Positions 1-64,000 of a DNA stretch of 64,000 bases are shown here, in pieces. Every line of letters starts with the position of its first letter. The first letter of the stretch is position 1. The notes beneath the pieces are model-generated. The model did not search any database and was not told the DNA's origin. It saw nothing but the letters and a program-made list of their open reading frames with translations. Source of the stretch: an uncultured virus (IMG/VR IMGVR_UViG_3300010354_009789) (Duplodnaviria; Heunggongvirae; Uroviricota; Caudoviricetes); the IMG/VR virus record IMGVR_UViG_3300010354_009789; one strand, written 5' to 3'. The position numbers and the translations under genes were made by a program.

Positions 1-638
<638 letters not shown>

Positions 639-656
639 TCAAGTTCTCCAAAGAAT

Positions 657-681
657 AAAAAAAAGGGGGTGATTACCCCCC
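657..681 (-). terminator. Rho-independent terminator
   Basis: GGGGGT-aatc-ACCCCC hairpin followed by a T8 run on the minus strand, downstream of 699..1262. Confidence 0.7.
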
Positions 682-698
682 ATAATATCTATATTAGA

Positions 699-1262
699 TC
701 AGAAACGCCATGCAGCACCCACAGTTGGGACAAGAGTAGATCCATTACCAAGTCCATACTTAAGATCTGCGAAAAGAACAACATTCTTATCAATTTGTTT
801 CTCAACCCCACCTTGAATATATCCAACGGTGGCATTTCTACGGGTAAGAATACCCCTCTCAGGACGCCAACCCCATAAACTAGGACCAGCCTCGCGGAAA
901 GCAGCACCACCACCAACATAAACATTAACCCTTTCATCCATAGCAAAATCATATGTCAGACCAAAAGCAGCCTCGGAATAATCTGAGAATGTAATTTGAG
1001 GACGAAAAGAAATTGGCGCCTTTACATCCAGTTCACGAAGATCAAGTCTTCCTATAACAGATGGGGCAGCTCCCTGACCATTAACTCCAATTGCAACTCC
1101 AGCCCCAGCATAAGAACCACGCAGACCCCTCTCAACATCTGCCGGTGCAGGTGCTGGAGAAACTGCATCTGTAATCTGAGGATTTACCATTGTTGGGTCA
1201 GCAGCAAATACGGGAGTGGTAAATGCAATAATAGCAAAACCAGCAAAAAATTTGTTAATCAT
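699..1262 (-). CDS. Outer-membrane beta-barrel / porin-like protein with signal peptide
   Basis: N-terminal signal peptide (…PVFA), alternating beta-strand pattern, C-terminal aromatic ...GAAWRF. Confidence 0.7.
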   Translation of the reverse strand: MINKFFAGFAIIAFTTPVFAADPTMVNPQITDAVSPAPAPADVERGLRGSYAGAGVAIGVNGQGAAPSVIGRLDLRELDVKAPISFRPQITFSDYSEAAFGLTYDFAMDERVNVYVGGGAAFREAGPSLWGWRPERGILTRRNATVGYIQGGVEKQIDKNVVLFADLKYGLGNGSTLVPTVGAAWRF

Positions 1263-1305
1263 ATACGCTCCTTCTATTAATACTGGACCTAACTATTTAA
1301 CTAAG

Positions 1306-2106
1306 TTAGGCATTAGTCGATGGTTCCGTAACACGTCCCAAGAATGGATTGTAATCCATAAGTTTAGAAATGTCCGTCTGAGCACCCATTTGGGTCCAAA
1401 AATCCAACAATCCATCATGCGATTGTCTATGAAATGCATTAATATGCTCCGGATGAATAGAAGATCCCAACTCTATCTTATAGAGAAAAAGTGGCATACT
1501 ATAAGTATTTCCCGAATTATAAAGCAAGTCATCAGCCACTGCCCTTGGTTTTACCCCATTATCAAGCTTATACTTATCACCACGAACATGAAGTCTAAGC
1601 ATCTTTTCTGCATGATGTCTGGTAATTGCATAACATGCCGTGGAGAAATCGTTCACAAATCTCTTATGCAAATGAACGTGCAGATCTCCAGTGCAAATAA
1701 TTGCCAACTGCAAAACATCCCAATCATAAGGGACTCTAGAAATCACATCAGTCCAAGTAAAGTTCCAATATCTAGCGATGTCAATATTACAATCATCTTC
1801 CATAATGATTGCATATGGACTATTAGAAGTTTCATACCAATGCTTAATTGCCTTTAGATGGGAAGTTACACATCCAATTTCGCCAGAAGATACTGCTTCT
1901 GGATATCTACCCTTGATAATATCACTAAGATCGTCTTCCCGACCATCGTAAGCAGAAATACGAGTGTAATTATCAAGTTCCCAATACTTAAACTGATCCT
2001 CCATATATTCCCAACGATCTGGTTGACCATCAAGATTGATCAAATAAATGGGACCAAAATTACGCAATTTGTAAACTGATTTATTTTTATCCATAATATT
2101 GTTCAC
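1306..2106 (-). CDS. Glycosyltransferase family 25
   Basis: IYLINL..R, GEIGCVTSH, IMEDD motifs. Confidence 0.85.
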   Translation of the reverse strand: MNNIMDKNKSVYKLRNFGPIYLINLDGQPDRWEYMEDQFKYWELDNYTRISAYDGREDDLSDIIKGRYPEAVSSGEIGCVTSHLKAIKHWYETSNSPYAIIMEDDCNIDIARYWNFTWTDVISRVPYDWDVLQLAIICTGDLHVHLHKRFVNDFSTACYAITRHHAEKMLRLHVRGDKYKLDNGVKPRAVADDLLYNSGNTYSMPLFLYKIELGSSIHPEHINAFHRQSHDGLLDFWTQMGAQTDISKLMDYNPFLGRVTEPSTNA

Positions 2107-2813
2107 AGGGTCTTAAGAATAGTATCAAGAACTTTCATCTTCTGATTATATAGGTCTACTTTTCCGTCCCATAGAGATCCCCCTCTAAAGTGAAGGAACT
2201 TTCCATCAATAAAATGCTCCATATTTAGTAATTCTATTCCCCTATAAAGTCCTCCAAAAGTAGGTTCCAATTCTTTCACACAAACATTATTTTCCTTAAG
2301 GAAATGATAAGTATGCCCACCACTATCACACATTTCCCCCTCAATATTGCCAAGATTGAAGTTTAGATTGCCCTTCATTTTTAATACTTGTTTCATGTCA
2401 AAGAACATGATTCCATTCCAGATATATCTAACATGCCCTCTCTGCGAAAGACTGGCAGAAATAGGATAATCACCCATAAACTCATATGGATCAAAATCCT
2501 CCATCAAAAACATATCAGAATCCAAAAAGAATACCAAGTCATCTTGACATTCCTTGGTGATAATATTATCCCACGCCCATTGAATTACACTGTCGGTAGA
2601 TGGCGATCCTACTGTAGGATTTCTATAGGGATATGAAATATATTTTACATGCTGATCTCTAGCAATGTCCTGCAGTCCAAAGATCACCTCCTCTTGCTTT
2701 GCATCATCCAGAACACAGAATTCATACTCACACTTTAGAAATCTCTGAAAATTAACTGCTTGAACAAGCAAGAAAAATGGATTATTTACCGCCGCCGTAA
2801 AAATCTTAAACAT
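2103..2813 (-). CDS. Putative GT-A fold glycosyltransferase
   Basis: FFLDSDMF DxD motif, CDSGG; located in glycan operon. Confidence 0.55.
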   Translation of the reverse strand: MFKIFTAAVNNPFFLLVQAVNFQRFLKCEYEFCVLDDAKQEEVIFGLQDIARDQHVKYISYPYRNPTVGSPSTDSVIQWAWDNIITKECQDDLVFFLDSDMFLMEDFDPYEFMGDYPISASLSQRGHVRYIWNGIMFFDMKQVLKMKGNLNFNLGNIEGEMCDSGGHTYHFLKENNVCVKELEPTFGGLYRGIELLNMEHFIDGKFLHFRGGSLWDGKVDLYNQKMKVLDTILKTL

Positions 2814-3532
2814 CAATTCTTCCTCAAAACAACCTGATACTCATCTTTGGCAATATAGAAACCATTCTCCAGAAAGTATGGAATTGAGTATTTTGCCTTT
2901 CCATACTCACTCTTTTCGTCTTGCCTTTGTGCCTGAACATTACGAACATCATCTATCAGTATAATTCCATTTTCACTAATCAGATCACGTTCTACAATAA
3001 TCTTAGCTTCGCGCAATTGCAATGCAGCGGTATGCTCAATTGGAGTCATGTCTCCTGTATCAATGTAAAGGAAATCAATCTGCCCCTCACCAGATTCAAG
3101 AAATTCTTCGGAACTCATATGATAATATTCAATATTCTCTAGACCATTAACCATAGTCTGAGATCTCTTGATATGCCTCGCATCAAGATCGATAGAAATT
3201 AACTCAATGTCTGTTCCCTGAATCAACTCACCAAAAACTCTAGTAAAACATCCAGCACTCCAATCCCAAACATCCGGATTTTCTGGTTGCCAATACTTTG
3301 GATCATCCTCATTGCATCCAGGATACTTACCATCCACAAAACTTCTAGATGTTCCCATTTCAACAATGAGTTTGAACTTATTCTTCAAAAATTTATCCCA
3401 ACAATACTTAAATGTATCATATCTTAATTCTGGAAGTCTATCAAAGTATCCAATAATTTCTTCATCAGAATAATATCCGGACATGCAGTTGTCCATATAA
3501 TGCTTGTAACGTTCAAGGGCATCAGATGTCAT
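2813..3532 (-). CDS. Class I SAM-dependent methyltransferase (Methyltransf_24-like)
   Basis: IVEMGTS, SIDLD, IDFLYID, GIILIDD motifs. Confidence 0.75.
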   Translation of the reverse strand: MTSDALERYKHYMDNCMSGYYSDEEIIGYFDRLPELRYDTFKYCWDKFLKNKFKLIVEMGTSRSFVDGKYPGCNEDDPKYWQPENPDVWDWSAGCFTRVFGELIQGTDIELISIDLDARHIKRSQTMVNGLENIEYYHMSSEEFLESGEGQIDFLYIDTGDMTPIEHTAALQLREAKIIVERDLISENGIILIDDVRNVQAQRQDEKSEYGKAKYSIPYFLENGFYIAKDEYQVVLRKN

Positions 3533-4556
3533 ATACTTTTCTCCATTGATCTAAGGTTTTGGTTGTGTGTTGTTCAGAGCATTCTCTCATTATAGCACAG
3601 ATCTCCTCTTTATTCTCCTTTACGATGTCCACACATTCCTTGATTTGAGAGTGGTCATCAAAATAAACCGCATATTGTGAATAGTATTCATTATACCATT
3701 CAACAAATTGAACAGTATCTGATGTTACTCCTGTGCTGAAGAAGTATCTAGGCATTCTAGACATGCTGAAGAAAAGTTCTTCGCTTGGCAAAATAACGGG
3801 CATTTCAAGTTGCATCAATTCAAATGCAGTAAATTTTGAATATGCATCCGGATGCATCAAAAAGCAAGAAAAGTTTTTAGATAGAACCCTTAACTCCTCT
3901 GCTCCCCGATATTTTGCATGAGCAGCAATTAGACCCTGATCCTCACATATCTCTCTACTATCTTGAAAGATATTATCATTGTGGTATCGGGAAACTAACA
4001 CATCCCCACAAATACCTTTGTCGATTAAATCGTTATGATGATCGCCACTAAATCCAACTAGATTTTCATAAACATCCTTTTCGGACAGTGGATTTGCTAT
4101 GGTCTTTCCGATAGGTCTAATTGTTTCATGCTCACAGTAAATATTAAACTGCTGCATCCATACTCTTTCAAATTCGGTGTATGGAATAATCTTAACTCTA
4201 TCCAGTTCTAAAGCGCCGCGAAAGAGATTGTAATATCCAACATCACCATTCATCTCATAGTCAAATCGATTTGACACCCAAATGTTCAATCTTCCACGAA
4301 ATTCATCAAAATTCTGCAGGAAGATTCTAGAAATGGGTGCCGTGTCGCTGGTGATCACATAATCAAACTGATTAAAGTAGTCTTTGTGATCTTCCCAAAT
4401 TTGATTGGCAAGATCTTCACTCATCCTATACGAATCATATGGAAGTCTCTCATCCCAATGAGAAAATTGAGATTCTATTTCAAATCCCAATTCATGAGCA
4501 ATATACTGATGATCCTTAAGGCATCCATAATGATGCGATAGATGCAAAACCCTCAT
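3522..4556 (-). CDS. Putative glycosyltransferase (GT-B like)
   Basis: MRVLHL start, ELMQLEMPVI resembles GT-B E-x-M-x-x-x-x-PV; operon context. Confidence 0.5.
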   Translation of the reverse strand: MRVLHLSHHYGCLKDHQYIAHELGFEIESQFSHWDERLPYDSYRMSEDLANQIWEDHKDYFNQFDYVITSDTAPISRIFLQNFDEFRGRLNIWVSNRFDYEMNGDVGYYNLFRGALELDRVKIIPYTEFERVWMQQFNIYCEHETIRPIGKTIANPLSEKDVYENLVGFSGDHHNDLIDKGICGDVLVSRYHNDNIFQDSREICEDQGLIAAHAKYRGAEELRVLSKNFSCFLMHPDAYSKFTAFELMQLEMPVILPSEELFFSMSRMPRYFFSTGVTSDTVQFVEWYNEYYSQYAVYFDDHSQIKECVDIVKENKEEICAIMRECSEQHTTKTLDQWRKVYDI

Positions 4557-5500
4557 AATACTCTAAACATATCTTGAATTCGATTTACATATGTGTGATG
4601 GTCGCGAACAAAGTTCATCGCATCACGCAATTTTGCTTCTGTGCAATTTCTAGAGTCTTCTACAAGACGATCGTAGAGTACCTCCAGATCTGAATGACAA
4701 GTGAAGTGTGGTCCAAAAACGTCTTCAATCCCTTCATGATTTGATCCCGTCCATCTTCCATAACTGATATTTTTGAATAGTCTACAAGGATAATAACGAC
4801 CCATTCTTAGATGAGGTTCATCCCGAATGTCAACTGAAATAAATGATTGTCTAACCAGATCAATGTTGAGATTGATATCATACTCAACATTTGCATTGAT
4901 TGCATTCCATCCGCCAACATTCATAAAGTGCTTATTGTGGGAATTGCAAATTTGCTCAAATCTCTTGATATTTGCCCCCTGAGGTGTTCCAACGAAAAAG
5001 ATATGCTCAGCGTTCTCATCAAATAATTTGGGTTCAATCTGATCAATCTCCGATGGGAGTAGATCAGTTGCCCACATTGTAGTTAATGTTTTTGTGTACT
5101 CATGATAATAATGGTGTTGAGCAAGATATGCCACTTCCATATCATGTGGCCACTTAATTTCCCACTCAGGAACCCAACGATCCGAAAAGAACACAAAATT
5201 ATAATAATGTGGATGGGCAATCCTTGCCTCTGTGAAATTGGAAGTTAATTCAAATGGCCTATCTGAGAAGTGATCAAAGTATACACAATCATCTCGGATT
5301 GGCATTTTTTGACTCACGTTAGTTTCGGTAATAAAAACCGTATCCGAAAAATCAACCCCACTCACATCATCATTATTATCAAACCACTCTGTCTCATATC
5401 CAAGTTCCTGAAGAGCTCTCCAGTATCCAAAATGAACATAAGAATGTGTGTGCGTTCCAATCTTGTGTCCCCACACAACTGCCTTTTTAAATGTTTTCAC
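4553..5500 (-). CDS. Glycosyltransferase (CgeB/Glyco_trans_1_2-like)
   Basis: FVGT, RLFKNISYG, C-terminal VRDHHTYVNRI motif. Confidence 0.7.
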   Translation of the reverse strand: MKTFKKAVVWGHKIGTHTHSYVHFGYWRALQELGYETEWFDNNDDVSGVDFSDTVFITETNVSQKMPIRDDCVYFDHFSDRPFELTSNFTEARIAHPHYYNFVFFSDRWVPEWEIKWPHDMEVAYLAQHHYYHEYTKTLTTMWATDLLPSEIDQIEPKLFDENAEHIFFVGTPQGANIKRFEQICNSHNKHFMNVGGWNAINANVEYDINLNIDLVRQSFISVDIRDEPHLRMGRYYPCRLFKNISYGRWTGSNHEGIEDVFGPHFTCHSDLEVLYDRLVEDSRNCTEAKLRDAMNFVRDHHTYVNRIQDMFRVL

Positions 5501-6386
5501 TCAACCAATCTCCCAATCTAATAGTAGGTTCCCAACCAAACTCCTTTTTAATTTTAGTAATGTCTGCCCTAGAATGCAACACTTCACCAAGTCTTGGGGG
5601 AAGGTGAATTTGATAATCAGAAATCATTCTGGCAATATGCTCGATCGCTATGGATTCTCCAGTTCCAACATTATAAACGCCGCCATACTTGCATAAACTA
5701 ACAGTCGCCGCCTGAAGATTTGCTCTAACAACATCAACTACATTTACAAAATCCCTTGTCTGGAATCCCTCTCCAACAATTGTTAATGGTTTACCCTCTT
5801 CTTTCTGTCTCCTAAAAATTCCCATCACCGGAGCATATTGACCCTGAGATGGTTGACGATTTCCATATACGTTAAAATAACGGAAGGTGATTGTTTCCAT
5901 TCCGTATAGTTCATAATACATTTTACACAACTGCTCTCCAGTATATTTGGAGATGGAATATGTATTAAAGCAATCTGCAGTGTTTGTTTCTATGCTGGGA
6001 AGGAAAAGACTGTTCCCGTAAACTGCTGAAGTTGAAGAGAATACAAACCGTTTTACCCCATGACTACGTGATGCCTCTAGGGCATTTGTTGTCGATAGAA
6101 CGTTATTGCGCATCGACTCATTTGGATATTCAACGCAATATTGAATAGAAACCTCGGATGCCATATGATAAACACAGTCAACACCTTCAAATAAGTGTTG
6201 AACCTTATCATACTCAGTAAGATCCTCTATAACATATGTTGCATTTTTATTGAAATGCGGAGTTCCCTTGGAAGAAAGATTGTCTATAACAACAACTTCG
6301 TGTCCACTATCCACCAATAGATCTACAAGATTTGATCCTATAAATCCACATCCACCAGTGACTAATGTTTTTAATTTCTGTTCCAT
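5487..6386 (-). CDS. NAD-dependent epimerase/dehydratase (UDP-glucose 4-epimerase-like)
   Basis: TGGCGFIGS, YSISK (YxxxK), RYFNVYG. Confidence 0.9.
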   Translation of the reverse strand: MEQKLKTLVTGGCGFIGSNLVDLLVDSGHEVVVIDNLSSKGTPHFNKNATYVIEDLTEYDKVQHLFEGVDCVYHMASEVSIQYCVEYPNESMRNNVLSTTNALEASRSHGVKRFVFSSTSAVYGNSLFLPSIETNTADCFNTYSISKYTGEQLCKMYYELYGMETITFRYFNVYGNRQPSQGQYAPVMGIFRRQKEEGKPLTIVGEGFQTRDFVNVVDVVRANLQAATVSLCKYGGVYNVGTGESIAIEHIARMISDYQIHLPPRLGEVLHSRADITKIKKEFGWEPTIRLGDWLSENI

Positions 6387-7024
6387 CAATTTGTCCTCAA
6401 CGGCAGCCAGTATCTTTTATTGAACATAAAACATTCATCAGTAGGATATGAAGTCAATTTCTGATTAGTTGCTTCCAGAGAACTTGTCTGGAAGAACATC
6501 GGATCGTCAACAGAGTATACATTAAAATATTTTTGAACCTCAGCAAATCCTATATCATGATGATCTTCAATTTTATACCCATGCTCCGCAATTCTCTTGC
6601 AGAGTGATGTATAATCCTTTGAAAGGTATAGAATGGCATGTGCACCAACCATATTATAGATCCTAAGCAGGTTCCTGTCAATCCTCTCATATTGATTGAA
6701 TGGTCCAGAATGAGAATTCATTCTTCCCCAGGAAGACACTCCAAGGTATAGCGCATCAGCATCATCTGGAATCTCAATCTCATCATAAAATGAGAGTGGA
6801 ATACAATCGTCTTCCAATAAAATGAATGGTGGTTCAATCATACCAAGTGCTTCAGCATGAGAAATAGCACATCCAACCTTACCAATTTCAGTTTCAGTTG
6901 CAACAACCCTAGTTACATTTTTAAAATTCAACGCATCCAGAAGATCTTCCATCCTCCGTCTACGCTCAACATCTCTATCAAGATTGATATAGAGAACTGG
7001 CAGTTCTGTCAATTTCAATTTCAT
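6386..7024 (-). CDS. Glycosyltransferase family 25-like
   Basis: YINLDRDVERR, GCAISH, LLEDD. Confidence 0.75.
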   Translation of the reverse strand: MKLKLTELPVLYINLDRDVERRRRMEDLLDALNFKNVTRVVATETEIGKVGCAISHAEALGMIEPPFILLEDDCIPLSFYDEIEIPDDADALYLGVSSWGRMNSHSGPFNQYERIDRNLLRIYNMVGAHAILYLSKDYTSLCKRIAEHGYKIEDHHDIGFAEVQKYFNVYSVDDPMFFQTSSLEATNQKLTSYPTDECFMFNKRYWLPLRTN

Positions 7025-7725
7025 GTTCTCAATTCCTTATGATTCTTCTGAAGTGCGATGATCTTTGGTTCATATGGATAATTTGGATTGTTATAGAACT
7101 CCTCTGCCCAGCAGTATGATGGGGTTAGACTTTTTGCTGGAGGATTGTCAATTAAATAACGATTCATATGAGACTCATCATGCCAGAGGGCAACGACACC
7201 ATTCTCAAGATCCTTATTCACTCGATCAGCAATCACCTCTGACATTTCGATAAACTCTTTAGTTCTTCCGCCATTAAATCCACCAGCGTAATATGTCTCC
7301 CCCTGGCCAGGAGCAACGTATGCAAGAGACTTTGGATTTCTATCATAAGACATATCCAGGATGCTGTGGAATGATTGATATGGATGCTGAGTTGCAACCA
7401 CACCATCAGCAAGAACTTCAGTGCCAACTGGATTATCAATCCTCATATCGGCATCAAAATAGAAGCAATAATCATGCTGAAGAATATAATCCCTTTCTTT
7501 CACAAAGTAATTATACCTTTTTAGAGTTGGCATCGGCCAAGGTTCATGATCGATATAATGAACACGAACATTATCAGATGTCTCTTCAATTTCATGATCT
7601 GTAAAAAGCAAACAATTTATTTCTGCTTCCGGAATAAACTTCTCTGCAATATCATCATAGAGTTTTTCAACAAATTGCAAATACTTATTAGTTGCAATAG
7701 TAAGAATACAAATTTTCACAATCAA
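7021..7725 (-). CDS. Glycosyltransferase family 6 (ABO / alpha-1,3-Gal(NAc) transferase-like)
   Basis: IATNKY, WPMPTLKRY, FDADM, YYAGGFNGG, WHDESHMNRY. Confidence 0.9.
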   Translation of the reverse strand: MIVKICILTIATNKYLQFVEKLYDDIAEKFIPEAEINCLLFTDHEIEETSDNVRVHYIDHEPWPMPTLKRYNYFVKERDYILQHDYCFYFDADMRIDNPVGTEVLADGVVATQHPYQSFHSILDMSYDRNPKSLAYVAPGQGETYYAGGFNGGRTKEFIEMSEVIADRVNKDLENGVVALWHDESHMNRYLIDNPPAKSLTPSYCWAEEFYNNPNYPYEPKIIALQKNHKELRT

Positions 7726-8582
7726 ATCTCTCCTCTTAATGCCATTCTAATGCCTTCCTCCAAAGAAATCTTTGGCGTATAAAAACTCAACATTCTGCTA
7801 TTATTAGATACTCTATATTGAACTCCCACTGGAGCATCCAAAATATGATTTACTTCTGGAGAATAACCACGAATATTGCAAACAAGATTACACAGTTCGT
7901 TGAATGATGTTGCCACTCCAGATCCAAGATTTACAGGAACTGTAATGTCCAACTTAATTGCATCATCAACTGCATCAACAATATCACGAATGTGAATAAA
8001 ATCCCGAACCTGATTACCATCGCCCCAAATATCAAACGGGTCCATCAACCTATCTGCTCTAGCAATATAGGATGGAAATGGATAATCCAAATCCTGATCA
8101 GTGCCATATCCACTAAAAGGTCTGAATACGTGAGTCTTAATTCCCTCAGCACTCAGAAACTGCAATAAAAATTCTCCAGTAAGTTTTGCCCATCCATAAG
8201 TCATGTCTGGGTTACTTACGTTAGAAAGATCAATATCACACTCATTCAAATGATACTTTCCAACTTGAAGTTTAGTTGGATATGCAGCAGAGGATGAGAA
8301 GTATACTATTCTCCCAGGTTTTGTTCTGAGGGCCCAGTTGCACATCTCAGAATCAATTGATAGGTCTGTCGCGACTGATAGTGGATCTTTATCTATAGTC
8401 TGCCTTCCGCCAACAATTGCCGCAAGATGAACCACTAGATCAAACTTGTCGTCGGAAGTTTTGAAAAAGTCTCTGCAGTCATTTCCTTCTTTTAAGTCAA
8501 CTCCAACAATGTCATGATCTGCATACTTCATCATAAAGTATTTTCCTACAAATCCTTTATGACCGGTGATTAATATTTTCAT
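7722..8582 (-). CDS. NAD-dependent epimerase/dehydratase
   Basis: TGHKGFVG, SSSAAY, YGWAK. Confidence 0.85.
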   Translation of the reverse strand: MKILITGHKGFVGKYFMMKYADHDIVGVDLKEGNDCRDFFKTSDDKFDLVVHLAAIVGGRQTIDKDPLSVATDLSIDSEMCNWALRTKPGRIVYFSSSAAYPTKLQVGKYHLNECDIDLSNVSNPDMTYGWAKLTGEFLLQFLSAEGIKTHVFRPFSGYGTDQDLDYPFPSYIARADRLMDPFDIWGDGNQVRDFIHIRDIVDAVDDAIKLDITVPVNLGSGVATSFNELCNLVCNIRGYSPEVNHILDAPVGVQYRVSNNSRMLSFYTPKISLEEGIRMALRGEI

Positions 8583-9460
8583 TACAATTTAATCCAAGAA
8601 TCGGGACATACATCTGAATGATCAAGAGTGTTTAGTGGCCCACCCCACTTATCTTTATTTGGGCATACAATAGGTCTTGTCCTATTTCTCTGCAGCCAAG
8701 CACCCCACCAACTAAATGAACTATTACTAATTATACCACCATTACACAAAGACATCAAGCATAGGTCATTATATGGAATTAATGCACTTTGCTCATACCC
8801 CTGATTTGTCAACCAAGAATTTATTGGCATTCTATCATCCGTTTCAGAAAAGTAAAACCTATCAGGTTCAAACGCTCTTTGTTGTTTGCACCAATCAATG
8901 TCATCAGAAAATATCAAAACCGGAATATCTTCATCAAAGTGAGTTAATGCATCACTAAAATAATCCAGTGCCAAATTATAATGATATTGCGGTCGTTTTA
9001 CATAATCACCACGTCTAACATGAAGAAATATTGGAGCAACATCAAAAGTATCAATTAACGACTTGCATTCATCAAAAATTTCATCTACGAATTCAAAATC
9101 TCTGCGAACATCATCTTCTATATGCTTAAACCATTTCTCAGATTGAAAGAATCCACAAATACTTACTCCATCCGGACACTCATTCATAAACTCTTGATTA
9201 AAATAAAATGTTGTGGAATGACAAGGATCATCTGACGTTCTGTGCTTATATGTCGGATGTCCAATATATCCAAGATGGTTTACGTCATGAAGTTTAAAAA
9301 CATCATGCAGTAAGTAATTCGACACTCTGGTATTGTCATTTGGTGGCACACAATAAGTATATCCATGATATGCCGCAATTCCCTTTAGAGCTGCATATTG
9401 AAACATGGTATTTCCCAACCACCCCTTTCTCCCAAGTTCATCAAATCCAATCATAATCAA
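8582..9460 (-). CDS. Alpha-1,2-fucosyltransferase (GT11)
   Basis: GWLGNTMFQYA, GFFQSEKWF, LHVRRGDY, FSDDI, NSSFSWWGAW. Confidence 0.9.
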   Translation of the reverse strand: MIMIGFDELGRKGWLGNTMFQYAALKGIAAYHGYTYCVPPNDNTRVSNYLLHDVFKLHDVNHLGYIGHPTYKHRTSDDPCHSTTFYFNQEFMNECPDGVSICGFFQSEKWFKHIEDDVRRDFEFVDEIFDECKSLIDTFDVAPIFLHVRRGDYVKRPQYHYNLALDYFSDALTHFDEDIPVLIFSDDIDWCKQQRAFEPDRFYFSETDDRMPINSWLTNQGYEQSALIPYNDLCLMSLCNGGIISNSSFSWWGAWLQRNRTRPIVCPNKDKWGGPLNTLDHSDVCPDSWIKL

Positions 9461-9477
9461 ACTCTATAGTTTATTAC

Positions 9478-10272
9478 TTAATTATACGCAAAAAGTTCCT
9501 GCCAAAAAATTGCACCGTCCGGAGGCATCCAAACCCACTCTTGAGTTCCATTTGAATAAATCTTTGATACATTTGTCAGATTAGAAGATCTGCAAATAAG
9601 CAAATTACACATACTCAAAAGATACATTTCTAAAAATGCTTCCATCCACCATTTTTTTGTTGGGAAATTTAAAAGTTGCATTTTAATACTATTCTCATTC
9701 GCACTCTCTGCCCTCATCAAATTATCAACGTATCGAACTCTATCTCCAAATTTATCAACGAATCTATAGATGCTTTCTTTATTATCCGATGCAACAAATA
9801 TATTTGAATCCTCCCATTCAGTTAATGAACTATAGTATTCCACTATTTTCAGATAATGATCGATCGTATATATCCCATGCTTCGGATGCTCAATATGCAT
9901 ATCAGTCATTCTAACATGAATCCCTATTGTTGGGGTAGAAATGAGATTCTTATACTGATCTATGTAATTTTGCATCTCATCAGTAAAGGGATATTGTTTA
10001 ATAATGTCTTTATATTTTCCAAATAAAAATGCATTTTCTATAGGATCTAAATGGGTATGTGTGCAATACCCTCTTGCAACAATTCTTTCACACTCATCCC
10101 AATCAAAACTTGGTTGTTGAAAAACATAATCAAATGGATTCCCAAAACAATTTGCTCTGCTATCAACGCAATTCAAATAGGCATTATCGTATGTTAAATT
10201 TGATAAATTTTGAACCACAAACATCAATTTACTGAATACTCCACCCGCATCTATATCGAGTATAATATTCAT
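9478..10272 (-). CDS. Fucosyltransferase-like protein (NodZ/O-FucT, GT23-like)
   Basis: IGIHVRMTD, IFVASDN, EMYLLSMCNLLICRSSN. Confidence 0.7.
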   Translation of the reverse strand: MNIILDIDAGGVFSKLMFVVQNLSNLTYDNAYLNCVDSRANCFGNPFDYVFQQPSFDWDECERIVARGYCTHTHLDPIENAFLFGKYKDIIKQYPFTDEMQNYIDQYKNLISTPTIGIHVRMTDMHIEHPKHGIYTIDHYLKIVEYYSSLTEWEDSNIFVASDNKESIYRFVDKFGDRVRYVDNLMRAESANENSIKMQLLNFPTKKWWMEAFLEMYLLSMCNLLICRSSNLTNVSKIYSNGTQEWVWMPPDGAIFWQELFAYN

Positions 10273-10314
10273 ATGCTTAGGATGTTTAACGATAATTATT
10301 TATTGATAAGATCT

Positions 10315-11100
10315 TTATCTAGGTCTTCTCTTTTCCTTCCAATCCCATGTCGGCAACTGCGGCAACCAAATGTAATTTTGCTTCTTTTTGGAAAAGATCT
10401 TTGCCACATTTGGAAGATTAGACGTTCTGCAGACAATGGTATTACATCTACTTAAAAGACGCATTTCCAAAAATGCCTCTAACCAAAATCTTTTTCTATG
10501 GATATGGTCATACTGAAGTTGTGTGGAATTGCCATTATCATATTCACACCGCAACATATTTGGCACATATCCAACTCTTTCGCCAAATTCACTCTTGAAT
10601 CTATACAACGATTCATTATTATCAGATGCTACAAATAGATTAGCATCCGTTTTTAATAGCAAAGATTCTGATAGGTGTAAATAGTGATCGATATTATATA
10701 CTCCATATATTTTATGAAGCACGTTCATGTCGGTTAGTCTGATATGAACACCAATTGTATTGTGAAATACTAGATTCCTATGATCGTGAATCAACCTATT
10801 CAAATCTTCGGTAAAGATCAATTTTTGTGCTTGATTTTTATACGATTGAAATAGTGACGAATCTTCAATTCTATTTCTGTGTGTATAAGAGCCCATTCCT
10901 TGCGCAAAATACCGTTGATATGTGCCATCAACCTTAGGTTGAACAAACACATAATCAAACGGATTTTTATAAATTACAGTAGTATTGTCGTCTATGCAAT
11001 TTACATATGCATTTTGTGGGTTGTATTTTACTAAATTCTGAATGGCAAACATCACTTTGCTGAATATACCCGCTGCTCCAACATCGAGTAGAATATTCAT
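10315..11100 (-). CDS. Fucosyltransferase-like protein (NodZ/O-FucT), paralog of 9478..10272
   Basis: IGVHIRLTD, LFVASDN, EMRLLSRCNTIVCRTSN. Confidence 0.7.
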   Translation of the reverse strand: MNILLDVGAAGIFSKVMFAIQNLVKYNPQNAYVNCIDDNTTVIYKNPFDYVFVQPKVDGTYQRYFAQGMGSYTHRNRIEDSSLFQSYKNQAQKLIFTEDLNRLIHDHRNLVFHNTIGVHIRLTDMNVLHKIYGVYNIDHYLHLSESLLLKTDANLFVASDNNESLYRFKSEFGERVGYVPNMLRCEYDNGNSTQLQYDHIHRKRFWLEAFLEMRLLSRCNTIVCRTSNLPNVAKIFSKKKQNYIWLPQLPTWDWKEKRRPR

Positions 11101-11115
11101 CCTTAGTGGTGATGA

Positions 11116-12081
11116 CTACACCTTATTTAGCCACACCTCGATCATTTCATCAATCATACTATTGAAAGTATACTTTGGTTCCCATCCAAGAGTCTCACGA
11201 ATTTCATGAGAATCGCCGCGAAGATACTTAAGTTCTTCCGCTCTCATATAAATTGGATTCTGAACAACATGATCCTGATAATTGAGTCCCAAGGAAGTAA
11301 ACACATAATCACACAACTCTCTAACTGTTCTAGTTTCTCCAGTTGCAACAATCCAATCCCTAGGAATCTCATGATTCAGAAGGAGATGCATAGCACGAAC
11401 ATAATCATAAGAATGTCCCCAATCACGACTGGAATCCATATTCCCCATTTCCAGTTTATCACGAAGACCTTTCTTAATCTCAACGGCACCCTTTACAACT
11501 TTATGAGTTACAAAGTTTGTCCCCCTACGCGGAGATTCGTGATTAAACAGAATGCCATTACATGCATGAAGTTTATATGCATTCCGATAGTGACGTGTAA
11601 GATTATATCCCATCACCTTAGAACATCCATAAGGACTTACGGGATTCATCACAGTCGTCAATCGTTGGCATCCATCTTCATCAACTGAATTGCCGAACAT
11701 TTCAGATGAACTTGCCTGATAAAACTTTGCCTCTGGTACAACATTACGATATGCTTCAAGTATATTCAAAACACCAAGAGAATTTGTTTTGATCGTAAAG
11801 GATGGAACATCAAAACTAACTCGCACATGACTCATCGCAGCGAGATTATAGATCTCATCTGGTTGAACCTTTTTTATAACACTATACAAAGAATGCTCAT
11901 CTAAAAGATCACCATAATGCCTTGTTATATGCTGATCAATCTCTTGAAGGCGTGAACTTTGATTTTCTGCCACAGATTGACGACGAACAATACCGTGAAC
12001 TTCATATCCAAGATCCAAAAGATACTCAGCAAGATATGATCCATCTTGTCCGGTAATTCCAGTAATCAATGCTCTTTTCAC
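11116..12081 (-). CDS. gmd: GDP-mannose 4,6-dehydratase
   Basis: ALITGITGQDGSYLAE, SHVRVSF, YQASSSEMFG, ILFNHESPRRG. Confidence 0.97.
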   Translation of the reverse strand: MKRALITGITGQDGSYLAEYLLDLGYEVHGIVRRQSVAENQSSRLQEIDQHITRHYGDLLDEHSLYSVIKKVQPDEIYNLAAMSHVRVSFDVPSFTIKTNSLGVLNILEAYRNVVPEAKFYQASSSEMFGNSVDEDGCQRLTTVMNPVSPYGCSKVMGYNLTRHYRNAYKLHACNGILFNHESPRRGTNFVTHKVVKGAVEIKKGLRDKLEMGNMDSSRDWGHSYDYVRAMHLLLNHEIPRDWIVATGETRTVRELCDYVFTSLGLNYQDHVVQNPIYMRAEELKYLRGDSHEIRETLGWEPKYTFNSMIDEMIEVWLNKV

Positions 12082-12668
12082 TTAAATACCTCCATGTTTC
12101 TTAGATCTGGATAATCGGAAATGTCCCATCGTCTAGGTTCTGTTGCAATCGCTGCTGGCAATTTCTGCAAACCCAATTCGGCAGTTTCGGGGGTCATATA
12201 ATAATGATGTCCCATCATCTTAATATCCTGCTGTCTCCAGGGCGTTCCCCTCATTCTACCATCATATGAGAAAGGTTCCAAATATTGTCTTGTTTCTTCA
12301 TTATCCAAAAGAATCATACCACCCCTACCAAGACTCAGATGCTTCTGAAATTGGAAACTCAGGCACATATACGTGCCGGGAATGTAACTATTCCTTTGCC
12401 AAAGAACTGCAGCATCAATAATATTAGTATGCCCAAGGTAATAATAGTCTTTCCAATTGTCCTCACGCCATTCCCACTCAATTCCAAGTTTCATAGGGAG
12501 AAACGGAACTGAAATGTAAGTTCTGGGGGGAACAGTGACCTTACTATATCCCTCATACCTCAGACAAAGTTCCAAAGCATGAGTGCAAGAATCAACTGCT
12601 AGAGCATATGGAGCACCAAAAAATTCTGCAACTCTTTGCTCCAATTCTGTAACTGGATCAAAACTCAT
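12078..12668 (-). CDS. Short DegT/DnrJ/EryC1/StrS-family PLP aminotransferase
   Basis: AVDSCTHALEL, IIDAA, SFQFQKHLSLGRGGMI (catalytic Lys motif); only 196 aa. Confidence 0.8.
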   Translation of the reverse strand: MSFDPVTELEQRVAEFFGAPYALAVDSCTHALELCLRYEGYSKVTVPPRTYISVPFLPMKLGIEWEWREDNWKDYYYLGHTNIIDAAVLWQRNSYIPGTYMCLSFQFQKHLSLGRGGMILLDNEETRQYLEPFSYDGRMRGTPWRQQDIKMMGHHYYMTPETAELGLQKLPAAIATEPRRWDISDYPDLRNMEVFK

Positions 12669-13182
12669 AACCTAACTCCCGTGCATATTGAATCATTTGT
12701 ATACTTTTTCGTGATTTTATCGGTCTAGCTGGACTTCCGGCATAGATTGTCCAAGGTTCTGTATTTTCTTTAAGAAATGAATTTGCTCCCAGAACGGATC
12801 CCTCTCCCATAGTTACTCCAGACATAACAACAGAATTTGCACAAACTCCAGAGAATCTTCGCAAGTTTATTGGTTCTAAAATTTGACTATCTTTATACAT
12901 GTCTGGAATCATAGGACCAATCAAACCATCTCCCTGAAAAAGATCAGAACCACATATCATTCTTGCACCAGTTGATATGAAACAAAAACTCTCAATATTT
13001 AATGATGTCTTCTTTCCACCAATTACCGATACGTGTGGAGATATATGCACATAATCACCTATTCTTAGACCAGTAGTACATACAAATCCAAAATCAATTG
13101 CGACATGATTTCCAATTTCAACAAGTTCTGGTCTTGTGATATTTACATATTCATTTATGTATACATCTTCACCTAATTTCAT
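12658..13182 (-). CDS. Hexapeptide-repeat sugar O-acyltransferase
   Basis: Left-handed beta-helix repeats IGNHVAI, IGDYVHI, MGEGSVLGANS, YAGSPAR. Confidence 0.85.
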   Translation of the reverse strand: MKLGEDVYINEYVNITRPELVEIGNHVAIDFGFVCTTGLRIGDYVHISPHVSVIGGKKTSLNIESFCFISTGARMICGSDLFQGDGLIGPMIPDMYKDSQILEPINLRRFSGVCANSVVMSGVTMGEGSVLGANSFLKENTEPWTIYAGSPARPIKSRKSIQMIQYARELGYEF

Positions 13183-13594
13183 TTAAAAATACCTTGTCAA
13201 ACTCAATTCCTTGATATGGTCCTGTTTTGTATTCATATACAACAGTATCATCTTCCAGAATATCATATGTATGTCCACCCTCAAATGTCATGGAGCAATC
13301 TCCACGATTTAGAATGTGACTTTCAAGAAGTTGATCATCAAGATCATACATATGAACTCTTACAGATCCTTGGATCACTACCCAAGACTCTTGAGCGATC
13401 ACTTTATCAACCCCAGGAACAGTTTTCCAAATGTGTCTGTGAGGGCGAAATGTTTTTCCCGCATCCATTCTCAAAGTTGCTAATTGAAGAAACTCATTAT
13501 CAGGAGCGACATTAGTTCTTTCGGTAATTTCATCAAACCGATTAATTAAATGAAGAAGCCTATCTTCTTGTACTTTTGAATATACTAGATGCAC
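13169..13594 (-). CDS. WbuC-like cupin-fold protein
   Basis: PHRH, QESWVVIQG, GGHTY, EYKTGPY; GTG start at 13594 behind a GGAGG RBS. Confidence 0.7.
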   Translation of the reverse strand: MHLVYSKVQEDRLLHLINRFDEITERTNVAPDNEFLQLATLRMDAGKTFRPHRHIWKTVPGVDKVIAQESWVVIQGSVRVHMYDLDDQLLESHILNRGDCSMTFEGGHTYDILEDDTVVYEYKTGPYQGIEFDKVFLNEIR

Positions 13595-13598
13595 AAGA

Positions 13599-14387
13599 TT
13601 ACCTCCTAACTCCATAAAGAAGAACGTTCGGTGCGCCTGTTGGGCAACGATCATCCTCGACTACAATTTCAAAATCTTTAGATGCAACCTCAATAAATCT
13701 ATCAGAATTCATATTCCCATGCGTGAAATTGTTATATGCCATATAAAATCTATTGGCATTAACAATCACATCATTATAATAATGCATTTGAATCTCTTCA
13801 CTACACTCCGAAAACGCATAATTACTGACCACAAGATCAGCACCAACAATTTCTTCAAGTTCAAAGCAAGATAGTTGAGACACTCTTCCTTCAAGGTCAG
13901 AAAATTTTCCAAGGTATTTCCCTGAAAGTTGATTTACTTCCGGAAGATCAATCAGCACATAATTCTCAAAGTCAACGAAAGAACTCAACACTCTACAAAG
14001 TCCACCATACCCCCCGCCAATTTCAACAATATTCTCAATATCACTAACATCATCGCCAACAAAATCAAGAATATCCAAAGAGTTCTTTACATATCTCAAT
14101 GTAGATGGCGAAATCTCTCCAAATACATCATATGAAAAAAGTTCTGGATTGCCATAAAGATCATTCTGCTTAATGTTTTGGAGTTGTTCTTCAGTAATGA
14201 TTGTCGCATTCTTCATTTGATTAATGAAGATTTGTCCACCTTCTTGAGTAGTGTGCTCCAAAATCACACGATATGCTCTATCGCGTTTAAAATTATCAAA
14301 TTCTACATCATTCCTACAGAATCTTTTACATGAACTTAGATAATCTGTAATGTCCTGCTCTGGGACATTCCATTCACAATAACTCAT
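13599..14387 (-). CDS. Putative sugar O-methyltransferase
   Basis: IVEIGGGYGG, IDLPEV, VSNYAFSE; ATG overlaps upstream stop (TAATG). Confidence 0.8.
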   Translation of the reverse strand: MSYCEWNVPEQDITDYLSSCKRFCRNDVEFDNFKRDRAYRVILEHTTQEGGQIFINQMKNATIITEEQLQNIKQNDLYGNPELFSYDVFGEISPSTLRYVKNSLDILDFVGDDVSDIENIVEIGGGYGGLCRVLSSFVDFENYVLIDLPEVNQLSGKYLGKFSDLEGRVSQLSCFELEEIVGADLVVSNYAFSECSEEIQMHYYNDVIVNANRFYMAYNNFTHGNMNSDRFIEVASKDFEIVVEDDRCPTGAPNVLLYGVRR

Positions 14388-15241
14388 TAAATTCTCTCCC
14401 ACTCAGTTGGTATTAAATCTTTAGTGTCCTTATCTGCATACGCAGGACCAAACCACATTTTTGGTGCAATAACTTTCTTATTTGGATTAGAGATCAACCA
14501 TGCTCCCCACCAACTCATACTGCTATTAGCAATTATAGCATGATCACACAAAGACATCAAGCACAGATCCACATAAGGAACCAAAGCACCGTCTTCATAA
14601 ACATGCTCAGGTTCTGAGAAGAAGAATCTATCGGGAGCAAAGAATTCCTGCTCTTTGCACCAATCAATTGCATCAGAAAATACGATAATTGGCATGTCTT
14701 CAGGAAATCTACTTAATGCTTCCTCATAATATTCAAGCGGTTGAACAGGATGCTGATCTTGAATATTAACATATGCCCATTTAAATCCCCGCTTATCAGC
14801 AAGGTTGGGATCTCCCCGACGAACATGAAGGAAGGCAACCTCTTGCCCCTCAAACTCACTCATAAATTCCTTACATGGTTCCAACCATTCACTCCGGAAA
14901 ACAAAGTCCTTACGAAGATCTTCTTCAACATGCTTGAAGTATTTTTCAGATTGAAAGAAACCATTGATATTTACATCATCTGGACAATTATCAAACAATT
15001 CCTGATCGAAATGATAATACCTTTCTTGAACAGCATTTTGATTTCTCAACCATGCAACATTTCTATTTGTGGTAAGTTCAAATGCCTCAAGTAGACCATA
15101 ATTATCAATCTGAAGATTTGGGTCGTATGATGGAATCGTATAATCAAATCCGCGATGTGCTGCAATTCCTTTCAGAGCAGCGTATTGAAACATTTGATTT
15201 CCCAAACGTCCCATTCGCCCAATATTATTAAATCCAAGCAT
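14387..15241 (-). CDS. Alpha-1,2-fucosyltransferase (GT11), second copy
   Basis: GRLGNQMFQYA, LHVRRGD, NSSMSWWGAW. Confidence 0.9.
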   Translation of the reverse strand: MLGFNNIGRMGRLGNQMFQYAALKGIAAHRGFDYTIPSYDPNLQIDNYGLLEAFELTTNRNVAWLRNQNAVQERYYHFDQELFDNCPDDVNINGFFQSEKYFKHVEEDLRKDFVFRSEWLEPCKEFMSEFEGQEVAFLHVRRGDPNLADKRGFKWAYVNIQDQHPVQPLEYYEEALSRFPEDMPIIVFSDAIDWCKEQEFFAPDRFFFSEPEHVYEDGALVPYVDLCLMSLCDHAIIANSSMSWWGAWLISNPNKKVIAPKMWFGPAYADKDTKDLIPTEWERI

Positions 15242-16079
15242 GTTTCATTTCCTCAAAGACTTTTGCAATGCCCTTATCAATTGAAGTTTTTGGCAACCAC
15301 CAACCAGTTATATAAGTGTCTGCCTCATTCCTCTTGTCCATTTGAACACTATCTTTAGCGATTCCAGGTTTGATCTTAACATCATAGTATCCAATCAAAT
15401 TGAATTGCCCCTGAATAAGTTCAGCAATTTCTTTGATGGAGGTAGATCTGAATGATGTGATGTGAAGAGGGTCTTCCGGTTTAAAGTCAGTATAATTTTC
15501 CATGATTGTTTCTAGACCTTCGCAACAATCCTCAGCATATAAAAACTGACGTTCCTCTGTTCCATCGGTCATCATTTCAAACTGACGCTCCTCAAATCCC
15601 CTACGGATGAAATCGGTAATTACATGAGATTTTTCGAGATCCTTTTCAATACCATATACATTCCAAAACTTAACAGTCAGACCCTTAAGATTAGTTGTAT
15701 AAAGTTCACCAACTCTCTTCATGACTCCATATGGAGAGTAACTCATATTACTCATCTGAGATGAAGCGAATACAAACCTTTTCTTATATTTTTCAAGAAG
15801 TCCAAATACATTTGCCATCATACGAGTGTTATTGTCGATGAATTGAAATGTATGCTGATACTTCTTCAAATATCGAGAACCGCCAACGTCAAATGCCAGA
15901 AAGAATACGAAATCAGAATTCATAATCCTCTCTTCCAAAAGAGGATTTGGAATCATCCTAAGGTCCTCATGGGGATTGTTTACAAGATCAAACTCATAAA
16001 CATAATGCCCCTTTTTACGCAGATACTCAACAAGATATGCACCAATCTGCCCAGCAGATCCTAATACAGTAATTTTCAT
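15228..16079 (-). CDS. NAD-dependent epimerase/dehydratase
   Basis: MKITVLGSAGQIG, YGVMK, FWNVYG; start trimmed to ATG 16079. Confidence 0.85.
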   Translation of the reverse strand: MKITVLGSAGQIGAYLVEYLRKKGHYVYEFDLVNNPHEDLRMIPNPLLEERIMNSDFVFFLAFDVGGSRYLKKYQHTFQFIDNNTRMMANVFGLLEKYKKRFVFASSQMSNMSYSPYGVMKRVGELYTTNLKGLTVKFWNVYGIEKDLEKSHVITDFIRRGFEERQFEMMTDGTEERQFLYAEDCCEGLETIMENYTDFKPEDPLHITSFRSTSIKEIAELIQGQFNLIGYYDVKIKPGIAKDSVQMDKRNEADTYITGWWLPKTSIDKGIAKVFEEMKHAWI

Positions 16080-16080
16080 A

Positions 16081-17136
16081 TCAACCCAAAACTTTTTTAG
16101 TTTGCTCAGAAATCCAATTATAAGTTCTACGAATTCCCTCTTCCAGTGTCTGAGAGTAATCCCATCCCAGTTTCTCACGAATTAGATCGTTGTTGGAATT
16201 CCTACCACGAACTCCAAGAGGTGCGTTAAGTATATGCATTTTACTTACCACCTTTCCAGAAACTCTTGCGGCAATATCGACCAATTGGTTAATTGTCACC
16301 ATCTCTTCGGATCCGATATTCACTGGACCAATGAAATCAGAATCAACCAGTCTACGAGTTGCCTCTACGCACTCATCAACATATAGGAATGAACGAGTCT
16401 GCTCACCATCCCCCCAGACCTCAATAGCGCCGCCACAGTCGGGCAGATAGGCAACCTTCCTACAGATGGCAGCAGGTGCCTTCTCGCGCCCCCCTCGCCA
16501 GGTCCCCTCTGGACCAAAGATGTTGTGATATCGGGCAACACGCACAGGAATGCCGTGATTTCTATGATAAGCGAAATACATACGCTCGGAGAATAGTTTT
16601 TCCCATCCATACTCAGAATCAGGTGCAGCAGGATACGCAGTCTCTTCTCTACAATCCGGATTCGCAGGATCTAATTGATTATGCTCGGGATAAGCACATG
16701 CAGAGGAAGAATAGAAAACTTTGGTCTTGTTTACGTCTTTATGAGAATTCAAGTCACGAACACACTCAAGAACGTTTAGATTGATTGAGCAAGAATTATG
16801 CATAATTTCAGCATCGTTTTCGCCACTAAATACAAATCCAGCGCCACCCATATCGGCAGCAAACTGATAAATTTCATCAAAAGTATCAACATATTTTCCA
16901 GGAACAAAGTTATAAAAATTTCCCAGATATCCCTTAAACTGAACACACTTCTCAACAAATGAAACATCACGCAGATCCCCACGGATAAATTCATTTGCCT
17001 CAGATTTAGAGAATTCTGGATACTTAATATCAACACCGCGAACCCAATATCCTTCAGATCGCAGTCTCTTTACCATGTGACTTCCAATAAAACCACCAGC
17101 ACCAAGAACAAGTGCCGTCTTCCTATACTCACTCAT
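16081..17136 (-). CDS. GDP-mannose 3,5-epimerase-like NAD-dependent epimerase (WcaG family)
   Basis: GAGGFIGSH, FAADMGGAGF, SSSACAYP, YGWEK, GGREKAPAAICRK, GVRGRNSNN. Confidence 0.9.
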   Translation of the reverse strand: MSEYRKTALVLGAGGFIGSHMVKRLRSEGYWVRGVDIKYPEFSKSEANEFIRGDLRDVSFVEKCVQFKGYLGNFYNFVPGKYVDTFDEIYQFAADMGGAGFVFSGENDAEIMHNSCSINLNVLECVRDLNSHKDVNKTKVFYSSSACAYPEHNQLDPANPDCREETAYPAAPDSEYGWEKLFSERMYFAYHRNHGIPVRVARYHNIFGPEGTWRGGREKAPAAICRKVAYLPDCGGAIEVWGDGEQTRSFLYVDECVEATRRLVDSDFIGPVNIGSEEMVTINQLVDIAARVSGKVVSKMHILNAPLGVRGRNSNNDLIREKLGWDYSQTLEEGIRRTYNWISEQTKKVLG

Positions 17137-17162
17137 AGAAACCATAGTGTCTGATCATATTT

Positions 17163-17191
17163 AGTATACAAAAAAAGGAGGCATTTGTCAA
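17163..17191 (-). promoter_or_regulatory. Sigma70-type promoter overlapping a terminator hairpin and a late-promoter-like ACTAAATA
   Basis: TTGACA-17-TATACT on the minus strand; AAGGAGG/CCTCCTT stem plus T-run in the same bases. Confidence 0.7.
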
Positions 17192-17211
17192 CCTCCTTCT
17201 AATCTGGTTTT

Positions 17212-17323
17212 TAGTCGCGCCCCGCCACCACCAATTTTTTGACTGGTAATTGGAAACCAGGCAGGAGAGAGATCCCATCCGCACCAACAGGCATATTTAA
17301 TGTCCCTTATCCTGTGGGGACCG
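17212..17323 (-). ncRNA. wcaG/manA-like cyanophage structured RNA
   Basis: Two UGGYG elements (TGGTGCGG, TGGTGGCGG); pseudoknots CTGGT/ACCAG with CCAATT/AATTGG and GTCCC/GGGAC with ACAGG/CCTGT; directly upstream of a WcaG-family epimerase. Confidence 0.7.
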
Positions 17324-17333
17324 AGCAAGAAAC

Positions 17334-17543
17334 CTATTTCGTTGGACCTGAAACAAAGTTGTTGATAATTTCTGCTTTTGCCAGCACTTCGCTCAAAGAA
17401 GGAAATTGTGGATAATCCATCTTAACAGTGTTTTTTGGATCTTCATTCCAACAACGGGCAGTATCATATTCAATACTAAATTCATCATTTAACATATCAT
17501 ATGTCTGCTTGAAAATTTCAAATCTCAATTGATACGGTGTCAT
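17334..17543 (-). CDS. Hypothetical protein
   Basis: GGAG RBS, MTPYQLRFEIFKQ..., resembles conserved cyanophage small ORFs (recall). Confidence 0.7.
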   Translation of the reverse strand: MTPYQLRFEIFKQTYDMLNDEFSIEYDTARCWNEDPKNTVKMDYPQFPSLSEVLAKAEIINNFVSGPTK

Positions 17544-17598
17544 TTATTCACTCCTGTGTGTTGTGTGTATTAAGGGTCATTTGACTCCACCAGTGCTG

Positions 17599-18054
17599 TT
17601 ATAGTCCGTCCGTGACTTTATTTTCATAGTCAAATCCAAGTTTTTTAAGTGGATTGACTACTGCTTCATGAAGACCATCTAAAATATATCGTTCCCATCT
17701 ATAATCATTATGATTCGAATCAATTGTTAATGGATGTAGTCCATCATATTTCATATGAACTGTAATATTAATCGTATGATACCCGACATCATGAAAGATA
17801 CTTTCTTCTAGGGAAGTAAATCCAACTAACTTCAAATCAACTCCCAACTCCTCTAAAGATTTTCTATGGGCAGCTGCGATCCAAGACTCGTTTTTATGTA
17901 TTCTCCCTCCAGGAATCCACCACATGCCCTTTGCAGGTTCTTCTTTTCTATGAACAAGTAAATACTCACCATTTGGATTTGTCACCACCAAATCCACGCA
18001 GGTGGTTGGCATCACCTCTCTGATTTTTAAATAAAGATCCCGATCGATAAACAT
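17599..18054 (-). CDS. NUDIX hydrolase, GDP-mannose mannosyl hydrolase-like
   Basis: CVDLVV, EEPAKGMWWIPGGRIHKNE...RKSLEELG modified Nudix box. Confidence 0.85.
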   Translation of the reverse strand: MFIDRDLYLKIREVMPTTCVDLVVTNPNGEYLLVHRKEEPAKGMWWIPGGRIHKNESWIAAAHRKSLEELGVDLKLVGFTSLEESIFHDVGYHTINITVHMKYDGLHPLTIDSNHNDYRWERYILDGLHEAVVNPLKKLGFDYENKVTDGL

Positions 18055-18055
18055 T

Positions 18056-18295
18056 TTAGGGTCCTAATAAATCATAAAGTTTGCCCAATTCAATTGCGGT
18101 GAAAAACCCACACAAAGCCAAAGCATCCCACATTTTAAGATAATAGAGAGATGGTAAAACCAAAAGTCCACCAATAAGTTTAACACATAAACCAAAGGTG
18201 ATGTCTCCCCATAAAAGAATAACATATCCAATGATTAAGAATAGATTTCCTACATAACGCCAAAATGTTGGACGATGCAGTATTAAGTTTTTCAT
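18056..18295 (-). CDS. Small membrane protein
   Basis: Three hydrophobic segments; operon spacing. Confidence 0.65.
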   Translation of the reverse strand: MKNLILHRPTFWRYVGNLFLIIGYVILLWGDITFGLCVKLIGGLLVLPSLYYLKMWDALALCGFFTAIELGKLYDLLGP

Positions 18296-18309
18296 GACAT
18301 TCTTGAGAT

Positions 18310-18543
18310 TCAGTCGTCTTTTACATAACAGGGAACCCTATCTGGATCCAACCAACGAGCATACTGATCATCTTCCATTGCGGTAAGACATTGAAGTTGA
18401 TTATCAAAAAGGTAAATGTCTCTCCAACGCTTCGTATAATAATCCTGCTTTTGCATACGATAATCAGGTTTACCGTTGATTTCTAGGATGCCACATTCAA
18501 CGAATCTGTATCCATCACGCTCAAGAAGAACTTTTGGTTTCAT
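18310..18543 (-). CDS. Hypothetical protein
   Basis: ORF coupled to upstream gene by ATGA overlap. Confidence 0.7.
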   Translation of the reverse strand: MKPKVLLERDGYRFVECGILEINGKPDYRMQKQDYYTKRWRDIYLFDNQLQCLTAMEDDQYARWLDPDRVPCYVKDD

Positions 18544-18755
18544 GCGACTTCCAGAGATTCAAGGTCCTGATAAACATATTCCATGAGCATTTCATAGTCA
18601 TCCAAAGGATCACCAGAAAAAACTACACCTTCATTTTCATAATAACGACGGACCTTTTTATAAAGTTTTGGATTCTTTACATCAAGATAAAAGTCACCGT
18701 TTGCAGCACCTCGAAGGGTTTGCAGGTCTTTCTTGAATTTAGAAACGATGGTCAT
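18540..18755 (-). CDS. Hypothetical protein
   Basis: ORF directly downstream of promoter 18779..18807. Confidence 0.75.
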   Translation of the reverse strand: MTIVSKFKKDLQTLRGAANGDFYLDVKNPKLYKKVRRYYENEGVVFSGDPLDDYEMLMEYVYQDLESLEVA

Positions 18756-18778
18756 GTCTAATAATTGATTACCTTTTT

Positions 18779-18807
18779 ATTATAGGTGCTTGACTGAATG
18801 AAGTCAA
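18779..18807 (-). promoter_or_regulatory. Sigma70-type promoter with upstream palindrome
   Basis: TTGACT-17-TATAAT; GACAGTT-N4-ATCTGTC at 18816..18833. Confidence 0.8.
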
Positions 18808-18836
18808 GTGTGTGGGACAGTTTGTGATCTGTCCTA

Positions 18837-18909
18837 TACCCGTGGTCGGATTCGAACCGACCCTGAAAAGATTTTAAGTCTTCTGCCTCTTCCGCTGGGC
18901 TACACGGGC
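18837..18909 (-). tRNA. tRNA-Leu(TAA), short variable arm
   Basis: Cloverleaf GCCCGTG...GAAGA CT TAA AA TCTTT...GGTTCGAATCC. Confidence 0.9.
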
Positions 18910-18915
18910 ATTAGG

Positions 18916-18988
18916 TGCTCCTTGAGGGGATCGAACCCACCTTAGCCGAATTATGAGTTCGGTGCATTCGCCAGATTGCTAAAGGAGC
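18916..18988 (-). tRNA. tRNA-Met/Ile2(CAT)
   Basis: GCTCCTT acceptor, CCGAA CT CAT AA TTCGG. Confidence 0.9.
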
Positions 18989-19073
18989 AGCACCACTACG
19001 GCATTCTGGTTTATCTTTCCAGCGCAAATAGTGGGTTGGCGTCTTTCTATGCTATCTGCATAACGACTACCAA

Positions 19074-19145
19074 TAGGGATGCCTGGACTTGAACCAGGAT
19101 GACTCCGTTATAAGCAGAGCGCATTTACCTTTATGCGACACCCCC
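19074..19145 (-). tRNA. tRNA-Ile(TAT)
   Basis: CTCTG CT TAT AA CGGAG; T-loop GGTTCAAGTCC. Confidence 0.88.
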
Positions 19146-19154
19146 ATAAATGCA

Positions 19155-19328
19155 CTATTGTGCATCAGTATTGTCTACCGTATGTATTCGCATAAATTCA
19201 TCCGTTACTGGCACCATTACTGCCGTTTTGCCAGTATCATCAAGGATTCCAATAGACTCTCCTGTTTCAACTCGATCCATCATTTCATCCCAACGTTCAA
19301 GGAATTCGTCAACAGAATAGGTTTTCAT
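19155..19328 (-). CDS. 57-aa Phd/YefM antitoxin-like protein
   Basis: Manual translation MKTYSVDEFLERWDEMMDRVETGESIGILDDTGKTAVMVPV...; below ORF-track cutoff. Confidence 0.6.
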   Translation of the reverse strand: MKTYSVDEFLERWDEMMDRVETGESIGILDDTGKTAVMVPVTDEFMRIHTVDNTDAQ

Positions 19329-19349
19329 TTAAAAAGATAAAGAGTTAAG

Positions 19350-19426
19350 TGGTCGGAATGATAGGATTCGAACCTACGGCCCCTGCTTCCCAAAAGCAGT
19401 GCTCTACCAAACTGAGCTACATTCCG
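19350..19426 (-). tRNA. tRNA-Pro(TGG)
   Basis: CGGAATG acceptor, CTGCT TT TGG GA AGCAG, encoded CCA. Confidence 0.95.
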
Positions 19427-19440
19427 TTATTCACATCATA

Positions 19441-19695
19441 CTACTTCTTGTTTTTCTTGTCAAGTTCCTTCTGTCTGCGATTCAGTTCTTGCTTGACTGC
19501 TTTGCCGCCACTGCGATCTACCACAAGTTTTTTAACTTCCTTTTTAGTTGGTTTCTCACCAACAGGTGCAGTAGCAGACTGAAGAGTGTAACGCTGCACT
19601 CCATCCACTTCACTATAAGTTCCAGGAACTGCATGTGGAGGAACGCCAGGTTTTTTTCCCTCACAGATCTCATAAAACTCTCTGAAAGTAAGCAT
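19441..19695 (-). CDS. Basic hypothetical protein with capsid-targeting-like N-terminus
   Basis: MLTFREFYE start; ATAAATA late-promoter-like element upstream. Confidence 0.65.
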   Translation of the reverse strand: MLTFREFYEICEGKKPGVPPHAVPGTYSEVDGVQRYTLQSATAPVGEKPTKKEVKKLVVDRSGGKAVKQELNRRQKELDKKNKK

Positions 19696-19708
19696 CTCTG
19701 TTCTCTGG

Positions 19709-19870
19709 TCACTTATGATTATATTTATCAAGCGGTGCCCAGTGTTGCCAGTTGTATTTGTGAATTGCCCAAATTCCTAGAATAGGAACAAAGACTAATA
19801 GAGTGCCCATAATCCCCAAAGAAACTGGGTTTTGCATCACACCCCGAACGAACAATTGAACCAGATGCAT
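19709..19870 (-). CDS. 53-aa membrane protein
   Basis: Manual translation MHLVQLFVRGVMQNPVSLGIMGTLLVFVPILGIWAIHKYNWQHWAPLDKYNHK; AGGAGG RBS. Confidence 0.7.
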   Translation of the reverse strand: MHLVQLFVRGVMQNPVSLGIMGTLLVFVPILGIWAIHKYNWQHWAPLDKYNHK

Positions 19871-19962
19871 GAGTAGTGACCTCCTTTCCGATACTTACAT
19901 CATATCCACCCGCATGAAGGTGGGGGGTTTTAATGGACAGTTCCCCCACCGGCACAGGGAGT

Positions 19963-19989
19963 TTAGCGAACGTGATGTCCACCAAACAT
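19963..19989 (-). pseudogene. Duplicated 3' remnant of gnd (MFGGHHVR*)
   Basis: ATGTTTGGTGGACATCACGTTCGCTAA encodes the same octapeptide and stop as the gnd C-terminus at 20456..20482. Confidence 0.7.
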
Positions 19990-20055
19990 AGTTTTGTAAA
20001 TGAAAAAAAAAACTCCGCATTTCTGCAGAGTTTAGCAATTATTTTTTTATAAATC

Positions 20056-20409
20056 TCATTCAACAACAGGTGCTTCTTCAACAACTGGTGCTTCAAGAGC
20101 GCGTAGAATTTCTTCAAGCGCAGCATCATCTGCAGCATCAGCATCTAGAAGTGCCCGAAGTCTTGCTGCTTCAGCAACGGCTGCATCAGCAGCGGATCTT
20201 GCCTCAGCAGCTTCCGCATGAGCAGCAGCAACAGCAGCATCATCCGCAGCATCAGCTGCAAGGGCGGATGCAAGTCTTTCTCTTAGTTCAGCATTTTCAA
20301 CTAAAAGACCATCATTAGCACCTCTAAGAGCAAGAAGGACATTTTGAACACGAACAGCGAAATTTGCCATAATTTTTTTAAGCAATGGTAATATAGAGTT
20401 AAACATCAT
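20056..20409 (-). CDS. Ala-rich coiled-coil hypothetical protein
   Basis: Low-complexity A/D/E helix; ATAAATA element upstream. Confidence 0.65.
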   Translation of the reverse strand: MMFNSILPLLKKIMANFAVRVQNVLLALRGANDGLLVENAELRERLASALAADAADDAAVAAAHAEAAEARSAADAAVAEAARLRALLDADAADDAALEEILRALEAPVVEEAPVVE

Positions 20410-20455
20410 GATATGTTAAATATCATTTCCATCTATTTATCGAAATCAATTTTAT

Positions 20456-21508
20456 TCATCTAACATGATGTCCTCCGAACATGTATCGCATTCCATTCAG
20501 AACACGATTTGCGAAATTCCCTAACCTGCGACTCTCAAACCGCGCAAATAACGCACTAGAAAGGACAGGAGCGGGAACCCCAAGGTCCACAGCGGCAGAA
20601 ACAGTCCAACGACCCTCACCGCTGTCGGAAACCCCTCCATCGAATGATTCAAGTCCACCATCCCGGCGAAGAACAGCAGCGGTAAGGTCAAGTAACCAGC
20701 TGCCAACAACACTACCGCGACGCCAAAGCTCAGCCACTTCAGCAACATCAATATCATATTGATAACTCTCCGGATCCGCCATAGGAGCAACTTCTGCATC
20801 ACCTTCTCTGACATACTGCGACCCAAGATTTGCGTTATGCAGAATATTAAATCCTTCAGCGTATGCTTGCATGATTCCATATTCAATTCCGTTATGAACC
20901 ATTTTCACGAAATGTCCTGCCCCAGGTTCGCCACAATGCAACCACCCAAGTTCTGCTGAAGTTATATCTGAGCCATAATCGGTGCGCGGTGCGGTACTGA
21001 TGTCTGGGGCGAGCGCGTTGAAGATGGGGCTACAATAGGAGACTGCAGAATTTCTGCCTCCAACCATAAGACAGTATCCACGCTCCATACCGTACACACC
21101 ACCAGAAGTACCACAGTCAATATATTCGATGCCATACTGATCATGAAGCCTTTCTGCTCTACGGCGGCTCTCCTTAAAATTGCTATTGCCATGATCAATA
21201 ATAATATCTCCACGGCGACAAAATGGTAGTAATTCATTCAGCGTGTCCTCCACAGTTTCTGCCGGAACCACCAGCATATAAACAGATCTTTCCTCACCAG
21301 AAAGAACCTTTGTTAGTTGCTCAATACTTGTAACGACACCACTCACATATCCATTTTCATATGCTTCACATGCCGCCTCATAATTCCTGCGATATCCCCA
21401 CACAGAAATATTTTCACCAGATTCTTGCATCAGTCGCTTTGAGCGGGCAATGATCCTACGGGACATTCCTTCACCCATACGACCAAGACCAATCATTCCA
21501 ACTTTCAT
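20456..21508 (-). CDS. gnd: 6-phosphogluconate dehydrogenase (decarboxylating)
   Basis: GMIGLGRMG, IIDHGNS, DCGTSGG, GHFVKMVHNGIEYG, DSGEGRW. Confidence 0.97.
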   Translation of the reverse strand: MKVGMIGLGRMGEGMSRRIIARSKRLMQESGENISVWGYRRNYEAACEAYENGYVSGVVTSIEQLTKVLSGEERSVYMLVVPAETVEDTLNELLPFCRRGDIIIDHGNSNFKESRRRAERLHDQYGIEYIDCGTSGGVYGMERGYCLMVGGRNSAVSYCSPIFNALAPDISTAPRTDYGSDITSAELGWLHCGEPGAGHFVKMVHNGIEYGIMQAYAEGFNILHNANLGSQYVREGDAEVAPMADPESYQYDIDVAEVAELWRRGSVVGSWLLDLTAAVLRRDGGLESFDGGVSDSGEGRWTVSAAVDLGVPAPVLSSALFARFESRRLGNFANRVLNGMRYMFGGHHVR

Positions 21509-21509
21509 A

Positions 21510-21788
21510 CTAATACCCCTCATCATCAAGTTCATCTTCATAAGTGGAAGGTTCTTCAAACAACTCTTCCATCTTTTGCTTTAGAATTCTATCTTGCAAT
21601 TCCTTTAGGTCATCATCTTCTAGCTTCATCACAATCAATTCTTCTCCTGCTTTAACTCCACGCATCTCCGGGTGTATTTTATACTCTGGACACTTGATGT
21701 ATCCGTGAGTTTCTTTCATGACAATAATTCCATGAATGACCATACTGAGGATCACAAGGAATAATACCAGAAAGATGATGGGAATCAC
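21510..21788 (-). CDS. Membrane-anchored hypothetical protein (DUF2973-like)
   Basis: N-terminal TM helix, IHPEM...GEELIV. Confidence 0.65.
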   Translation of the reverse strand: MIPIIFLVLFLVILSMVIHGIIVMKETHGYIKCPEYKIHPEMRGVKAGEELIVMKLEDDDLKELQDRILKQKMEELFEEPSTYEDELDDEGY

Positions 21789-21973
21789 ATTCCGTGCCTC
21801 ATGGCGTTTACAACGGTAATCAATCCGTGAGTATAAAACGCAAGGACGGTTGTTCCAAGCACAGAACTAATAAAAGTTGCTGTTCGATTGTGTTTCGTCA
21901 TCGCTTTATCGATGGCCCTATCAATCATTTCTTGAATTTCACTTTTCTCACCATCATTCATGATCATTACCAA
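21785..21973 (-). CDS. Hypothetical protein
   Basis: EIQEMIDRAI..KHNRTA followed by a TM segment. Confidence 0.65.
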   Translation of the reverse strand: MVMIMNDGEKSEIQEMIDRAIDKAMTKHNRTATFISSVLGTTVLAFYTHGLITVVNAMRHGM

Positions 21974-22126
21974 TTACAGAAACTTTTTATCAAGAATATT
22001 TTCTAATGGGTCCTTCCCGGACTTTAGAATTGCACACGCTCTTGTGTAGAACATGTTATTGGTATTTCCAGAAGCTTCCATAGCCTCCTTAACCTTTTTC
22101 CAATTTTCTAGAGTATGTGAATCCAT
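21974..22126 (-). CDS. 50-aa hypothetical protein
   Basis: Manual translation MDSHTLENWKKVKEAMEASGNTNNMFYTRACAILKSGKDPL... Confidence 0.65.
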   Translation of the reverse strand: MDSHTLENWKKVKEAMEASGNTNNMFYTRACAILKSGKDPLENILDKKFL

Positions 22127-22146
22127 TTAATTATCCTAAAGGACAA

Positions 22147-22229
22147 CGGAGAGAACAGGAATCGAACCTGCGAAGCTTTAACACCCAGCCGCTTTCAAGG
22201 CGGTGTCCTCGACCAACCGGACCCTCTCC
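22147..22229 (-). tRNA. tRNA-Ser(TGA)
   Basis: CCGC CT TGA AA GCGG, long variable arm, G73. Confidence 0.93.
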
Positions 22230-22239
22230 AATTATAACG

Positions 22240-22488
22240 TCAACGAACTTCGAAGTCAAGTCTCTTAACTTTTCGTTGTCTTCTTGATTCTTGATATGCA
22301 AGATCTTCATTTGATAAAACACCACTCTTCTTTGTGGTATGTGGTGAGTTTATCATAACCACTTTGCTCAAGTCAACTGCTGAGATTTTATCCTGAGCAA
22401 TTGTTGTCATATTATCACAACCACATGAAATAGGTCTTGATAGATAATTTTCTATTTCCCTATTGCACGCCTTACATCTAACTCTCAT
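22240..22488 (-). CDS. Zn-ribbon hypothetical protein
   Basis: CKAC...CGC; TATAAATA upstream at ~22511. Confidence 0.75.
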   Translation of the reverse strand: MRVRCKACNREIENYLSRPISCGCDNMTTIAQDKISAVDLSKVVMINSPHTTKKSGVLSNEDLAYQESRRQRKVKRLDFEVR

Positions 22489-22562
22489 GGTCCCATTATG
22501 TTTAACTACTTATTTATACATCAAAACCGCATTAATGCGGTGACAGGAAATATTCAATTGTA

Positions 22563-22634
22563 TGGGCGATACTGGATTCGAACCAGTGACCTATTCCTTG
22601 TAAGGGAACCGCGCTACCGCTACGCTAATCGCCC
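22563..22634 (-). tRNA. tRNA-Val(TAC)
   Basis: GTTCC CT TAC AA GGAAT. Confidence 0.95.
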
Positions 22635-22645
22635 ATTTTGTATAT

Positions 22646-22849
22646 TTAAAGATCTACTGGGCGATGTCCCAACAGAAGATCATAAAGTCTAGAGACTTTT
22701 TTATGCTTCTCTTCATAATACTTAGAAAGAGACTGAACCTCTGCAAGAAGTTCTTCATAAACACGACGCGAATCATAATTCTCATCGTCAACATAATCAA
22801 GAAGAAGATCACTCAACCTCTCTTTACGCAGTTCTTCAAATTTATTCAT
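22646..22849 (-). CDS. Hypothetical protein
   Basis: ORF in operon with 22855..23130. Confidence 0.7.
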   Translation of the reverse strand: MNKFEELRKERLSDLLLDYVDDENYDSRRVYEELLAEVQSLSKYYEEKHKKVSRLYDLLLGHRPVDL

Positions 22850-22854
22850 AGTAA

Positions 22855-23130
22855 TTATGAAAGATTAATTGCAAGATCCAAAGCACGTTTTGCTGATTGA
22901 GCGATTGGATATCCAAGATGAAAACCATCTTTGTCGTATTGATACTCCTCAGATCTATATAATTGAAACCCAAGAAGATCATCTGTTGGAGAACCAACTT
23001 CCCAAGTAGATACTGGTCTCACAAAGTAAATACCAGCATTAGCAACTACTCTCCACCCAATCTCAACAAAACCTAATCCACGAAGAGCACATTCCAATTT
23101 TAATGAATACCCTGCATCGTGCAAATTCAT
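22855..23130 (-). CDS. Hypothetical protein
   Basis: ORF with ATAAATA element upstream. Confidence 0.7.
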   Translation of the reverse strand: MNLHDAGYSLKLECALRGLGFVEIGWRVVANAGIYFVRPVSTWEVGSPTDDLLGFQLYRSEEYQYDKDGFHLGYPIAQSAKRALDLAINLS

Positions 23131-23179
23131 ATGTTCGGTTTACCGTAACTTATGAATTTATTTATCCCCAGGAAGGGGA

Positions 23180-23251
23180 AGCGGCTGATCGGATTCGAAC
23201 CGACGACGTTCTGCTTGGAAGGCAGACATTCTACCACTGAATTACAACCGC
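23180..23251 (-). tRNA. tRNA-Gly(TCC)
   Basis: TCTGC CT TCC AA GCAGA, U73. Confidence 0.95.
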
Positions 23252-23255
23252 GAAT

Positions 23256-23332
23256 TGGGGGCGGGAGTTGGATTTGAACCAACGCTCTGCGGCTTATGAG
23301 ACCGCCGTGATACCTGACTTCACTATCCCGCT
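23256..23332 (-). tRNA. tRNA-Met(CAT), initiator-like 1:72 mismatch
   Basis: AGCGGGA/TCCCGCC acceptor, GCGGT CT CAT AA GCCGC, CCA end. Confidence 0.85.
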
Positions 23333-23337
23333 ATATT

Positions 23338-23530
23338 TGGGTGGGTGGTGAGATTCTATCATACTCACAATCAGGAGGTCGCACTGATAGTAACGTTTCC
23401 TGACACTTTCGGATCCCTAGGTCTTATTGGGTTCTGCAACTCTCAGTCTCCTGGTCTTGCAGCGGGCACCACCCCTATCCTAATATACATTATCCCGTGC
23501 ATGACCGCATAGGATTTTTCTGTCACACCC
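23338..23530 (-). ncRNA. Putative ~190-nt structured RNA with tRNA-like ends
   Basis: GGGTG/CACCC closing stem, GTGAG/CTCAC T-arm-like hairpin, several internal helices; no ORF in track. Confidence 0.55.
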
Positions 23531-23553
23531 TTTGGAAATCCGTCGATCTCCAA

Positions 23554-23624
23554 TGGAGAATAGGAGAATCGAACTCCTAATAAGTGCTTGCAAAGCACCC
23601 GTTATACCGTTTAACTAATCCCCC
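23554..23624 (-). tRNA. tRNA-Ala(TGC)
   Basis: GGTGC TT TGC AA GCACT; G3:U70. Confidence 0.93.
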
Positions 23625-23632
23625 ATGTTTTT

Positions 23633-23661
23633 ATTTTAAACGACAATCATGAGATTGTCAA
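23633..23661 (-). promoter_or_regulatory. Sigma70-type promoter
   Basis: TTGACA-17-TAAAAT. Confidence 0.7.
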
Positions 23662-23734
23662 GCCCCCCATCGGACTTGAACCGATGACCTACGGTTTACA
23701 AAACCGTTGCTCTATCCAGCTGAGCTAGAGAGGC
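23661..23734 (-). tRNA. tRNA-Thr(TGT)
   Basis: ACGGT TT TGT AA ACCGT. Confidence 0.95.
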
Positions 23735-23791
23735 AAGTGAGTCGGATATGATAATCCCGACTCTATTTACCAGAGACACTCTCCCTGGCAA

Positions 23792-23863
23792 CTGCTCAGG
23801 CTGGATTCGAACCAGCGACAAATCGGTTAACAGCCGACGACTCTACCGCTGAGCTACTGAGCA
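23792..23863 (-). tRNA. tRNA-Asn(GTT)
   Basis: GTCGG CT GTT AA CCGAT, G73. Confidence 0.95.
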
Positions 23864-23871
23864 TTAATTTG

Positions 23872-23940
23872 TCGTGGATTGGGAATCGAACCCAAACTCC
23901 GTGTGTTGTCCACCCGTCATGACCACTAGACTATCCACGT
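23872..23940 (-). ncRNA. tRNA-like RNA with degenerate anticodon arm
   Basis: CGTGGA/TCCACG acceptor, D-arm GTC-TAGTGGTCAT-GAC, T-arm TTGGG-TTCGATT-CCCAA; no canonical anticodon stem-loop. Confidence 0.65.
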
Positions 23941-24004
23941 TTGATGGGTTAAGTGTGATATGCCTCATAAGGACATAACAGGGACTTAACCTCTGTCTTC
24001 TTAT

Positions 24005-24060
24005 ATAGTAAGAGACTTTTGATGGGTTGTCAACTCCCATGTGACAGTTCATGAACTGTC
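24005..24060 (-). promoter_or_regulatory. Sigma70-type promoter with upstream perfect palindrome
   Basis: TTGACA-17-TACTAT; GACAGTTCATGAACTGTC at 24043..24060. Confidence 0.75.
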
Positions 24061-24531
24061 CTATCCCATTACATATTCTTTCCACTCTGAAACACCACTC
24101 TTTTGAACATCCAAATGAACCTTATTGAAAGGAGCAGATGGAGTTTTTCTCAGAATCATGTTACTTTCAGAAAGAAGTTTATTCCCCTTTTTGAGATTGC
24201 ATTTGGAGCAACAGGTCACTAGGTTGTCCCATGTATCCTGTCCACCCTTTGAACGGGGAATTATATGGTCCAAAGTGAGATCCTTTTCGGATCCACAATA
24301 CTGGCACTCATGATCATCCCTCTTATATATAGATGCTCTAGTTGGATAAGCATTCTTTGCAAGATGATAGGGAATCCTCACATAATTGACCAAGCGTATT
24401 ACACGTTTAGTGATAAGTCTTGCTTTTTGTTTGAAAATCAAAACTATAGCTCGCTTCCAATTAGTGAAGTGTAGTGGTTCATAAGAACTATTCAGAACCA
24501 ATATCGTTGAATGTGGTTCTACTAATTCCAT
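24061..24531 (-). CDS. HNH endonuclease (McrA-like)
   Basis: LVLNSSYEPL, RDDHECQYCG, TLDHIIPRSKGG, NLVTCCSKCNLKK. Confidence 0.9.
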   Translation of the reverse strand: MELVEPHSTILVLNSSYEPLHFTNWKRAIVLIFKQKARLITKRVIRLVNYVRIPYHLAKNAYPTRASIYKRDDHECQYCGSEKDLTLDHIIPRSKGGQDTWDNLVTCCSKCNLKKGNKLLSESNMILRKTPSAPFNKVHLDVQKSGVSEWKEYVMG

Positions 24532-24567
24532 ACCTGTTACACCGTTTTCTGATATTTAGTAAACAAA

Positions 24568-24644
24568 TGGCACCCTCTGCAGGATTTGAACCTGCGACTT
24601 CTTGGTTCGTAGCCAAGCACTCTATTCCGCTGAGTTAAGAGGGC
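24568..24644 (-). tRNA. tRNA-Arg(ACG)
   Basis: CTTGG CT ACG AA CCAAG, CCA end. Confidence 0.95.
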
Positions 24645-24663
24645 AGGTATAGTATCCAAAACT

Positions 24664-24671
24664 TATAAATA
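24664..24671 (+). promoter_or_regulatory. T4-type late promoter TATAAATA
   Basis: Exact TATAAATA ~25 nt upstream of the + strand HNH ORF. Confidence 0.7.
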
Positions 24672-24696
24672 GTTTAGGAGACTTTGAATAATAAAA

Positions 24697-25053
24697 ATGC
24701 CGTCAGAAGAATGGTTATCAGATCCCAACAATCAAGAAAGAAGGAGGGAAGCAAGAAGAAAGTGGTATCATAATAATAAAGAAAAAAGTTGCGAAAAAAT
24801 AAAACAACGAAAAAAAGAGATAAAAGAATGGTTTTCTAATTACAAAGGAAACTTAAAATGTGAACTTTGTGGAGAAAATCATCCAGCAACTATTCAATTT
24901 CACCACACAAATCCGAAAGAAAAAGAATTAGAGATTTCTATTGCCATACATAACGGATGGTCAATTAATAAAGTATTAGAAGAAATCAATAAATGTCAGG
25001 TTTTGTGTGCTAATTGCCACTTTAAATTGCATTATGATTTGGCGAAGGGATAG
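24697..25053 (+). CDS. HNH homing endonuclease-like protein
   Basis: CELCGENHPATIQFHH...KCQVLCANCHFKLH; AT-rich, antisense to the tRNA array. Confidence 0.85.
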   Translation: MPSEEWLSDPNNQERRREARRKWYHNNKEKSCEKIKQRKKEIKEWFSNYKGNLKCELCGENHPATIQFHHTNPKEKELEISIAIHNGWSINKVLEEINKCQVLCANCHFKLHYDLAKG

Positions 25054-25114
25054 GGACTTGAACCCTAACTAGAACTTTTGGAGAGTTCCGTGCTACCAAT
25101 TACACTATCCCAAC
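25040..25114 (-). tRNA. tRNA-Trp(CCA) with mismatched acceptor stem
   Basis: GAACT CT CCA AA AGTTC; acceptor GTTGGGA/TCCCTTC has two U-U pairs. Confidence 0.85.
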
Positions 25115-25115
25115 A

Positions 25116-25192
25116 TGGTGCCCGATACAGGATTCGAACCTGTAAAACCTTGCTTCTAAGGCAAGTATGTATGCCAATTCCATCAATCGGGC
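25116..25192 (-). tRNA. tRNA-Leu(TAG), short variable arm
   Basis: CTTGC CT TAG AA GCAAG, A73-CCA. Confidence 0.9.
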
Positions 25193-25194
25193 AA

Positions 25195-25268
25195 TACCGA
25201 AGGTGGGACTCGAACCCACAACATACTGATTTTGAGTCAGTCACCTCTTCCAATTGGATCACTTCGGC
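25195..25268 (-). tRNA. tRNA-Leu(CAA), short variable arm
   Basis: ACTGA CT CAA AA TCAGT. Confidence 0.9.
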
Positions 25269-25269
25269 T

Positions 25270-25345
25270 TGGTATCCGTGAGAGGACTCGAACCTCCAAC
25301 AAATAGATCCTTAGTCTATTGCCTCTTCCATTGGGCTACACGGAC
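25270..25345 (-). tRNA. tRNA-Leu(AAG), short variable arm
   Basis: ATAGA CT AAG GA TCTAT, A73-CCA. Confidence 0.88.
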
Positions 25346-25346
25346 T

Positions 25347-25420
25347 TGGTTCCAGAACTAGGACTCGAACCTAGATAGACGCCTTCAAAGGGCGGTGTCC
25401 TGCCATTAGACGATTCTGGA
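25347..25420 (-). tRNA. tRNA-Gln(TTG)
   Basis: CGCC CT TTG AA GGCG; U1:A72. Confidence 0.9.
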
Positions 25421-25421
25421 T

Positions 25422-25500
25422 TGGAGTTCAGGGTGGGATTCGAACCCACGGTGATAGAAGTTTTGCAGACTTCCGCTTTCGACCACTCAGCCACCTGAAC
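25422..25500 (-). tRNA. tRNA-Cys(GCA)
   Basis: GAAGT CT GCA AA ACTTC, U73-CCA. Confidence 0.93.
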
Positions 25501-25532
25501 ATTGAACTATCCGGAATTTCCGGATAGTTGAG

Positions 25533-25604
25533 AGCCCTTAGTGAGAATCAAACTCACGACCTCATTCTTACCAAGAATGCGTTCCATCACTGAACTATAA
25601 GGGC
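25533..25604 (-). tRNA. tRNA-Thr(GGT)
   Basis: CATTC TT GGT AA GAATG; variant T-loop TTTGATT. Confidence 0.85.
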
Positions 25605-25606
25605 GG

Positions 25607-25680
25607 GGTGTAGGACGGGACTTGAACCCGCATAAACCAGATTCACAATCTGGCGCATTGACCAATTATGCTACCTACAC
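25607..25680 (-). tRNA. tRNA-His(GTG)
   Basis: CCAGA TT GTG AA TCTGG, C73. Confidence 0.93.
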
Positions 25681-25681
25681 A

Positions 25682-25755
25682 TGGCAGTAGATGGATTTGA
25701 ACCACCGACCATAGGAATATGAGACCCGTGCTCTGCCAAACTGAGCTATACTGCC
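25682..25755 (-). tRNA. tRNA-Met(CAT) with weak anticodon stem
   Basis: GGCAGTA/TACTGCC acceptor; CGGGT CT CAT AT TCCTA. Confidence 0.75.
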
Positions 25756-25759
25756 AAGG

Positions 25760-25844
25760 CGGAGAGTAGAGGATTTGAACCTCTGGAAGTTTTACCTTCA
25801 CGATCTTTCCAAGATCGCACCATAAGCCACTCGGACAACTCTCC
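25760..25844 (-). tRNA. tRNA-Ser(GGA)
   Basis: CGATC TT GGA AA GATCG, long variable arm. Confidence 0.93.
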
Positions 25845-25848
25845 AAGG

Positions 25849-25937
25849 CGGAAGTGGTTGGATTTGAACCAACGGTGCCAATTACTTGACACGGAATCTT
25901 AGCAGGATTCTGCAATAAGCCGCTCTGCCACACTTCC
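25849..25937 (-). tRNA. tRNA-Ser(GCT)
   Basis: GAATC CT GCT AA GATTC, long variable arm. Confidence 0.93.
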
Positions 25938-25940
25938 ATA

Positions 25941-26012
25941 TGGAACCGACAAGATTTGAACTTGTGACCGCTCGGTTATCAGCCGAGTGCTCTACCACTG
26001 AGCTACGGTTCC
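25941..26012 (-). tRNA. tRNA-Ile(GAT)
   Basis: CTCGG CT GAT AA CCGAG. Confidence 0.95.
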
Positions 26013-26082
26013 ACAGGCAAGTTTATGGAAACTTGCAACCTCCAACCCGTTTTTATAGAGGTGTGTTGCTTCCACCCTCTAA

Positions 26083-26156
26083 TGGGAACAGTCGGATTTG
26101 AACCGACAACACCAAGATCTTCAATCTCGTGCTCTACCAATTGGAGCTATGTCCCC
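26083..26156 (-). tRNA. tRNA-Phe(GAA)
   Basis: CGAGA TT GAA GA TCTTG. Confidence 0.93.
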
Positions 26157-26169
26157 ATATCGTAGGTAT

Positions 26170-26252
26170 ATCATTTGAGGGGATTCGAACCCCCACTGCC
26201 GCCCCCAAAACGCAAGTGCTATGGCGGAGTGCTACCGTTACACTACAAATGA
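26170..26252 (-). ncRNA. tRNA-like RNA with 19-nt anticodon loop
   Basis: TCATTTG/CAAATGA, GTGT/GCAC D-stem, CCGCC/GGCGG stem closing ATAGCACTTGCGTTTTGGG, T-loop TTCGAAT. Confidence 0.75.
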
Positions 26253-26339
26253 TGTCCTTACGTTGCTTACTCCTTAATCATACTCGTTGGATTTACTTGT
26301 TGGACCTAATCGTTGGAATACTAACTGCGTTCAACTTAT

Positions 26340-26413
26340 TACCCTGTCTCGACTTGAACGAGACTGTTTTCTATAGCCTTTGCGTTTGTTAGTAATAAGC
26401 ATACTGACAGGTT
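26340..26413 (-). ncRNA. tRNA-like RNA lacking an anticodon arm
   Basis: T-arm TCTCG-TTCAAGT-CGAGA, CCTG/CAGG acceptor-like pairing, AGTA/TACT D-like stem. Confidence 0.45.
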
Positions 26414-26468
26414 TCTTTTACCTTTCAGTTTTCCGTTCAACCCAACTTTCTGAAGAAGTTTGGGCAAG

Positions 26469-26542
26469 TCGGAATGACAGGATTCGAACCTGCGACAACT
26501 GGTTCCCAAAACCAGAGCTCTACCAAACTGAGCTACATTCCG
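26469..26542 (-). tRNA. tRNA-Pro(TGG), second copy
   Basis: CTGGT TT TGG GA ACCAG. Confidence 0.95.
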
Positions 26543-26617
26543 TGGTAGTCCTAACGGGATTCGAACCCGTGTTCTCACCTTGAAAGGGTGATGACCTAAC
26601 CGCTAGTCGATAGGACC
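26543..26617 (-). tRNA. tRNA-Glu(TTC)
   Basis: TCACC CT TTC AA GGTGA, CCA end. Confidence 0.95.
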
Positions 26618-26621
26618 ATGA

Positions 26622-26812
26622 TGAGAGGGGTATCTCGCAGCGGAGTAGTGAGCGCAACGCAAGTCATAGATCTACTCCAATCGACTTGCGGCTAGGGCAA
26701 GAATCCCTCCCCAATTCCAGTTTGCCTAACCTCCCCTACCGAAACTGGCAACAGTTTGGGGACAGTTCTGCTACAACCGCCAAGGAGGAGCACTCCATCG
26801 GCAGCGTAGCAA
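26622..26812 (-). ncRNA. Putative ~190-nt pseudoknotted RNA
   Basis: Long GC hairpin, TCCCCAA/TTGGGGA plus CCAGTTT/AAACTGG helix, CGCAAGTC/GACTTGCG with loop GGAGTAG complementary to downstream CTACTCC. Confidence 0.55.
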
Positions 26813-26884
26813 CGACCCATAGGGGATTCGAACCCCTGATACTTCTTAGACAGAGAAGCGTGATCACCACTTCACTAATGGGCC
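26813..26884 (-). tRNA. tRNA-Asp(GTC)
   Basis: CTTCT CT GTC TA AGAAG, G73. Confidence 0.93.
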
Positions 26885-26959
26885 TGGAGCGGACTACGGG
26901 ATTTGAACCCGTGACATCAACCTTGGCAAGGTTGCATTCTACCACTGAACTAAATCCGC
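26885..26959 (-). tRNA. tRNA-Gly(GCC)
   Basis: CAACC TT GCC AA GGTTG, U73-CCA. Confidence 0.95.
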
Positions 26960-26963
26960 AAGG

Positions 26964-27054
26964 TGGGAGAGGAGGGAATTGAACCCCCGATGGTTCCGAT
27001 GTAACGGTTTTACAGACCGCAGCCACACATATTGCCAACAGTAGCCACTCTCCC
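26964..27054 (-). tRNA. tRNA-Tyr(GTA) with enlarged D-loop
   Basis: GCGGT CT GTA AA ACCGT, long variable arm. Confidence 0.88.
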
Positions 27055-27092
27055 GAACAGTTTATGTTTAACGACCGAACTGTGGCGGTACA

Positions 27093-27167
27093 TGGGGCAT
27101 CTGGGATTCGAACCCAGGACTAACCGATTAAGAGTCGGATACTCTGACCTGACTGAGTTAATGCCCC
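27093..27167 (-). tRNA. tRNA-Lys(CTT)
   Basis: CCGA CT CTT AA TCGG. Confidence 0.93.
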
Positions 27168-27170
27168 TTA

Positions 27171-27243
27171 TGGGTCTGGTGGGACTCGAACCCACGATCC
27201 ACCGGTTAAAAGCCGGGTGCGCTCGCCGCTTAGCTACAGACCC
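27171..27243 (-). tRNA. tRNA-Lys(TTT)
   Basis: CCGG CT TTT AA CCGG. Confidence 0.93.
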
Positions 27244-27301
27244 AATAAAGGTTTAAATTTTCAAGGTTCATATGGGGTCTCGTTCCCCCGCCAACTTTTT
27301 G

Positions 27302-27356
27302 ATCATACCACCGCCGGTTCTCTTGGAGGGTTGGAGTGGACACTTCGAAAACTGTC
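27302..27356 (-). promoter_or_regulatory. Promoter (-10 TATGAT) with upstream palindrome, heading the main tRNA array
   Basis: GACACTT-N4-AACTGTC at 27339..27356, 31 nt from TATGAT. Confidence 0.6.
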
Positions 27357-27365
27357 ACAGGCAAC

Positions 27366-27400
27366 AAAAAAGGGGAGGAAACTTTTGGTTTCTCTCCCCT
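27366..27400 (-). terminator. Rho-independent terminator
   Basis: AGGGGAG-AGAAAC...GTTTC-CTCCCCT hairpin plus T-run. Confidence 0.75.
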
Positions 27401-27423
27401 GTTCTTGCTTTATGGATTACATC

Positions 27424-27531
27424 TTACATGTGTTTATCCATACCCGCGAACAGAGGAGCGCCCTCAATATGCTGCCACGCACGGCCGCTATCGAGATTGC
27501 TAAACTTAATTGTGGGCATTGGATAAGACAT
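27424..27531 (-). CDS. 35-aa late peptide
   Basis: MSYPMPTIKFSNLDSGRAWQHIEGAPLFAGMDKHM between TATAAATA (27553..27560) and a terminator. Confidence 0.5.
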   Translation of the reverse strand: MSYPMPTIKFSNLDSGRAWQHIEGAPLFAGMDKHM

Positions 27532-27590
27532 TGTTTTCGACCTAAGTGAAAGTATTTATAAGGTTTTAATTTTTGCGTTACAAAAATTAA

Positions 27591-27663
27591 CAGGCACGGC
27601 AGGACTCGAACCTGCAGTCGGCAGCTTAGAAGGCTGATGCATTATCCATTATGCTACGTGCCC
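27591..27663 (-). tRNA. tRNA-Arg(TCT)
   Basis: CAGC CT TCT AA GCTG. Confidence 0.93.
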
Positions 27664-27671
27664 ATAAAACA

Positions 27672-27700
27672 ATCATATCAGACTTTGATTTGATTGTCAA
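27672..27700 (-). promoter_or_regulatory. Sigma70-type promoter
   Basis: TTGACA-17-TATGAT directly upstream of tRNA-Arg. Confidence 0.75.
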
Positions 27701-27760
27701 GGGGTTGGACCAACCGATTTAAGTCTTGTGACGTGTGGTGGTCTCCTCCCTCACTCTTTA

Positions 27761-27815
27761 ATAATACACGGTTTTGGGGATCCGGTCAACCCTAGTGGAC
27801 AGTTTCTGAAGTGTC
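27761..27815 (-). promoter_or_regulatory. Sigma70-type promoter with upstream palindrome
   Basis: TTGACC-17-TATTAT; GACAGTT-N4-AAGTGTC at 27798..27815. Confidence 0.7.
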
Positions 27816-28244
27816 ACTCAGGTGGTCCACAAACAGAATTCCGTTCAAATGATCAATCTCATGCTGAACAATTCTTGCACTAAGATCATTATAGACCTCA
27901 ACGCACGGTTTTCCTTTTAGATTACGAAACTTAACTTTAACTTGTTGAGATCTCCAAACCTGACCAAAAGTATTTGGACAACTCAAACACCCCTCTTCAG
28001 ATAGAGAATTCTCAGAACTCATCCAAACAATCTCAGGATTGATCATTACAACTTCATTTCCAGAATCACTGATAATGATAATTCTTTTAGAAACTCCGAT
28101 TTGGGGTGCTGCAATACCAATTCCACTATGTTCGTTCATAAGTTTACTCATGTTAAAGGCCAAACACCTGATGGTGTCATCAACCTTTGCCACACGAGTA
28201 GCAGCTCTTCTGAGGACTTTTGATCCGATTGTTTGTAATTCCAT
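27792..28244 (-). CDS. def: Peptide deformylase
   Basis: GIGIAAPQIG, EGCLS, QHEIDHL. Confidence 0.96.
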   Translation of the reverse strand: MELQTIGSKVLRRAATRVAKVDDTIRCLAFNMSKLMNEHSGIGIAAPQIGVSKRIIIISDSGNEVVMINPEIVWMSSENSLSEEGCLSCPNTFGQVWRSQQVKVKFRNLKGKPCVEVYNDLSARIVQHEIDHLNGILFVDHLSDTSETVH

Positions 28245-28269
28245 TTCTATCGACCTCTACCTTATGAGT

Positions 28270-28866
28270 TTACTCATCCTCCCCCGCCATGTCAAGGGGT
28301 TTCTCAACTGGAAGGTCGGATTGTCGTAATATTTCTTTTTGTATTGGAGTTCCAACACTTTCGATCATTTGTTCATTGCCAAATGCCCACTTTCTGAGAT
28401 TTGGATCTCGCTCAATCAATACAGGTTTTTCTGGAGGTTCTACCCAAGAACCACGAATTCCAATTGAACCATCCTCAAACTCATAGTATACTCCATCTTT
28501 TACTATCTTTCTTTCAGTTCCACCAAGATTTTTATATGTGTTCCTATTTATATTGTTCGTTCGATCCTTTGGAAGATTTCTTTTATACTCACTTATTGCA
28601 TAAGTAACATCTGCCTTAATTCTATGCTTCAGCAATTCTGGATCTGATATAATCCTCCGATTCAGTTCATCCTTTATCTCAGTAAATATATCATTTTCAT
28701 CTGGCAACTCCAAATTAATCAATCTACGAAGTTCATCATAAACTTTATAAATATCCCCCTCTTTGATGTGAATATTCTGTTTGGCCAAACTAAAGATCAT
28801 CCATCCAATTAAAGATCCAATTATAAATGGAAGGATTGCTCTATGACCAAAGAGATTAATTTTCAT
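28270..28866 (-). CDS. Membrane-anchored hypothetical protein
   Basis: N-terminal TM segment; ATGA overlap with upstream ORF. Confidence 0.7.
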   Translation of the reverse strand: MKINLFGHRAILPFIIGSLIGWMIFSLAKQNIHIKEGDIYKVYDELRRLINLELPDENDIFTEIKDELNRRIISDPELLKHRIKADVTYAISEYKRNLPKDRTNNINRNTYKNLGGTERKIVKDGVYYEFEDGSIGIRGSWVEPPEKPVLIERDPNLRKWAFGNEQMIESVGTPIQKEILRQSDLPVEKPLDMAGEDE

Positions 28867-29225
28867 TTTCTAAAATTCTCAAGTTCCGGAGGATCTCCAA
28901 GGAATATATTATCTTTAATCAAATAATATGACACCTCGTATTCATATATAGCCCGATCAACATCAGTTTCCACTCTATAGTTAAGAAATTCTTGATGCTT
29001 GATAATATAATCATTTAAAACTTCGATTTTGAGTTCTCTTTGAGCTCTATCGATCAAGACAACAAGATCTTTTTTATTTACAAATGGCAGCGATGAAATA
29101 ACATCTATAATTCCCTCAAAAATAATTCCAAATTTTGCATAATGAAAAATATCACGTCGTTGATTTTCAGACTCATAATGAAATATATTATGATCCGTCG
29201 CCTTCTTTTTGAATGGATTTTTCAT
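28863..29225 (-). CDS. Hypothetical protein
   Basis: GGAG RBS before ATG 29225. Confidence 0.65.
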   Translation of the reverse strand: MKNPFKKKATDHNIFHYESENQRRDIFHYAKFGIIFEGIIDVISSLPFVNKKDLVVLIDRAQRELKIEVLNDYIIKHQEFLNYRVETDVDRAIYEYEVSYYLIKDNIFLGDPPELENFRK

Positions 29226-29529
29226 ATTCCTCCAGGGCAGCATCTACAATTTCCTTCTCATCAATCTTAGCATTCTCATTGTTGGAGAAATCTAAAGTAA
29301 TCATGGGAGCAACTACATCATTTTCATAAGACACACTTACCCCAAGAGGATTATTTTCGTGTTTTATTGAGAGAGTATTTATATCATCCAATGAAACACT
29401 CATTCCAGCAAGATCATATTTAAGATCTAGCAATTCAGTCTCTAAACTCACATCTACGCCATCTTTTACAACCTCAACCATATCGAAAAGGTTAGAATCG
29501 GTTTGATTTGATTCTTCTTTTTTTGGCAT
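29188..29529 (-). CDS. Acidic hypothetical protein
   Basis: 113-aa ORF downstream of ATAAATA element. Confidence 0.65.
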   Translation of the reverse strand: MPKKEESNQTDSNLFDMVEVVKDGVDVSLETELLDLKYDLAGMSVSLDDINTLSIKHENNPLGVSVSYENDVVAPMITLDFSNNENAKIDEKEIVDAALEEYEKSIQKEGDGS

Positions 29530-29531
29530 AC

Positions 29532-29555
29532 AAAAAAAGGGTGGAGACCACCCTT
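29532..29555 (-). terminator. Rho-independent terminator
   Basis: AAGGGTGG-TCT-CCACCCTT plus T-run. Confidence 0.7.
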
Positions 29556-29578
29556 CTATTTATTGAGTTGTTTATAGT

Positions 29579-30400
29579 TCACTTGGTTTGGACAAACGTT
29601 TTAATAACCTTAGGAACTTCAACCTCCTTATTTTCCTCAACTTCTTTATTTTCATCAACCTCAACAGTTGCGGTATAGAGCTTGTTTAGATATCCATATG
29701 AATAATTTGCACGTGCACCTTGCACACCCCATCCGAGCCAACTGTAAGCATGGCGCATATATCCACCAACACTATCGCCACCTCTAACCAAAGCAGGCTC
29801 AATTCTTCTCCACTGGGGTTCAGTAACCATATATCTCAACTGAGTATCAATGTGAGAAGGATTTCCACCATATCTATTTGCAAATGATCCAAGTCCATAA
29901 TAGCGATTGGAAGATGTCCACTGAATAATACCATATCCACCACTACGACAACTTTGATATGGGATTCTAGCTCCACCCTCACATATATTGGAAACAAACA
30001 TGGACTCTTGTTTGATGTTTCCCATAATAGTCGCCAGGGCCTGGCGATCTTTGATTCCACGTCCCTGAAGAAACTCAAGAGTCTTAACCTCGTTGGCATT
30101 ACAACCCTTACATAATACCTTCGTAATAGTCTTGGGCTCTTCTACAACCTCCTTTGCGGATTCAATCACATCGCTAAGTGTGGTTGCTTTCTTTTCTTCT
30201 TTTTTTTCGTTGATCTTCATAGAACGAAGTTCAGACAGAATCTCTATAAGAGATTGTTTTTTCTGTGAGACAACTTCTGTTTTTGTAGATGCATCTCCTA
30301 TTTCAGGAGCTGTTTGGGCAAATGTTGCATTGACCTGATTTGTAGAAACCAGTCCTAAAAAACTAATGGACAGTAAGATTGAAGAGTTTATTAAAAGCAT
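29579..30400 (-). CDS. Phage tail lysozyme-like cell-wall hydrolase with N-terminal signal/anchor
   Basis: ATIMGNIKQES, GGYGIIQWT (Phage_lysozyme2-like). Confidence 0.75.
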   Translation of the reverse strand: MLLINSSILLSISFLGLVSTNQVNATFAQTAPEIGDASTKTEVVSQKKQSLIEILSELRSMKINEKKEEKKATTLSDVIESAKEVVEEPKTITKVLCKGCNANEVKTLEFLQGRGIKDRQALATIMGNIKQESMFVSNICEGGARIPYQSCRSGGYGIIQWTSSNRYYGLGSFANRYGGNPSHIDTQLRYMVTEPQWRRIEPALVRGGDSVGGYMRHAYSWLGWGVQGARANYSYGYLNKLYTATVEVDENKEVEENKEVEVPKVIKTFVQTK

Positions 30401-30563
30401 AATTGGTACCTAGAACTCGACATCCGTTTTGAAAGTCACTCCTCATTTCAGAGGAACTATTCTCACGGCTCATTTGAAATATTCAGTTTTTCTCACAAAC
30501 AAAAAATAAGTGGGATAATAATATACACCCCACCGAGCACAATATTTAACTGTACACTACTAT

Positions 30564-30806
30564 TTATTTGTTGTCAAGTGTTGTTTTAAAGTTTCCATCT
30601 TCAACACATAAATACTCCAGATCCGACGTGCCATCATATTCCAACCATTCGATAAATTCCCTTTCAATGGCACGTGCATCCAAATCACTCTGATTTGGAT
30701 TCTTAATAATCTCATTAATCCTGAATTCAGCCCAATCTCTCACAATGTGGCAAATGTGCCTGTCCTCATCCTGGGAGATCTCAAATTCAGATTCACCAAC
30801 GGTCAT
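30564..30806 (-). CDS. Hypothetical protein
   Basis: GAGGT RBS, ATG 30806; ...ARAIEREFIEW. Confidence 0.6.
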   Translation of the reverse strand: MTVGESEFEISQDEDRHICHIVRDWAEFRINEIIKNPNQSDLDARAIEREFIEWLEYDGTSDLEYLCVEDGNFKTTLDNK

Positions 30807-30910
30807 ACTAACCTCTTGACTGGTCCCCTTTACTATAGCACGCTTGGTGAAAATTGAAAGGATGACATTAAGAACTTTTAATGCAGATAAAAAAATCATA
30901 AGAAAAACAA

Positions 30911-31345
30911 ATGAATTGGCAATATAATGGAAAAGATTATGAAGGACCATCCAAAGATATGGAGGGATTTGTTTATTTGATCACCAATATTACTAATGGA
31001 AAGAAATATATTGGTAAAAAAAATTTTTGGACCCGAAGGAAGGATCCAAAAACAGGAAGAAGAAAGAAAAAGGAAAGTGATTGGAAATTATACTTTGGAT
31101 CTTGCGATGAACTAAAGGATGATCTCAAAGTAATTGGAAAAGAAAATTTTATGAGGGAGATCTTATATCTTTGCCCTCATAAGAAATCCATGTCATATTA
31201 TGAAACATATGAACAGTTTAAAAGAAATGTTATAATGGACGAAACCTATTATAACACCAACATCGAAGGAAAATATTTTTCAAGCGAATGCCTATCGATC
31301 TATGGGATCGTCTCCATTAATGAATCTCTCACACTTGGCATTTAA
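30911..31345 (+). CDS. GIY-YIG nuclease (Seg-like)
   Basis: GFVYLITNITNGKKYIGKK...YYNTNI. Confidence 0.85.
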   Translation: MNWQYNGKDYEGPSKDMEGFVYLITNITNGKKYIGKKNFWTRRKDPKTGRRKKKESDWKLYFGSCDELKDDLKVIGKENFMREILYLCPHKKSMSYYETYEQFKRNVIMDETYYNTNIEGKYFSSECLSIYGIVSINESLTLGI

Positions 31346-31463
31346 GCAAATTGCATGACGCGCTGCATAGATATATGCCCCACGAAATATCATTTTCGTA
31401 AACACAAAAACAATAAAAAATACTAAGACAATTTTAAACAAAATCCAAATCAATACATTCATA

Positions 31464-31619
31464 TCAATGCAATCTCAATTCATCAATACTATCTAAAACT
31501 CTATTCAAATAGTGATGTGCCAACCACTTTGAGTGCGAATCACAATTTTCCTTATCAATCTCATACTTCATTTTATTGATCTTAGCTTTAAGAGCATAAA
31601 TGTCAGTAATATGAATCAT
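31464..31619 (-). CDS. 51-aa hypothetical protein
   Basis: Manual translation MIHITDIYALKAKINKMKYEIDKE...AHHYLNRVLDSIDELRLH; GAGGTGG RBS. Confidence 0.6.
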   Translation of the reverse strand: MIHITDIYALKAKINKMKYEIDKENCDSHSKWLAHHYLNRVLDSIDELRLH

Positions 31620-31789
31620 GATTCCACCTCAGCATAGTAGATTTTTAAATAATCTTCTAATGAAATCTCAGAAAACAAAAAATCATCCTGCTCAGCAGCT
31701 TCCCTATAAGTTTCATAATAATCCACTACATGTTTTTCTTCATGTTGCGAATTAAAGTTTAAATCCTGCGAATGTTGATTTTGTGACAT
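31616..31789 (-). CDS. Hypothetical acidic protein
   Basis: ORF between nrdB and 31464..31619; start uncertain. Confidence 0.45.
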   Translation of the reverse strand: MSQNQHSQDLNFNSQHEEKHVVDYYETYREAAEQDDFLFSEISLEDYLKIYYAEVES

Positions 31790-32892
31790 CCTGTTTGATT
31801 CCCCCAACGATGTATGATTCAACCTCCGTCTCCTGAGGGGCAACTTGAAGTCCTTTGGAAGAAATCCAATGCTCCGTCCAGGGAAGTGGGTTATTTTTTG
31901 CCGGTATATCGTAAATTGGCTTTAAACCAATTGCTTTAAGTCTTCTATTTGCAATCCACTCAACATATTGCTGAAGGAGTTTGTCATTCAGTCCAATCAT
32001 GCTACCATCCTTGAACAGATAATCTGCCCATTTCTTTTCTTCATTTACAGCGAGATCAAACATCTTATATACCCAATCTTCCTCCTCTTTTGCAATTTGC
32101 TGCATTTCTGGATCATCACCTTCCTTCCACTTATTCAAGATATTCTGAGTAAGTGCTAGGTGTTGGTTTTCGTCCCTTGCGATGAGACTAATGATTTTAG
32201 CTGATCCTTCCATAAGCTTAAGTTCACCAAAGGCGAAACTACAAGCAAAACTAACGTAAAAGCGAATACCCTCAAGAATATTAACGTTTGCGATTGCTCT
32301 GTATAATTTTCGTTTAACATCTGTTAATGACTCTTTTGCATATGTGACTCCTTCAATATTGTGCTTCCATTGATCGGTTACACCATAATAATGCGCAGAA
32401 TTAATGAAGTCATCATAAGATTCTGTTACGCTTTTTGCACGTTCCAGAATTTTTTCATCCTCAATAATCGTATCAAAAATTTCAGATGGGTCCGAGTAAA
32501 CATTCTTTATGATATATGTATAGGAACGACTATGGATCATTTCCATAAATCCCCACACTTCCATACATGCTTCCAATTCTGGAAGAGAACAGAATGGAAT
32601 AAATGCCATTCCCGGACCACGACCCTGAACAGAATCTAGCATGATCTGATATTTGAGATTAGAAGTGTAGATATGCTTCTGTTCTGGACGAAGTGTTTGA
32701 TAATCCCCACGATCTTTTTGTAAGGATACTTCCTCCGGTCTCCAAAAATATCCAAGTTGTTGAGTAGTTAAACGCTCAAAAATTGGATATTTATAGGAAT
32801 CATATCTCTGAATGCCCAGGGGTTTACCAAAAAACATCGGTTGTTTTAGTATCAACTTTTTGGCTATTAAAGACCGTCATTCCCTGAGGCAT
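31752..32892 (-). CDS. nrdB: Ribonucleotide reductase class Ia beta subunit; apparent frameshift near 32845
   Basis: FWRPEEV, EMIHSRSY, ILEGIRFYVSF, ARDENQH, VAPQE; N-terminal MTVFNSQKVDTK lies in a different frame from QPMFFG. Confidence 0.93.
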
Positions 32893-32950
32893 ACTCACTC
32901 CTTCGTTAAAATTAACATCACTCATTTCATTACAATCCTATTTAATGAAC

Positions 32951-35251
32951 TCAGATCTTACAACTTTCACAATCTTCGGCATCACCATTCATAATGTCAT
33001 CAATTAAACATTGTAGTGATTGTTTTGTATCAGTGACTACCTCATCTGTCTTAATATCATATGTATTTTGATAATAAGAGGTTTTCCATCCATATTTGTA
33101 AGTAGTGAGAAGGTCTTTTGCCATCTCAGAAACTGGAACCTCATTATCTGGATAATGCTCAGGATTATAACTCCAATTTCCGGAGATCGCCTGATCAAAG
33201 AACTTCTGCATTACAGAAACAACATTAACATAACCACGATTGGACTCCATTTCCCACAGAAGAGTATAATTGTTTTTAAGAGTTCCATATTGGGGGACAA
33301 TCTGCTTAAGTGGCCCCTTCTTGCTCTTCTTAATGGACAAGTATCCTCTAGGTGGCTCAATTCCGTTTGTTGCATTTGACACAACGGAACTACTCTCAGA
33401 AGGCATTTGTGCGGACAGTGTGCTGTGTCGCAATCCAAATTCCCGGATAGATTCTCTAAGACTTTCCCAATCATGCTGATATTGCTCTGAGGAAATTTCA
33501 TCTACATCTCTCTTATATGTATCAATAGGAAGGATGCCATCGGCATACTTAGTGCGACCAAATGCTTCACAATATCCTTTCTCCTTGGCAAGTTGATTCG
33601 ATGCCTTGAGTAGAAAATACTGGAAAGACTCAGAAAGTCCGTGAACGGCGTCCCATGCCTCCTGAGAGTCGTAATTAAACCCAAGTTTGGCAAGATAGTG
33701 GGCAAGACCAATAAACCCAACTCCAAGGGATCTGCGTGCCTTTGTGGCACGTTCAGCTGCCTTCACTGGGTAGTTCTGATAGTCAATCAGTTCATCCAGT
33801 GATCTTACCGAAAGATCACAAAGTTCTTCCAGTTCATCATCAGACTTTACCTTACCGACGTTAATTGCGGAAAGAATACAAAGTGCAATCTCCCCCATAA
33901 TATCATCAATATGCTGAAGAGGGTCGGTTGGAAGAGTAATCTCTTGGCAGAGGTTACTCATATTAACCTTGTCCTTAAATGAGGAGTGGCTGTTGCAATG
34001 GTCAATATTCATGATATAAATGCGCCCAGTTTCTGCCCTCTCCTTCAACAAGTTCAGAATTAGATGCTGTGCCTTCACACTCTTCTTAGGAACCTCTTCA
34101 CAGGTCTCGTAGTGCTCGTAGAGAGCATCAAAACTATCAGTTCCAAATGCTTCATAAAGACCAGGAACATCATGTGGGCTAAAGAGAGTAATGTCGCCAT
34201 CAGCAATAAAACGCTCATAGAAAATCTTAGAGATCTGAATAGAATAATCCAGTTTACGAACACGATTGTCTTCAGTTCCCTTGTTGTTCTTGAGAACGAG
34301 AATGTCTTCTATTTCTTGGTGCCAGATTGGGAAGTGTACCGTTGCAGATCCACCTCTAATGCCATTTTGTGTGCAGCATCTAACAGTTGCTTCAAACTTT
34401 TTGAGGAATGGGACCACACCTGTGTGCTGAACTTCTCCGCCTCGGATCTTACTGTTGATGCCACGGATTCGGCCCGCGTTGATACCGATTCCCGCCCTTT
34501 GAGCAACATACCTGCCAATAGCCATGTCAGAGCTAAAGATACTATCGAGGGTGTCATCAACATCAACAAGAACACAACTAGCAAATTGTCTAATTGGCGT
34601 CCTAACCCCGGCCATGATTGGGGTTGGGATGTTGATTTTGTGTTTTGAGATTGCGTCATAATACTTCTTCACATAAGACATTCTAGTTTCTTTTGGATAC
34701 TCTGAGAAGATTGTCAGAGCAATCATCATATACATGAATTGAGGAGTTTCATATACCCTACCAGATGACCTATCTTGCACAAGATACTTGTCAACTACTT
34801 GACGCAAACCTGCATAAGTGAATAGAAAGTCCCGCCCATGATCAATATATGAATTGGCGCGATCGATCTCTTCCTTAGAATACTTTGAGAAGATCTCATA
34901 ATCATAAAGTTGCTGCATCACACATTGATGAATATGCACATCCAATGGAGGAAGTTCCTTCATTCGTCCATACAGAGACTTCCTCAAAGCAAACAAAAGA
35001 AGTCTTGCTGCAACAAATTGATAGTTTGGATGATCCAAATCAATCAAGTCAGAGGCAGAACGAATCAAAATCTCCTGAATCTCTGCGGTAGTAATTCCAT
35101 CATAGAATTGAATTCCAGATTTCATTTCAACCTGACTTGCAGAAACTCCGGAGAGACCCTGGCAAGCAGCATCAACCATCAGATGCATCTTTTCAAGATC
35201 AATTGGTTCAATGGAACCATTTCTTTTAACTACCTTTAATCCGTTGCTCAT
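32951..35251 (-). CDS. nrdA: Ribonucleotide reductase class Ia alpha subunit with ATP cone
   Basis: VVKRNG ATP cone, PTPIMAG, QFASCVL, SNLCQEI, C-terminal CESCKI. Confidence 0.98.
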   Translation of the reverse strand: MSNGLKVVKRNGSIEPIDLEKMHLMVDAACQGLSGVSASQVEMKSGIQFYDGITTAEIQEILIRSASDLIDLDHPNYQFVAARLLLFALRKSLYGRMKELPPLDVHIHQCVMQQLYDYEIFSKYSKEEIDRANSYIDHGRDFLFTYAGLRQVVDKYLVQDRSSGRVYETPQFMYMMIALTIFSEYPKETRMSYVKKYYDAISKHKINIPTPIMAGVRTPIRQFASCVLVDVDDTLDSIFSSDMAIGRYVAQRAGIGINAGRIRGINSKIRGGEVQHTGVVPFLKKFEATVRCCTQNGIRGGSATVHFPIWHQEIEDILVLKNNKGTEDNRVRKLDYSIQISKIFYERFIADGDITLFSPHDVPGLYEAFGTDSFDALYEHYETCEEVPKKSVKAQHLILNLLKERAETGRIYIMNIDHCNSHSSFKDKVNMSNLCQEITLPTDPLQHIDDIMGEIALCILSAINVGKVKSDDELEELCDLSVRSLDELIDYQNYPVKAAERATKARRSLGVGFIGLAHYLAKLGFNYDSQEAWDAVHGLSESFQYFLLKASNQLAKEKGYCEAFGRTKYADGILPIDTYKRDVDEISSEQYQHDWESLRESIREFGLRHSTLSAQMPSESSSVVSNATNGIEPPRGYLSIKKSKKGPLKQIVPQYGTLKNNYTLLWEMESNRGYVNVVSVMQKFFDQAISGNWSYNPEHYPDNEVPVSEMAKDLLTTYKYGWKTSYYQNTYDIKTDEVVTDTKQSLQCLIDDIMNGDAEDCESCKI

Positions 35252-36234
35252 ATTCTTTTCCAATTTGTAAACTTGACTTTTGCTTCTAATCCTTGATATA
35301 CATTAGATTCTACTATAGATTGAACATCATGTCCAGATAAGGCCATATCGTTGATGTCCTTTTCATGAATTGAAGATGGCCAAATCACTACTTTTTCACC
35401 TCTATCGATTGCTTTGGAGATTCTGGCAGTGATGTCTCTACTGCGCGGTTCGTTATCAAAAACATAAATATAATCGCTCCAATTAAACGACCCAATATCG
35501 ATATCGGCCCCGCACATAGCAACACTATTTTTAATAAAGGTCGAGTCGAATGGTCCTTCGATGATATAGATGGGATCTTGAACATCCACTTGATCGTATC
35601 CGTAAATTTTTGGCGCATCTTCATCCAACATTATAGTAATATATTTAACCTTGGAAGACTTTTGTAAAGATCTTCCTTGTAACCCAATTAGTTGGTTTTT
35701 ATATATAAGCGGAATAACTATCCTCGGTTCATCATACTCAACACTATCGAAAATTGGACCAAGAGTATTGACCCAATTTTTAAATCTATCAGTGTAGAAA
35801 AATTTGTCAGGATCAAGTTTTCTACTCTGAAGAAATTCTCTAGATTGATTATTTGTAGATGCCTTCGGTAGATCAACGATATGATTTTCAGATTTCTTAG
35901 AAAAGTCTGGTTTCTGAAAGTCAAATTCGGGAGACTCTGTGGTAAAATTTCTTCCAGCATGTCCTTCCTTGAACTTTTCAAAGACATACTGTTTGTGTAT
36001 GTTGACATCCAGTTGCTTCAAAAAATTGTTGAATGAAATATTCAACCCGCAATTATGGCACTTGAAGTTTGTATTGTTCTTTACTTGGTAAAGATATCCC
36101 CTTGCCTTATTTTTATTCTTCTGAGAATCTCCACATAAAGGGCACCGAAAATTAAACAGGTTATTCTTCACCCGCTTAAATTTCTGAAGTCTAGAAGAGA
36201 CAAGATTGATGTATTTAACATCAACAAAATCCAT
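35248..36234 (-). CDS. gp61: DNA primase (T4 gp61-like)
   Basis: NFRCPLCGDS, CHNCG, IEGPFDS, FDNEPR, KDINDM. Confidence 0.95.
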   Translation of the reverse strand: MDFVDVKYINLVSSRLQKFKRVKNNLFNFRCPLCGDSQKNKNKARGYLYQVKNNTNFKCHNCGLNISFNNFLKQLDVNIHKQYVFEKFKEGHAGRNFTTESPEFDFQKPDFSKKSENHIVDLPKASTNNQSREFLQSRKLDPDKFFYTDRFKNWVNTLGPIFDSVEYDEPRIVIPLIYKNQLIGLQGRSLQKSSKVKYITIMLDEDAPKIYGYDQVDVQDPIYIIEGPFDSTFIKNSVAMCGADIDIGSFNWSDYIYVFDNEPRSRDITARISKAIDRGEKVVIWPSSIHEKDINDMALSGHDVQSIVESNVYQGLEAKVKFTNWKRI

Positions 36235-36391
36235 AATAAAGAGTTTCCGAATACTTTCAGTCTAACAGACAACTATCGTTTGTCAAGTATTTCCTGCGCC
36301 AATTCGGTGATGATAGAAGTCCATTTTATCACCGAATTGGTGTTCTTTTGCAGCAGATATAGTGAGATCGGTTTCTCAACCTTTATTTTTT

Positions 36392-36970
36392 TCATGTTGG
36401 CATAATGCCTATTCTTGGGATATTTATCAAGAATTCACCTTTCGTTATCACTTCCGGATCCTTTTCCTCCACGTCATTTTTGTCTTCCTTAGGTGCAACA
36501 GGTGCAACCTTTTCTATTGGAGGTGGTGTATTGATTGGTTTGGGATTAGTATAATTTGGCCACAATTGTTGTACGGAAGCCATTATTGTTATGAACGCAG
36601 CTACAAATCCACCAGTACCAACAACTATCCATTTAATTCGCATTAACTCTTCAAGTTTATTGGACATATCTTCCAAATCCGGAAGTTGATCAATGACACT
36701 CTCCAGATGATCAAGTTTCTCCAAACAATAATTTACAGACTCATCATTTTTTTCACCCATCTCATTAACAACTTTATTAATGGCATCGTGATGCTTATAA
36801 AATTGATCAATCTTTTCATTATGAACCGCCAACATATTAAGGATGTTTAAATTAACATCATTAATTTTGTTGATTGCTCTTTCCAATTTATCAACGACAG
36901 CAATAAAATCAACCAATCTCTGCTCTATGATGGCGATCTTTATATCTTCGTTGGGCATACCTTTCTCCAA
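36392..36970 (-). CDS. Coiled-coil membrane hypothetical protein
   Basis: MLAVHNEKI, C-terminal TM segment WIVVGTGGFVAAF. Confidence 0.7.
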   Translation of the reverse strand: MEKGMPNEDIKIAIIEQRLVDFIAVVDKLERAINKINDVNLNILNMLAVHNEKIDQFYKHHDAINKVVNEMGEKNDESVNYCLEKLDHLESVIDQLPDLEDMSNKLEELMRIKWIVVGTGGFVAAFITIMASVQQLWPNYTNPKPINTPPPIEKVAPVAPKEDKNDVEEKDPEVITKGEFLINIPRIGIMPT

Positions 36971-37021
36971 AACTGGTTCGGATCACACCAATTTTTTACA
37001 AAGAAAAAATAATACTTTCTT

Positions 37022-37228
37022 TTATTTATTTTCTAAGTATTTTACCCATTTTTTATATGTTTTAGGCACTCTGCGATAATCAACTCTTCCAGTAGTGCCA
37101 ACAAATTTATCATATCCAGCAACGGGTCCAGATGAATCAGCTGATGCGCCAAACCCCCCCTGAGAACCGGCGGCGTTTCCTACCATCATCTCTTTAATGA
37201 CTTGAATGATTCTATCAATCTTCTTCAT
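37022..37228 (-). CDS. Hypothetical protein
   Basis: MKKIDRII...GPVAGYD. Confidence 0.65.
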   Translation of the reverse strand: MKKIDRIIQVIKEMMVGNAAGSQGGFGASADSSGPVAGYDKFVGTTGRVDYRRVPKTYKKWVKYLENK

Positions 37229-37607
37229 CTTGCTTATAGATCTGCTGTAATTGTTTATAACATTCCAAATCAATTGGAATATCATGAAAAAAACATTTAG
37301 GGTATTCTGGGATTTTATTCATGAATAGAATAAATGTTTTTGTAGGGGACCAGAGTTCCCTTTCCAGTTTATAAAACAACATTGGCGTTGCTGCTTCACC
37401 GAATATATTATAAAGAATTATAAAATGATTTATTAAAAGGTGAGTTTTTAGCTCACCCGTACTCTTATATCTCTTTAACAATCGTTTGATATATTTAAAG
37501 TAATTAAGATCTTTATCAAAATCCTCTTTCGTCACAGATTGAGGATTTTGATAGTGCTTGATCGCGAATAGTAGAAAATTATCACTATTCAATTCATTAA
37601 ATTGCAT
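37215..37607 (-). CDS. Conserved T4-like cyanophage hypothetical protein
   Basis: FAIKHYQNP, FKYIKRLL, HLLINH..LYNIFG. Confidence 0.8.
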   Translation of the reverse strand: MQFNELNSDNFLLFAIKHYQNPQSVTKEDFDKDLNYFKYIKRLLKRYKSTGELKTHLLINHFIILYNIFGEAATPMLFYKLERELWSPTKTFILFMNKIPEYPKCFFHDIPIDLECYKQLQQIYKQDEED

Positions 37608-37625
37608 AACAGATGTCTACAAAGA

Positions 37626-38378
37626 TCAAGCTACAATACTGAGGAATGTTGTTCCGATTCCAACGCCGCTGTTTCCAGTTGTTCCCCCGCCACCGATATT
37701 GCGTAGGAGATCTGAAGCAAATGAACTAGTAACTCCCAGAGCACCACTTACATCGGTGATGATACCACTAAATCCACGACTCATATCGATTTGTATTCTT
37801 TGTCCAGCAGCGCCGCCGGGAGCGGTGAATGCAAATGCAACTCTATTAGTGATCTGTCCGTTATAGTTAAAAGATTCTCTCAAACCAACGCCATTGATAT
37901 GATTATATACTGTTCCAACACCAAACGAACTGGCAGTTGCAACAGTAAACGTTCCACCGGAAAGTTGAAGGTGAATTGTTGCGCCAGCGGAACACCATAC
38001 CAGTTCATTAAACACCAAGTGAACATATCCAGTTGCACCTGTGCTAATTCCCGATGTTCCACCACCAACAAGACTGATAATTGATGACTTATTTGGATCC
38101 TCAAAAAATACAGCAACTGGTGTTGCCAATCCAAGTCCAGTCTCATCCGCTGCGGTACTATTTGTATTCAGTCCAGCAACAGGAACAAGAACTTCATCAT
38201 AATAATTTTTTGATAGTCCTGAATGCTCATCAGAACCATATCTTCTATAAACCCAACCACGCTCATCAGCAAAACAATTCCAAGGCGTATTTGTCCTGTC
38301 GTATTCGTTCAAATGCTTTGGAAGCGCATAATTATTTGCTTGTGTTTCAGTGGTTGTTGAAATACCCCAGAGAGCCAT
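37626..38378 (-). CDS. Putative virion structural protein
   Basis: MALWG start, G/T/S-rich beta protein, TATAAATA upstream at ~38415. Confidence 0.65.
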   Translation of the reverse strand: MALWGISTTTETQANNYALPKHLNEYDRTNTPWNCFADERGWVYRRYGSDEHSGLSKNYYDEVLVPVAGLNTNSTAADETGLGLATPVAVFFEDPNKSSIISLVGGGTSGISTGATGYVHLVFNELVWCSAGATIHLQLSGGTFTVATASSFGVGTVYNHINGVGLRESFNYNGQITNRVAFAFTAPGGAAGQRIQIDMSRGFSGIITDVSGALGVTSSFASDLLRNIGGGGTTGNSGVGIGTTFLSIVA

Positions 38379-38471
38379 TTTGCTTACCTTTCTATAAAAA
38401 TTTTGTGCTAAGAATATTTATAAAAAGAGGAGATCAAAGATCTCCCCTATGGTTATACCCAAATTACTAGT

Positions 38472-38657
38472 TCAAGGTGTTGGATCTACAGCACCTTTGC
38501 CCTTCAGAACTTCCTGAACTCTCAGGAGAATAAAGGAAGCAATGCCATTAGCCTTAACTCTTGGCCAAGCACCAAGAAGTTCAGAAAGAATAAAGGCTAC
38601 GGTTGCAAGTGCTGCCTGATTTGCATGAACCCATGCAAGAATTGCGGCGAGTTCCAT
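38472..38657 (-). CDS. Small membrane protein
   Basis: GGAGG RBS; hydrophobic; ..SELLG..P.VKANG. Confidence 0.7.
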   Translation of the reverse strand: MELAAILAWVHANQAALATVAFILSELLGAWPRVKANGIASFILLRVQEVLKGKGAVDPTP

Positions 38658-38704
38658 AGAATTAACCTCCAATAGATTGGATATCCAGTATTATTTATTC
38701 AAAA

Positions 38705-40681
38705 TCAACCATCAGCATTCACTGGAAGTTTATTTTGCTGCTGGAGTCTCAGTCTTTCCTTTTCAACTTGCTGCTTCTTCATCTGGATTCTCTTCAGATT
38801 CATAAGTTGCTGTCTCCTTAAAGCATCTTGCTTTTTCTCAGCGGTCCTTTGTGTTGAGACCGTTTTATCATCCGCTGGAGTTTCCTGATCAACAATTGCG
38901 GATTCTTTTACTTCTGGCAATTCACTGCGCTTGGTCTTTGCAAAATCGCGAAGTTGTTTCGCAGTCATGCTCTTAGCAAGTTCAGCAACCTTAGCAGAAG
39001 GTGCTTCCATTTCACCTCTCTTTGTTGAGAGAGCCATGCCCATCAGTTTCTGCTGCTTTCCACTTACAGCAACTTCATTGACCATCTCTTCTTTCATGGC
39101 GTCTACAACTTTTTGTGCCGCCTTTCTAATTCCACGCTTTACGGAAGTTTTTGCTCTTTGAAGTTTTGGTTCCACAGTTTGCTTCAGGTTTCTTGCCTTA
39201 TTATATGCAGAGACTGCCAACTTACCAAGAAACTCCTTTGCTTTGGACTTGAGTTTGGATTTTACGGAAGCGGGTCTTTCAGTATCATGCCCATAACTCA
39301 CTCTTGCTTCAATAGCATACTCAAGTGCTTCACTTACCAAATCAAGATCATATCCCTCACAAATCAACTCATCAAAAACTTCTTCAATTACAAGTCCTTC
39401 ACCAAGTTCCCCAAGTGCCCTTGCCTTACGAACTTTCTTTGGATTTAACTTACCACCTGGATAGTTTCTTTCATCATTACCCTCAAAGTCGGGGTCTACA
39501 TTTGCGCGATGACGTGCTGCTCTCTCAGGAGAAAGTCTATCGGTATGAATATCCTTTCTGCGATTAGGAGCAATCTTATCTGCTGCTCTCTTTTCTTTTT
39601 GCTTGAGGGCACTGCGCTTCTTCTTGTAATCTTTGATCGACATGCCCTCTTCAATCTCTGCCTCAGAAATAAGAGGTTCTGGTGTAATCAGATCTACAAA
39701 TTCAACATAGTCATTTCCATTTGCATCCTGAATTACTGTCTCAAGAAGAACACCGCCGATTTCAGAAATAGCAGCACCCATCTCCTCAGTCTTCAAAGTT
39801 GGGTTAATAACGACCTTATTCTTTACCTTCTTTTCCTTAATTTGCTTTTCTTCAATTTCATCAGCAACTTCACGCAAATCAGATCTCCAGTTTGAGAACG
39901 ATTCCTTTCTGATCTTTTTATCCTTTTTAGGAGCCTTTCCACCAGGAGGATTATTTTTACCAGAAACACCTCTATTTGCTTCTGCCTCATCATGATCAAA
40001 ATCAGGATCCTCCATGGGATCATACCAACCCCTACCTTCACTCACGCCATGAGACTTTTTGGAAATAGCAGAAGAGCGAACCTTTCTGCGGTTCAGAAGA
40101 TACTTATCAGTCTTATCATGATCACCATCATTATCAATATCTCTGTCTTCATGCCCAACCTTATCAAGACCCCTTCCCGATTTTACTTTTGCAGTCTGCT
40201 CCCCATGCGCTGCTTCAGCATCATATGCCTTCCCATAACCAGTCATCTCAACTGATTTGATATTTGGATTTGAACGAAGTTGGTTAATCTTTTCGCGGGT
40301 GGCCTTACGCACATAACTTCTACCAGTTTCCTTGTCTGTCACACGAATCTGATATTTGTGTTCCTTATGCTCTTCTTTCTCTTCTTTAACGGGAGTTGGA
40401 TTTACCAATCCAAGCTTTTCCTTTACAGCAAGTTTTTCAGGTCCAGTCATGGTCGTATGCCCCATATACTGACCATATGCCTGATCTACCTTGACACCTT
40501 CCCTCTTAGAGCGATATCTAATATCATAAACAGCTTGGCGAACACGCTTTGCAGATGATTCTTCATCATCCTTTCCCTTCTCAACGTGTTTACCAGTATC
40601 ATGCCTTTCTTTGCCCAATTTGGGCTCAAGGACCTCCTTCACATAAACAGCAGAGATCGCATTTAGAGGATTAACGGACAT
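38705..40681 (-). CDS. Large charged hypothetical protein, putative internal head protein
   Basis: Alternating K/R-rich and E-rich blocks, many (I/L/V)xE sites, ATAAATA upstream. Confidence 0.7.
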   Translation of the reverse strand: MSVNPLNAISAVYVKEVLEPKLGKERHDTGKHVEKGKDDEESSAKRVRQAVYDIRYRSKREGVKVDQAYGQYMGHTTMTGPEKLAVKEKLGLVNPTPVKEEKEEHKEHKYQIRVTDKETGRSYVRKATREKINQLRSNPNIKSVEMTGYGKAYDAEAAHGEQTAKVKSGRGLDKVGHEDRDIDNDGDHDKTDKYLLNRRKVRSSAISKKSHGVSEGRGWYDPMEDPDFDHDEAEANRGVSGKNNPPGGKAPKKDKKIRKESFSNWRSDLREVADEIEEKQIKEKKVKNKVVINPTLKTEEMGAAISEIGGVLLETVIQDANGNDYVEFVDLITPEPLISEAEIEEGMSIKDYKKKRSALKQKEKRAADKIAPNRRKDIHTDRLSPERAARHRANVDPDFEGNDERNYPGGKLNPKKVRKARALGELGEGLVIEEVFDELICEGYDLDLVSEALEYAIEARVSYGHDTERPASVKSKLKSKAKEFLGKLAVSAYNKARNLKQTVEPKLQRAKTSVKRGIRKAAQKVVDAMKEEMVNEVAVSGKQQKLMGMALSTKRGEMEAPSAKVAELAKSMTAKQLRDFAKTKRSELPEVKESAIVDQETPADDKTVSTQRTAEKKQDALRRQQLMNLKRIQMKKQQVEKERLRLQQQNKLPVNADG

Positions 40682-40694
40682 CTTTCAACAATTG

Positions 40695-41897
40695 CTACTT
40701 CTTCTTATACTTATTTATGAAATTTTTAATGTTCTTTGTTTGAGTCATTCTCATTAAATACTTTCTAAGCGCATCAGTTCCAACCAATCGCTGATCAGAA
40801 GGAACTCCTGATTGATCGGTCCATTCAACAACGTCACGAATCCACGGTTTAAACATAACATTATCTTCTGTAACGCAAATAAGATAATTAGCGCCACGGC
40901 GAATAATTTTACCAACCAATCCAGTATTAATATTTTCGACTACATCCCCAACATTAAAAATATTTCCACGGATATAATTATCTCGCAAACCAATCCAATC
41001 ATACTTTGGAGCAATTTCCCACAGATTATATGATTCAGCAACTTTCATGGATTTGCGAAGAGTATTATAAAGTTGCTTTGTAGCTTCGTCATCCAGGGAT
41101 GATGGAACACCATTTCTAAATGTGGCAAAATCTCCCTCTGCAGCTGCCTTTCTAAGTTTTGATGCGGACATTCCTTCCACACCTTCAGCATCAGGATCTC
41201 TTTCTCCTGCAGATACTACATTAATATCCGCAAAATCATAAAGTTGACCATTATACTGCTTCGATAGTTTTTCAAATTCTGCTTGGCGGTCTGAACCAAC
41301 AACGATATTGACCGATGAATATCCATCAGCATGGGCTCGTTTTAGCACATCGAAAATGGTTTTGGACCCTGCATCATTCACAATCCTTTCACCATGCTTA
41401 GGATACATCTTACGCATCACTTCAATCTTAGTATCTGGATCCAAAGGATTTTTCTTTGGATCATTAGATCTTGAAGGATATATTTTATAGTCACCTTTAC
41501 CAGCAACCTTGGCAACAGAATCTAGAAGTTTTTCATGTCCGATTGTTGGTGGATTGAATCTACCAAAGGCAATAGTAAGAGTTCCTCTGTCTTCAACATC
41601 ACCCTCTTCAGTAGGTGGTTCCTGTTGAGAAGTGGATTGTTGTTGCTTTGGAGCAGGTTCCTGTGCCTGAGTTGCAGCAACAGATTGATTTGCAGCGGTT
41701 CTTTGTTGAGGAGGATCTTGCCCAGGACGCTGAGATTTATTGTAAAACTTTAGTTTTCCACCTTCAGTTTTTGCTACAAATTCCCCGTCTTTATCATACC
41801 ATCCACCGTGGCCATCTCCAGTCAATCCAAGCCTCTTTGCTTGCATGACTGCCAGTGATTTACCTGCTTCTGAGAGAAATCTAGAGAAACTTTTCAT
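40695..41897 (-). CDS. Cytidyltransferase-like (HIGH-fold) nucleotidyltransferase
   Basis: FGRFNPPTIGHEKL, VVGSDR, SAGERDPD, MSASKLR. Confidence 0.88.
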   Translation of the reverse strand: MKSFSRFLSEAGKSLAVMQAKRLGLTGDGHGGWYDKDGEFVAKTEGGKLKFYNKSQRPGQDPPQQRTAANQSVAATQAQEPAPKQQQSTSQQEPPTEEGDVEDRGTLTIAFGRFNPPTIGHEKLLDSVAKVAGKGDYKIYPSRSNDPKKNPLDPDTKIEVMRKMYPKHGERIVNDAGSKTIFDVLKRAHADGYSSVNIVVGSDRQAEFEKLSKQYNGQLYDFADINVVSAGERDPDAEGVEGMSASKLRKAAAEGDFATFRNGVPSSLDDEATKQLYNTLRKSMKVAESYNLWEIAPKYDWIGLRDNYIRGNIFNVGDVVENINTGLVGKIIRRGANYLICVTEDNVMFKPWIRDVVEWTDQSGVPSDQRLVGTDALRKYLMRMTQTKNIKNFINKYKKK

Positions 41898-41928
41898 ATT
41901 TATAAAACTTGCATTTTTATTTATCGTT

Positions 41929-43122
41929 TCAATCGGATGACCAATTTTTATCGGCAGTAAAGTTTGCTCGCGAAAATTCAAGTCTATCAACCAATTTCAA
42001 AGCAGATCCGGATTTAATTGCAACAAATCCCTCAGGAGCTGTTACTTTATAACCATCAGAAGTTCTCAAGAAGGTTCCAAAATCTCTCACATTTTCCAAT
42101 TTACGAATCACAAGATTCTTTGCTTTTTGCAAATTCATATAAGACGCAACTGTAAAATATACAGACCTACCATTCTTAGATAAAAATGACAAACCATCTG
42201 TCTTTATCTTAAGGTATTTATCTCTAGCTGCTGGGGTCTTTTTGCTATACATTTCTTTATCAAGGAGAGATGCATAGTATGTTGTAAATCCATCGGAGAC
42301 TGCTTTTACATTTGCAATCTCCTTTCCCGATCGAATATATGTATTGAAATACTGCTTAAACAGGGTGGACAGTAGAAATTTGCCGTCACCAGTTTCTCCC
42401 AGAATATCCAAAAATGCAGATGCCTGCTTCAGAGATCCCTCCGCCATATTCACTGCAGAATTATATTTGGTGAGTTCTGTTGGGGAAAAATTAGCGGCAC
42501 CAGAGGCATCCTGAAATGATGCGGTTGCAGCATAAACATCAGGTGTATCTTGAAAGGATGAGATATCGACACCAAATGATGCATTCATACTGTCCAGAGA
42601 ACTTCCACTATATTCGGTATGAAACACGATTCCAACTTTGGCCCGCGAAATCTTAGATCCAAGTTTAGAATCAACAGGAACAGTGTATACAATAGTATTT
42701 GGTTGAAAACTATGAACCCTCTCCCCACCAATGGTCTTAATACTCACGTCATCAGTAAAAAGTAAATCTCCCTGAATAACATTTTTGATGCCGAGTTTAG
42801 GTAGATGCTCTAGACATGCCTTCAATTTGGAAGCAAGTTGTCCTGAATAATTCTGGTCAATATCCGCAGGAGTAAACATCAATTTTGGATTTGTCTTCGC
42901 GAATACTGATTTTGTTCCAACGAAGAACAATCCAGTCAAAGGTTCAATTCCACAGATCACAGCAGGAGCGCCATCCCACTTAGTTGTGATACGAATGGAG
43001 GATCTTGGCTCACTCAACATTTTTCCGAGTTCACGCAGAAATGAAATTGCATTTTTTCCGCCGGAAGATCCATGATTTAAAATATCATCTTCCAGGTGTT
43101 CAAGGTGGGTATTTTTTGCCAT
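41929..43122 (-). CDS. Conserved T4-like protein (DUF6267-like, ligase-like KxDG motif)
   Basis: KNTHLEHLED, TTKWDGAPA, QGDLLF, PEGFVA, KLVDRLEFS. Confidence 0.8.
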   Translation of the reverse strand: MAKNTHLEHLEDDILNHGSSGGKNAISFLRELGKMLSEPRSSIRITTKWDGAPAVICGIEPLTGLFFVGTKSVFAKTNPKLMFTPADIDQNYSGQLASKLKACLEHLPKLGIKNVIQGDLLFTDDVSIKTIGGERVHSFQPNTIVYTVPVDSKLGSKISRAKVGIVFHTEYSGSSLDSMNASFGVDISSFQDTPDVYAATASFQDASGAANFSPTELTKYNSAVNMAEGSLKQASAFLDILGETGDGKFLLSTLFKQYFNTYIRSGKEIANVKAVSDGFTTYYASLLDKEMYSKKTPAARDKYLKIKTDGLSFLSKNGRSVYFTVASYMNLQKAKNLVIRKLENVRDFGTFLRTSDGYKVTAPEGFVAIKSGSALKLVDRLEFSRANFTADKNWSSD

Positions 43123-44426
43123 CAGTTTATAATATTGCGAATGTTTGAAAACTGCCCCTTAAGTAGGTGCTTTAGTTCTGAGGAAATGGTTGCAAAGAAC
43201 TGTGGTTGGGAATGAAAGTCTCCTTTATAGCGAAGTTCGATTGAGAGGAGTTTGAAATCCCCCTTGTAGACATCAAAGAAAACCTTGGCAGCATCCTTCT
43301 TGAAGGTTGAATCTGTATCCAGTTTAATGTGCGCCTTCTGCTTTGCAAGGGCAGCTAGGACACATTGAACACTGTCCAGTCCGATGGCATCCCCAGATCC
43401 CATGCTAATATTTCCCTTTTTACATTCTCCAATTCCAGTTACAAGAACAAACTCAAATTTGTTCTGAACAAGATCTTCTAACGTATCTTGCAGCCTACTC
43501 TTCAGAACAAGATTGATCAGAGATTCTGCGAAAAGATCTGCATGTTCATCCATGATATTTAGAAATCCCTGGTATAGGGGATTTAGTGTGTTGCCAACAC
43601 TTTGCAATTTCTCATTCACATAATCCCTCATGGCATTATGTGCCTTTGAGTCTGAGTTCACTAATGATGGATCATCACTAATTGCACTAACATCCTTAAT
43701 ATTGATTAGAAACTCATATTGGGTTTTATTATTCTTTCTTCTTGGAACTTTTGCATCCCATAACTGTTTATTGGTTGCGGTTTTCCAATTATCAACTCCA
43801 TCAATTTTTCCAACCAACTTCAATGGACCATCTTCCTTTGCCTCACGAATTACATCAGCAAAAAACTCTTGCCGATGCTCTAACAATTCCTTTTTTGCAT
43901 CATTAAATGTTGCTCCCTGCATCAAAGTATCGAATGCCTTATTGATGATGGTTGGATCAGCAGCGGTGGTCTTGGGTTTTTTCTTTAAAGAAATTCCCAC
44001 ATAATGATCAGTCCCATACCTAAAGATCACATCGGATGAGTTATAATCTGCCATTCCAAAAGCATTGATCTTAAACTTCTGAACTTCTGTTGGCCACCTA
44101 GTTCCAGTCAAAAATACTTTCGTTGGTGAAGATGCGGTGATTCTATCATACGCATCTGTTTTTAAATAATTACGAACTGCCTTCATGGCAGACATTCCGA
44201 CAAGAAGATCCGTATATACCTTATCAGTATTTTCCCCATCAAGTCTCATGGTCTTGAGGAAATCATTTTTAACCGTCCCGATCCCCTCAACATCATTTCC
44301 CTCCACATTTGCGATCACATCATTAAGAAGTGCTTGCAATTTATTAGGATCTCTAGCCGCGGCATTTATTACAGTATCGCTAATAAATGCAACTCCAGCC
44401 AACATTCCTTCAGATGCTTCCGCCAT
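43122..44426 (-). CDS. Hypothetical protein, possible PD-(D/E)xK nuclease
   Basis: SSDVIF...VGISLKK, ELRYKG. Confidence 0.6.
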   Translation of the reverse strand: MAEASEGMLAGVAFISDTVINAAARDPNKLQALLNDVIANVEGNDVEGIGTVKNDFLKTMRLDGENTDKVYTDLLVGMSAMKAVRNYLKTDAYDRITASSPTKVFLTGTRWPTEVQKFKINAFGMADYNSSDVIFRYGTDHYVGISLKKKPKTTAADPTIINKAFDTLMQGATFNDAKKELLEHRQEFFADVIREAKEDGPLKLVGKIDGVDNWKTATNKQLWDAKVPRRKNNKTQYEFLINIKDVSAISDDPSLVNSDSKAHNAMRDYVNEKLQSVGNTLNPLYQGFLNIMDEHADLFAESLINLVLKSRLQDTLEDLVQNKFEFVLVTGIGECKKGNISMGSGDAIGLDSVQCVLAALAKQKAHIKLDTDSTFKKDAAKVFFDVYKGDFKLLSIELRYKGDFHSQPQFFATISSELKHLLKGQFSNIRNIIN

Positions 44427-44490
44427 TAATCTTCCACATTTTATAGGTATTTATCATATGCCAATAAAAAACCCCCTTGCGGGGGGGCAA

Positions 44491-44766
44491 TCAACCTACA
44501 CCATAACTGATGGCATAGACATTCCCATCTCCTTCTACAGGTCGAATATAATTCAGATAAAGTGAATTATTCTGCCCAAGAGAACGACAAGTCTCTGCAA
44601 CGTCTACGGTCTTGCGAAGTCTAAATTTCATAGATTGTCCAGTCTCACTACTCAGAACATATCCAGAAAAGTAATCTTTAACATCATTGCAAAGATTTCT
44701 AATTTCACCGTCATCATCTTGGGTTTCAATCCAAGAATCAAAATCAGTCGTCTTAGTATAAGTCAT
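44491..44766 (-). CDS. Hypothetical protein
   Basis: AGGAG RBS; ATGA overlap with mazG. Confidence 0.65.
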   Translation of the reverse strand: MTYTKTTDFDSWIETQDDDGEIRNLCNDVKDYFSGYVLSSETGQSMKFRLRKTVDVAETCRSLGQNNSLYLNYIRPVEGDGNVYAISYGVG

Positions 44767-45176
44767 AGATCTCCTTTAACACGGTTTTCTGAACGATAAA
44801 CTTCAAATGCACCCTCAGGATAACGAGCACTCAGTTTCTCAACATTCATAGAGAGAATTTCATTGAAACTCGTATCAAGTGCCATACATGCTTGTGCAAT
44901 ATACCAACACATGTCGCCAAGTTCACGTTTCATGTGAAACACATTTTCCTCACTGTAAGGCTTTCCTTGCAGGAAAATTTTCTTCACTACTTCCGTAAAC
45001 TCACCGGCCTCCGCAGTAAGTCCAAGTGCAGCAGTCAATAGTTGTGGAACATTTGCACCAAGATCGGACAACTCGGAAAGGCGTGCGTTTAAAACATCTT
45101 GATCTAGACTTGGTTGACTAGTGACGGCACGAACAAACTCAACATACCGCTCTTGGTCTACAACCTTTTCACTCAT
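44763..45176 (-). CDS. mazG: MazG nucleotide pyrophosphohydrolase
   Basis: GLTAEAGEFTEVVKK, RELGDMCWY, KLSARYP. Confidence 0.93.
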   Translation of the reverse strand: MSEKVVDQERYVEFVRAVTSQPSLDQDVLNARLSELSDLGANVPQLLTAALGLTAEAGEFTEVVKKIFLQGKPYSEENVFHMKRELGDMCWYIAQACMALDTSFNEILSMNVEKLSARYPEGAFEVYRSENRVKGDL

Positions 45177-45187
45177 CACACATTCTC

Positions 45188-46570
45188 CTAAAACTTAAAA
45201 GCATCAAATTTTTTGTTTTTGAATTTTTCTTCAGTATTATCATTATACTGAATATCCTGTCCGCTGTCAACTAAATCACTTTGCGCAGACTGTTCAACAT
45301 CATACAATCGCATCTTTGCGCGATCGATTCCAACAACAAATCTCTTAAAGACTGTTGGATCATTATAGCGATTCTTCAATTGTTTTACAAGTATTTGTCC
45401 GAGTTGCTCCAAATCTTCAGTAGAAATAAGGGCAAACATAAGATCAGCAGTAGCAGGGAGGCCAAAGGATTCACTAGTATCAGTAAGCTCAACATCATTG
45501 CTACTATAACCAGAACGAGTGGTCTGCGTGGCAGAAACGATAGGGACGTTTGCTTCAACAGCCAACCCTCTAAGTTCTTCAGCAATAGCTTTGATATAGC
45601 TATATGAATTGACAGAAAGGTTTGTCCTATACCTAGAGGAAGAACATATATTAAGGTAATCAATGAAAATAATATCAGGGTAAAATGACTTTTTAAGATG
45701 TAAATCATTTAACAAAGACCTAAAATGACCAGAATGTGCCGATGCTGTCGGATATTCCTTAATTATAAGTGTTCCCTGAGTCTTTTTCGACAGGTTATTA
45801 ACCTTTGACTCGAACATGTTCTTTGGTAACTGAACAATATCTTGAATGGAAACGTTCAGAAGATTTGCGTCTATTCTTTCCGCAATCTTTTCTTCAGACA
45901 TTTCTAAGGTAATGTACAAAACATTCTTTCCCTGAAGAAGAATTGAACTCGCCATGTGGCACATGAATAGGGACTTGCCCACACCCGTGCCAGCAAGGGC
46001 AATATTCAAAGTCTTTCTTGGAAGACCCCCCTTTGTAATTTTATTGAAGTATTCGAGATCGAAAGGAATACGATCTTCCTTTCTATGATATGTCTCATAT
46101 CTTGCTTCAAAATCATTCAGGTAATCATGTCCGATATGATTGTCAAAGGAAACTGCCAGAGCATCCTGCAGAATAGATGGAATAGAGTCTCTGCCACGCT
46201 TCTCATCTCTACCATCAGCAATGGAAATTGCATCAATCAAAGATAGGTAAATGGCACGATCCCTACACCACTTTTCAGTAGTATTCACCAACCAAGTATA
46301 TTCGGAAACACTTTCATCCAGAGACTTAACAAGAGCACAAACATCCTTAAATTCAGAATCGTTTATATCCTTTCTATTTTCAATCTCAATGTAGAGAATC
46401 TCCTTTGTAGGAAGTTTGTTATACTTCTCAACAAAGGATTGCATCTCTTCAAATACAATGCGCTGATGTCTATCATCAAAATACTCCAATTTAATGAAGG
46501 GCATCGTCTTTCGACAATACTCTTCATTATACAGCATGTTCTTAAGGATCAGAAGTTCAATTGTTTCCAT
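45188..46570 (-). CDS. gp41: Replicative DNA helicase (T4 gp41)
   Basis: AGTGVGKS, ITLEMSEE, IKEYPT, DYLNIC, SATQTTR, KNRY. Confidence 0.96.
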   Translation of the reverse strand: METIELLILKNMLYNEEYCRKTMPFIKLEYFDDRHQRIVFEEMQSFVEKYNKLPTKEILYIEIENRKDINDSEFKDVCALVKSLDESVSEYTWLVNTTEKWCRDRAIYLSLIDAISIADGRDEKRGRDSIPSILQDALAVSFDNHIGHDYLNDFEARYETYHRKEDRIPFDLEYFNKITKGGLPRKTLNIALAGTGVGKSLFMCHMASSILLQGKNVLYITLEMSEEKIAERIDANLLNVSIQDIVQLPKNMFESKVNNLSKKTQGTLIIKEYPTASAHSGHFRSLLNDLHLKKSFYPDIIFIDYLNICSSSRYRTNLSVNSYSYIKAIAEELRGLAVEANVPIVSATQTTRSGYSSNDVELTDTSESFGLPATADLMFALISTEDLEQLGQILVKQLKNRYNDPTVFKRFVVGIDRAKMRLYDVEQSAQSDLVDSGQDIQYNDNTEEKFKNKKFDAFKF

Positions 46571-46595
46571 TATCAAGATTTCATTTTTTCACTAA

Positions 46596-47600
46596 TCAAG
46601 AACCGTAACTAAATTCCCTCCGAGCAATCTCATCTAATTTTTGCATGATTTCTTCAGTGAAATATTGCTCCGGATTGCGAAGAATCTCTTTACCATAGAT
46701 CTTTTTGCCATCCATTTCGTAACGACCCGCTACATTCTTCCAGAGTCCACCAAGTTCACCAAGTTCCAAAAGACCATAAAAACGGTCAAGGCCGCGCTCA
46801 TCATAATACAGACGGACTTCAACATCCTTATTCTCCTTACTCAAACGTGATTTATGAGTCTTTGCTTTGATAATGTTTCCAACGACTTCTGTTCCATCCT
46901 TTTCTTTCTTTTTGCTGAGATATATGATACTAGAAGCGGCATACTTAAGACCACTGCCACCACCCATTTCTTTTGTAGGAACGTAAGAACCGATAACGTC
47001 ATATGTATGATTTGTTACTAACATTGGAATATTTGCTTGACCCAACTTCAGGGTCAACATGCGAAAAGCACCTTTAATGAGTTGAGATTTGGTCATATCT
47101 CTAACTTGCTTATCATTTAGAGCATCCGTGATCTCCTTCTCCGTAGAGAGCATACCTAAAGAGTCTAGCACAAACATGCACGGATTGCGATCCGCTTCAG
47201 GTTTCTTAAGATAAAGATCAACTGCCTTAAGTGCCTTACTTCTAAACTCTTCTACTGTAACTACATTGACAACGACCAAACGTGTTGTATCAATCCCGCG
47301 ACTCTCAAGTAATGACTTGGTAATAGCAGCCTCAGTGTCAAAATATAAACAATATCCACTAGGATTAGTATCCAGGAAATTTTTAACCACAGCAAGGGAG
47401 AAGAAAGTTTTTCCAGTAGAAGACTCACCCGCAATTGCTGTGATTTTATTAGCAGATACACCACCAAAGACACTCCCACTAACAAGAGCGTTAAATATGT
47501 ACGAACCAGTGTCAACATAGTTTTCAGTCTCATCAATTTCAGATGCTAATTTAGTATAATCGTCTCCGATTTCTTTTACAATATCTTTAAGAAAATCCAT
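46596..47600 (-). CDS. uvsX: RecA-like recombinase
   Basis: GESSTGKT, FDTEAA, LDSLGML, MGGGSGLKYAAS. Confidence 0.96.
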   Translation of the reverse strand: MDFLKDIVKEIGDDYTKLASEIDETENYVDTGSYIFNALVSGSVFGGVSANKITAIAGESSTGKTFFSLAVVKNFLDTNPSGYCLYFDTEAAITKSLLESRGIDTTRLVVVNVVTVEEFRSKALKAVDLYLKKPEADRNPCMFVLDSLGMLSTEKEITDALNDKQVRDMTKSQLIKGAFRMLTLKLGQANIPMLVTNHTYDVIGSYVPTKEMGGGSGLKYAASSIIYLSKKKEKDGTEVVGNIIKAKTHKSRLSKENKDVEVRLYYDERGLDRFYGLLELGELGGLWKNVAGRYEMDGKKIYGKEILRNPEQYFTEEIMQKLDEIARREFSYGS

Positions 47601-47602
47601 AA

Positions 47603-50104
47603 TTACATAAAAAACGACTCTAGGGTTGTAGATTTTTCAACTCTCCACCCAATAGCATCCAAGATAATTCTAAGGGGTTCTAGGAAAGATTTTTCAAATT
47701 GCAAATTATAATCAATATATCGATCAAGATCAAATTCTTTTGGAATTGTTTGAATGAAAGAAATCACATTCTCATGAATTGGATTTGGTTTCTTCAAATA
47801 ACAAAACTTGATCTTTTCTCCATTCTGAATAAGTGAATATTTATTTGTCAGTTCTTTCTCCTTAACATAATGATTATAGAGAAGGGCACCTCTAGCATGA
47901 ATTGGTGTTCCTTTACCATATATTGAACTATAAGAATGATACTTTGTCACCTCAGAAACGGATCTTGGGAATGAAATATCTTCTGCTGGAAGACTTTTAA
48001 AATCCCTTCTACACTTATCGATAAATTCAATGACATCATCCTCAGTCCCCTCCACCATTAACCTCAGAGCATCTTTAATCATCTTTCGGCATGGAGCAGG
48101 TGTTGAGGATTTGATTGCTTCAAGTCCCATGATCTTAAGTTTGGAATGCTCATAACGAACGCCTTCACTATCCCAAACGTTGAGAATATATCGCTTCTTG
48201 GCAGTCCAGATTCCACGGTCAGCAATATTCTCCCGCTTCATCTGCATCTTTTGGTCGTAAGCATTCACGTATTCGGCCAATTCTTGGTAAGAACTTTCAA
48301 TATATTTTTCAAATTCCAACTTACAGACCTTATCAAGGAACGAAACAACCCCTTCAGTAGTCTTTTCTCTGCCGGCGAATATAGTTTCGACAAAAGGACC
48401 CATATTAAGATAAATGGAATCAGTATCTGAAGCAATAACATAATCAACACCTTCGGTCTTAAGAATTTTATTTAAATAAGAATTCATTTTATTCTCAATC
48501 CAACGAATTGAGACCTGACCCGAAAGAGTAATTGCTTCAGCATTTGCCAGTTTATAATACCTAAAATACTGATTACCAATAGCACCATAAGCACTATTAA
48601 GTTGAATCTTGCGAGCCATTTGAATATTATTACACCTAGCGATTTCCTTTTCAAGGGATTTTGTAGGTGTCTTCTCATATTGTTGCTTTGCAGCAAGCAT
48701 TTTTTTCTTATAAACTGTTCGTTCCTTATAGATCTTTTCCATCAATTCTGGAAGAAATCCCCTTTTAGTGGTGTCGAACAGGGCACCATTTGCGCAAACA
48801 GTTTGACCATTGAGATCACTAAAATCCAATTCTTTATTGAGAATCTTGTCAACTGATATGCTTGGATGTCTGTGATCCAAAAGAGTTTCTGGACTGATGT
48901 TGTATTGCATAATCAAATGCGGATACAGAGAGTTAAGGTCAAAACTCACAACCCAATCGTAGACACCCGGTTTTGGTTCTTTCACATAGGCACCTGCATA
49001 CCTATCACTCTTTGTGGTGCGTTCTTTAGGAGGAATTACAATGTTCCTCTTCTTCAGATAATTGAAAATGATATTATCCCACATGCGGACCTGATAGAAC
49101 ACATCAACATAGTTCACTTTGGCGTCATATGCCATAGTGATTGCCAATTCAATCAGTTTCATCTTGTCTTCCAAGCGGTCAACAAGTTCCACGTCAACGA
49201 TGTTGTATTCTACAAACTTTTGCCAATTTTGGGTATAGAACTCTTTGAAGGTCTCATACTCAGAGTGATCTAGTTTTTTCTGACCCAGTTCAACAGATGC
49301 AATATGATCTAGGCGATATGATTCCTGCGCTTTATAAGTAAATTTCTTATAAAGATCCAGATAATCAAGTTGTGTTAAACCGCCAACATCATATGCAAGA
49401 TGCTCTCTACCAGCAACATAAATTTTAGTTTCAGTCACCAACCCCCAAGGAGAGAACCTCCTTGCCAACTTTTCCCCAAGAACCTTATACAAACGACCAC
49501 AGATGTATGGAACGTCATATAATTGGATATTCCATCCAGTGATTACTTCCGGTGTATTCTCCATCCAATATTCAATAAATCGCGTGAGTAGCATATACTC
49601 ACTCTCACACTCGATATAGGTAAGATTGGACTTATTGTTTTTGAACGGATGCCTTCCCCAGGTCATCAACTTCTTGGTTGCATAATCTTGGATTGTAATG
49701 GTCAGAATTTCTTCCGAACATGAAGCAGTATCCGGGAATCCATTTTCAGACGCAACCTCAATATCGATTGTGGTCAATAAGATCTTATTAATGTCAAACT
49801 TGATCTCATCCTCTGGATACTTATCGCTAATGTATTGACACACATAGCGGTCATTTCCATGAATTTTAAATCCCTCAACATTATCATATCTGGCATAAAA
49901 ATCTCTACAATCACGAACAAGACCGGGATGAACTTCTTCAACAAATTCACCCTCAAGAGTTCTATATTTCGTTTTTTTCTTGGAAGGAACGTAAAGTGTG
50001 GGGAAGTATTCCTCCTTAAACATCACGTGCTTTCCATCCTCATAACCACGGACCAGGAATTGATTCCCAATCATTTGCACATTAGTGTAGAAACGTTGCG
50101 ACAT
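47603..50104 (-). CDS. gp43: Family B DNA polymerase (T4 gp43)
   Basis: DIEV exonuclease I, SFDLNSLYPH, KIQLNSAYG, SDTDS. Confidence 0.98.
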   Translation of the reverse strand: MSQRFYTNVQMIGNQFLVRGYEDGKHVMFKEEYFPTLYVPSKKKTKYRTLEGEFVEEVHPGLVRDCRDFYARYDNVEGFKIHGNDRYVCQYISDKYPEDEIKFDINKILLTTIDIEVASENGFPDTASCSEEILTITIQDYATKKLMTWGRHPFKNNKSNLTYIECESEYMLLTRFIEYWMENTPEVITGWNIQLYDVPYICGRLYKVLGEKLARRFSPWGLVTETKIYVAGREHLAYDVGGLTQLDYLDLYKKFTYKAQESYRLDHIASVELGQKKLDHSEYETFKEFYTQNWQKFVEYNIVDVELVDRLEDKMKLIELAITMAYDAKVNYVDVFYQVRMWDNIIFNYLKKRNIVIPPKERTTKSDRYAGAYVKEPKPGVYDWVVSFDLNSLYPHLIMQYNISPETLLDHRHPSISVDKILNKELDFSDLNGQTVCANGALFDTTKRGFLPELMEKIYKERTVYKKKMLAAKQQYEKTPTKSLEKEIARCNNIQMARKIQLNSAYGAIGNQYFRYYKLANAEAITLSGQVSIRWIENKMNSYLNKILKTEGVDYVIASDTDSIYLNMGPFVETIFAGREKTTEGVVSFLDKVCKLEFEKYIESSYQELAEYVNAYDQKMQMKRENIADRGIWTAKKRYILNVWDSEGVRYEHSKLKIMGLEAIKSSTPAPCRKMIKDALRLMVEGTEDDVIEFIDKCRRDFKSLPAEDISFPRSVSEVTKYHSYSSIYGKGTPIHARGALLYNHYVKEKELTNKYSLIQNGEKIKFCYLKKPNPIHENVISFIQTIPKEFDLDRYIDYNLQFEKSFLEPLRIILDAIGWRVEKSTTLESFFM

Positions 50105-50138
50105 GAATATTACAAAAAATTCAAAGAAAATTTACTCT

Positions 50139-50366
50139 TCAGGAGTGATCGTTTTGATAATAAGAAGATGTCACAATATCATCATAAACGGTTGGAAGAT
50201 TTCCAGAATGCCCACATCTGGACTTCATACGATTGACTTTATCAACACCGACATAAGATACTTCTTCATCATGAAGAATTGCCTCCAACTGCCGTTTTTC
50301 GTTCGTAGTGTGCGGATGGCGGAGAGCACACTGATTATAGGAATTCCTTCGATAAGTTCTACTCAT
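50139..50366 (-). CDS. Hypothetical protein
   Basis: MSRTYRR...LRHPHTTNE; ATGA overlap. Confidence 0.6.
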   Translation of the reverse strand: MSRTYRRNSYNQCALRHPHTTNEKRQLEAILHDEEVSYVGVDKVNRMKSRCGHSGNLPTVYDDIVTSSYYQNDHS

Positions 50367-50638
50367 TTTACCAAACTCCAATACTTTTCTTCGATAGTGC
50401 CTTTTGGTTTAACAAGAGTCAAAATTTTATCAGACGATATCATATATGAATTTTCATTCGTATATTCCATCAACCAAGGACTTAACGTTATATTGCCATT
50501 TGAATCAACTGTAAGAACAAATGGTTCAACTAGTTTGCAATTCGGATCTCCAATTTCAGCGTAAACCTCCTCAATCTGAGAGACCAACACTAAGCTCCCG
50601 GTCAAGATCAGAACCCTTAGCAGCTTGCTTTCTTCCAT
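50363..50638 (-). CDS. Hypothetical protein (Sm-like fold candidate)
   Basis: IGDPNCKLVEPF...LSPW...ISSDKILT. Confidence 0.7.
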   Translation of the reverse strand: MEESKLLRVLILTGSLVLVSQIEEVYAEIGDPNCKLVEPFVLTVDSNGNITLSPWLMEYTNENSYMISSDKILTLVKPKGTIEEKYWSLVK

Positions 50639-50918
50639 TAACAATTTCCTCAATATACATGTTCTTAACGTTGGAGATGGGTTCAACAACCGCAACTACC
50701 CAATCAGTAATAATCGGAACAACATGATCAGATGATAGACTGGGCCAAGGAACCAACGCTAGATTTACTTTATTCGTAGAGTTGTCTGTTGGCGGACTAA
50801 TGACAACTTCACATGGATTATCCAGGATATATGTGACCACACGATCCTCAACATATCCCTCTTTAATATCGGAGATGATGTGCTCTCCAGACTTCAAAAT
50901 TGCTAATTTAACGCTCAT
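50571..50918 (-). CDS. Hypothetical protein (Sm-like fold candidate)
   Basis: KLAILKSGEHIISD...LVPWP...DWVV; GGAGG RBS. Confidence 0.75.
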   Translation of the reverse strand: MSVKLAILKSGEHIISDIKEGYVEDRVVTYILDNPCEVVISPPTDNSTNKVNLALVPWPSLSSDHVVPIITDWVVAVVEPISNVKNMYIEEIVNGRKQAAKGSDLDRELSVGLSD

Positions 50919-50955
50919 TCAATCCTCCTATACACATTACCATTATAGCACGCGA

Positions 50956-51666
50956 TTACCTGAGAGACAAGCTATTATCCTTAAGATTTCTAAGGTGCTT
51001 TGTCATCTTATCAAGATATCCGCGATTGCGCAACTCCTTGAAGACCAGATTTTCTACAGCAAATTCGCCGCCTTTTTGAATCGAGGATGATCTCATTTCT
51101 CTAAACTTTTCTTTCAATTTAATGAAAGCGTCGCGATCATCTGATCTATTGTCAATCAAAAAGTCGATCTTCTCCATGTAATATTTAACCTTCTCAGTAA
51201 TACATGGATCAGATAGATTAACTTGCTTATGAACTGGTTTGCGAACCCAAGCACGTTGCTTTAAAGAAAATACACCCTGATCAGATGGAGTAGATTCCTT
51301 TATATCTTGGGCATATAACTCAACATCATGCCCATAAATTTTGATATGGTGCGTTAAAGCCCACAATTGCTTTTTATCTTTCAAATAATCATCAATCAAA
51401 TCAGGACAATTTGCAATCTCTTTCTTGTCAACCAATAAATGCAAATCCAAATCCGAATATCTTGTATAGTTGTAATTCGCGTTTCCGCCAACGAGAATAA
51501 TATCCCTGATTGCACTGGACGGAATATTAGAAAATTCTGCCCATTCCGAAGCAATTCTAAGAAGTGCTTCTCTAACTTCGGGTTTAATACTGTCGTTGAC
51601 CCAAATCTTTGGATTCAATTTATTATGATAACGTAATGTGAGTCGCAGTTCCTTAAATGTTTTCAT
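50956..51666 (-). CDS. Pol-beta superfamily nucleotidyltransferase
   Basis: ILVGGNANYNYTRYSDLDLH (hG[GS]...DhD), VELY, ENLVFKELR. Confidence 0.75.
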   Translation of the reverse strand: MKTFKELRLTLRYHNKLNPKIWVNDSIKPEVREALLRIASEWAEFSNIPSSAIRDIILVGGNANYNYTRYSDLDLHLLVDKKEIANCPDLIDDYLKDKKQLWALTHHIKIYGHDVELYAQDIKESTPSDQGVFSLKQRAWVRKPVHKQVNLSDPCITEKVKYYMEKIDFLIDNRSDDRDAFIKLKEKFREMRSSSIQKGGEFAVENLVFKELRNRGYLDKMTKHLRNLKDNSLSLR

Positions 51667-51681
51667 CTTTAAAGAGTATTT

Positions 51682-51725
51682 GAAAAAAAGAGGAAGATTC
51701 CTTGAAAGTTGCCAAAGAATCTTCC
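51682..51725 (-). terminator. Terminator hairpin
   Basis: GGAAGATTC...GAATCTTCC plus T7. Confidence 0.65.
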
Positions 51726-51766
51726 GCGCCGACGATATTCACCTATTATTTAGACAAAGTAATTAA

Positions 51767-51946
51767 TCATTCACCATCCCCCCCGCCACCATCACCACCA
51801 TCGCCTGCACCGCCACCAGCACTTGAGCGACTTCTCACTGGAACTGCTTTTCCTTTAGGGATGTGTTTTTGTTTTCCGCCAGAATAAACAGTATGAGGAA
51901 CTGCATTTTTATATGCTATTGCCTTAAATTCGTCGAATGATTTCAT
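51767..51946 (-). CDS. 59-aa protein with Gly-rich tail
   Basis: Manual translation MKSFDEFKAIAYKNAVPH...SSAGGGAGDGGDGGGGDGE. Confidence 0.65.
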   Translation of the reverse strand: MKSFDEFKAIAYKNAVPHTVYSGGKQKHIPKGKAVPVRSRSSAGGGAGDGGDGGGGDGE

Positions 51947-51959
51947 TTTTTATTTCTAT

Positions 51960-52394
51960 TTAGAGATAATCCTTTCTCCTATGAGTCTCTGGCACAATTT
52001 TTCCAAGAACAATACTCAATAGTCCATCCTCAAATTCAACTGATCTAACTTCTGTATCATCTGATAAAGTCCATGATCGGGTGAAAGATCGCTGAGCCAG
52101 TCCCTTGTGGACATATTTTGTTTCCGTTTCTTTGTCTTCCTTTTGTCCCTCAACGAATAGTTTTCCGTCCTGTGTGTATACAAAGACCTCTTTCTTCTTA
52201 AATCCCGCGAGGGCGATCTCCAATCTCGATTCGACATTGCTTACAGTTACTAGATTATAAGGTGGATAATTTGATGCAGTTTCATGAAGATTAAACAATC
52301 TATCAAAATATTCATCCATTCCAATACTATTGCGAGTTATTCTCTCCATAAGTGCAGGCAAATCTGCCGCAGTATAACGTGCGAGACCAGTCAT
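51960..52394 (-). CDS. hsp20: Small heat-shock protein
   Basis: NYPPYNL, LEIALAGF, HKGLAQRSFTRSW, FEDGLL. Confidence 0.95.
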   Translation of the reverse strand: MTGLARYTAADLPALMERITRNSIGMDEYFDRLFNLHETASNYPPYNLVTVSNVESRLEIALAGFKKKEVFVYTQDGKLFVEGQKEDKETETKYVHKGLAQRSFTRSWTLSDDTEVRSVEFEDGLLSIVLGKIVPETHRRKDYL

Positions 52395-52472
52395 TATTTT
52401 TAGCTCCTTAAATAAGCGAGTTTGTATTTTGTGAGTCCTTTCGGCACTCACTATTAATTATAACACAAGGTA

Positions 52473-52498
52473 TAAAAAAGGGGGTCGTAAAACCCCCC
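52473..52498 (-). terminator. Rho-independent terminator
   Basis: GGGGGT...ACCCCC plus T6. Confidence 0.65.
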
Positions 52499-52518
52499 AC
52501 AAAAATTCGGTTTTCCGA

Positions 52519-52941
52519 TCAAGCGGATCTAGTTCGCTTTCCAATGTTATATTTTTGCTCTAAAATCCATTCCCCTTTGTCACGATATGGAAGGACTTTG
52601 ATTTGATTAAGGGGTGCAATGTCAAAAACCTGTGATTGATCAACAATGGTAATCAAATCCCAATCAGCAAGAAGTTGAGTAATTCTATTTCTACGCTGAA
52701 TGTCATTAATGGTGAGATTTGCATGTTTCCCATCAAGAGCAAACAATTCCTTAAAGTGAACAAGATAATATCTACCTTGCTTATGCAGAATGTGACATGA
52801 TTGATAGAGTTTCTTTTCTTTTCTGGAAGCAACTCCAATCCTTGTCAAGGTCTCACGAACCTTGAGAAAATCGTCTGGTTCGTTTAAAAGAACCTCAACC
52901 ATCATAGATGGATTCCAATCAACCTGTGGTTCAGTAGTCAT
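52519..52941 (-). CDS. regA: Translational repressor RegA
   Basis: PDDFLKVRETLTRIG, LYQSCHILHKQG, VHFKELF. Confidence 0.97.
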   Translation of the reverse strand: MTTEPQVDWNPSMMVEVLLNEPDDFLKVRETLTRIGVASRKEKKLYQSCHILHKQGRYYLVHFKELFALDGKHANLTINDIQRRNRITQLLADWDLITIVDQSQVFDIAPLNQIKVLPYRDKGEWILEQKYNIGKRTRSA

Positions 52942-53318
52942 TTTGCACCGCCAATTTCAAGTTTACGTTTAATAAGTGTAATTTGTTGATTAGTTAAGAT
53001 TTTTAGTGCTTGTTGTGCTTTTTGTGTGCTATACCCATAATAAGTTTTGACACATTCAAGATCATCAAGTTTTTCTTTTCTAATCCAAGGACTATAGCGT
53101 TTCCTTTTTCTCAAAGTATTTATAAGAAAATCATATTGCATCTTCTTTGGCAGAGAATGATGCATGTTCATCTCATTTGCAAACAGTAAACTATCGATGT
53201 GGCCACTCAGACACCTATTAATAATATAGGGTGCATATTCCTTCTCAAGGGAAGGATCCTCATCAATCAAATTCTCCTTTGTTTGATTAATCGAATTCAA
53301 CCAATCCCTTAATTCCAT
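52938..53318 (-). CDS. gp62: Clamp loader small subunit (gp62)
   Basis: YAPYIINRCLS, ANEMN, QYDFL, RKRYSPW. Confidence 0.93.
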   Translation of the reverse strand: MELRDWLNSINQTKENLIDEDPSLEKEYAPYIINRCLSGHIDSLLFANEMNMHHSLPKKMQYDFLINTLRKRKRYSPWIRKEKLDDLECVKTYYGYSTQKAQQALKILTNQQITLIKRKLEIGGAK

Positions 53319-54166
53319 CACGGTCCATAATTAAACAACAATAATTCTTTGCGACCCTTTTGATTACGCATATATTCACCGACAGATCTCATTGTATATG
53401 TTAGATCAAATTCAGCGGGTCTCCACTTCTCATTCCGGAATCTATCTTTCACAAGTTGATCCGAATTGTAACTAATCAACTGATCCATATCACAAGAATC
53501 GCAATCAGAAGCGAACTTATCGTGATCAAATCCTTTATGCATTGATCCCTTACGCCCGTAGAGATTATCCTTAATATCATAAGGAGGATCGAGATAGACA
53601 AAAGCACCTCTATTTCCATCCATCAAATAATCATAGGAATAATTAGTAATCTTCCACTTTGCAATCAAATTTGAATATTCCGGCAGTCTCTCTATTCCAC
53701 GCAAAGAAAAGTTGGAGTTACTTGCCTGTGCAGAAAAGGATGATGACTCCGTAAGTCCCGAAAATGAACACTTATTGACAACATAAAAGGCAACTGCTCG
53801 ATCAAAAAATGATACTTCTAGATCATTAATTTTTTCCTTGGATGCTAGAAAAAGATCCCGTGCTTTATCTGGAGTTCCACAAACACCCTTAAGAGTTGAA
53901 AGGGAATCGGATAGTTCAGTTCCAAACAGTTGTAGTTGTTGCCAGAAGTTTACAAGAGGTTCATACAGATCATTGACCCAAATGGAAATATCTGGATATC
54001 TCTTTGTAACCTCAATAGAAACTGACGCCCCGCCCATGAAAGGTTCACGAAATTCGCTATATTTGCGAAGGTCCGGAGCATACTCAAATATAGACTTGAT
54101 TGCCCGACTTTTTCCTCCGGGATATCGGAGAGGAGTTTTAAGTGACTTTCTGGTTAGATTTGTCAT
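53318..54166 (-). CDS. dam: DNA adenine methyltransferase
   Basis: RYPGGKSR, EPFMGGAS, YLDPPY. Confidence 0.92.
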   Translation of the reverse strand: MTNLTRKSLKTPLRYPGGKSRAIKSIFEYAPDLRKYSEFREPFMGGASVSIEVTKRYPDISIWVNDLYEPLVNFWQQLQLFGTELSDSLSTLKGVCGTPDKARDLFLASKEKINDLEVSFFDRAVAFYVVNKCSFSGLTESSSFSAQASNSNFSLRGIERLPEYSNLIAKWKITNYSYDYLMDGNRGAFVYLDPPYDIKDNLYGRKGSMHKGFDHDKFASDCDSCDMDQLISYNSDQLVKDRFRNEKWRPAEFDLTYTMRSVGEYMRNQKGRKELLLFNYGP

Positions 54167-54170
54167 ATTA

Positions 54171-54467
54171 TCAAGTGATCAATTTCTTCGATGGTTTGAC
54201 GATTGGGGAGAACATCTTATCATAATATTCTAGCACACCATCATCGGCATCTGCAATATAAACAACAAAATTGCGTCCAACAACAAGTTCATTCTGACTC
54301 TGACTGAGAATGGGAGACCAGGGGGCAAATCCAATCTGCCCATTTCCTGCAGGAACTGCCACCAAAGCATTCTTAATCACAATAGAATCGCGGCCGCGCT
54401 CTTCCAAAAGTTCTGCAAGAACGTCCTCACCGGAAGACATGCGGATAAGTTTAACATTCATTTTCAA
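54171..54467 (-). CDS. Hypothetical protein (Sm-like fold candidate)
   Basis: KLIRMSSGEDVLA...GFAPW. Confidence 0.75.
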   Translation of the reverse strand: MKMNVKLIRMSSGEDVLAELLEERGRDSIVIKNALVAVPAGNGQIGFAPWSPILSQSQNELVVGRNFVVYIADADDGVLEYYDKMFSPIVKPSKKLIT

Positions 54468-54652
54468 TTACCTCTAAAATTTGCATTACGAACATAGTTG
54501 GTAAATTCATCTGCCATCATGCGATATCCAGATCCAACATAAATTTGCCCAGATACTACTGCTACTGCGCAGACACCCCAGAAAATATAATACCACTTTG
54601 ATTTAACTTGATATTTTCTCAAATATTCAAGTTCACTCTGCTTCTTTCCCAT
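54464..54652 (-). CDS. Small membrane protein
   Basis: KSKWYYIFWG..AVV.GQIYVG. Confidence 0.7.
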   Translation of the reverse strand: MGKKQSELEYLRKYQVKSKWYYIFWGVCAVAVVSGQIYVGSGYRMMADEFTNYVRNANFRGN

Positions 54653-54658
54653 AATAAA

Positions 54659-54880
54659 TCAAATGCTTGTAGGACACTTAGTTAGAACAGTTGCAACTGC
54701 AGCTGCTTGCAAACCTGGGGATTTCTCCACCACCCTATTGACATTTACTGCCCCATACTTATCCACAGCTCTCCCATAAGAGATCAATACAGATTTTACC
54801 ACATCAATCCCACGGGCTCGCGAACTACAAAAGTCACCTGCCATGAAATTTAAAAGAGTTACTAATGTTAGTGTTGCCAT
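54659..54880 (-). CDS. Hypothetical protein
   Basis: ORF tightly spaced after gp44. Confidence 0.6.
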   Translation of the reverse strand: MATLTLVTLLNFMAGDFCSSRARGIDVVKSVLISYGRAVDKYGAVNVNRVVEKSPGLQAAAVATVLTKCPTSI

Positions 54881-54884
54881 AATA

Positions 54885-55829
54885 CTACTTAAAATTACAT
54901 TCACACATAATTTCTGTTAGTGCTGCCAAAGTATTGATTTCTTGGTCAGCAACAAATCCACTTTGATACAGATACTTGGCGATAATAAGAACTGCAGCAG
55001 GAATGCTAGGAGGAGTAAGATATTCATAGCAGGCGTCATAAACACGACGCAAAACAATATGGGCATCATTATCCAAATTGGATGCAACCCATTTGCGAAC
55101 TTCGGTAAAGTTCTTCTCCTTAAGATTTTTGATAAGTTCATTTACCGGAATATCTGTGAAGCAGGCAAGAATGCCAGTATCAATCTCACCGCCAACAGAA
55201 TACCTCTGACATTCGTTGATAATTCTACGAAAGTCGGGGAAGTATTTAGTGACCATCTCGATCAAGACTTTTTGATCATACTTGATCCGTTCTGTGTCAA
55301 GTATGAATTGGAGTCTCTTTAGGAAGTTTCCTGCAAGTTGTGCCTTTTGCTTTCCTTTGATTGAGAAATCAATCACAGCACAACGTGAATGAAGTGGATC
55401 AATGATCTTGTTCTTATAGTTGCAAGTAAAGATAAATCTACAGTTATTGTAGAAGGACTCAATATTTGCCCTCAAAAGAAGTTGAACATCATTTCCAGTA
55501 TTGTCCGCCTCATCGATGATGATTACTTTATGCTTCGATTCTGAAGACAACGAAACGGTAGATGCAAAGTTCTTTGCTTGATTCCTCACAGTATCAAGAA
55601 ATCTACCCTCATCGGAACCATTAATTACATAAAAGTCTGCTCCCAGTTCGTTACACAACGCCTTAGCGATCGTTGTTTTTCCGACACCTGGGGGTCCAGC
55701 AAGAAGCAGATTGGGAATCTCACCCTTCGCCACAAACTCCCTGAAGGTTTTTTTGGTTTCATCCGGAAGGATACAATCATCAATTGTTTTGGGTCGATAT
55801 TGCTCAACCCAAAGAAATTCACTTGCCAT
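54885..55829 (-). CDS. gp44: Clamp loader large subunit (gp44)
   Basis: LWVEQYRP, GPPGVGKTT, IIDEAD, LHSRC, PDFRR. Confidence 0.96.
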   Translation of the reverse strand: MASEFLWVEQYRPKTIDDCILPDETKKTFREFVAKGEIPNLLLAGPPGVGKTTIAKALCNELGADFYVINGSDEGRFLDTVRNQAKNFASTVSLSSESKHKVIIIDEADNTGNDVQLLLRANIESFYNNCRFIFTCNYKNKIIDPLHSRCAVIDFSIKGKQKAQLAGNFLKRLQFILDTERIKYDQKVLIEMVTKYFPDFRRIINECQRYSVGGEIDTGILACFTDIPVNELIKNLKEKNFTEVRKWVASNLDNDAHIVLRRVYDACYEYLTPPSIPAAVLIIAKYLYQSGFVADQEINTLAALTEIMCECNFK

Positions 55830-55884
55830 AATTTAGATCAGTCACATTTACAGTATACCACAGATTTGAATGTGGGTCCAATAA

Positions 55885-56409
55885 TTACACCCAGTCAGGT
55901 TTGCGATCAGGAATACGAAGATAATTGGATGCTACCCAAGGTTTAGATGCAACATACATTCTATACGCCATCACATCATCAATTGAATCATCCAACTTGT
56001 ATTCATCTGGCATAGCACGGACAAATTGCTCAACCTTACCCCAATCATAAATGGAATGTCCATGATTGTGGAAAATTGTCATTGCTTCTTCTATTGTGGT
56101 CTGGCAAGAATGGCGTTTGCCATATCTCTCAGTATATTCAAAACAGAGAGCAAGACCATGGGCAAGGAGCCAAGCAGTATTTGCCGGATCCTGCGCTGCC
56201 CAGCGGGTGCATGGATGGTTCCGGAAAGCGCCCTTAGACGTGCTGTAGGGGGTCCCGTCCTGCTTGTGTAGGGCACCCCATGCCCAATACCACTCTGAGA
56301 GCACCAGAGAGAGCATCTGGCACGTCTCTAGGGGCATCTTGACCACGTGCTTGTCCGGAAGACTTTTTGCTGCAACTCCAGGATCTACATCTGTGATAAA
56401 AATATTCAT
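55885..56409 (-). CDS. Pyrimidine-dimer DNA glycosylase / endonuclease V-like protein
   Basis: MNIF, DKHVVKMPLETCQML, NHPCTRW, EYTERYGKRH. Confidence 0.75.
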   Translation of the reverse strand: MNIFITDVDPGVAAKSLPDKHVVKMPLETCQMLSLVLSEWYWAWGALHKQDGTPYSTSKGAFRNHPCTRWAAQDPANTAWLLAHGLALCFEYTERYGKRHSCQTTIEEAMTIFHNHGHSIYDWGKVEQFVRAMPDEYKLDDSIDDVMAYRMYVASKPWVASNYLRIPDRKPDWV

Positions 56410-56858
56410 TAAAGGCAATACCTCTTAAGCATGTAAGCGGTGAGAGTCGGACTCTTTTCCATATAATAGGCTTCCGCCTCTAGAGCAGCGGACCCCAAAT
56501 TAAGCGAATATGCCATAGATCTGACCACACTCTTTTTTTGAGTTGGGGTCAGATCATCTAACTGAATGCGTTCAGAAAGCACAGTATTTCCTTTATTGCA
56601 CATTTGCGCAACATGAACAGATTCATGTGTTACTGCTAGGTTTACAATCCGTTTAATCTCATTCCTATCATATTTGGCATGTTGCTTAATATTATCAAGA
56701 CATACACCCATACCTCTGTTACTAGTGGTCCACGCAAAAACAACTTTTGATGCTGCGCAGAGCCCAGTGTCCTGCTCAACTCTAAAATTTGCTTTGCTGG
56801 TCACTCCAACCATTTCTAGTTGGAGTGGTAGAAGAAAGGAAATGAATTCTAAGGTCAT
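56409..56858 (-). CDS. Hypothetical protein with HExxH zincin motif
   Basis: THESVHVAQ...EAEAY. Confidence 0.65.
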   Translation of the reverse strand: MTLEFISFLLPLQLEMVGVTSKANFRVEQDTGLCAASKVVFAWTTSNRGMGVCLDNIKQHAKYDRNEIKRIVNLAVTHESVHVAQMCNKGNTVLSERIQLDDLTPTQKKSVVRSMAYSLNLGSAALEAEAYYMEKSPTLTAYMLKRYCL

Positions 56859-57523
56859 GATTCAAAATCAGAATCTGGTTCAAGTGCAATGTAATATGTT
56901 AGATCGTAATCCCGACTTTCAAACCTGGAAAGCAATTTGCGTGATACAGTAACGTCATACGATCCTGGAAGGATCTTGATATTCTCAACCTTGAAGTTGA
57001 ATGAGAATGATGCGTCAGTCTCACCCACAACTACGGAGAAATCATTAGAAGTATCGTTTTTCTTGTCACGAACCATCAGTTTGACCACACCACCACCGCC
57101 AACAGCGGAAAGGTCTTGAAGTTGGTAAACAGACGCCGCTTTTAACAAACGATCCAGTTGTTGAGTATTCAATTTGAAAGAAACGTCTTCGGTGGGAAGA
57201 ACAATTGCCCGCTCAGGTGGAGTCACAATCAGACTCGGATCTGAGAAGAAGTATTTTGATCGGGTCTTGCCCTCACGAATAACAACGTAACTATCATTTG
57301 AAAAATCAAGTTCTGGGTTTTCATGGAGGGCAAGACCATTCAGGAATTGATTCAAATCATAAATCCCAAAATCGCGAGGAAACTCATCCTCAATATTTGC
57401 CTCAGCAAGAATGTTCTTCATCACCGACATAGTTCGGAGTGACTTACCTTCTTGAATCAGAATTGACTGATTAATCGAAGAAAAGTTCTTCAGAAGAACA
57501 AGGGTTTTATCAGAAAGTCTCAT
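56855..57523 (-). CDS. gp45: Sliding clamp (gp45)
   Basis: LKNFSSINQS, FGIYDLNQFL, YYIALEPDS. Confidence 0.95.
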   Translation of the reverse strand: MRLSDKTLVLLKNFSSINQSILIQEGKSLRTMSVMKNILAEANIEDEFPRDFGIYDLNQFLNGLALHENPELDFSNDSYVVIREGKTRSKYFFSDPSLIVTPPERAIVLPTEDVSFKLNTQQLDRLLKAASVYQLQDLSAVGGGGVVKLMVRDKKNDTSNDFSVVVGETDASFSFNFKVENIKILPGSYDVTVSRKLLSRFESRDYDLTYYIALEPDSDFES

Positions 57524-58022
57524 AACCATCAGAATTAGTTTTGTGGAAACCTGCAAAGTGATACAGAAGCACACCATAGTGCATGATCTTCAGGGCGTCA
57601 AGTTTAGACATCCCGTTCTTTTTGCCGAATCGGGAAGCATACTTGATCAGGTTGTCCCGGCAGAAAGGAACACCATCACCAATTGCCTCAATAATATCAA
57701 GGACTTGAACTTTAGAGTTCTCAGAAGTATAGTGAGAATGATATGTGCTAGTGAGATATTCCTCAAGCACCTTCAGAGTTTGATCCTCACTGAACTTCCA
57801 AAATCCATTATCATTTGTTGATGAGTCTTTATTAGTAGTCACAGAGTCAAAGTTAAAAATAACAGCATCGGAAGGGTCTGCAGCTGCTGCAGAAAATGAA
57901 ATCGTATCTTCTCCAGCAGCACCATAAATGAATGATCCATAATTCACAGGTCCTGCGGCATATGCATCTTCAAGATTGTCAATCATATCAAAGCTATAAT
58001 CAGATGGAGCAGGCATAGTCAT
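57510..58022 (-). CDS. Hypothetical protein (DUF3310-like C-terminus)
   Basis: STYHSHY, FCRDNLIKYASRFGKK, DALKIMHY. Confidence 0.7.
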   Translation of the reverse strand: MTMPAPSDYSFDMIDNLEDAYAAGPVNYGSFIYGAAGEDTISFSAAAADPSDAVIFNFDSVTTNKDSSTNDNGFWKFSEDQTLKVLEEYLTSTYHSHYTSENSKVQVLDIIEAIGDGVPFCRDNLIKYASRFGKKNGMSKLDALKIMHYGVLLYHFAGFHKTNSDGYETF

Positions 58023-58038
58023 AACTAGTGTTTCCTAC

Positions 58039-58067
58039 ATTATATCAGAATGTATCGTCGTTGTCAA
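58039..58067 (-). promoter_or_regulatory. Consensus sigma70 promoter
   Basis: TTGACA-17-TATAAT. Confidence 0.8.
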
Positions 58068-59157
58068 CCTCTTGATTAGGAACGAAGTTAGGATCGACCT
58101 TATCATAGAGTTCCATGAATGCAGATTTGGTTTCGTCATCGAAGCGATTGACACAAACCTTGATTGCCTTAGATTTGTCGCTGAAGATGGAATATGCGCG
58201 GATGATATGGACCAAACGGCGAGTGCTGATGATCTCATCAATTCCACCATCAAAGAAGGTTTTGCGAATCACGTCTGCCCAATCAACCAATCGCTTGCAG
58301 AAGTCACGATCTTCCACACCAAGATCCAAAGAAACTCCCTCAAGGATCTTCTGCTCTACATTGGGACTAGGATACTCTTGCTCCATAGTGACCGGGAAAC
58401 GCTCAAGGAATGCCTCATTCAGCACGTTGGTGCCGATGAAACGACCATCATCAGATCCCTTACCTTTTGTGTTTGCAGTAGCAACCACATTAAATCCAGC
58501 GGCAGGTTTTACGAAACGTCCGATCTTTTTGAGGAACACTCCCTTACCCTCAAGGATGGATTGAAGGCAAAGAATCTTGTTGGAAGCCAGGTCAATTTCG
58601 TCAAGCAGTAGAACCGCACCGCGCTCCAGGGCTTCGATGACCGGACCATTATGCCAAGCAGTTTCACCGTTGACCAGACGGAATCCGCCAATAAGATCAT
58701 CCTCATCAGTTTCGATTGTAATGTTTACACGAATAATTTCACGCTTGAGTTGAGCACATGCCTGCTCAACACTGAAGGTTTTACCATTCCCAGAGAGACC
58801 GGTAATGAATACAGGATAGAAGATCTTAGATTTCAGGATCTTCTTCACATCAGAAAAATTGCCAAAAGGAACGAATGTATGATCCTTATCGGGAACAAGA
58901 CTGTTACCATCCTCAGCATTAGGGATCACAGAAATTGCACTATAACTATGCTCAATTTTCTCAATATCTTTTTTAGTCACTTCAAGATTCCACTTACCAC
59001 GACCAACTTTAAACTGATCCAAACGCTTAGTAACGGTTGGATACGAAACTCCATGAGTGGTGCAATATTCCCGGACATTTTCAGCAGTAATATCCACACC
59101 GAAAGAACCGCGAAGTTCATCAATTACAGAGTTGTTGATTTTGCTTTTGAATGCCAT
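58045..59157 (-). CDS. cobS: CobS-like MoxR-type AAA+ ATPase
   Basis: GLSGNGKT, ETDEDDLIGG, LLDEID, ATANTKGKG, NEAFLERF, STRRL. Confidence 0.9.
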   Translation of the reverse strand: MAFKSKINNSVIDELRGSFGVDITAENVREYCTTHGVSYPTVTKRLDQFKVGRGKWNLEVTKKDIEKIEHSYSAISVIPNAEDGNSLVPDKDHTFVPFGNFSDVKKILKSKIFYPVFITGLSGNGKTFSVEQACAQLKREIIRVNITIETDEDDLIGGFRLVNGETAWHNGPVIEALERGAVLLLDEIDLASNKILCLQSILEGKGVFLKKIGRFVKPAAGFNVVATANTKGKGSDDGRFIGTNVLNEAFLERFPVTMEQEYPSPNVEQKILEGVSLDLGVEDRDFCKRLVDWADVIRKTFFDGGIDEIISTRRLVHIIRAYSIFSDKSKAIKVCVNRFDDETKSAFMELYDKVDPNFVPNQEVDNDDTF

Positions 59158-59251
59158 CGGGGGGTTGTTCCTCTCATCTACCCCTTTAGTATACATCCCT
59201 CAGAGACCCCGACGCACAAAAAAGGACAGTTCGAAAACTGTCCACTAGAAG

Positions 59252-59401
59252 TTAATTTTTGTAACGTTCACATGCCTCATCAAAAGGAATTATATTCCCA
59301 TCAGCATCTTTATAGAAGACTTCTTTTCCACGCATTCTTGCCTCATATGCAACCATACGGGACATCATATTAGTGTTCTGCAGAATTACTGTTTTGCTCA
59401 T
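59252..59401 (-). CDS. Small hypothetical protein
   Basis: MSKTVIL... ORF between cobS promoter and upstream gene. Confidence 0.5.
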   Translation of the reverse strand: MSKTVILQNTNMMSRMVAYEARMRGKEVFYKDADGNIIPFDEACERYKN

Positions 59402-59402
59402 G

Positions 59403-59918
59403 TCAATCTTTCTCAAAGGTAAATGTCTTATTCTTAACTTTAGTATCAAACTCACCAGTTCTTCCAGGTCTCATCTTTCCCTGTGAAACTCTCTTACCTT
59501 TGCCTGGCCATGCACCCTTTTTGGTGCCAACAAGATCTCCAGATCCTCCTGGTTTCTTTTGAACAAGAACAGCGTCCTGTCCATGCTTTGCACCCAGTTT
59601 TTCTACTGCTTTCTTGAACTTCCTCTTACCCTTTTTACCAGAACTAATGATATGAGACTTCTCACCAACCTTTCTACCTTCTGGAGTTCCATCATCTTCG
59701 GTATATCTTCCCTGTGCCTTTGTTGGTCCGGGTAGTCCAGCACCGCGAATATCTTTCTCCATTTGACGAGAACGTGCTTTGTTCTCTTTCTTAGATTTGT
59801 CTCCACGCTCAGCAGAAACAATTGCCAATCCACCTTTCTTTGATTTCTGGACAACTCTGGAAAGTCCCCCCTCTTGGAGGGACTTACACTCTGCCATGAA
59901 CTCCGTAAAAGTCTTCAT
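59403..59918 (-). CDS. Basic protein with T4 capsid-targeting-like N-terminus
   Basis: MKTFTEFMAE, LQEGGLSR, SAERG, KHGQDAVL; ATAAATA upstream. Confidence 0.75.
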   Translation of the reverse strand: MKTFTEFMAECKSLQEGGLSRVVQKSKKGGLAIVSAERGDKSKKENKARSRQMEKDIRGAGLPGPTKAQGRYTEDDGTPEGRKVGEKSHIISSGKKGKRKFKKAVEKLGAKHGQDAVLVQKKPGGSGDLVGTKKGAWPGKGKRVSQGKMRPGRTGEFDTKVKNKTFTFEKD

Positions 59919-59952
59919 CTTGCGCAAGTAATTCTTCTCTATTCTATATTTA

Positions 59953-62112
59953 TTAAGCGACTAACTCAATAAACTCAGAGAGAATTTTCTTGTTCATTTT
60001 CTTAGACCGAAGGGACTTCATGAACGAACTCTTGATCTGTGCTTTAGTTGCACCCTCTTGCACTTCGAAGTCATCACTAACATTGACATGATTGGAACTA
60101 ATCCCAAAATAGCGATGATAGTAATTAGTCTTCATGGCAACGCTATGCTGCTTCTTGAATTCTTTACAGAGTTTGTCACACTCATGCAGATCACCATACG
60201 CAACTCCCTCACGGATGAACTTATTCAATTCCCGATTACTGAGAATGCGAATTCCAATAATATTCACCTGAGGGAAGCAATCGCGGAGTTCTTGAATTAG
60301 ATACTTAGAAATATCAACATGATCGGTCATTTTGTAGACCTTTCCACTCCTACGATTGCGAAGGCAGATTTCGGTGCCATAAGCAGCATATGCAAGTGTC
60401 CTGCGGAACAGTTTATCTTTGACAACACCATCAGAATAATTGCGCTCATCAATGTATTGAATAGAAGCACCATCACCATCAGTAAGAATGACAGTCTGAA
60501 CCTTTTGAACTTTATTACGCTTCTGGAAGTCCGGAATAATCTGATGAAGAGCAATAATGCTCTCACTCAAAGGCGTTCCACTTAGGTCAATACGAGCGGG
60601 CAATCCAGTCACGCCATAGGAATACCTACGGGTGGTGGCAGTAGCAACCCTCCAGAAGTTCTTCATCTGGGTTTCAAGAACACTTGCACTCACACCATTT
60701 GTCAGCGCATTCATAAGACTGAAACTATCACTTACATAGAGTTCATGAAGTTTCATGCCATGATGTGACTTTGGAAAAGATGCCCTACCATACTCATCAT
60801 AAGTTACACGAGCATAGCAATTTGTGAAGAGATATACATCAAAGGGAATTGCAACTTTTTTGCAGAACCAAATAAGAGTGAAGAGTTGCTTCACAGTATC
60901 CATGAGATAATCCTCCATGGATCCAGACCAATCCATTACAAACACCAGACCATGATTTTTTCCGTTAGGAAATGTGGTCACTTTCTTAAAGAGATCCTCA
61001 TTATACTTGTAAGTATGCAGAGCGCGAGTATTCAGAACTCCAGTCTTTGATACAGATGCACGTGCATAAGCATCTGCAGATTTGCGACACTCAAACTCCT
61101 TAACAAGGTAGTTGACTTCTTTCTGCGCTTCTTTCTTGAAGGCGCGATAATCGCGATCCCAGTCAGAAAACACATCCTCAGAACTCTGAAGACCAATGTA
61201 ATCGGAGGAAACAAATTGATGATACTCTTTGTTGCTCACAACAACGCTATCAAGATTAACTTGAGGTGTCTGCAGATACACTGGATTGGATCCATTCCGA
61301 TCAACCAGATCGCGAAGTTTTTCCTGAAGAATATCGTCAGTTTTTACTTTGGTATTGTGATCACCACCTTCATTAGAAGGTTGTGGTTGATTGTTCATGG
61401 ACCCAGTTTGATCCTCACTCTCACCAGATTTAGGATCACCGTCACTCTCACCATCCTCTTCAGTATCGGATTGTTGATTATCTGCATTCTCAGACTTCTC
61501 ACCAGAACCAGCAGATCCGGAGGTTTGCTCATCAGACTGAGCAGGAACTTCTTCCTGCTGCTTATCCTTTGCACAATACTCATATAGAACCTTTGCGGCA
61601 TGAAGTGCTTCATCAAAGGTCTCAGACTTGCCAATCAGATCAACAATTTCTTGCTCCTCATCTGTGAATTGAACATTTACAAAAAGACCGATCTTAAAGA
61701 AGATATTGACACGATCTGCAAGGTTCATCGCATTAACATCTTCGTCAGCAATACCAAAGAAATCATCATCAGAGAGTTCTTTGTATCCACGGAAGAAAGT
61801 CTTAGGAAGACCCGCATAACGACGCTTGATTAACTTTTCAATCCGAACATCTTCAACGATGTTCACAAATTGACCGGGAATATTCACCTTCTCACTCCAA
61901 TCTTCGTTGGGAGTATAAAGGGCATGTCCCACCTCATGTGCCACCAGAAGATCATAGACATCATTCGATGCCTTCTCCCACATAGGAAGCGTCAGAACAC
62001 GTGTCTGAACGTTAAACTGAGCAGTCTCAACCCTACGGTGCTCCACCATAAGATCCTCAGTTGCCAGCAACTTTGCCAGTTGAGATTTGATCTGCTGGTT
62101 GATTACGGACAT
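59953..62112 (-). CDS. CobT-like protein: HExxH peptidase domain plus vWA domain
   Basis: AHEVGHAL, NIVEDVRIE, acidic linker, MDWSGSM (MIDAS), GTPL, LTDGD. Confidence 0.85.
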   Translation of the reverse strand: MSVINQQIKSQLAKLLATEDLMVEHRRVETAQFNVQTRVLTLPMWEKASNDVYDLLVAHEVGHALYTPNEDWSEKVNIPGQFVNIVEDVRIEKLIKRRYAGLPKTFFRGYKELSDDDFFGIADEDVNAMNLADRVNIFFKIGLFVNVQFTDEEQEIVDLIGKSETFDEALHAAKVLYEYCAKDKQQEEVPAQSDEQTSGSAGSGEKSENADNQQSDTEEDGESDGDPKSGESEDQTGSMNNQPQPSNEGGDHNTKVKTDDILQEKLRDLVDRNGSNPVYLQTPQVNLDSVVVSNKEYHQFVSSDYIGLQSSEDVFSDWDRDYRAFKKEAQKEVNYLVKEFECRKSADAYARASVSKTGVLNTRALHTYKYNEDLFKKVTTFPNGKNHGLVFVMDWSGSMEDYLMDTVKQLFTLIWFCKKVAIPFDVYLFTNCYARVTYDEYGRASFPKSHHGMKLHELYVSDSFSLMNALTNGVSASVLETQMKNFWRVATATTRRYSYGVTGLPARIDLSGTPLSESIIALHQIIPDFQKRNKVQKVQTVILTDGDGASIQYIDERNYSDGVVKDKLFRRTLAYAAYGTEICLRNRRSGKVYKMTDHVDISKYLIQELRDCFPQVNIIGIRILSNRELNKFIREGVAYGDLHECDKLCKEFKKQHSVAMKTNYYHRYFGISSNHVNVSDDFEVQEGATKAQIKSSFMKSLRSKKMNKKILSEFIELVA

Positions 62113-62202
62113 GGTTCGGTTCTTTGCTTACATAGTCATCATACAAAAAAACCACCCGGTGATGGGTGGTTTCAGACACTTTGCCAACTGGCACACTAGT
62201 AA

Positions 62203-64000
62203 TCAATCATATCTAGAACTTTGCATCTCCTGAGATCTCTTAGCAGCAGCGCGGCGCAGTGCTACCTTTTGAGCAGGAGACTGTGGACCGCCATACTCAC
62301 CTGCTTTGGGTGGTTTCTTACCGGGCTGCTGTTTACGCTGCCCTGCAGGGCGACCTCCGGACATATTACGGATGGATTTCTTCACGCTTTGATATGCCTT
62401 ATCCTGAACACCACCCTTCTCAACTGGTTTTCCAGTCTTAAAGTCCTTTCCGGTTTCCTTCTCATAACGTGTGATCTCGTTCATAAGCTCAGACTCCCTG
62501 CTCTCCTTCAGAGCAGCACTCACTTTCTCTGCGAAACTTAAATCTTCTTTAGCAAACTCACCCATAGCCTTCTGCTTACGGAGTTTCTTAGGATTCTTGG
62601 TTACACCACCAGGACCTTGTGAGGGATAATCGTGGTCAGCACGAGTTCCTACACCGTGAGCATCACCTGCTCTTGCTCTTTCTCTATCGTCAGCGGTCAG
62701 ACCCTTTCTTGGGGAAGCATAAGCATCTTTTCTATTAGCAGGATTGGTTCTCCTCTGCATTGCTTTAAGGAATGGCTTTCTCTTTGCAGTCATCTTGGTT
62801 TTTGATGCTGCAGCATATGCCTTTGGAGTTTCTCCGTAAGATCCCTCTGCCTCGTCAAGATAAAACTCATACATATCATCCCAAGTGTAATCGGAGAGAT
62901 CATATCCCTCTTCTATAAGAGAGTTTACCCAGAGTTCAAATCCCTCATTAGCAATCTCTCCCATAGCCTTCTGCTTACGGAGTTTCTTGGGGTTCTTGGT
63001 TACTGAACCAGCTCCATATGTATTTTCACCATCAAAGGCGCGTTCCGCTCTCCTTTCCGCTCTCTCATCCGCATCCATTTTACCTCTAGCACTTGAAGGT
63101 CTAGAAGATTTCTTACCGCCAGAAAGACCTCTGGAAAGTGCATCCTGTCTTCTAAAATGCTTTTCTGCCGATTTTACTTTTTTGGTTTTTTCACCTTTCT
63201 GGGAATACTCAGTTGCAGGTTTGTGTCTTCTAGCAATAGCAAGTTTGCCCATTGCTTCTTTTGCTTTGGGTGTCTGTCCGTATGAACCTTCTGCCTCATC
63301 AATATACTCTTCACTCACACCTGCATATTCCGGGCGACCTTTATTTACTTTCTTAATCCACTGTCGTCTTGCAGATCTCACTTCATCTTTATAATCAAGA
63401 CGCTTCGCACGTTCCTCTCTTTGCTTTTTAAGTTCTGGAGAAATTTCTTCAAGGATTTCCTGAATATCTTCTGCATCCAGATCGTTTGCCATCATCCATG
63501 CTGCTTCTTCCAGAGTTTCTGCATATCCTTCAACATAAAGAAACTCAAGAACTGCATCAAAGACATCAACTTCCTCTCTGTTGAGTTGCTTCTTCTCAGC
63601 GGGAGTTAGAGCACCTCTTTGTGCTCCTCTTGCTGCTTGCTTTGCCTTTACATCAGGATCATTGGACTTGTGAGCATAACCATGAAGTCCAGGATTTGAT
63701 GAAGTCGTATTGCGGAAATCACCTCTTTGCTTTCTAGCATACTCGGATCTTTGCTTCGATTTATTGGCATCACCATAGGTGGGCTTATTCTCAAGTGCGG
63801 TTGCTCTATCTGCTGCTTCACCACCTCTAGTTGACTTAGCGATCTTCTGGCGAATTGCAGTTTCATCATGACCACGCTTTGCCATCGCGGTTGCTTCTTC
63901 AATCTCAGTTTCCTCCTTCTTCACAACACCAGACATCTTCTTCATTTTTCTGACTGGCTTGTAGTCAGATGGCACGGGATCATCGGAGTATGGTGCCTTA
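62203..64000 (-). CDS. Large charged repeat protein, putative internal head protein; 5' end beyond window
   Basis: Frame stays open to the window edge; duplicated DEAEGSYG.TPKA...VTKNPKKLRKQKAMGE modules. Confidence 0.75.
   Translation of the reverse strand, partial: KAPYSDDPVPSDYKPVRKMKKMSGVVKKEETEIEEATAMAKRGHDETAIRQKIAKSTRGGEAADRATALENKPTYGDANKSKQRSEYARKQRGDFRNTTSSNPGLHGYAHKSNDPDVKAKQAARGAQRGALTPAEKKQLNREEVDVFDAVLEFLYVEGYAETLEEAAWMMANDLDAEDIQEILEEISPELKKQREERAKRLDYKDEVRSARRQWIKKVNKGRPEYAGVSEEYIDEAEGSYGQTPKAKEAMGKLAIARRHKPATEYSQKGEKTKKVKSAEKHFRRQDALSRGLSGGKKSSRPSSARGKMDADERAERRAERAFDGENTYGAGSVTKNPKKLRKQKAMGEIANEGFELWVNSLIEEGYDLSDYTWDDMYEFYLDEAEGSYGETPKAYAAASKTKMTAKRKPFLKAMQRRTNPANRKDAYASPRKGLTADDRERARAGDAHGVGTRADHDYPSQGPGGVTKNPKKLRKQKAMGEFAKEDLSFAEKVSAALKESRESELMNEITRYEKETGKDFKTGKPVEKGGVQDKAYQSVKKSIRNMSGGRPAGQRKQQPGKKPPKAGEYGGPQSPAQKVALRRAAAKRSQEMQSSRYD
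62561..63002. repeat. Intragenic ~43-bp direct repeat (62561..62603 and 62960..63002)
   Basis: CCCATAGCCTTCTGCTTACGGAGTTTCTT(A/G)GG(A/G)TTCTTGGTTA in both copies. Confidence 0.85.

Follow-up and report, generated by a model that had tools for sequence, protein, structure and literature searches.

The manA RNA (Rfam RF01745) was described as a riboswitch candidate by Weinberg et al. 2010 (PMC2864571). The sources given there are marine metagenomes, T4-like cyanophages and two gamma-proteobacteria, and the copies lie commonly in potential 5′ UTRs; an alignment and a consensus drawing are given in the supplements of that paper. Rfam assigns the family the type Cis-reg, and Rfam 14 gives 48 significant base pairs for it (PMC7779021). 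No assignment of a ligand or cellular role was found in literature searches. Rfam, as quoted in a 2013 paper (PMC3692125), states that manA often adjoins tRNAs, and tRNA-adjoining manA copies are already in print.

A cryo-EM preprint (bioRxiv 10.64898/2026.07.01.735769) reports manA octamers and decamers and a cage of 60 subunits. The pentamers from which the cage is built are held by kissing loops between molecules, L5-L7′ and L8-L9′ (or L3-L8′). The assembly was obtained in vitro with about 3 mg/mL RNA and 10 mM Mg in the folding step, and with family members other than the one described here. The word tRNA has no occurrence in the preprint. Two other phage RNAs, ROOL and GOLLD, form nanocages and are encoded close to the tRNA islands of phages and prophages (Kretsch et al. 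2025, PMC12286853; review PMC12990946).

The manA copy described here lies in a stretch of 64,000 nt from an uncultured virus (IMG/VR record IMGVR_UViG_3300010354_009789; Caudoviricetes), which is referred to in its full length as the window. The window is a T4-like cyanophage segment, with genes for a DNA polymerase, a UvsX-like recombinase, a DnaB-like helicase, a primase and both ribonucleotide reductase subunits, and further genes for a gnd-like dehydrogenase and a peptide deformylase.

Family identity and relatives

A default Rfam scan of the whole window gives 33 matches, which are 31 tRNAs, one wcaG RNA and one manA RNA. The manA match is at 23338-23552 on the minus strand, with 98.2 bits (gathering score 55.2; E 3.8e-24), and it spans model positions 1-192 of 192. 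A covariance model of our own, R1, gives 90.4 bits at the same positions and has no other match in the window; the manA copy number within the window is one by R1 and one by Rfam. The full-length match, an outcome that the first-pass annotation had itself named as refuting, disposes of its description of the RNA as an unrecognised ncRNA. Membership of 23338-23552 in RF01745 is practically certain. The RNA is a divergent yet complete member of a described family, already known and not new, and because Rfam names the family at default settings the finding is not a discovery and has no value as one.

The conserved core strings of the family, GUGAC.GAA.AA, GGUGGUG in loop L5, ACC in loop L7 and UUGU before helix P9, are present in the window copy, and the columns of these strings are invariant in alignments of the relatives. 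All nine helices and the complementarity of L5 with L7 and of L8 with L9 are likewise shared with the family.

Relatives were collected from several sources. A BLAST search of a phage collection with the manA part gave cyanophage S-CREM1 as the sole match (83.6% identity over 98% of the query); the other relatives were found by pattern scans and covariance models. The S-CREM1 paper annotates manA at 10215-10429 (PMC9964418). This copy scores 96.6 bits with the Rfam model. In the S-CREM1 record it stands 1 nt after tRNA-Leu and is followed, at 0 nt, by tRNA-Asn. A first sample was made by scanning viral contigs with the 5′ consensus pattern, which gave at least 119 stretches, 80 of them examined. 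Rfam finds manA in 67 of the 80, with 60 full-length copies (104.9-196.9 bits) and 7 cut by contig ends. The window and S-CREM1 copies have the lowest scores among the full-length copies of this sample.

A second scan with the pattern common to the window, S-CREM1 and L029, one of the sampled loci, gave 37 loci with 24 distinct sequences. All 37 have R1 matches, at 83-113 bits. The closest of these relatives are 85-87% identical to the window copy, and one of them (L137) has the same order of tRNA-Ala, manA, 5 nt and tRNA-Met. By these sequence comparisons the window copy belongs to a divergent manA subgroup. It differs from the family consensus in having a P6 about 17 nt longer and all four L8-L9 core pairs re-coded, and it is among the lowest-scoring full-length members (98 bits against 105-197 in the first sample). 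The 5′ UTR position, which is a typical context of the family and not a structural criterion, is not found here; the window copy has tRNAs on both sides.

Secondary structure and loop-loop complementarity

The elements of the RNA are as follows.

23338..23552, minus strand: manA RNA (RF01745), 215 nt (Rfam, R1, fold z -3.04)
23533..23552, minus strand: P1 hairpin, UGGAGA...UUUCCA, the TTGGAGATC/GATTTCCAA hairpin of the first-pass annotation (Rfam alignment and MFE)
23526..23530, minus strand: 5′ strand of P2, GGGUG, paired with CACCC at 23343-23347 to close the 188-nt core (Rfam alignment)
23464..23475, minus strand: P5 (GGG/CCC) with loop L5, GUGGUG, in which GGU is complementary to ACC of L7 (Rfam alignment)
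23434..23462, minus strand: P6 (CTGCAA/TTGCAG and CAG-GAGA-CTG), with a GAGA (GNRA) loop at 23447-23450 (Rfam alignment and MFE)
23415..23431, minus strand: P7 with loop L7, ACC at 23420-23422 (Rfam and subgroup alignments)
23370..23404, minus strand: P8, outer stem GUCAGGA/UCCUGAU (P8a), with L8 CUAUCA at 23385-23390 (Rfam alignment)
23348..23368, minus strand: P9, GUGAG/CUCAC, with L9 UGAUAG at 23356-23361, complementary to L8 (Rfam alignment)
23338..23342, minus strand: unpaired 3′ tail ACCCA (sequence and Rfam), followed by AAUAU (23333-23337) and tRNA-Met

The coordinates and neighbours in the first-pass annotation are right, and the RNA (by Rfam) and its two tRNA neighbours (by ARAGORN) are on the minus strand. 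Its estimate of about 190 nt agrees with the span bounded by the two P2 strands, 188 nt; P1 and the tail bring the total to 215 nt. Seven of the eight helices it had drawn are consensus manA helices, present in the Rfam alignment and in the minimum free energy (MFE) fold. The eighth, ATCCTA/TAGGAT, is in neither, and its strands are parts of P3 and P4.

The MFE of 23338-23552 is -68.6 kcal/mol (z -3.04), and none of 200 shuffled sequences folds as stably. The MFE fold recovers P1, P2 and P4-P9, with the P3 hairpin in a slightly shifted register. It should be noted that P6, P7 and P8a of the window and S-CREM1 copies are wrongly aligned by R1 and in its alignment, A2, with S-CREM1 L8 placed among insertions. 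The helices from P6 to P8a were therefore taken from the Rfam alignment, together with the subgroup alignment A3.

The covariation among relatives that the first-pass annotation had asked for is found in column-wise counts compared with shuffles. The 71-row model alignment has pairing letters in 90.7% of its cells, compared with 77.6% after shuffling, and two-sided changes at 47 of its 64 pairs. None of 500 shuffles attains the observed values, and pairing falls to 34-44% when the register is slid. The subgroup alignment was made with MAFFT from 25 sequences and was given the structure that the window copy has in its Rfam alignment. Here 89.3% of cells pair, against 40-47% in slid registers, and both partners have changed at 31 of 63 pairs. 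On four of five measures 0 of 500 subgroup shuffles reach the observed value, and for the fifth, further pair types, 121 of 500 do; these tests take their structure from one of the aligned sequences and are inflated by the kinship of the sequences.

Individual helices differ in how well they pair within the subgroup. P2 (helix 2) is 100% paired in the 25 sequences with 3 of 5 pairs changed on both sides, P6 (helix 8) is 100% paired, and P8 (helix 10) is 98.9% paired with all 7 of its pairs changed on both sides. P7 is weak, with 3 firm pairs in the window copy and 67.5% pairing in the subgroup. The letters of the P1 stem differ between the window and its relative L137, and the pairing is kept. 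The Rfam E value, the fold z and the co-varying pairs of the relatives together show a structure beyond chance.

The consensus has two loop-loop complementarities, L5 UGGU with L7 ACCA, and L8 with L9. L5-L7 is 99-100% paired in the 71-row and subgroup alignments and almost invariant, so that it cannot co-vary. The L8-L9 core pairs do vary in the family alignment: pair 1 is CG in 50 rows, AU in 9, UA in 1 and other in 2; pair 2 is UA in 54, AU in 6 and other in 2; pair 3 is GC in 52, UA in 5 and other in 5; and pair 4 is UA in 55, UG in 3, CG in 1 and other in 3. Within the subgroup two-sided changes are seen at 5 of 6 pairs (e.g. AU 11/CG 10, CG 14/UA 11), and 89.3% of the L8-L9 cells pair, compared with 15-45% in a slid register. 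In the window the majority CUGU/ACAG gives way to CUAUCA/UGAUAG, with all four core pairs changed on both sides, and S-CREM1 has UUGUCA/UGACAG. The L8-L9 columns were picked after sight of the sequences, and these counts are supportive and not blind. A per-sequence comparison of the longest L9 duplex with shuffled L9 gave p mostly 0.1-0.99, a test without power, and column-wise co-variation was used in its place.

L8/L9 occurs as 8 haplotypes in the 25 sequences of the subgroup. In the 71-row alignment both loops have letters in 62 rows, and these rows hold 19 haplotypes. The L8-L9 co-variation shows selection for pairing, and is the same for an intramolecular or an intermolecular contact. Natural selection thus acts on a contact that the preprint describes, from in vitro structures, as intermolecular.

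A pseudoknot of L5 (GGUGGUG) with the 3′ strand CACCACC was also considered and was rejected; the 3′ position co-varies with the 5′ strand of P2, and L5 is invariant.

The tRNA array and the context of manA copies

ARAGORN finds 34 tRNA genes in the window, all on the minus strand and between 18836 and 27664. The part of this array that contains manA is listed below in the direction of transcription.

23633..23661, minus strand: sigma-70-like promoter, TTGACA, 17 nt, TAAAAT, 11 of 12 consensus positions (consensus scan only)
23553..23625, minus strand: tRNA-Ala(tgc), without an encoded CCA (ARAGORN; Rfam tRNA 23554-23624, 62.5 bits)
23338..23552, minus strand: manA RNA, as above
23256..23332, minus strand: tRNA-Met(cat), 5 nt 3′ of manA (ARAGORN and Rfam)
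23180..23251, minus strand: tRNA-Gly(tcc), next in the unit (ARAGORN)
23130..22855, minus strand: first open reading frame (ORF) after tRNA-Gly, 91 aa, no PHROG match (ORF list and PHROG search)

The promoter motif is likely the start of a unit of tRNA-Ala, manA, tRNA-Met, tRNA-Gly and the ORF. The tRNA-Ala discriminator is followed by a U and then by P1 of manA. The gap between tRNA-Ala and manA is 0-1 nt; the gap from manA to tRNA-Met is 5 nt. The first ORF starts 207 nt 3′ of manA, past the two tRNAs.

A sequence nearly identical to this manA is present in an RNA library, which is short of proof of transcription. A 194-nt contig from a freshwater metatranscriptome run covers 23341-23530 with 3 mismatches at a depth of 4.2; it is a single contig from one run and one study, DNA carry-over is possible, and contigs cannot show RNA ends. 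Six RNA runs hold small shares of the sampled words only. In three of four mapped RNA runs the contigs match the tRNA parts and then diverge from the window; being unlike the window beyond the tRNA parts, they are assigned to other organisms. At least half of the sampled words of 23150-23750 are held by eight public runs from seven studies. Seven of these runs are labelled as freshwater, sediment or aquatic metagenomes and one is without an organism label; such labels are not evidence.

Several other features were seen in the window. A wcaG RNA (RF01761) at 17217-17315 (minus strand; 54.1 bits, gathering score 42) adjoins the 5′ side of ORF 17145..16081 (phrog_540), which encodes a nucleotide-sugar epimerase, the classic setting of wcaG; wcaG is also near manA in S-CREM1. 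Positions 1-17145 (minus strand) hold a long sugar-nucleotide and glycosyltransferase run, with three phrog_540 epimerase-like ORFs and a phrog_2644 glycosyltransferase among the ORFs scanned. An HNH endonuclease ORF (phrog_16726, E 1.6e-57) lies inside the tRNA array at 24061-24531 on the minus strand.

The 197-nt gap 23864-24060 has a fold z of -4.22. Within it, at about 23868-23940 (minus strand) and directly upstream of tRNA-Asn, are a tRNA-type T arm, GGGUUCGAUUCCC, and matching acceptor-like ends. No anticodon stem could be paired by eye there, neither ARAGORN nor Rfam calls a tRNA, and the sole match is of 15 nt at the 3′ end of the tmRNA model (E 0.14). The segment may be a decayed tRNA or a tRNA-like element.

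Two ARAGORN calls on the minus strand are unusual, a 93-nt “tRNA-Arg(gcg)” at 26962-27054, which has no Rfam tRNA match and is matched by the tmRNA model alone (22.5 bits), and an 85-nt “tRNA-???” with a two-base anticodon call at 26169-26253 (Rfam tRNA 48.2 bits). The non-tRNA gap 27245-27589 (minus strand) has a fold z of -4.60 and a strong terminator-like hairpin. Fold z values of -2.55, -1.87 and -0.97 were obtained for the minus-strand gaps 26618-26812, 26254-26467 and 24645-25039, and these four gaps have no Rfam match at E up to 1.

The context of manA differs between the main group and the subgroup. Most manA copies are not beside tRNAs: a same-strand tRNA no more than 13 nt away is found at only 8 of the 67 loci of the first sample (80 examined of at least 119 stretches), 3 upstream and 5 downstream. 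Main-group copies are preceded by a sigma-70-like promoter (at least 9 of 12 positions, mostly 11-12), with the -10 box ending 7-11 nt before P1, at 53 of 59 loci, one of the 59 having too little upstream DNA. In the subgroup a tRNA lies within 8 nt upstream at 32 of the 36 loci with a 5′ flank, or in 22 of 23 distinct sequences; its identity varies (Arg-tct, Gly-tcc, Ala-tgc or Asn-gtt), and it lacks an encoded CCA. The sole exception among the distinct sequences shows a TATAAT box where the tRNA would be. Because a promoter or a tRNA 3′ end directly precedes P1, the 5′ end of the RNA appears to be at P1 in both groups, set by the transcription start in the main group and by the tRNA 3′ end in the subgroup.

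Downstream, a tRNA is also present within 5 nt at 6 of 37 subgroup loci. The sampled copies with tRNAs on both sides are seven, those of the window, S-CREM1, L130, L132, L137, L148/L154 and L157. Many subgroup members have an ORF 10-15 nt downstream, and the family members away from tRNAs lie 9-180 nt upstream of ORFs, in keeping with the cis-regulatory role first proposed for manA.

Three further observations concern the main group and its surroundings. Recurrent downstream ORFs, identified by eye from their N-termini, are gp32-like (MSF..LKK...ERLWKPEVD) and transaldolase-like (MKIFLDTADT). The upstream unit often ends in a terminator-like hairpin whose loop contains the -35 box (GAGGG..TTGACA..CCCTC and then a T run; loci L002-L081). 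A glutamine riboswitch (RF01739, 35-39 bits, gathering score 35) is found 200-460 nt from manA on the same strand at five loci (L006, L034, L047, L049 and L069).

The Cis-reg type given by Rfam and the potential 5′ UTR positions of Weinberg et al. 2010 suggest that manA could be a cis-acting leader or riboswitch. Such an element would sense a ligand or a condition and control the transcription or processing of tRNA-Met, tRNA-Gly and the 91-aa ORF. Consistent with this, an ORF start lies within 50 nt downstream in 32 of 62 full-length sampled copies, the gp32-like and transaldolase-like neighbours recur, main-group copies begin at a promoter, and in 9 of 59 main-group copies a U-rich tail after P2 may be an attenuator. 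However phage genomes are compact, so that closeness to an ORF says little, and the literature found reports no ligand. In the window, moreover, two tRNAs stand between manA and the first ORF, no terminator-like site was found by motif scan on the minus strand between 23661 and 22753, and no sequestered ribosome-binding site was found after manA; the seven copies with tRNAs on both sides also argue against a leader. The cis-regulatory reading is viable for the family at large and fits the window copy poorly, and it is considered unlikely as an account of this copy.

The nearly constant position of subgroup copies just 3′ of a tRNA of varying identity would also be expected of a passenger or spacer of phage tRNA arrays, which would aid the maturation of neighbouring tRNAs or protect the precursor and be excised as an RNA without a role of its own. 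However most family members are without a tRNA neighbour and keep the same core and loops, and about 60 conserved pairs together with loop-loop pairing far exceed the needs of a spacer. This explanation appears improbable.

The ends of the RNA had been called tRNA-like in the first-pass annotation, and this is not borne out. ARAGORN finds no tRNA or tmRNA in 23338-23552. A permissive Rfam search of 18500-28000 (E up to 1) gives 50 matches, of which manA alone overlaps the RNA; in this search no tmRNA or RNase P model overlaps it, in agreement with the absence of tmRNA and RNase P signatures noted earlier. The tails after P2 vary among relatives (ACCCA, ACATT, ACAAA, ACCAC, CACCA, TCTTT), with no conserved NCCA. 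The hairpin taken for T-arm-like is P9, and in place of a seven-nt T loop on a 5-bp stem over a 7-bp acceptor, the RNA has an L9 of 11-12 nt, which pairs with L8, and a P2 of 5 bp. A tRNA mimic, in which the P2/P9 stack and an ACC-like tail would be read as acceptor and T arm by RNase P, the CCA-adding enzyme or a synthetase, is thus very improbable: the P9 3′ strand does continue straight into that of P2, as a T stem does into an acceptor stem, the first tail base is A in most copies outside the top group, and CMCompare gave a 13-bit link between the tRNA and manA models (PMC3692125), but its authors judged that link presumably false, the stack has 10 bp and not 12, and the tail, L9 and the searches are as just described.

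Release, assembly and known systems

The reading preferred here is that tRNA processing frees an RNA which then self-assembles, and taken as a whole it is held to be rather probable. The manA RNA would be transcribed within a tRNA polycistron from the early-type promoter ahead of tRNA-Ala. Since tRNA-Ala has no encoded CCA, its 3′ processing would be of the RNase Z type, and would most likely free manA on one side. The 3′ end of manA would be made by RNase P, through its cut at the 5′ end of tRNA-Met. This would leave a free RNA of about 215-225 nt, as distinct from a protein-gene leader. Release as a free RNA, which we infer from the layout, is likely. The first-pass annotation had proposed a tRNA-processed ncRNA, and that part agrees with the position between tRNA-Ala and tRNA-Met; its word “unrecognised” fails.

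Once free, the RNA probably acts in trans as a self-assembling particle, as has been proposed for ROOL and GOLLD, because the L5-L7 and L8-L9 complementarities are kept. Assembly in infected cells is the more tentative part of this proposal and is regarded as possible, by analogy with the in vitro assembly of other family members.

A manA copy with tRNAs on both sides is a clean test case for what manA RNAs do. Such a copy cannot serve as a protein-gene leader, and this argues that at least this branch of the family works as a free RNA. A cultured relative with the same layout exists in S-CREM1, which grows on Synechococcus CB0101, and direct experiments are feasible.

Among known systems, the 3′ external spacer sRNAs of bacterial tRNA operons and mascRNA/MALAT1 are cases in which a neighbouring tRNA gives an RNA a precise end by way of RNase P or RNase Z. 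To our knowledge none of these is related to manA in sequence or fold.

The small stable non-tRNA RNAs of the T4 tRNA region, RNAC and RNAD, with which the first-pass annotation had compared this RNA, are a fair analogy, drawn from their published descriptions only (PMC3014915, PMC9697503). RNAC and RNAD are classed as late RNAs (PMC9697503), whereas manA of the window stands behind an early-type promoter. They appear to be a looser analogy than ROOL and GOLLD.

Like manA, ROOL and GOLLD are described as phage or prophage RNAs that are often near or inside tRNA arrays and that form closed homo-oligomeric cages. They are three to four times longer than manA, and their reported cages are 8-mers and 14-mers and are not built from pentamers. 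The ROOL and GOLLD models of Rfam have no match to 23338-23552, either at default settings or at E up to 1, and the likeness is one of context and behaviour only. A further and more doubtful proposal is that the manA subgroup lying flush with tRNAs is a third phage tRNA-array RNA after ROOL and GOLLD, cut out by RNase Z and RNase P, forming closed particles in infected cyanobacteria, with L8-L9 as a lineage-specific address and a role tied to tRNA or translation. If this were true, the L8-L9 address would stop the particles of co-infecting phages from mixing.
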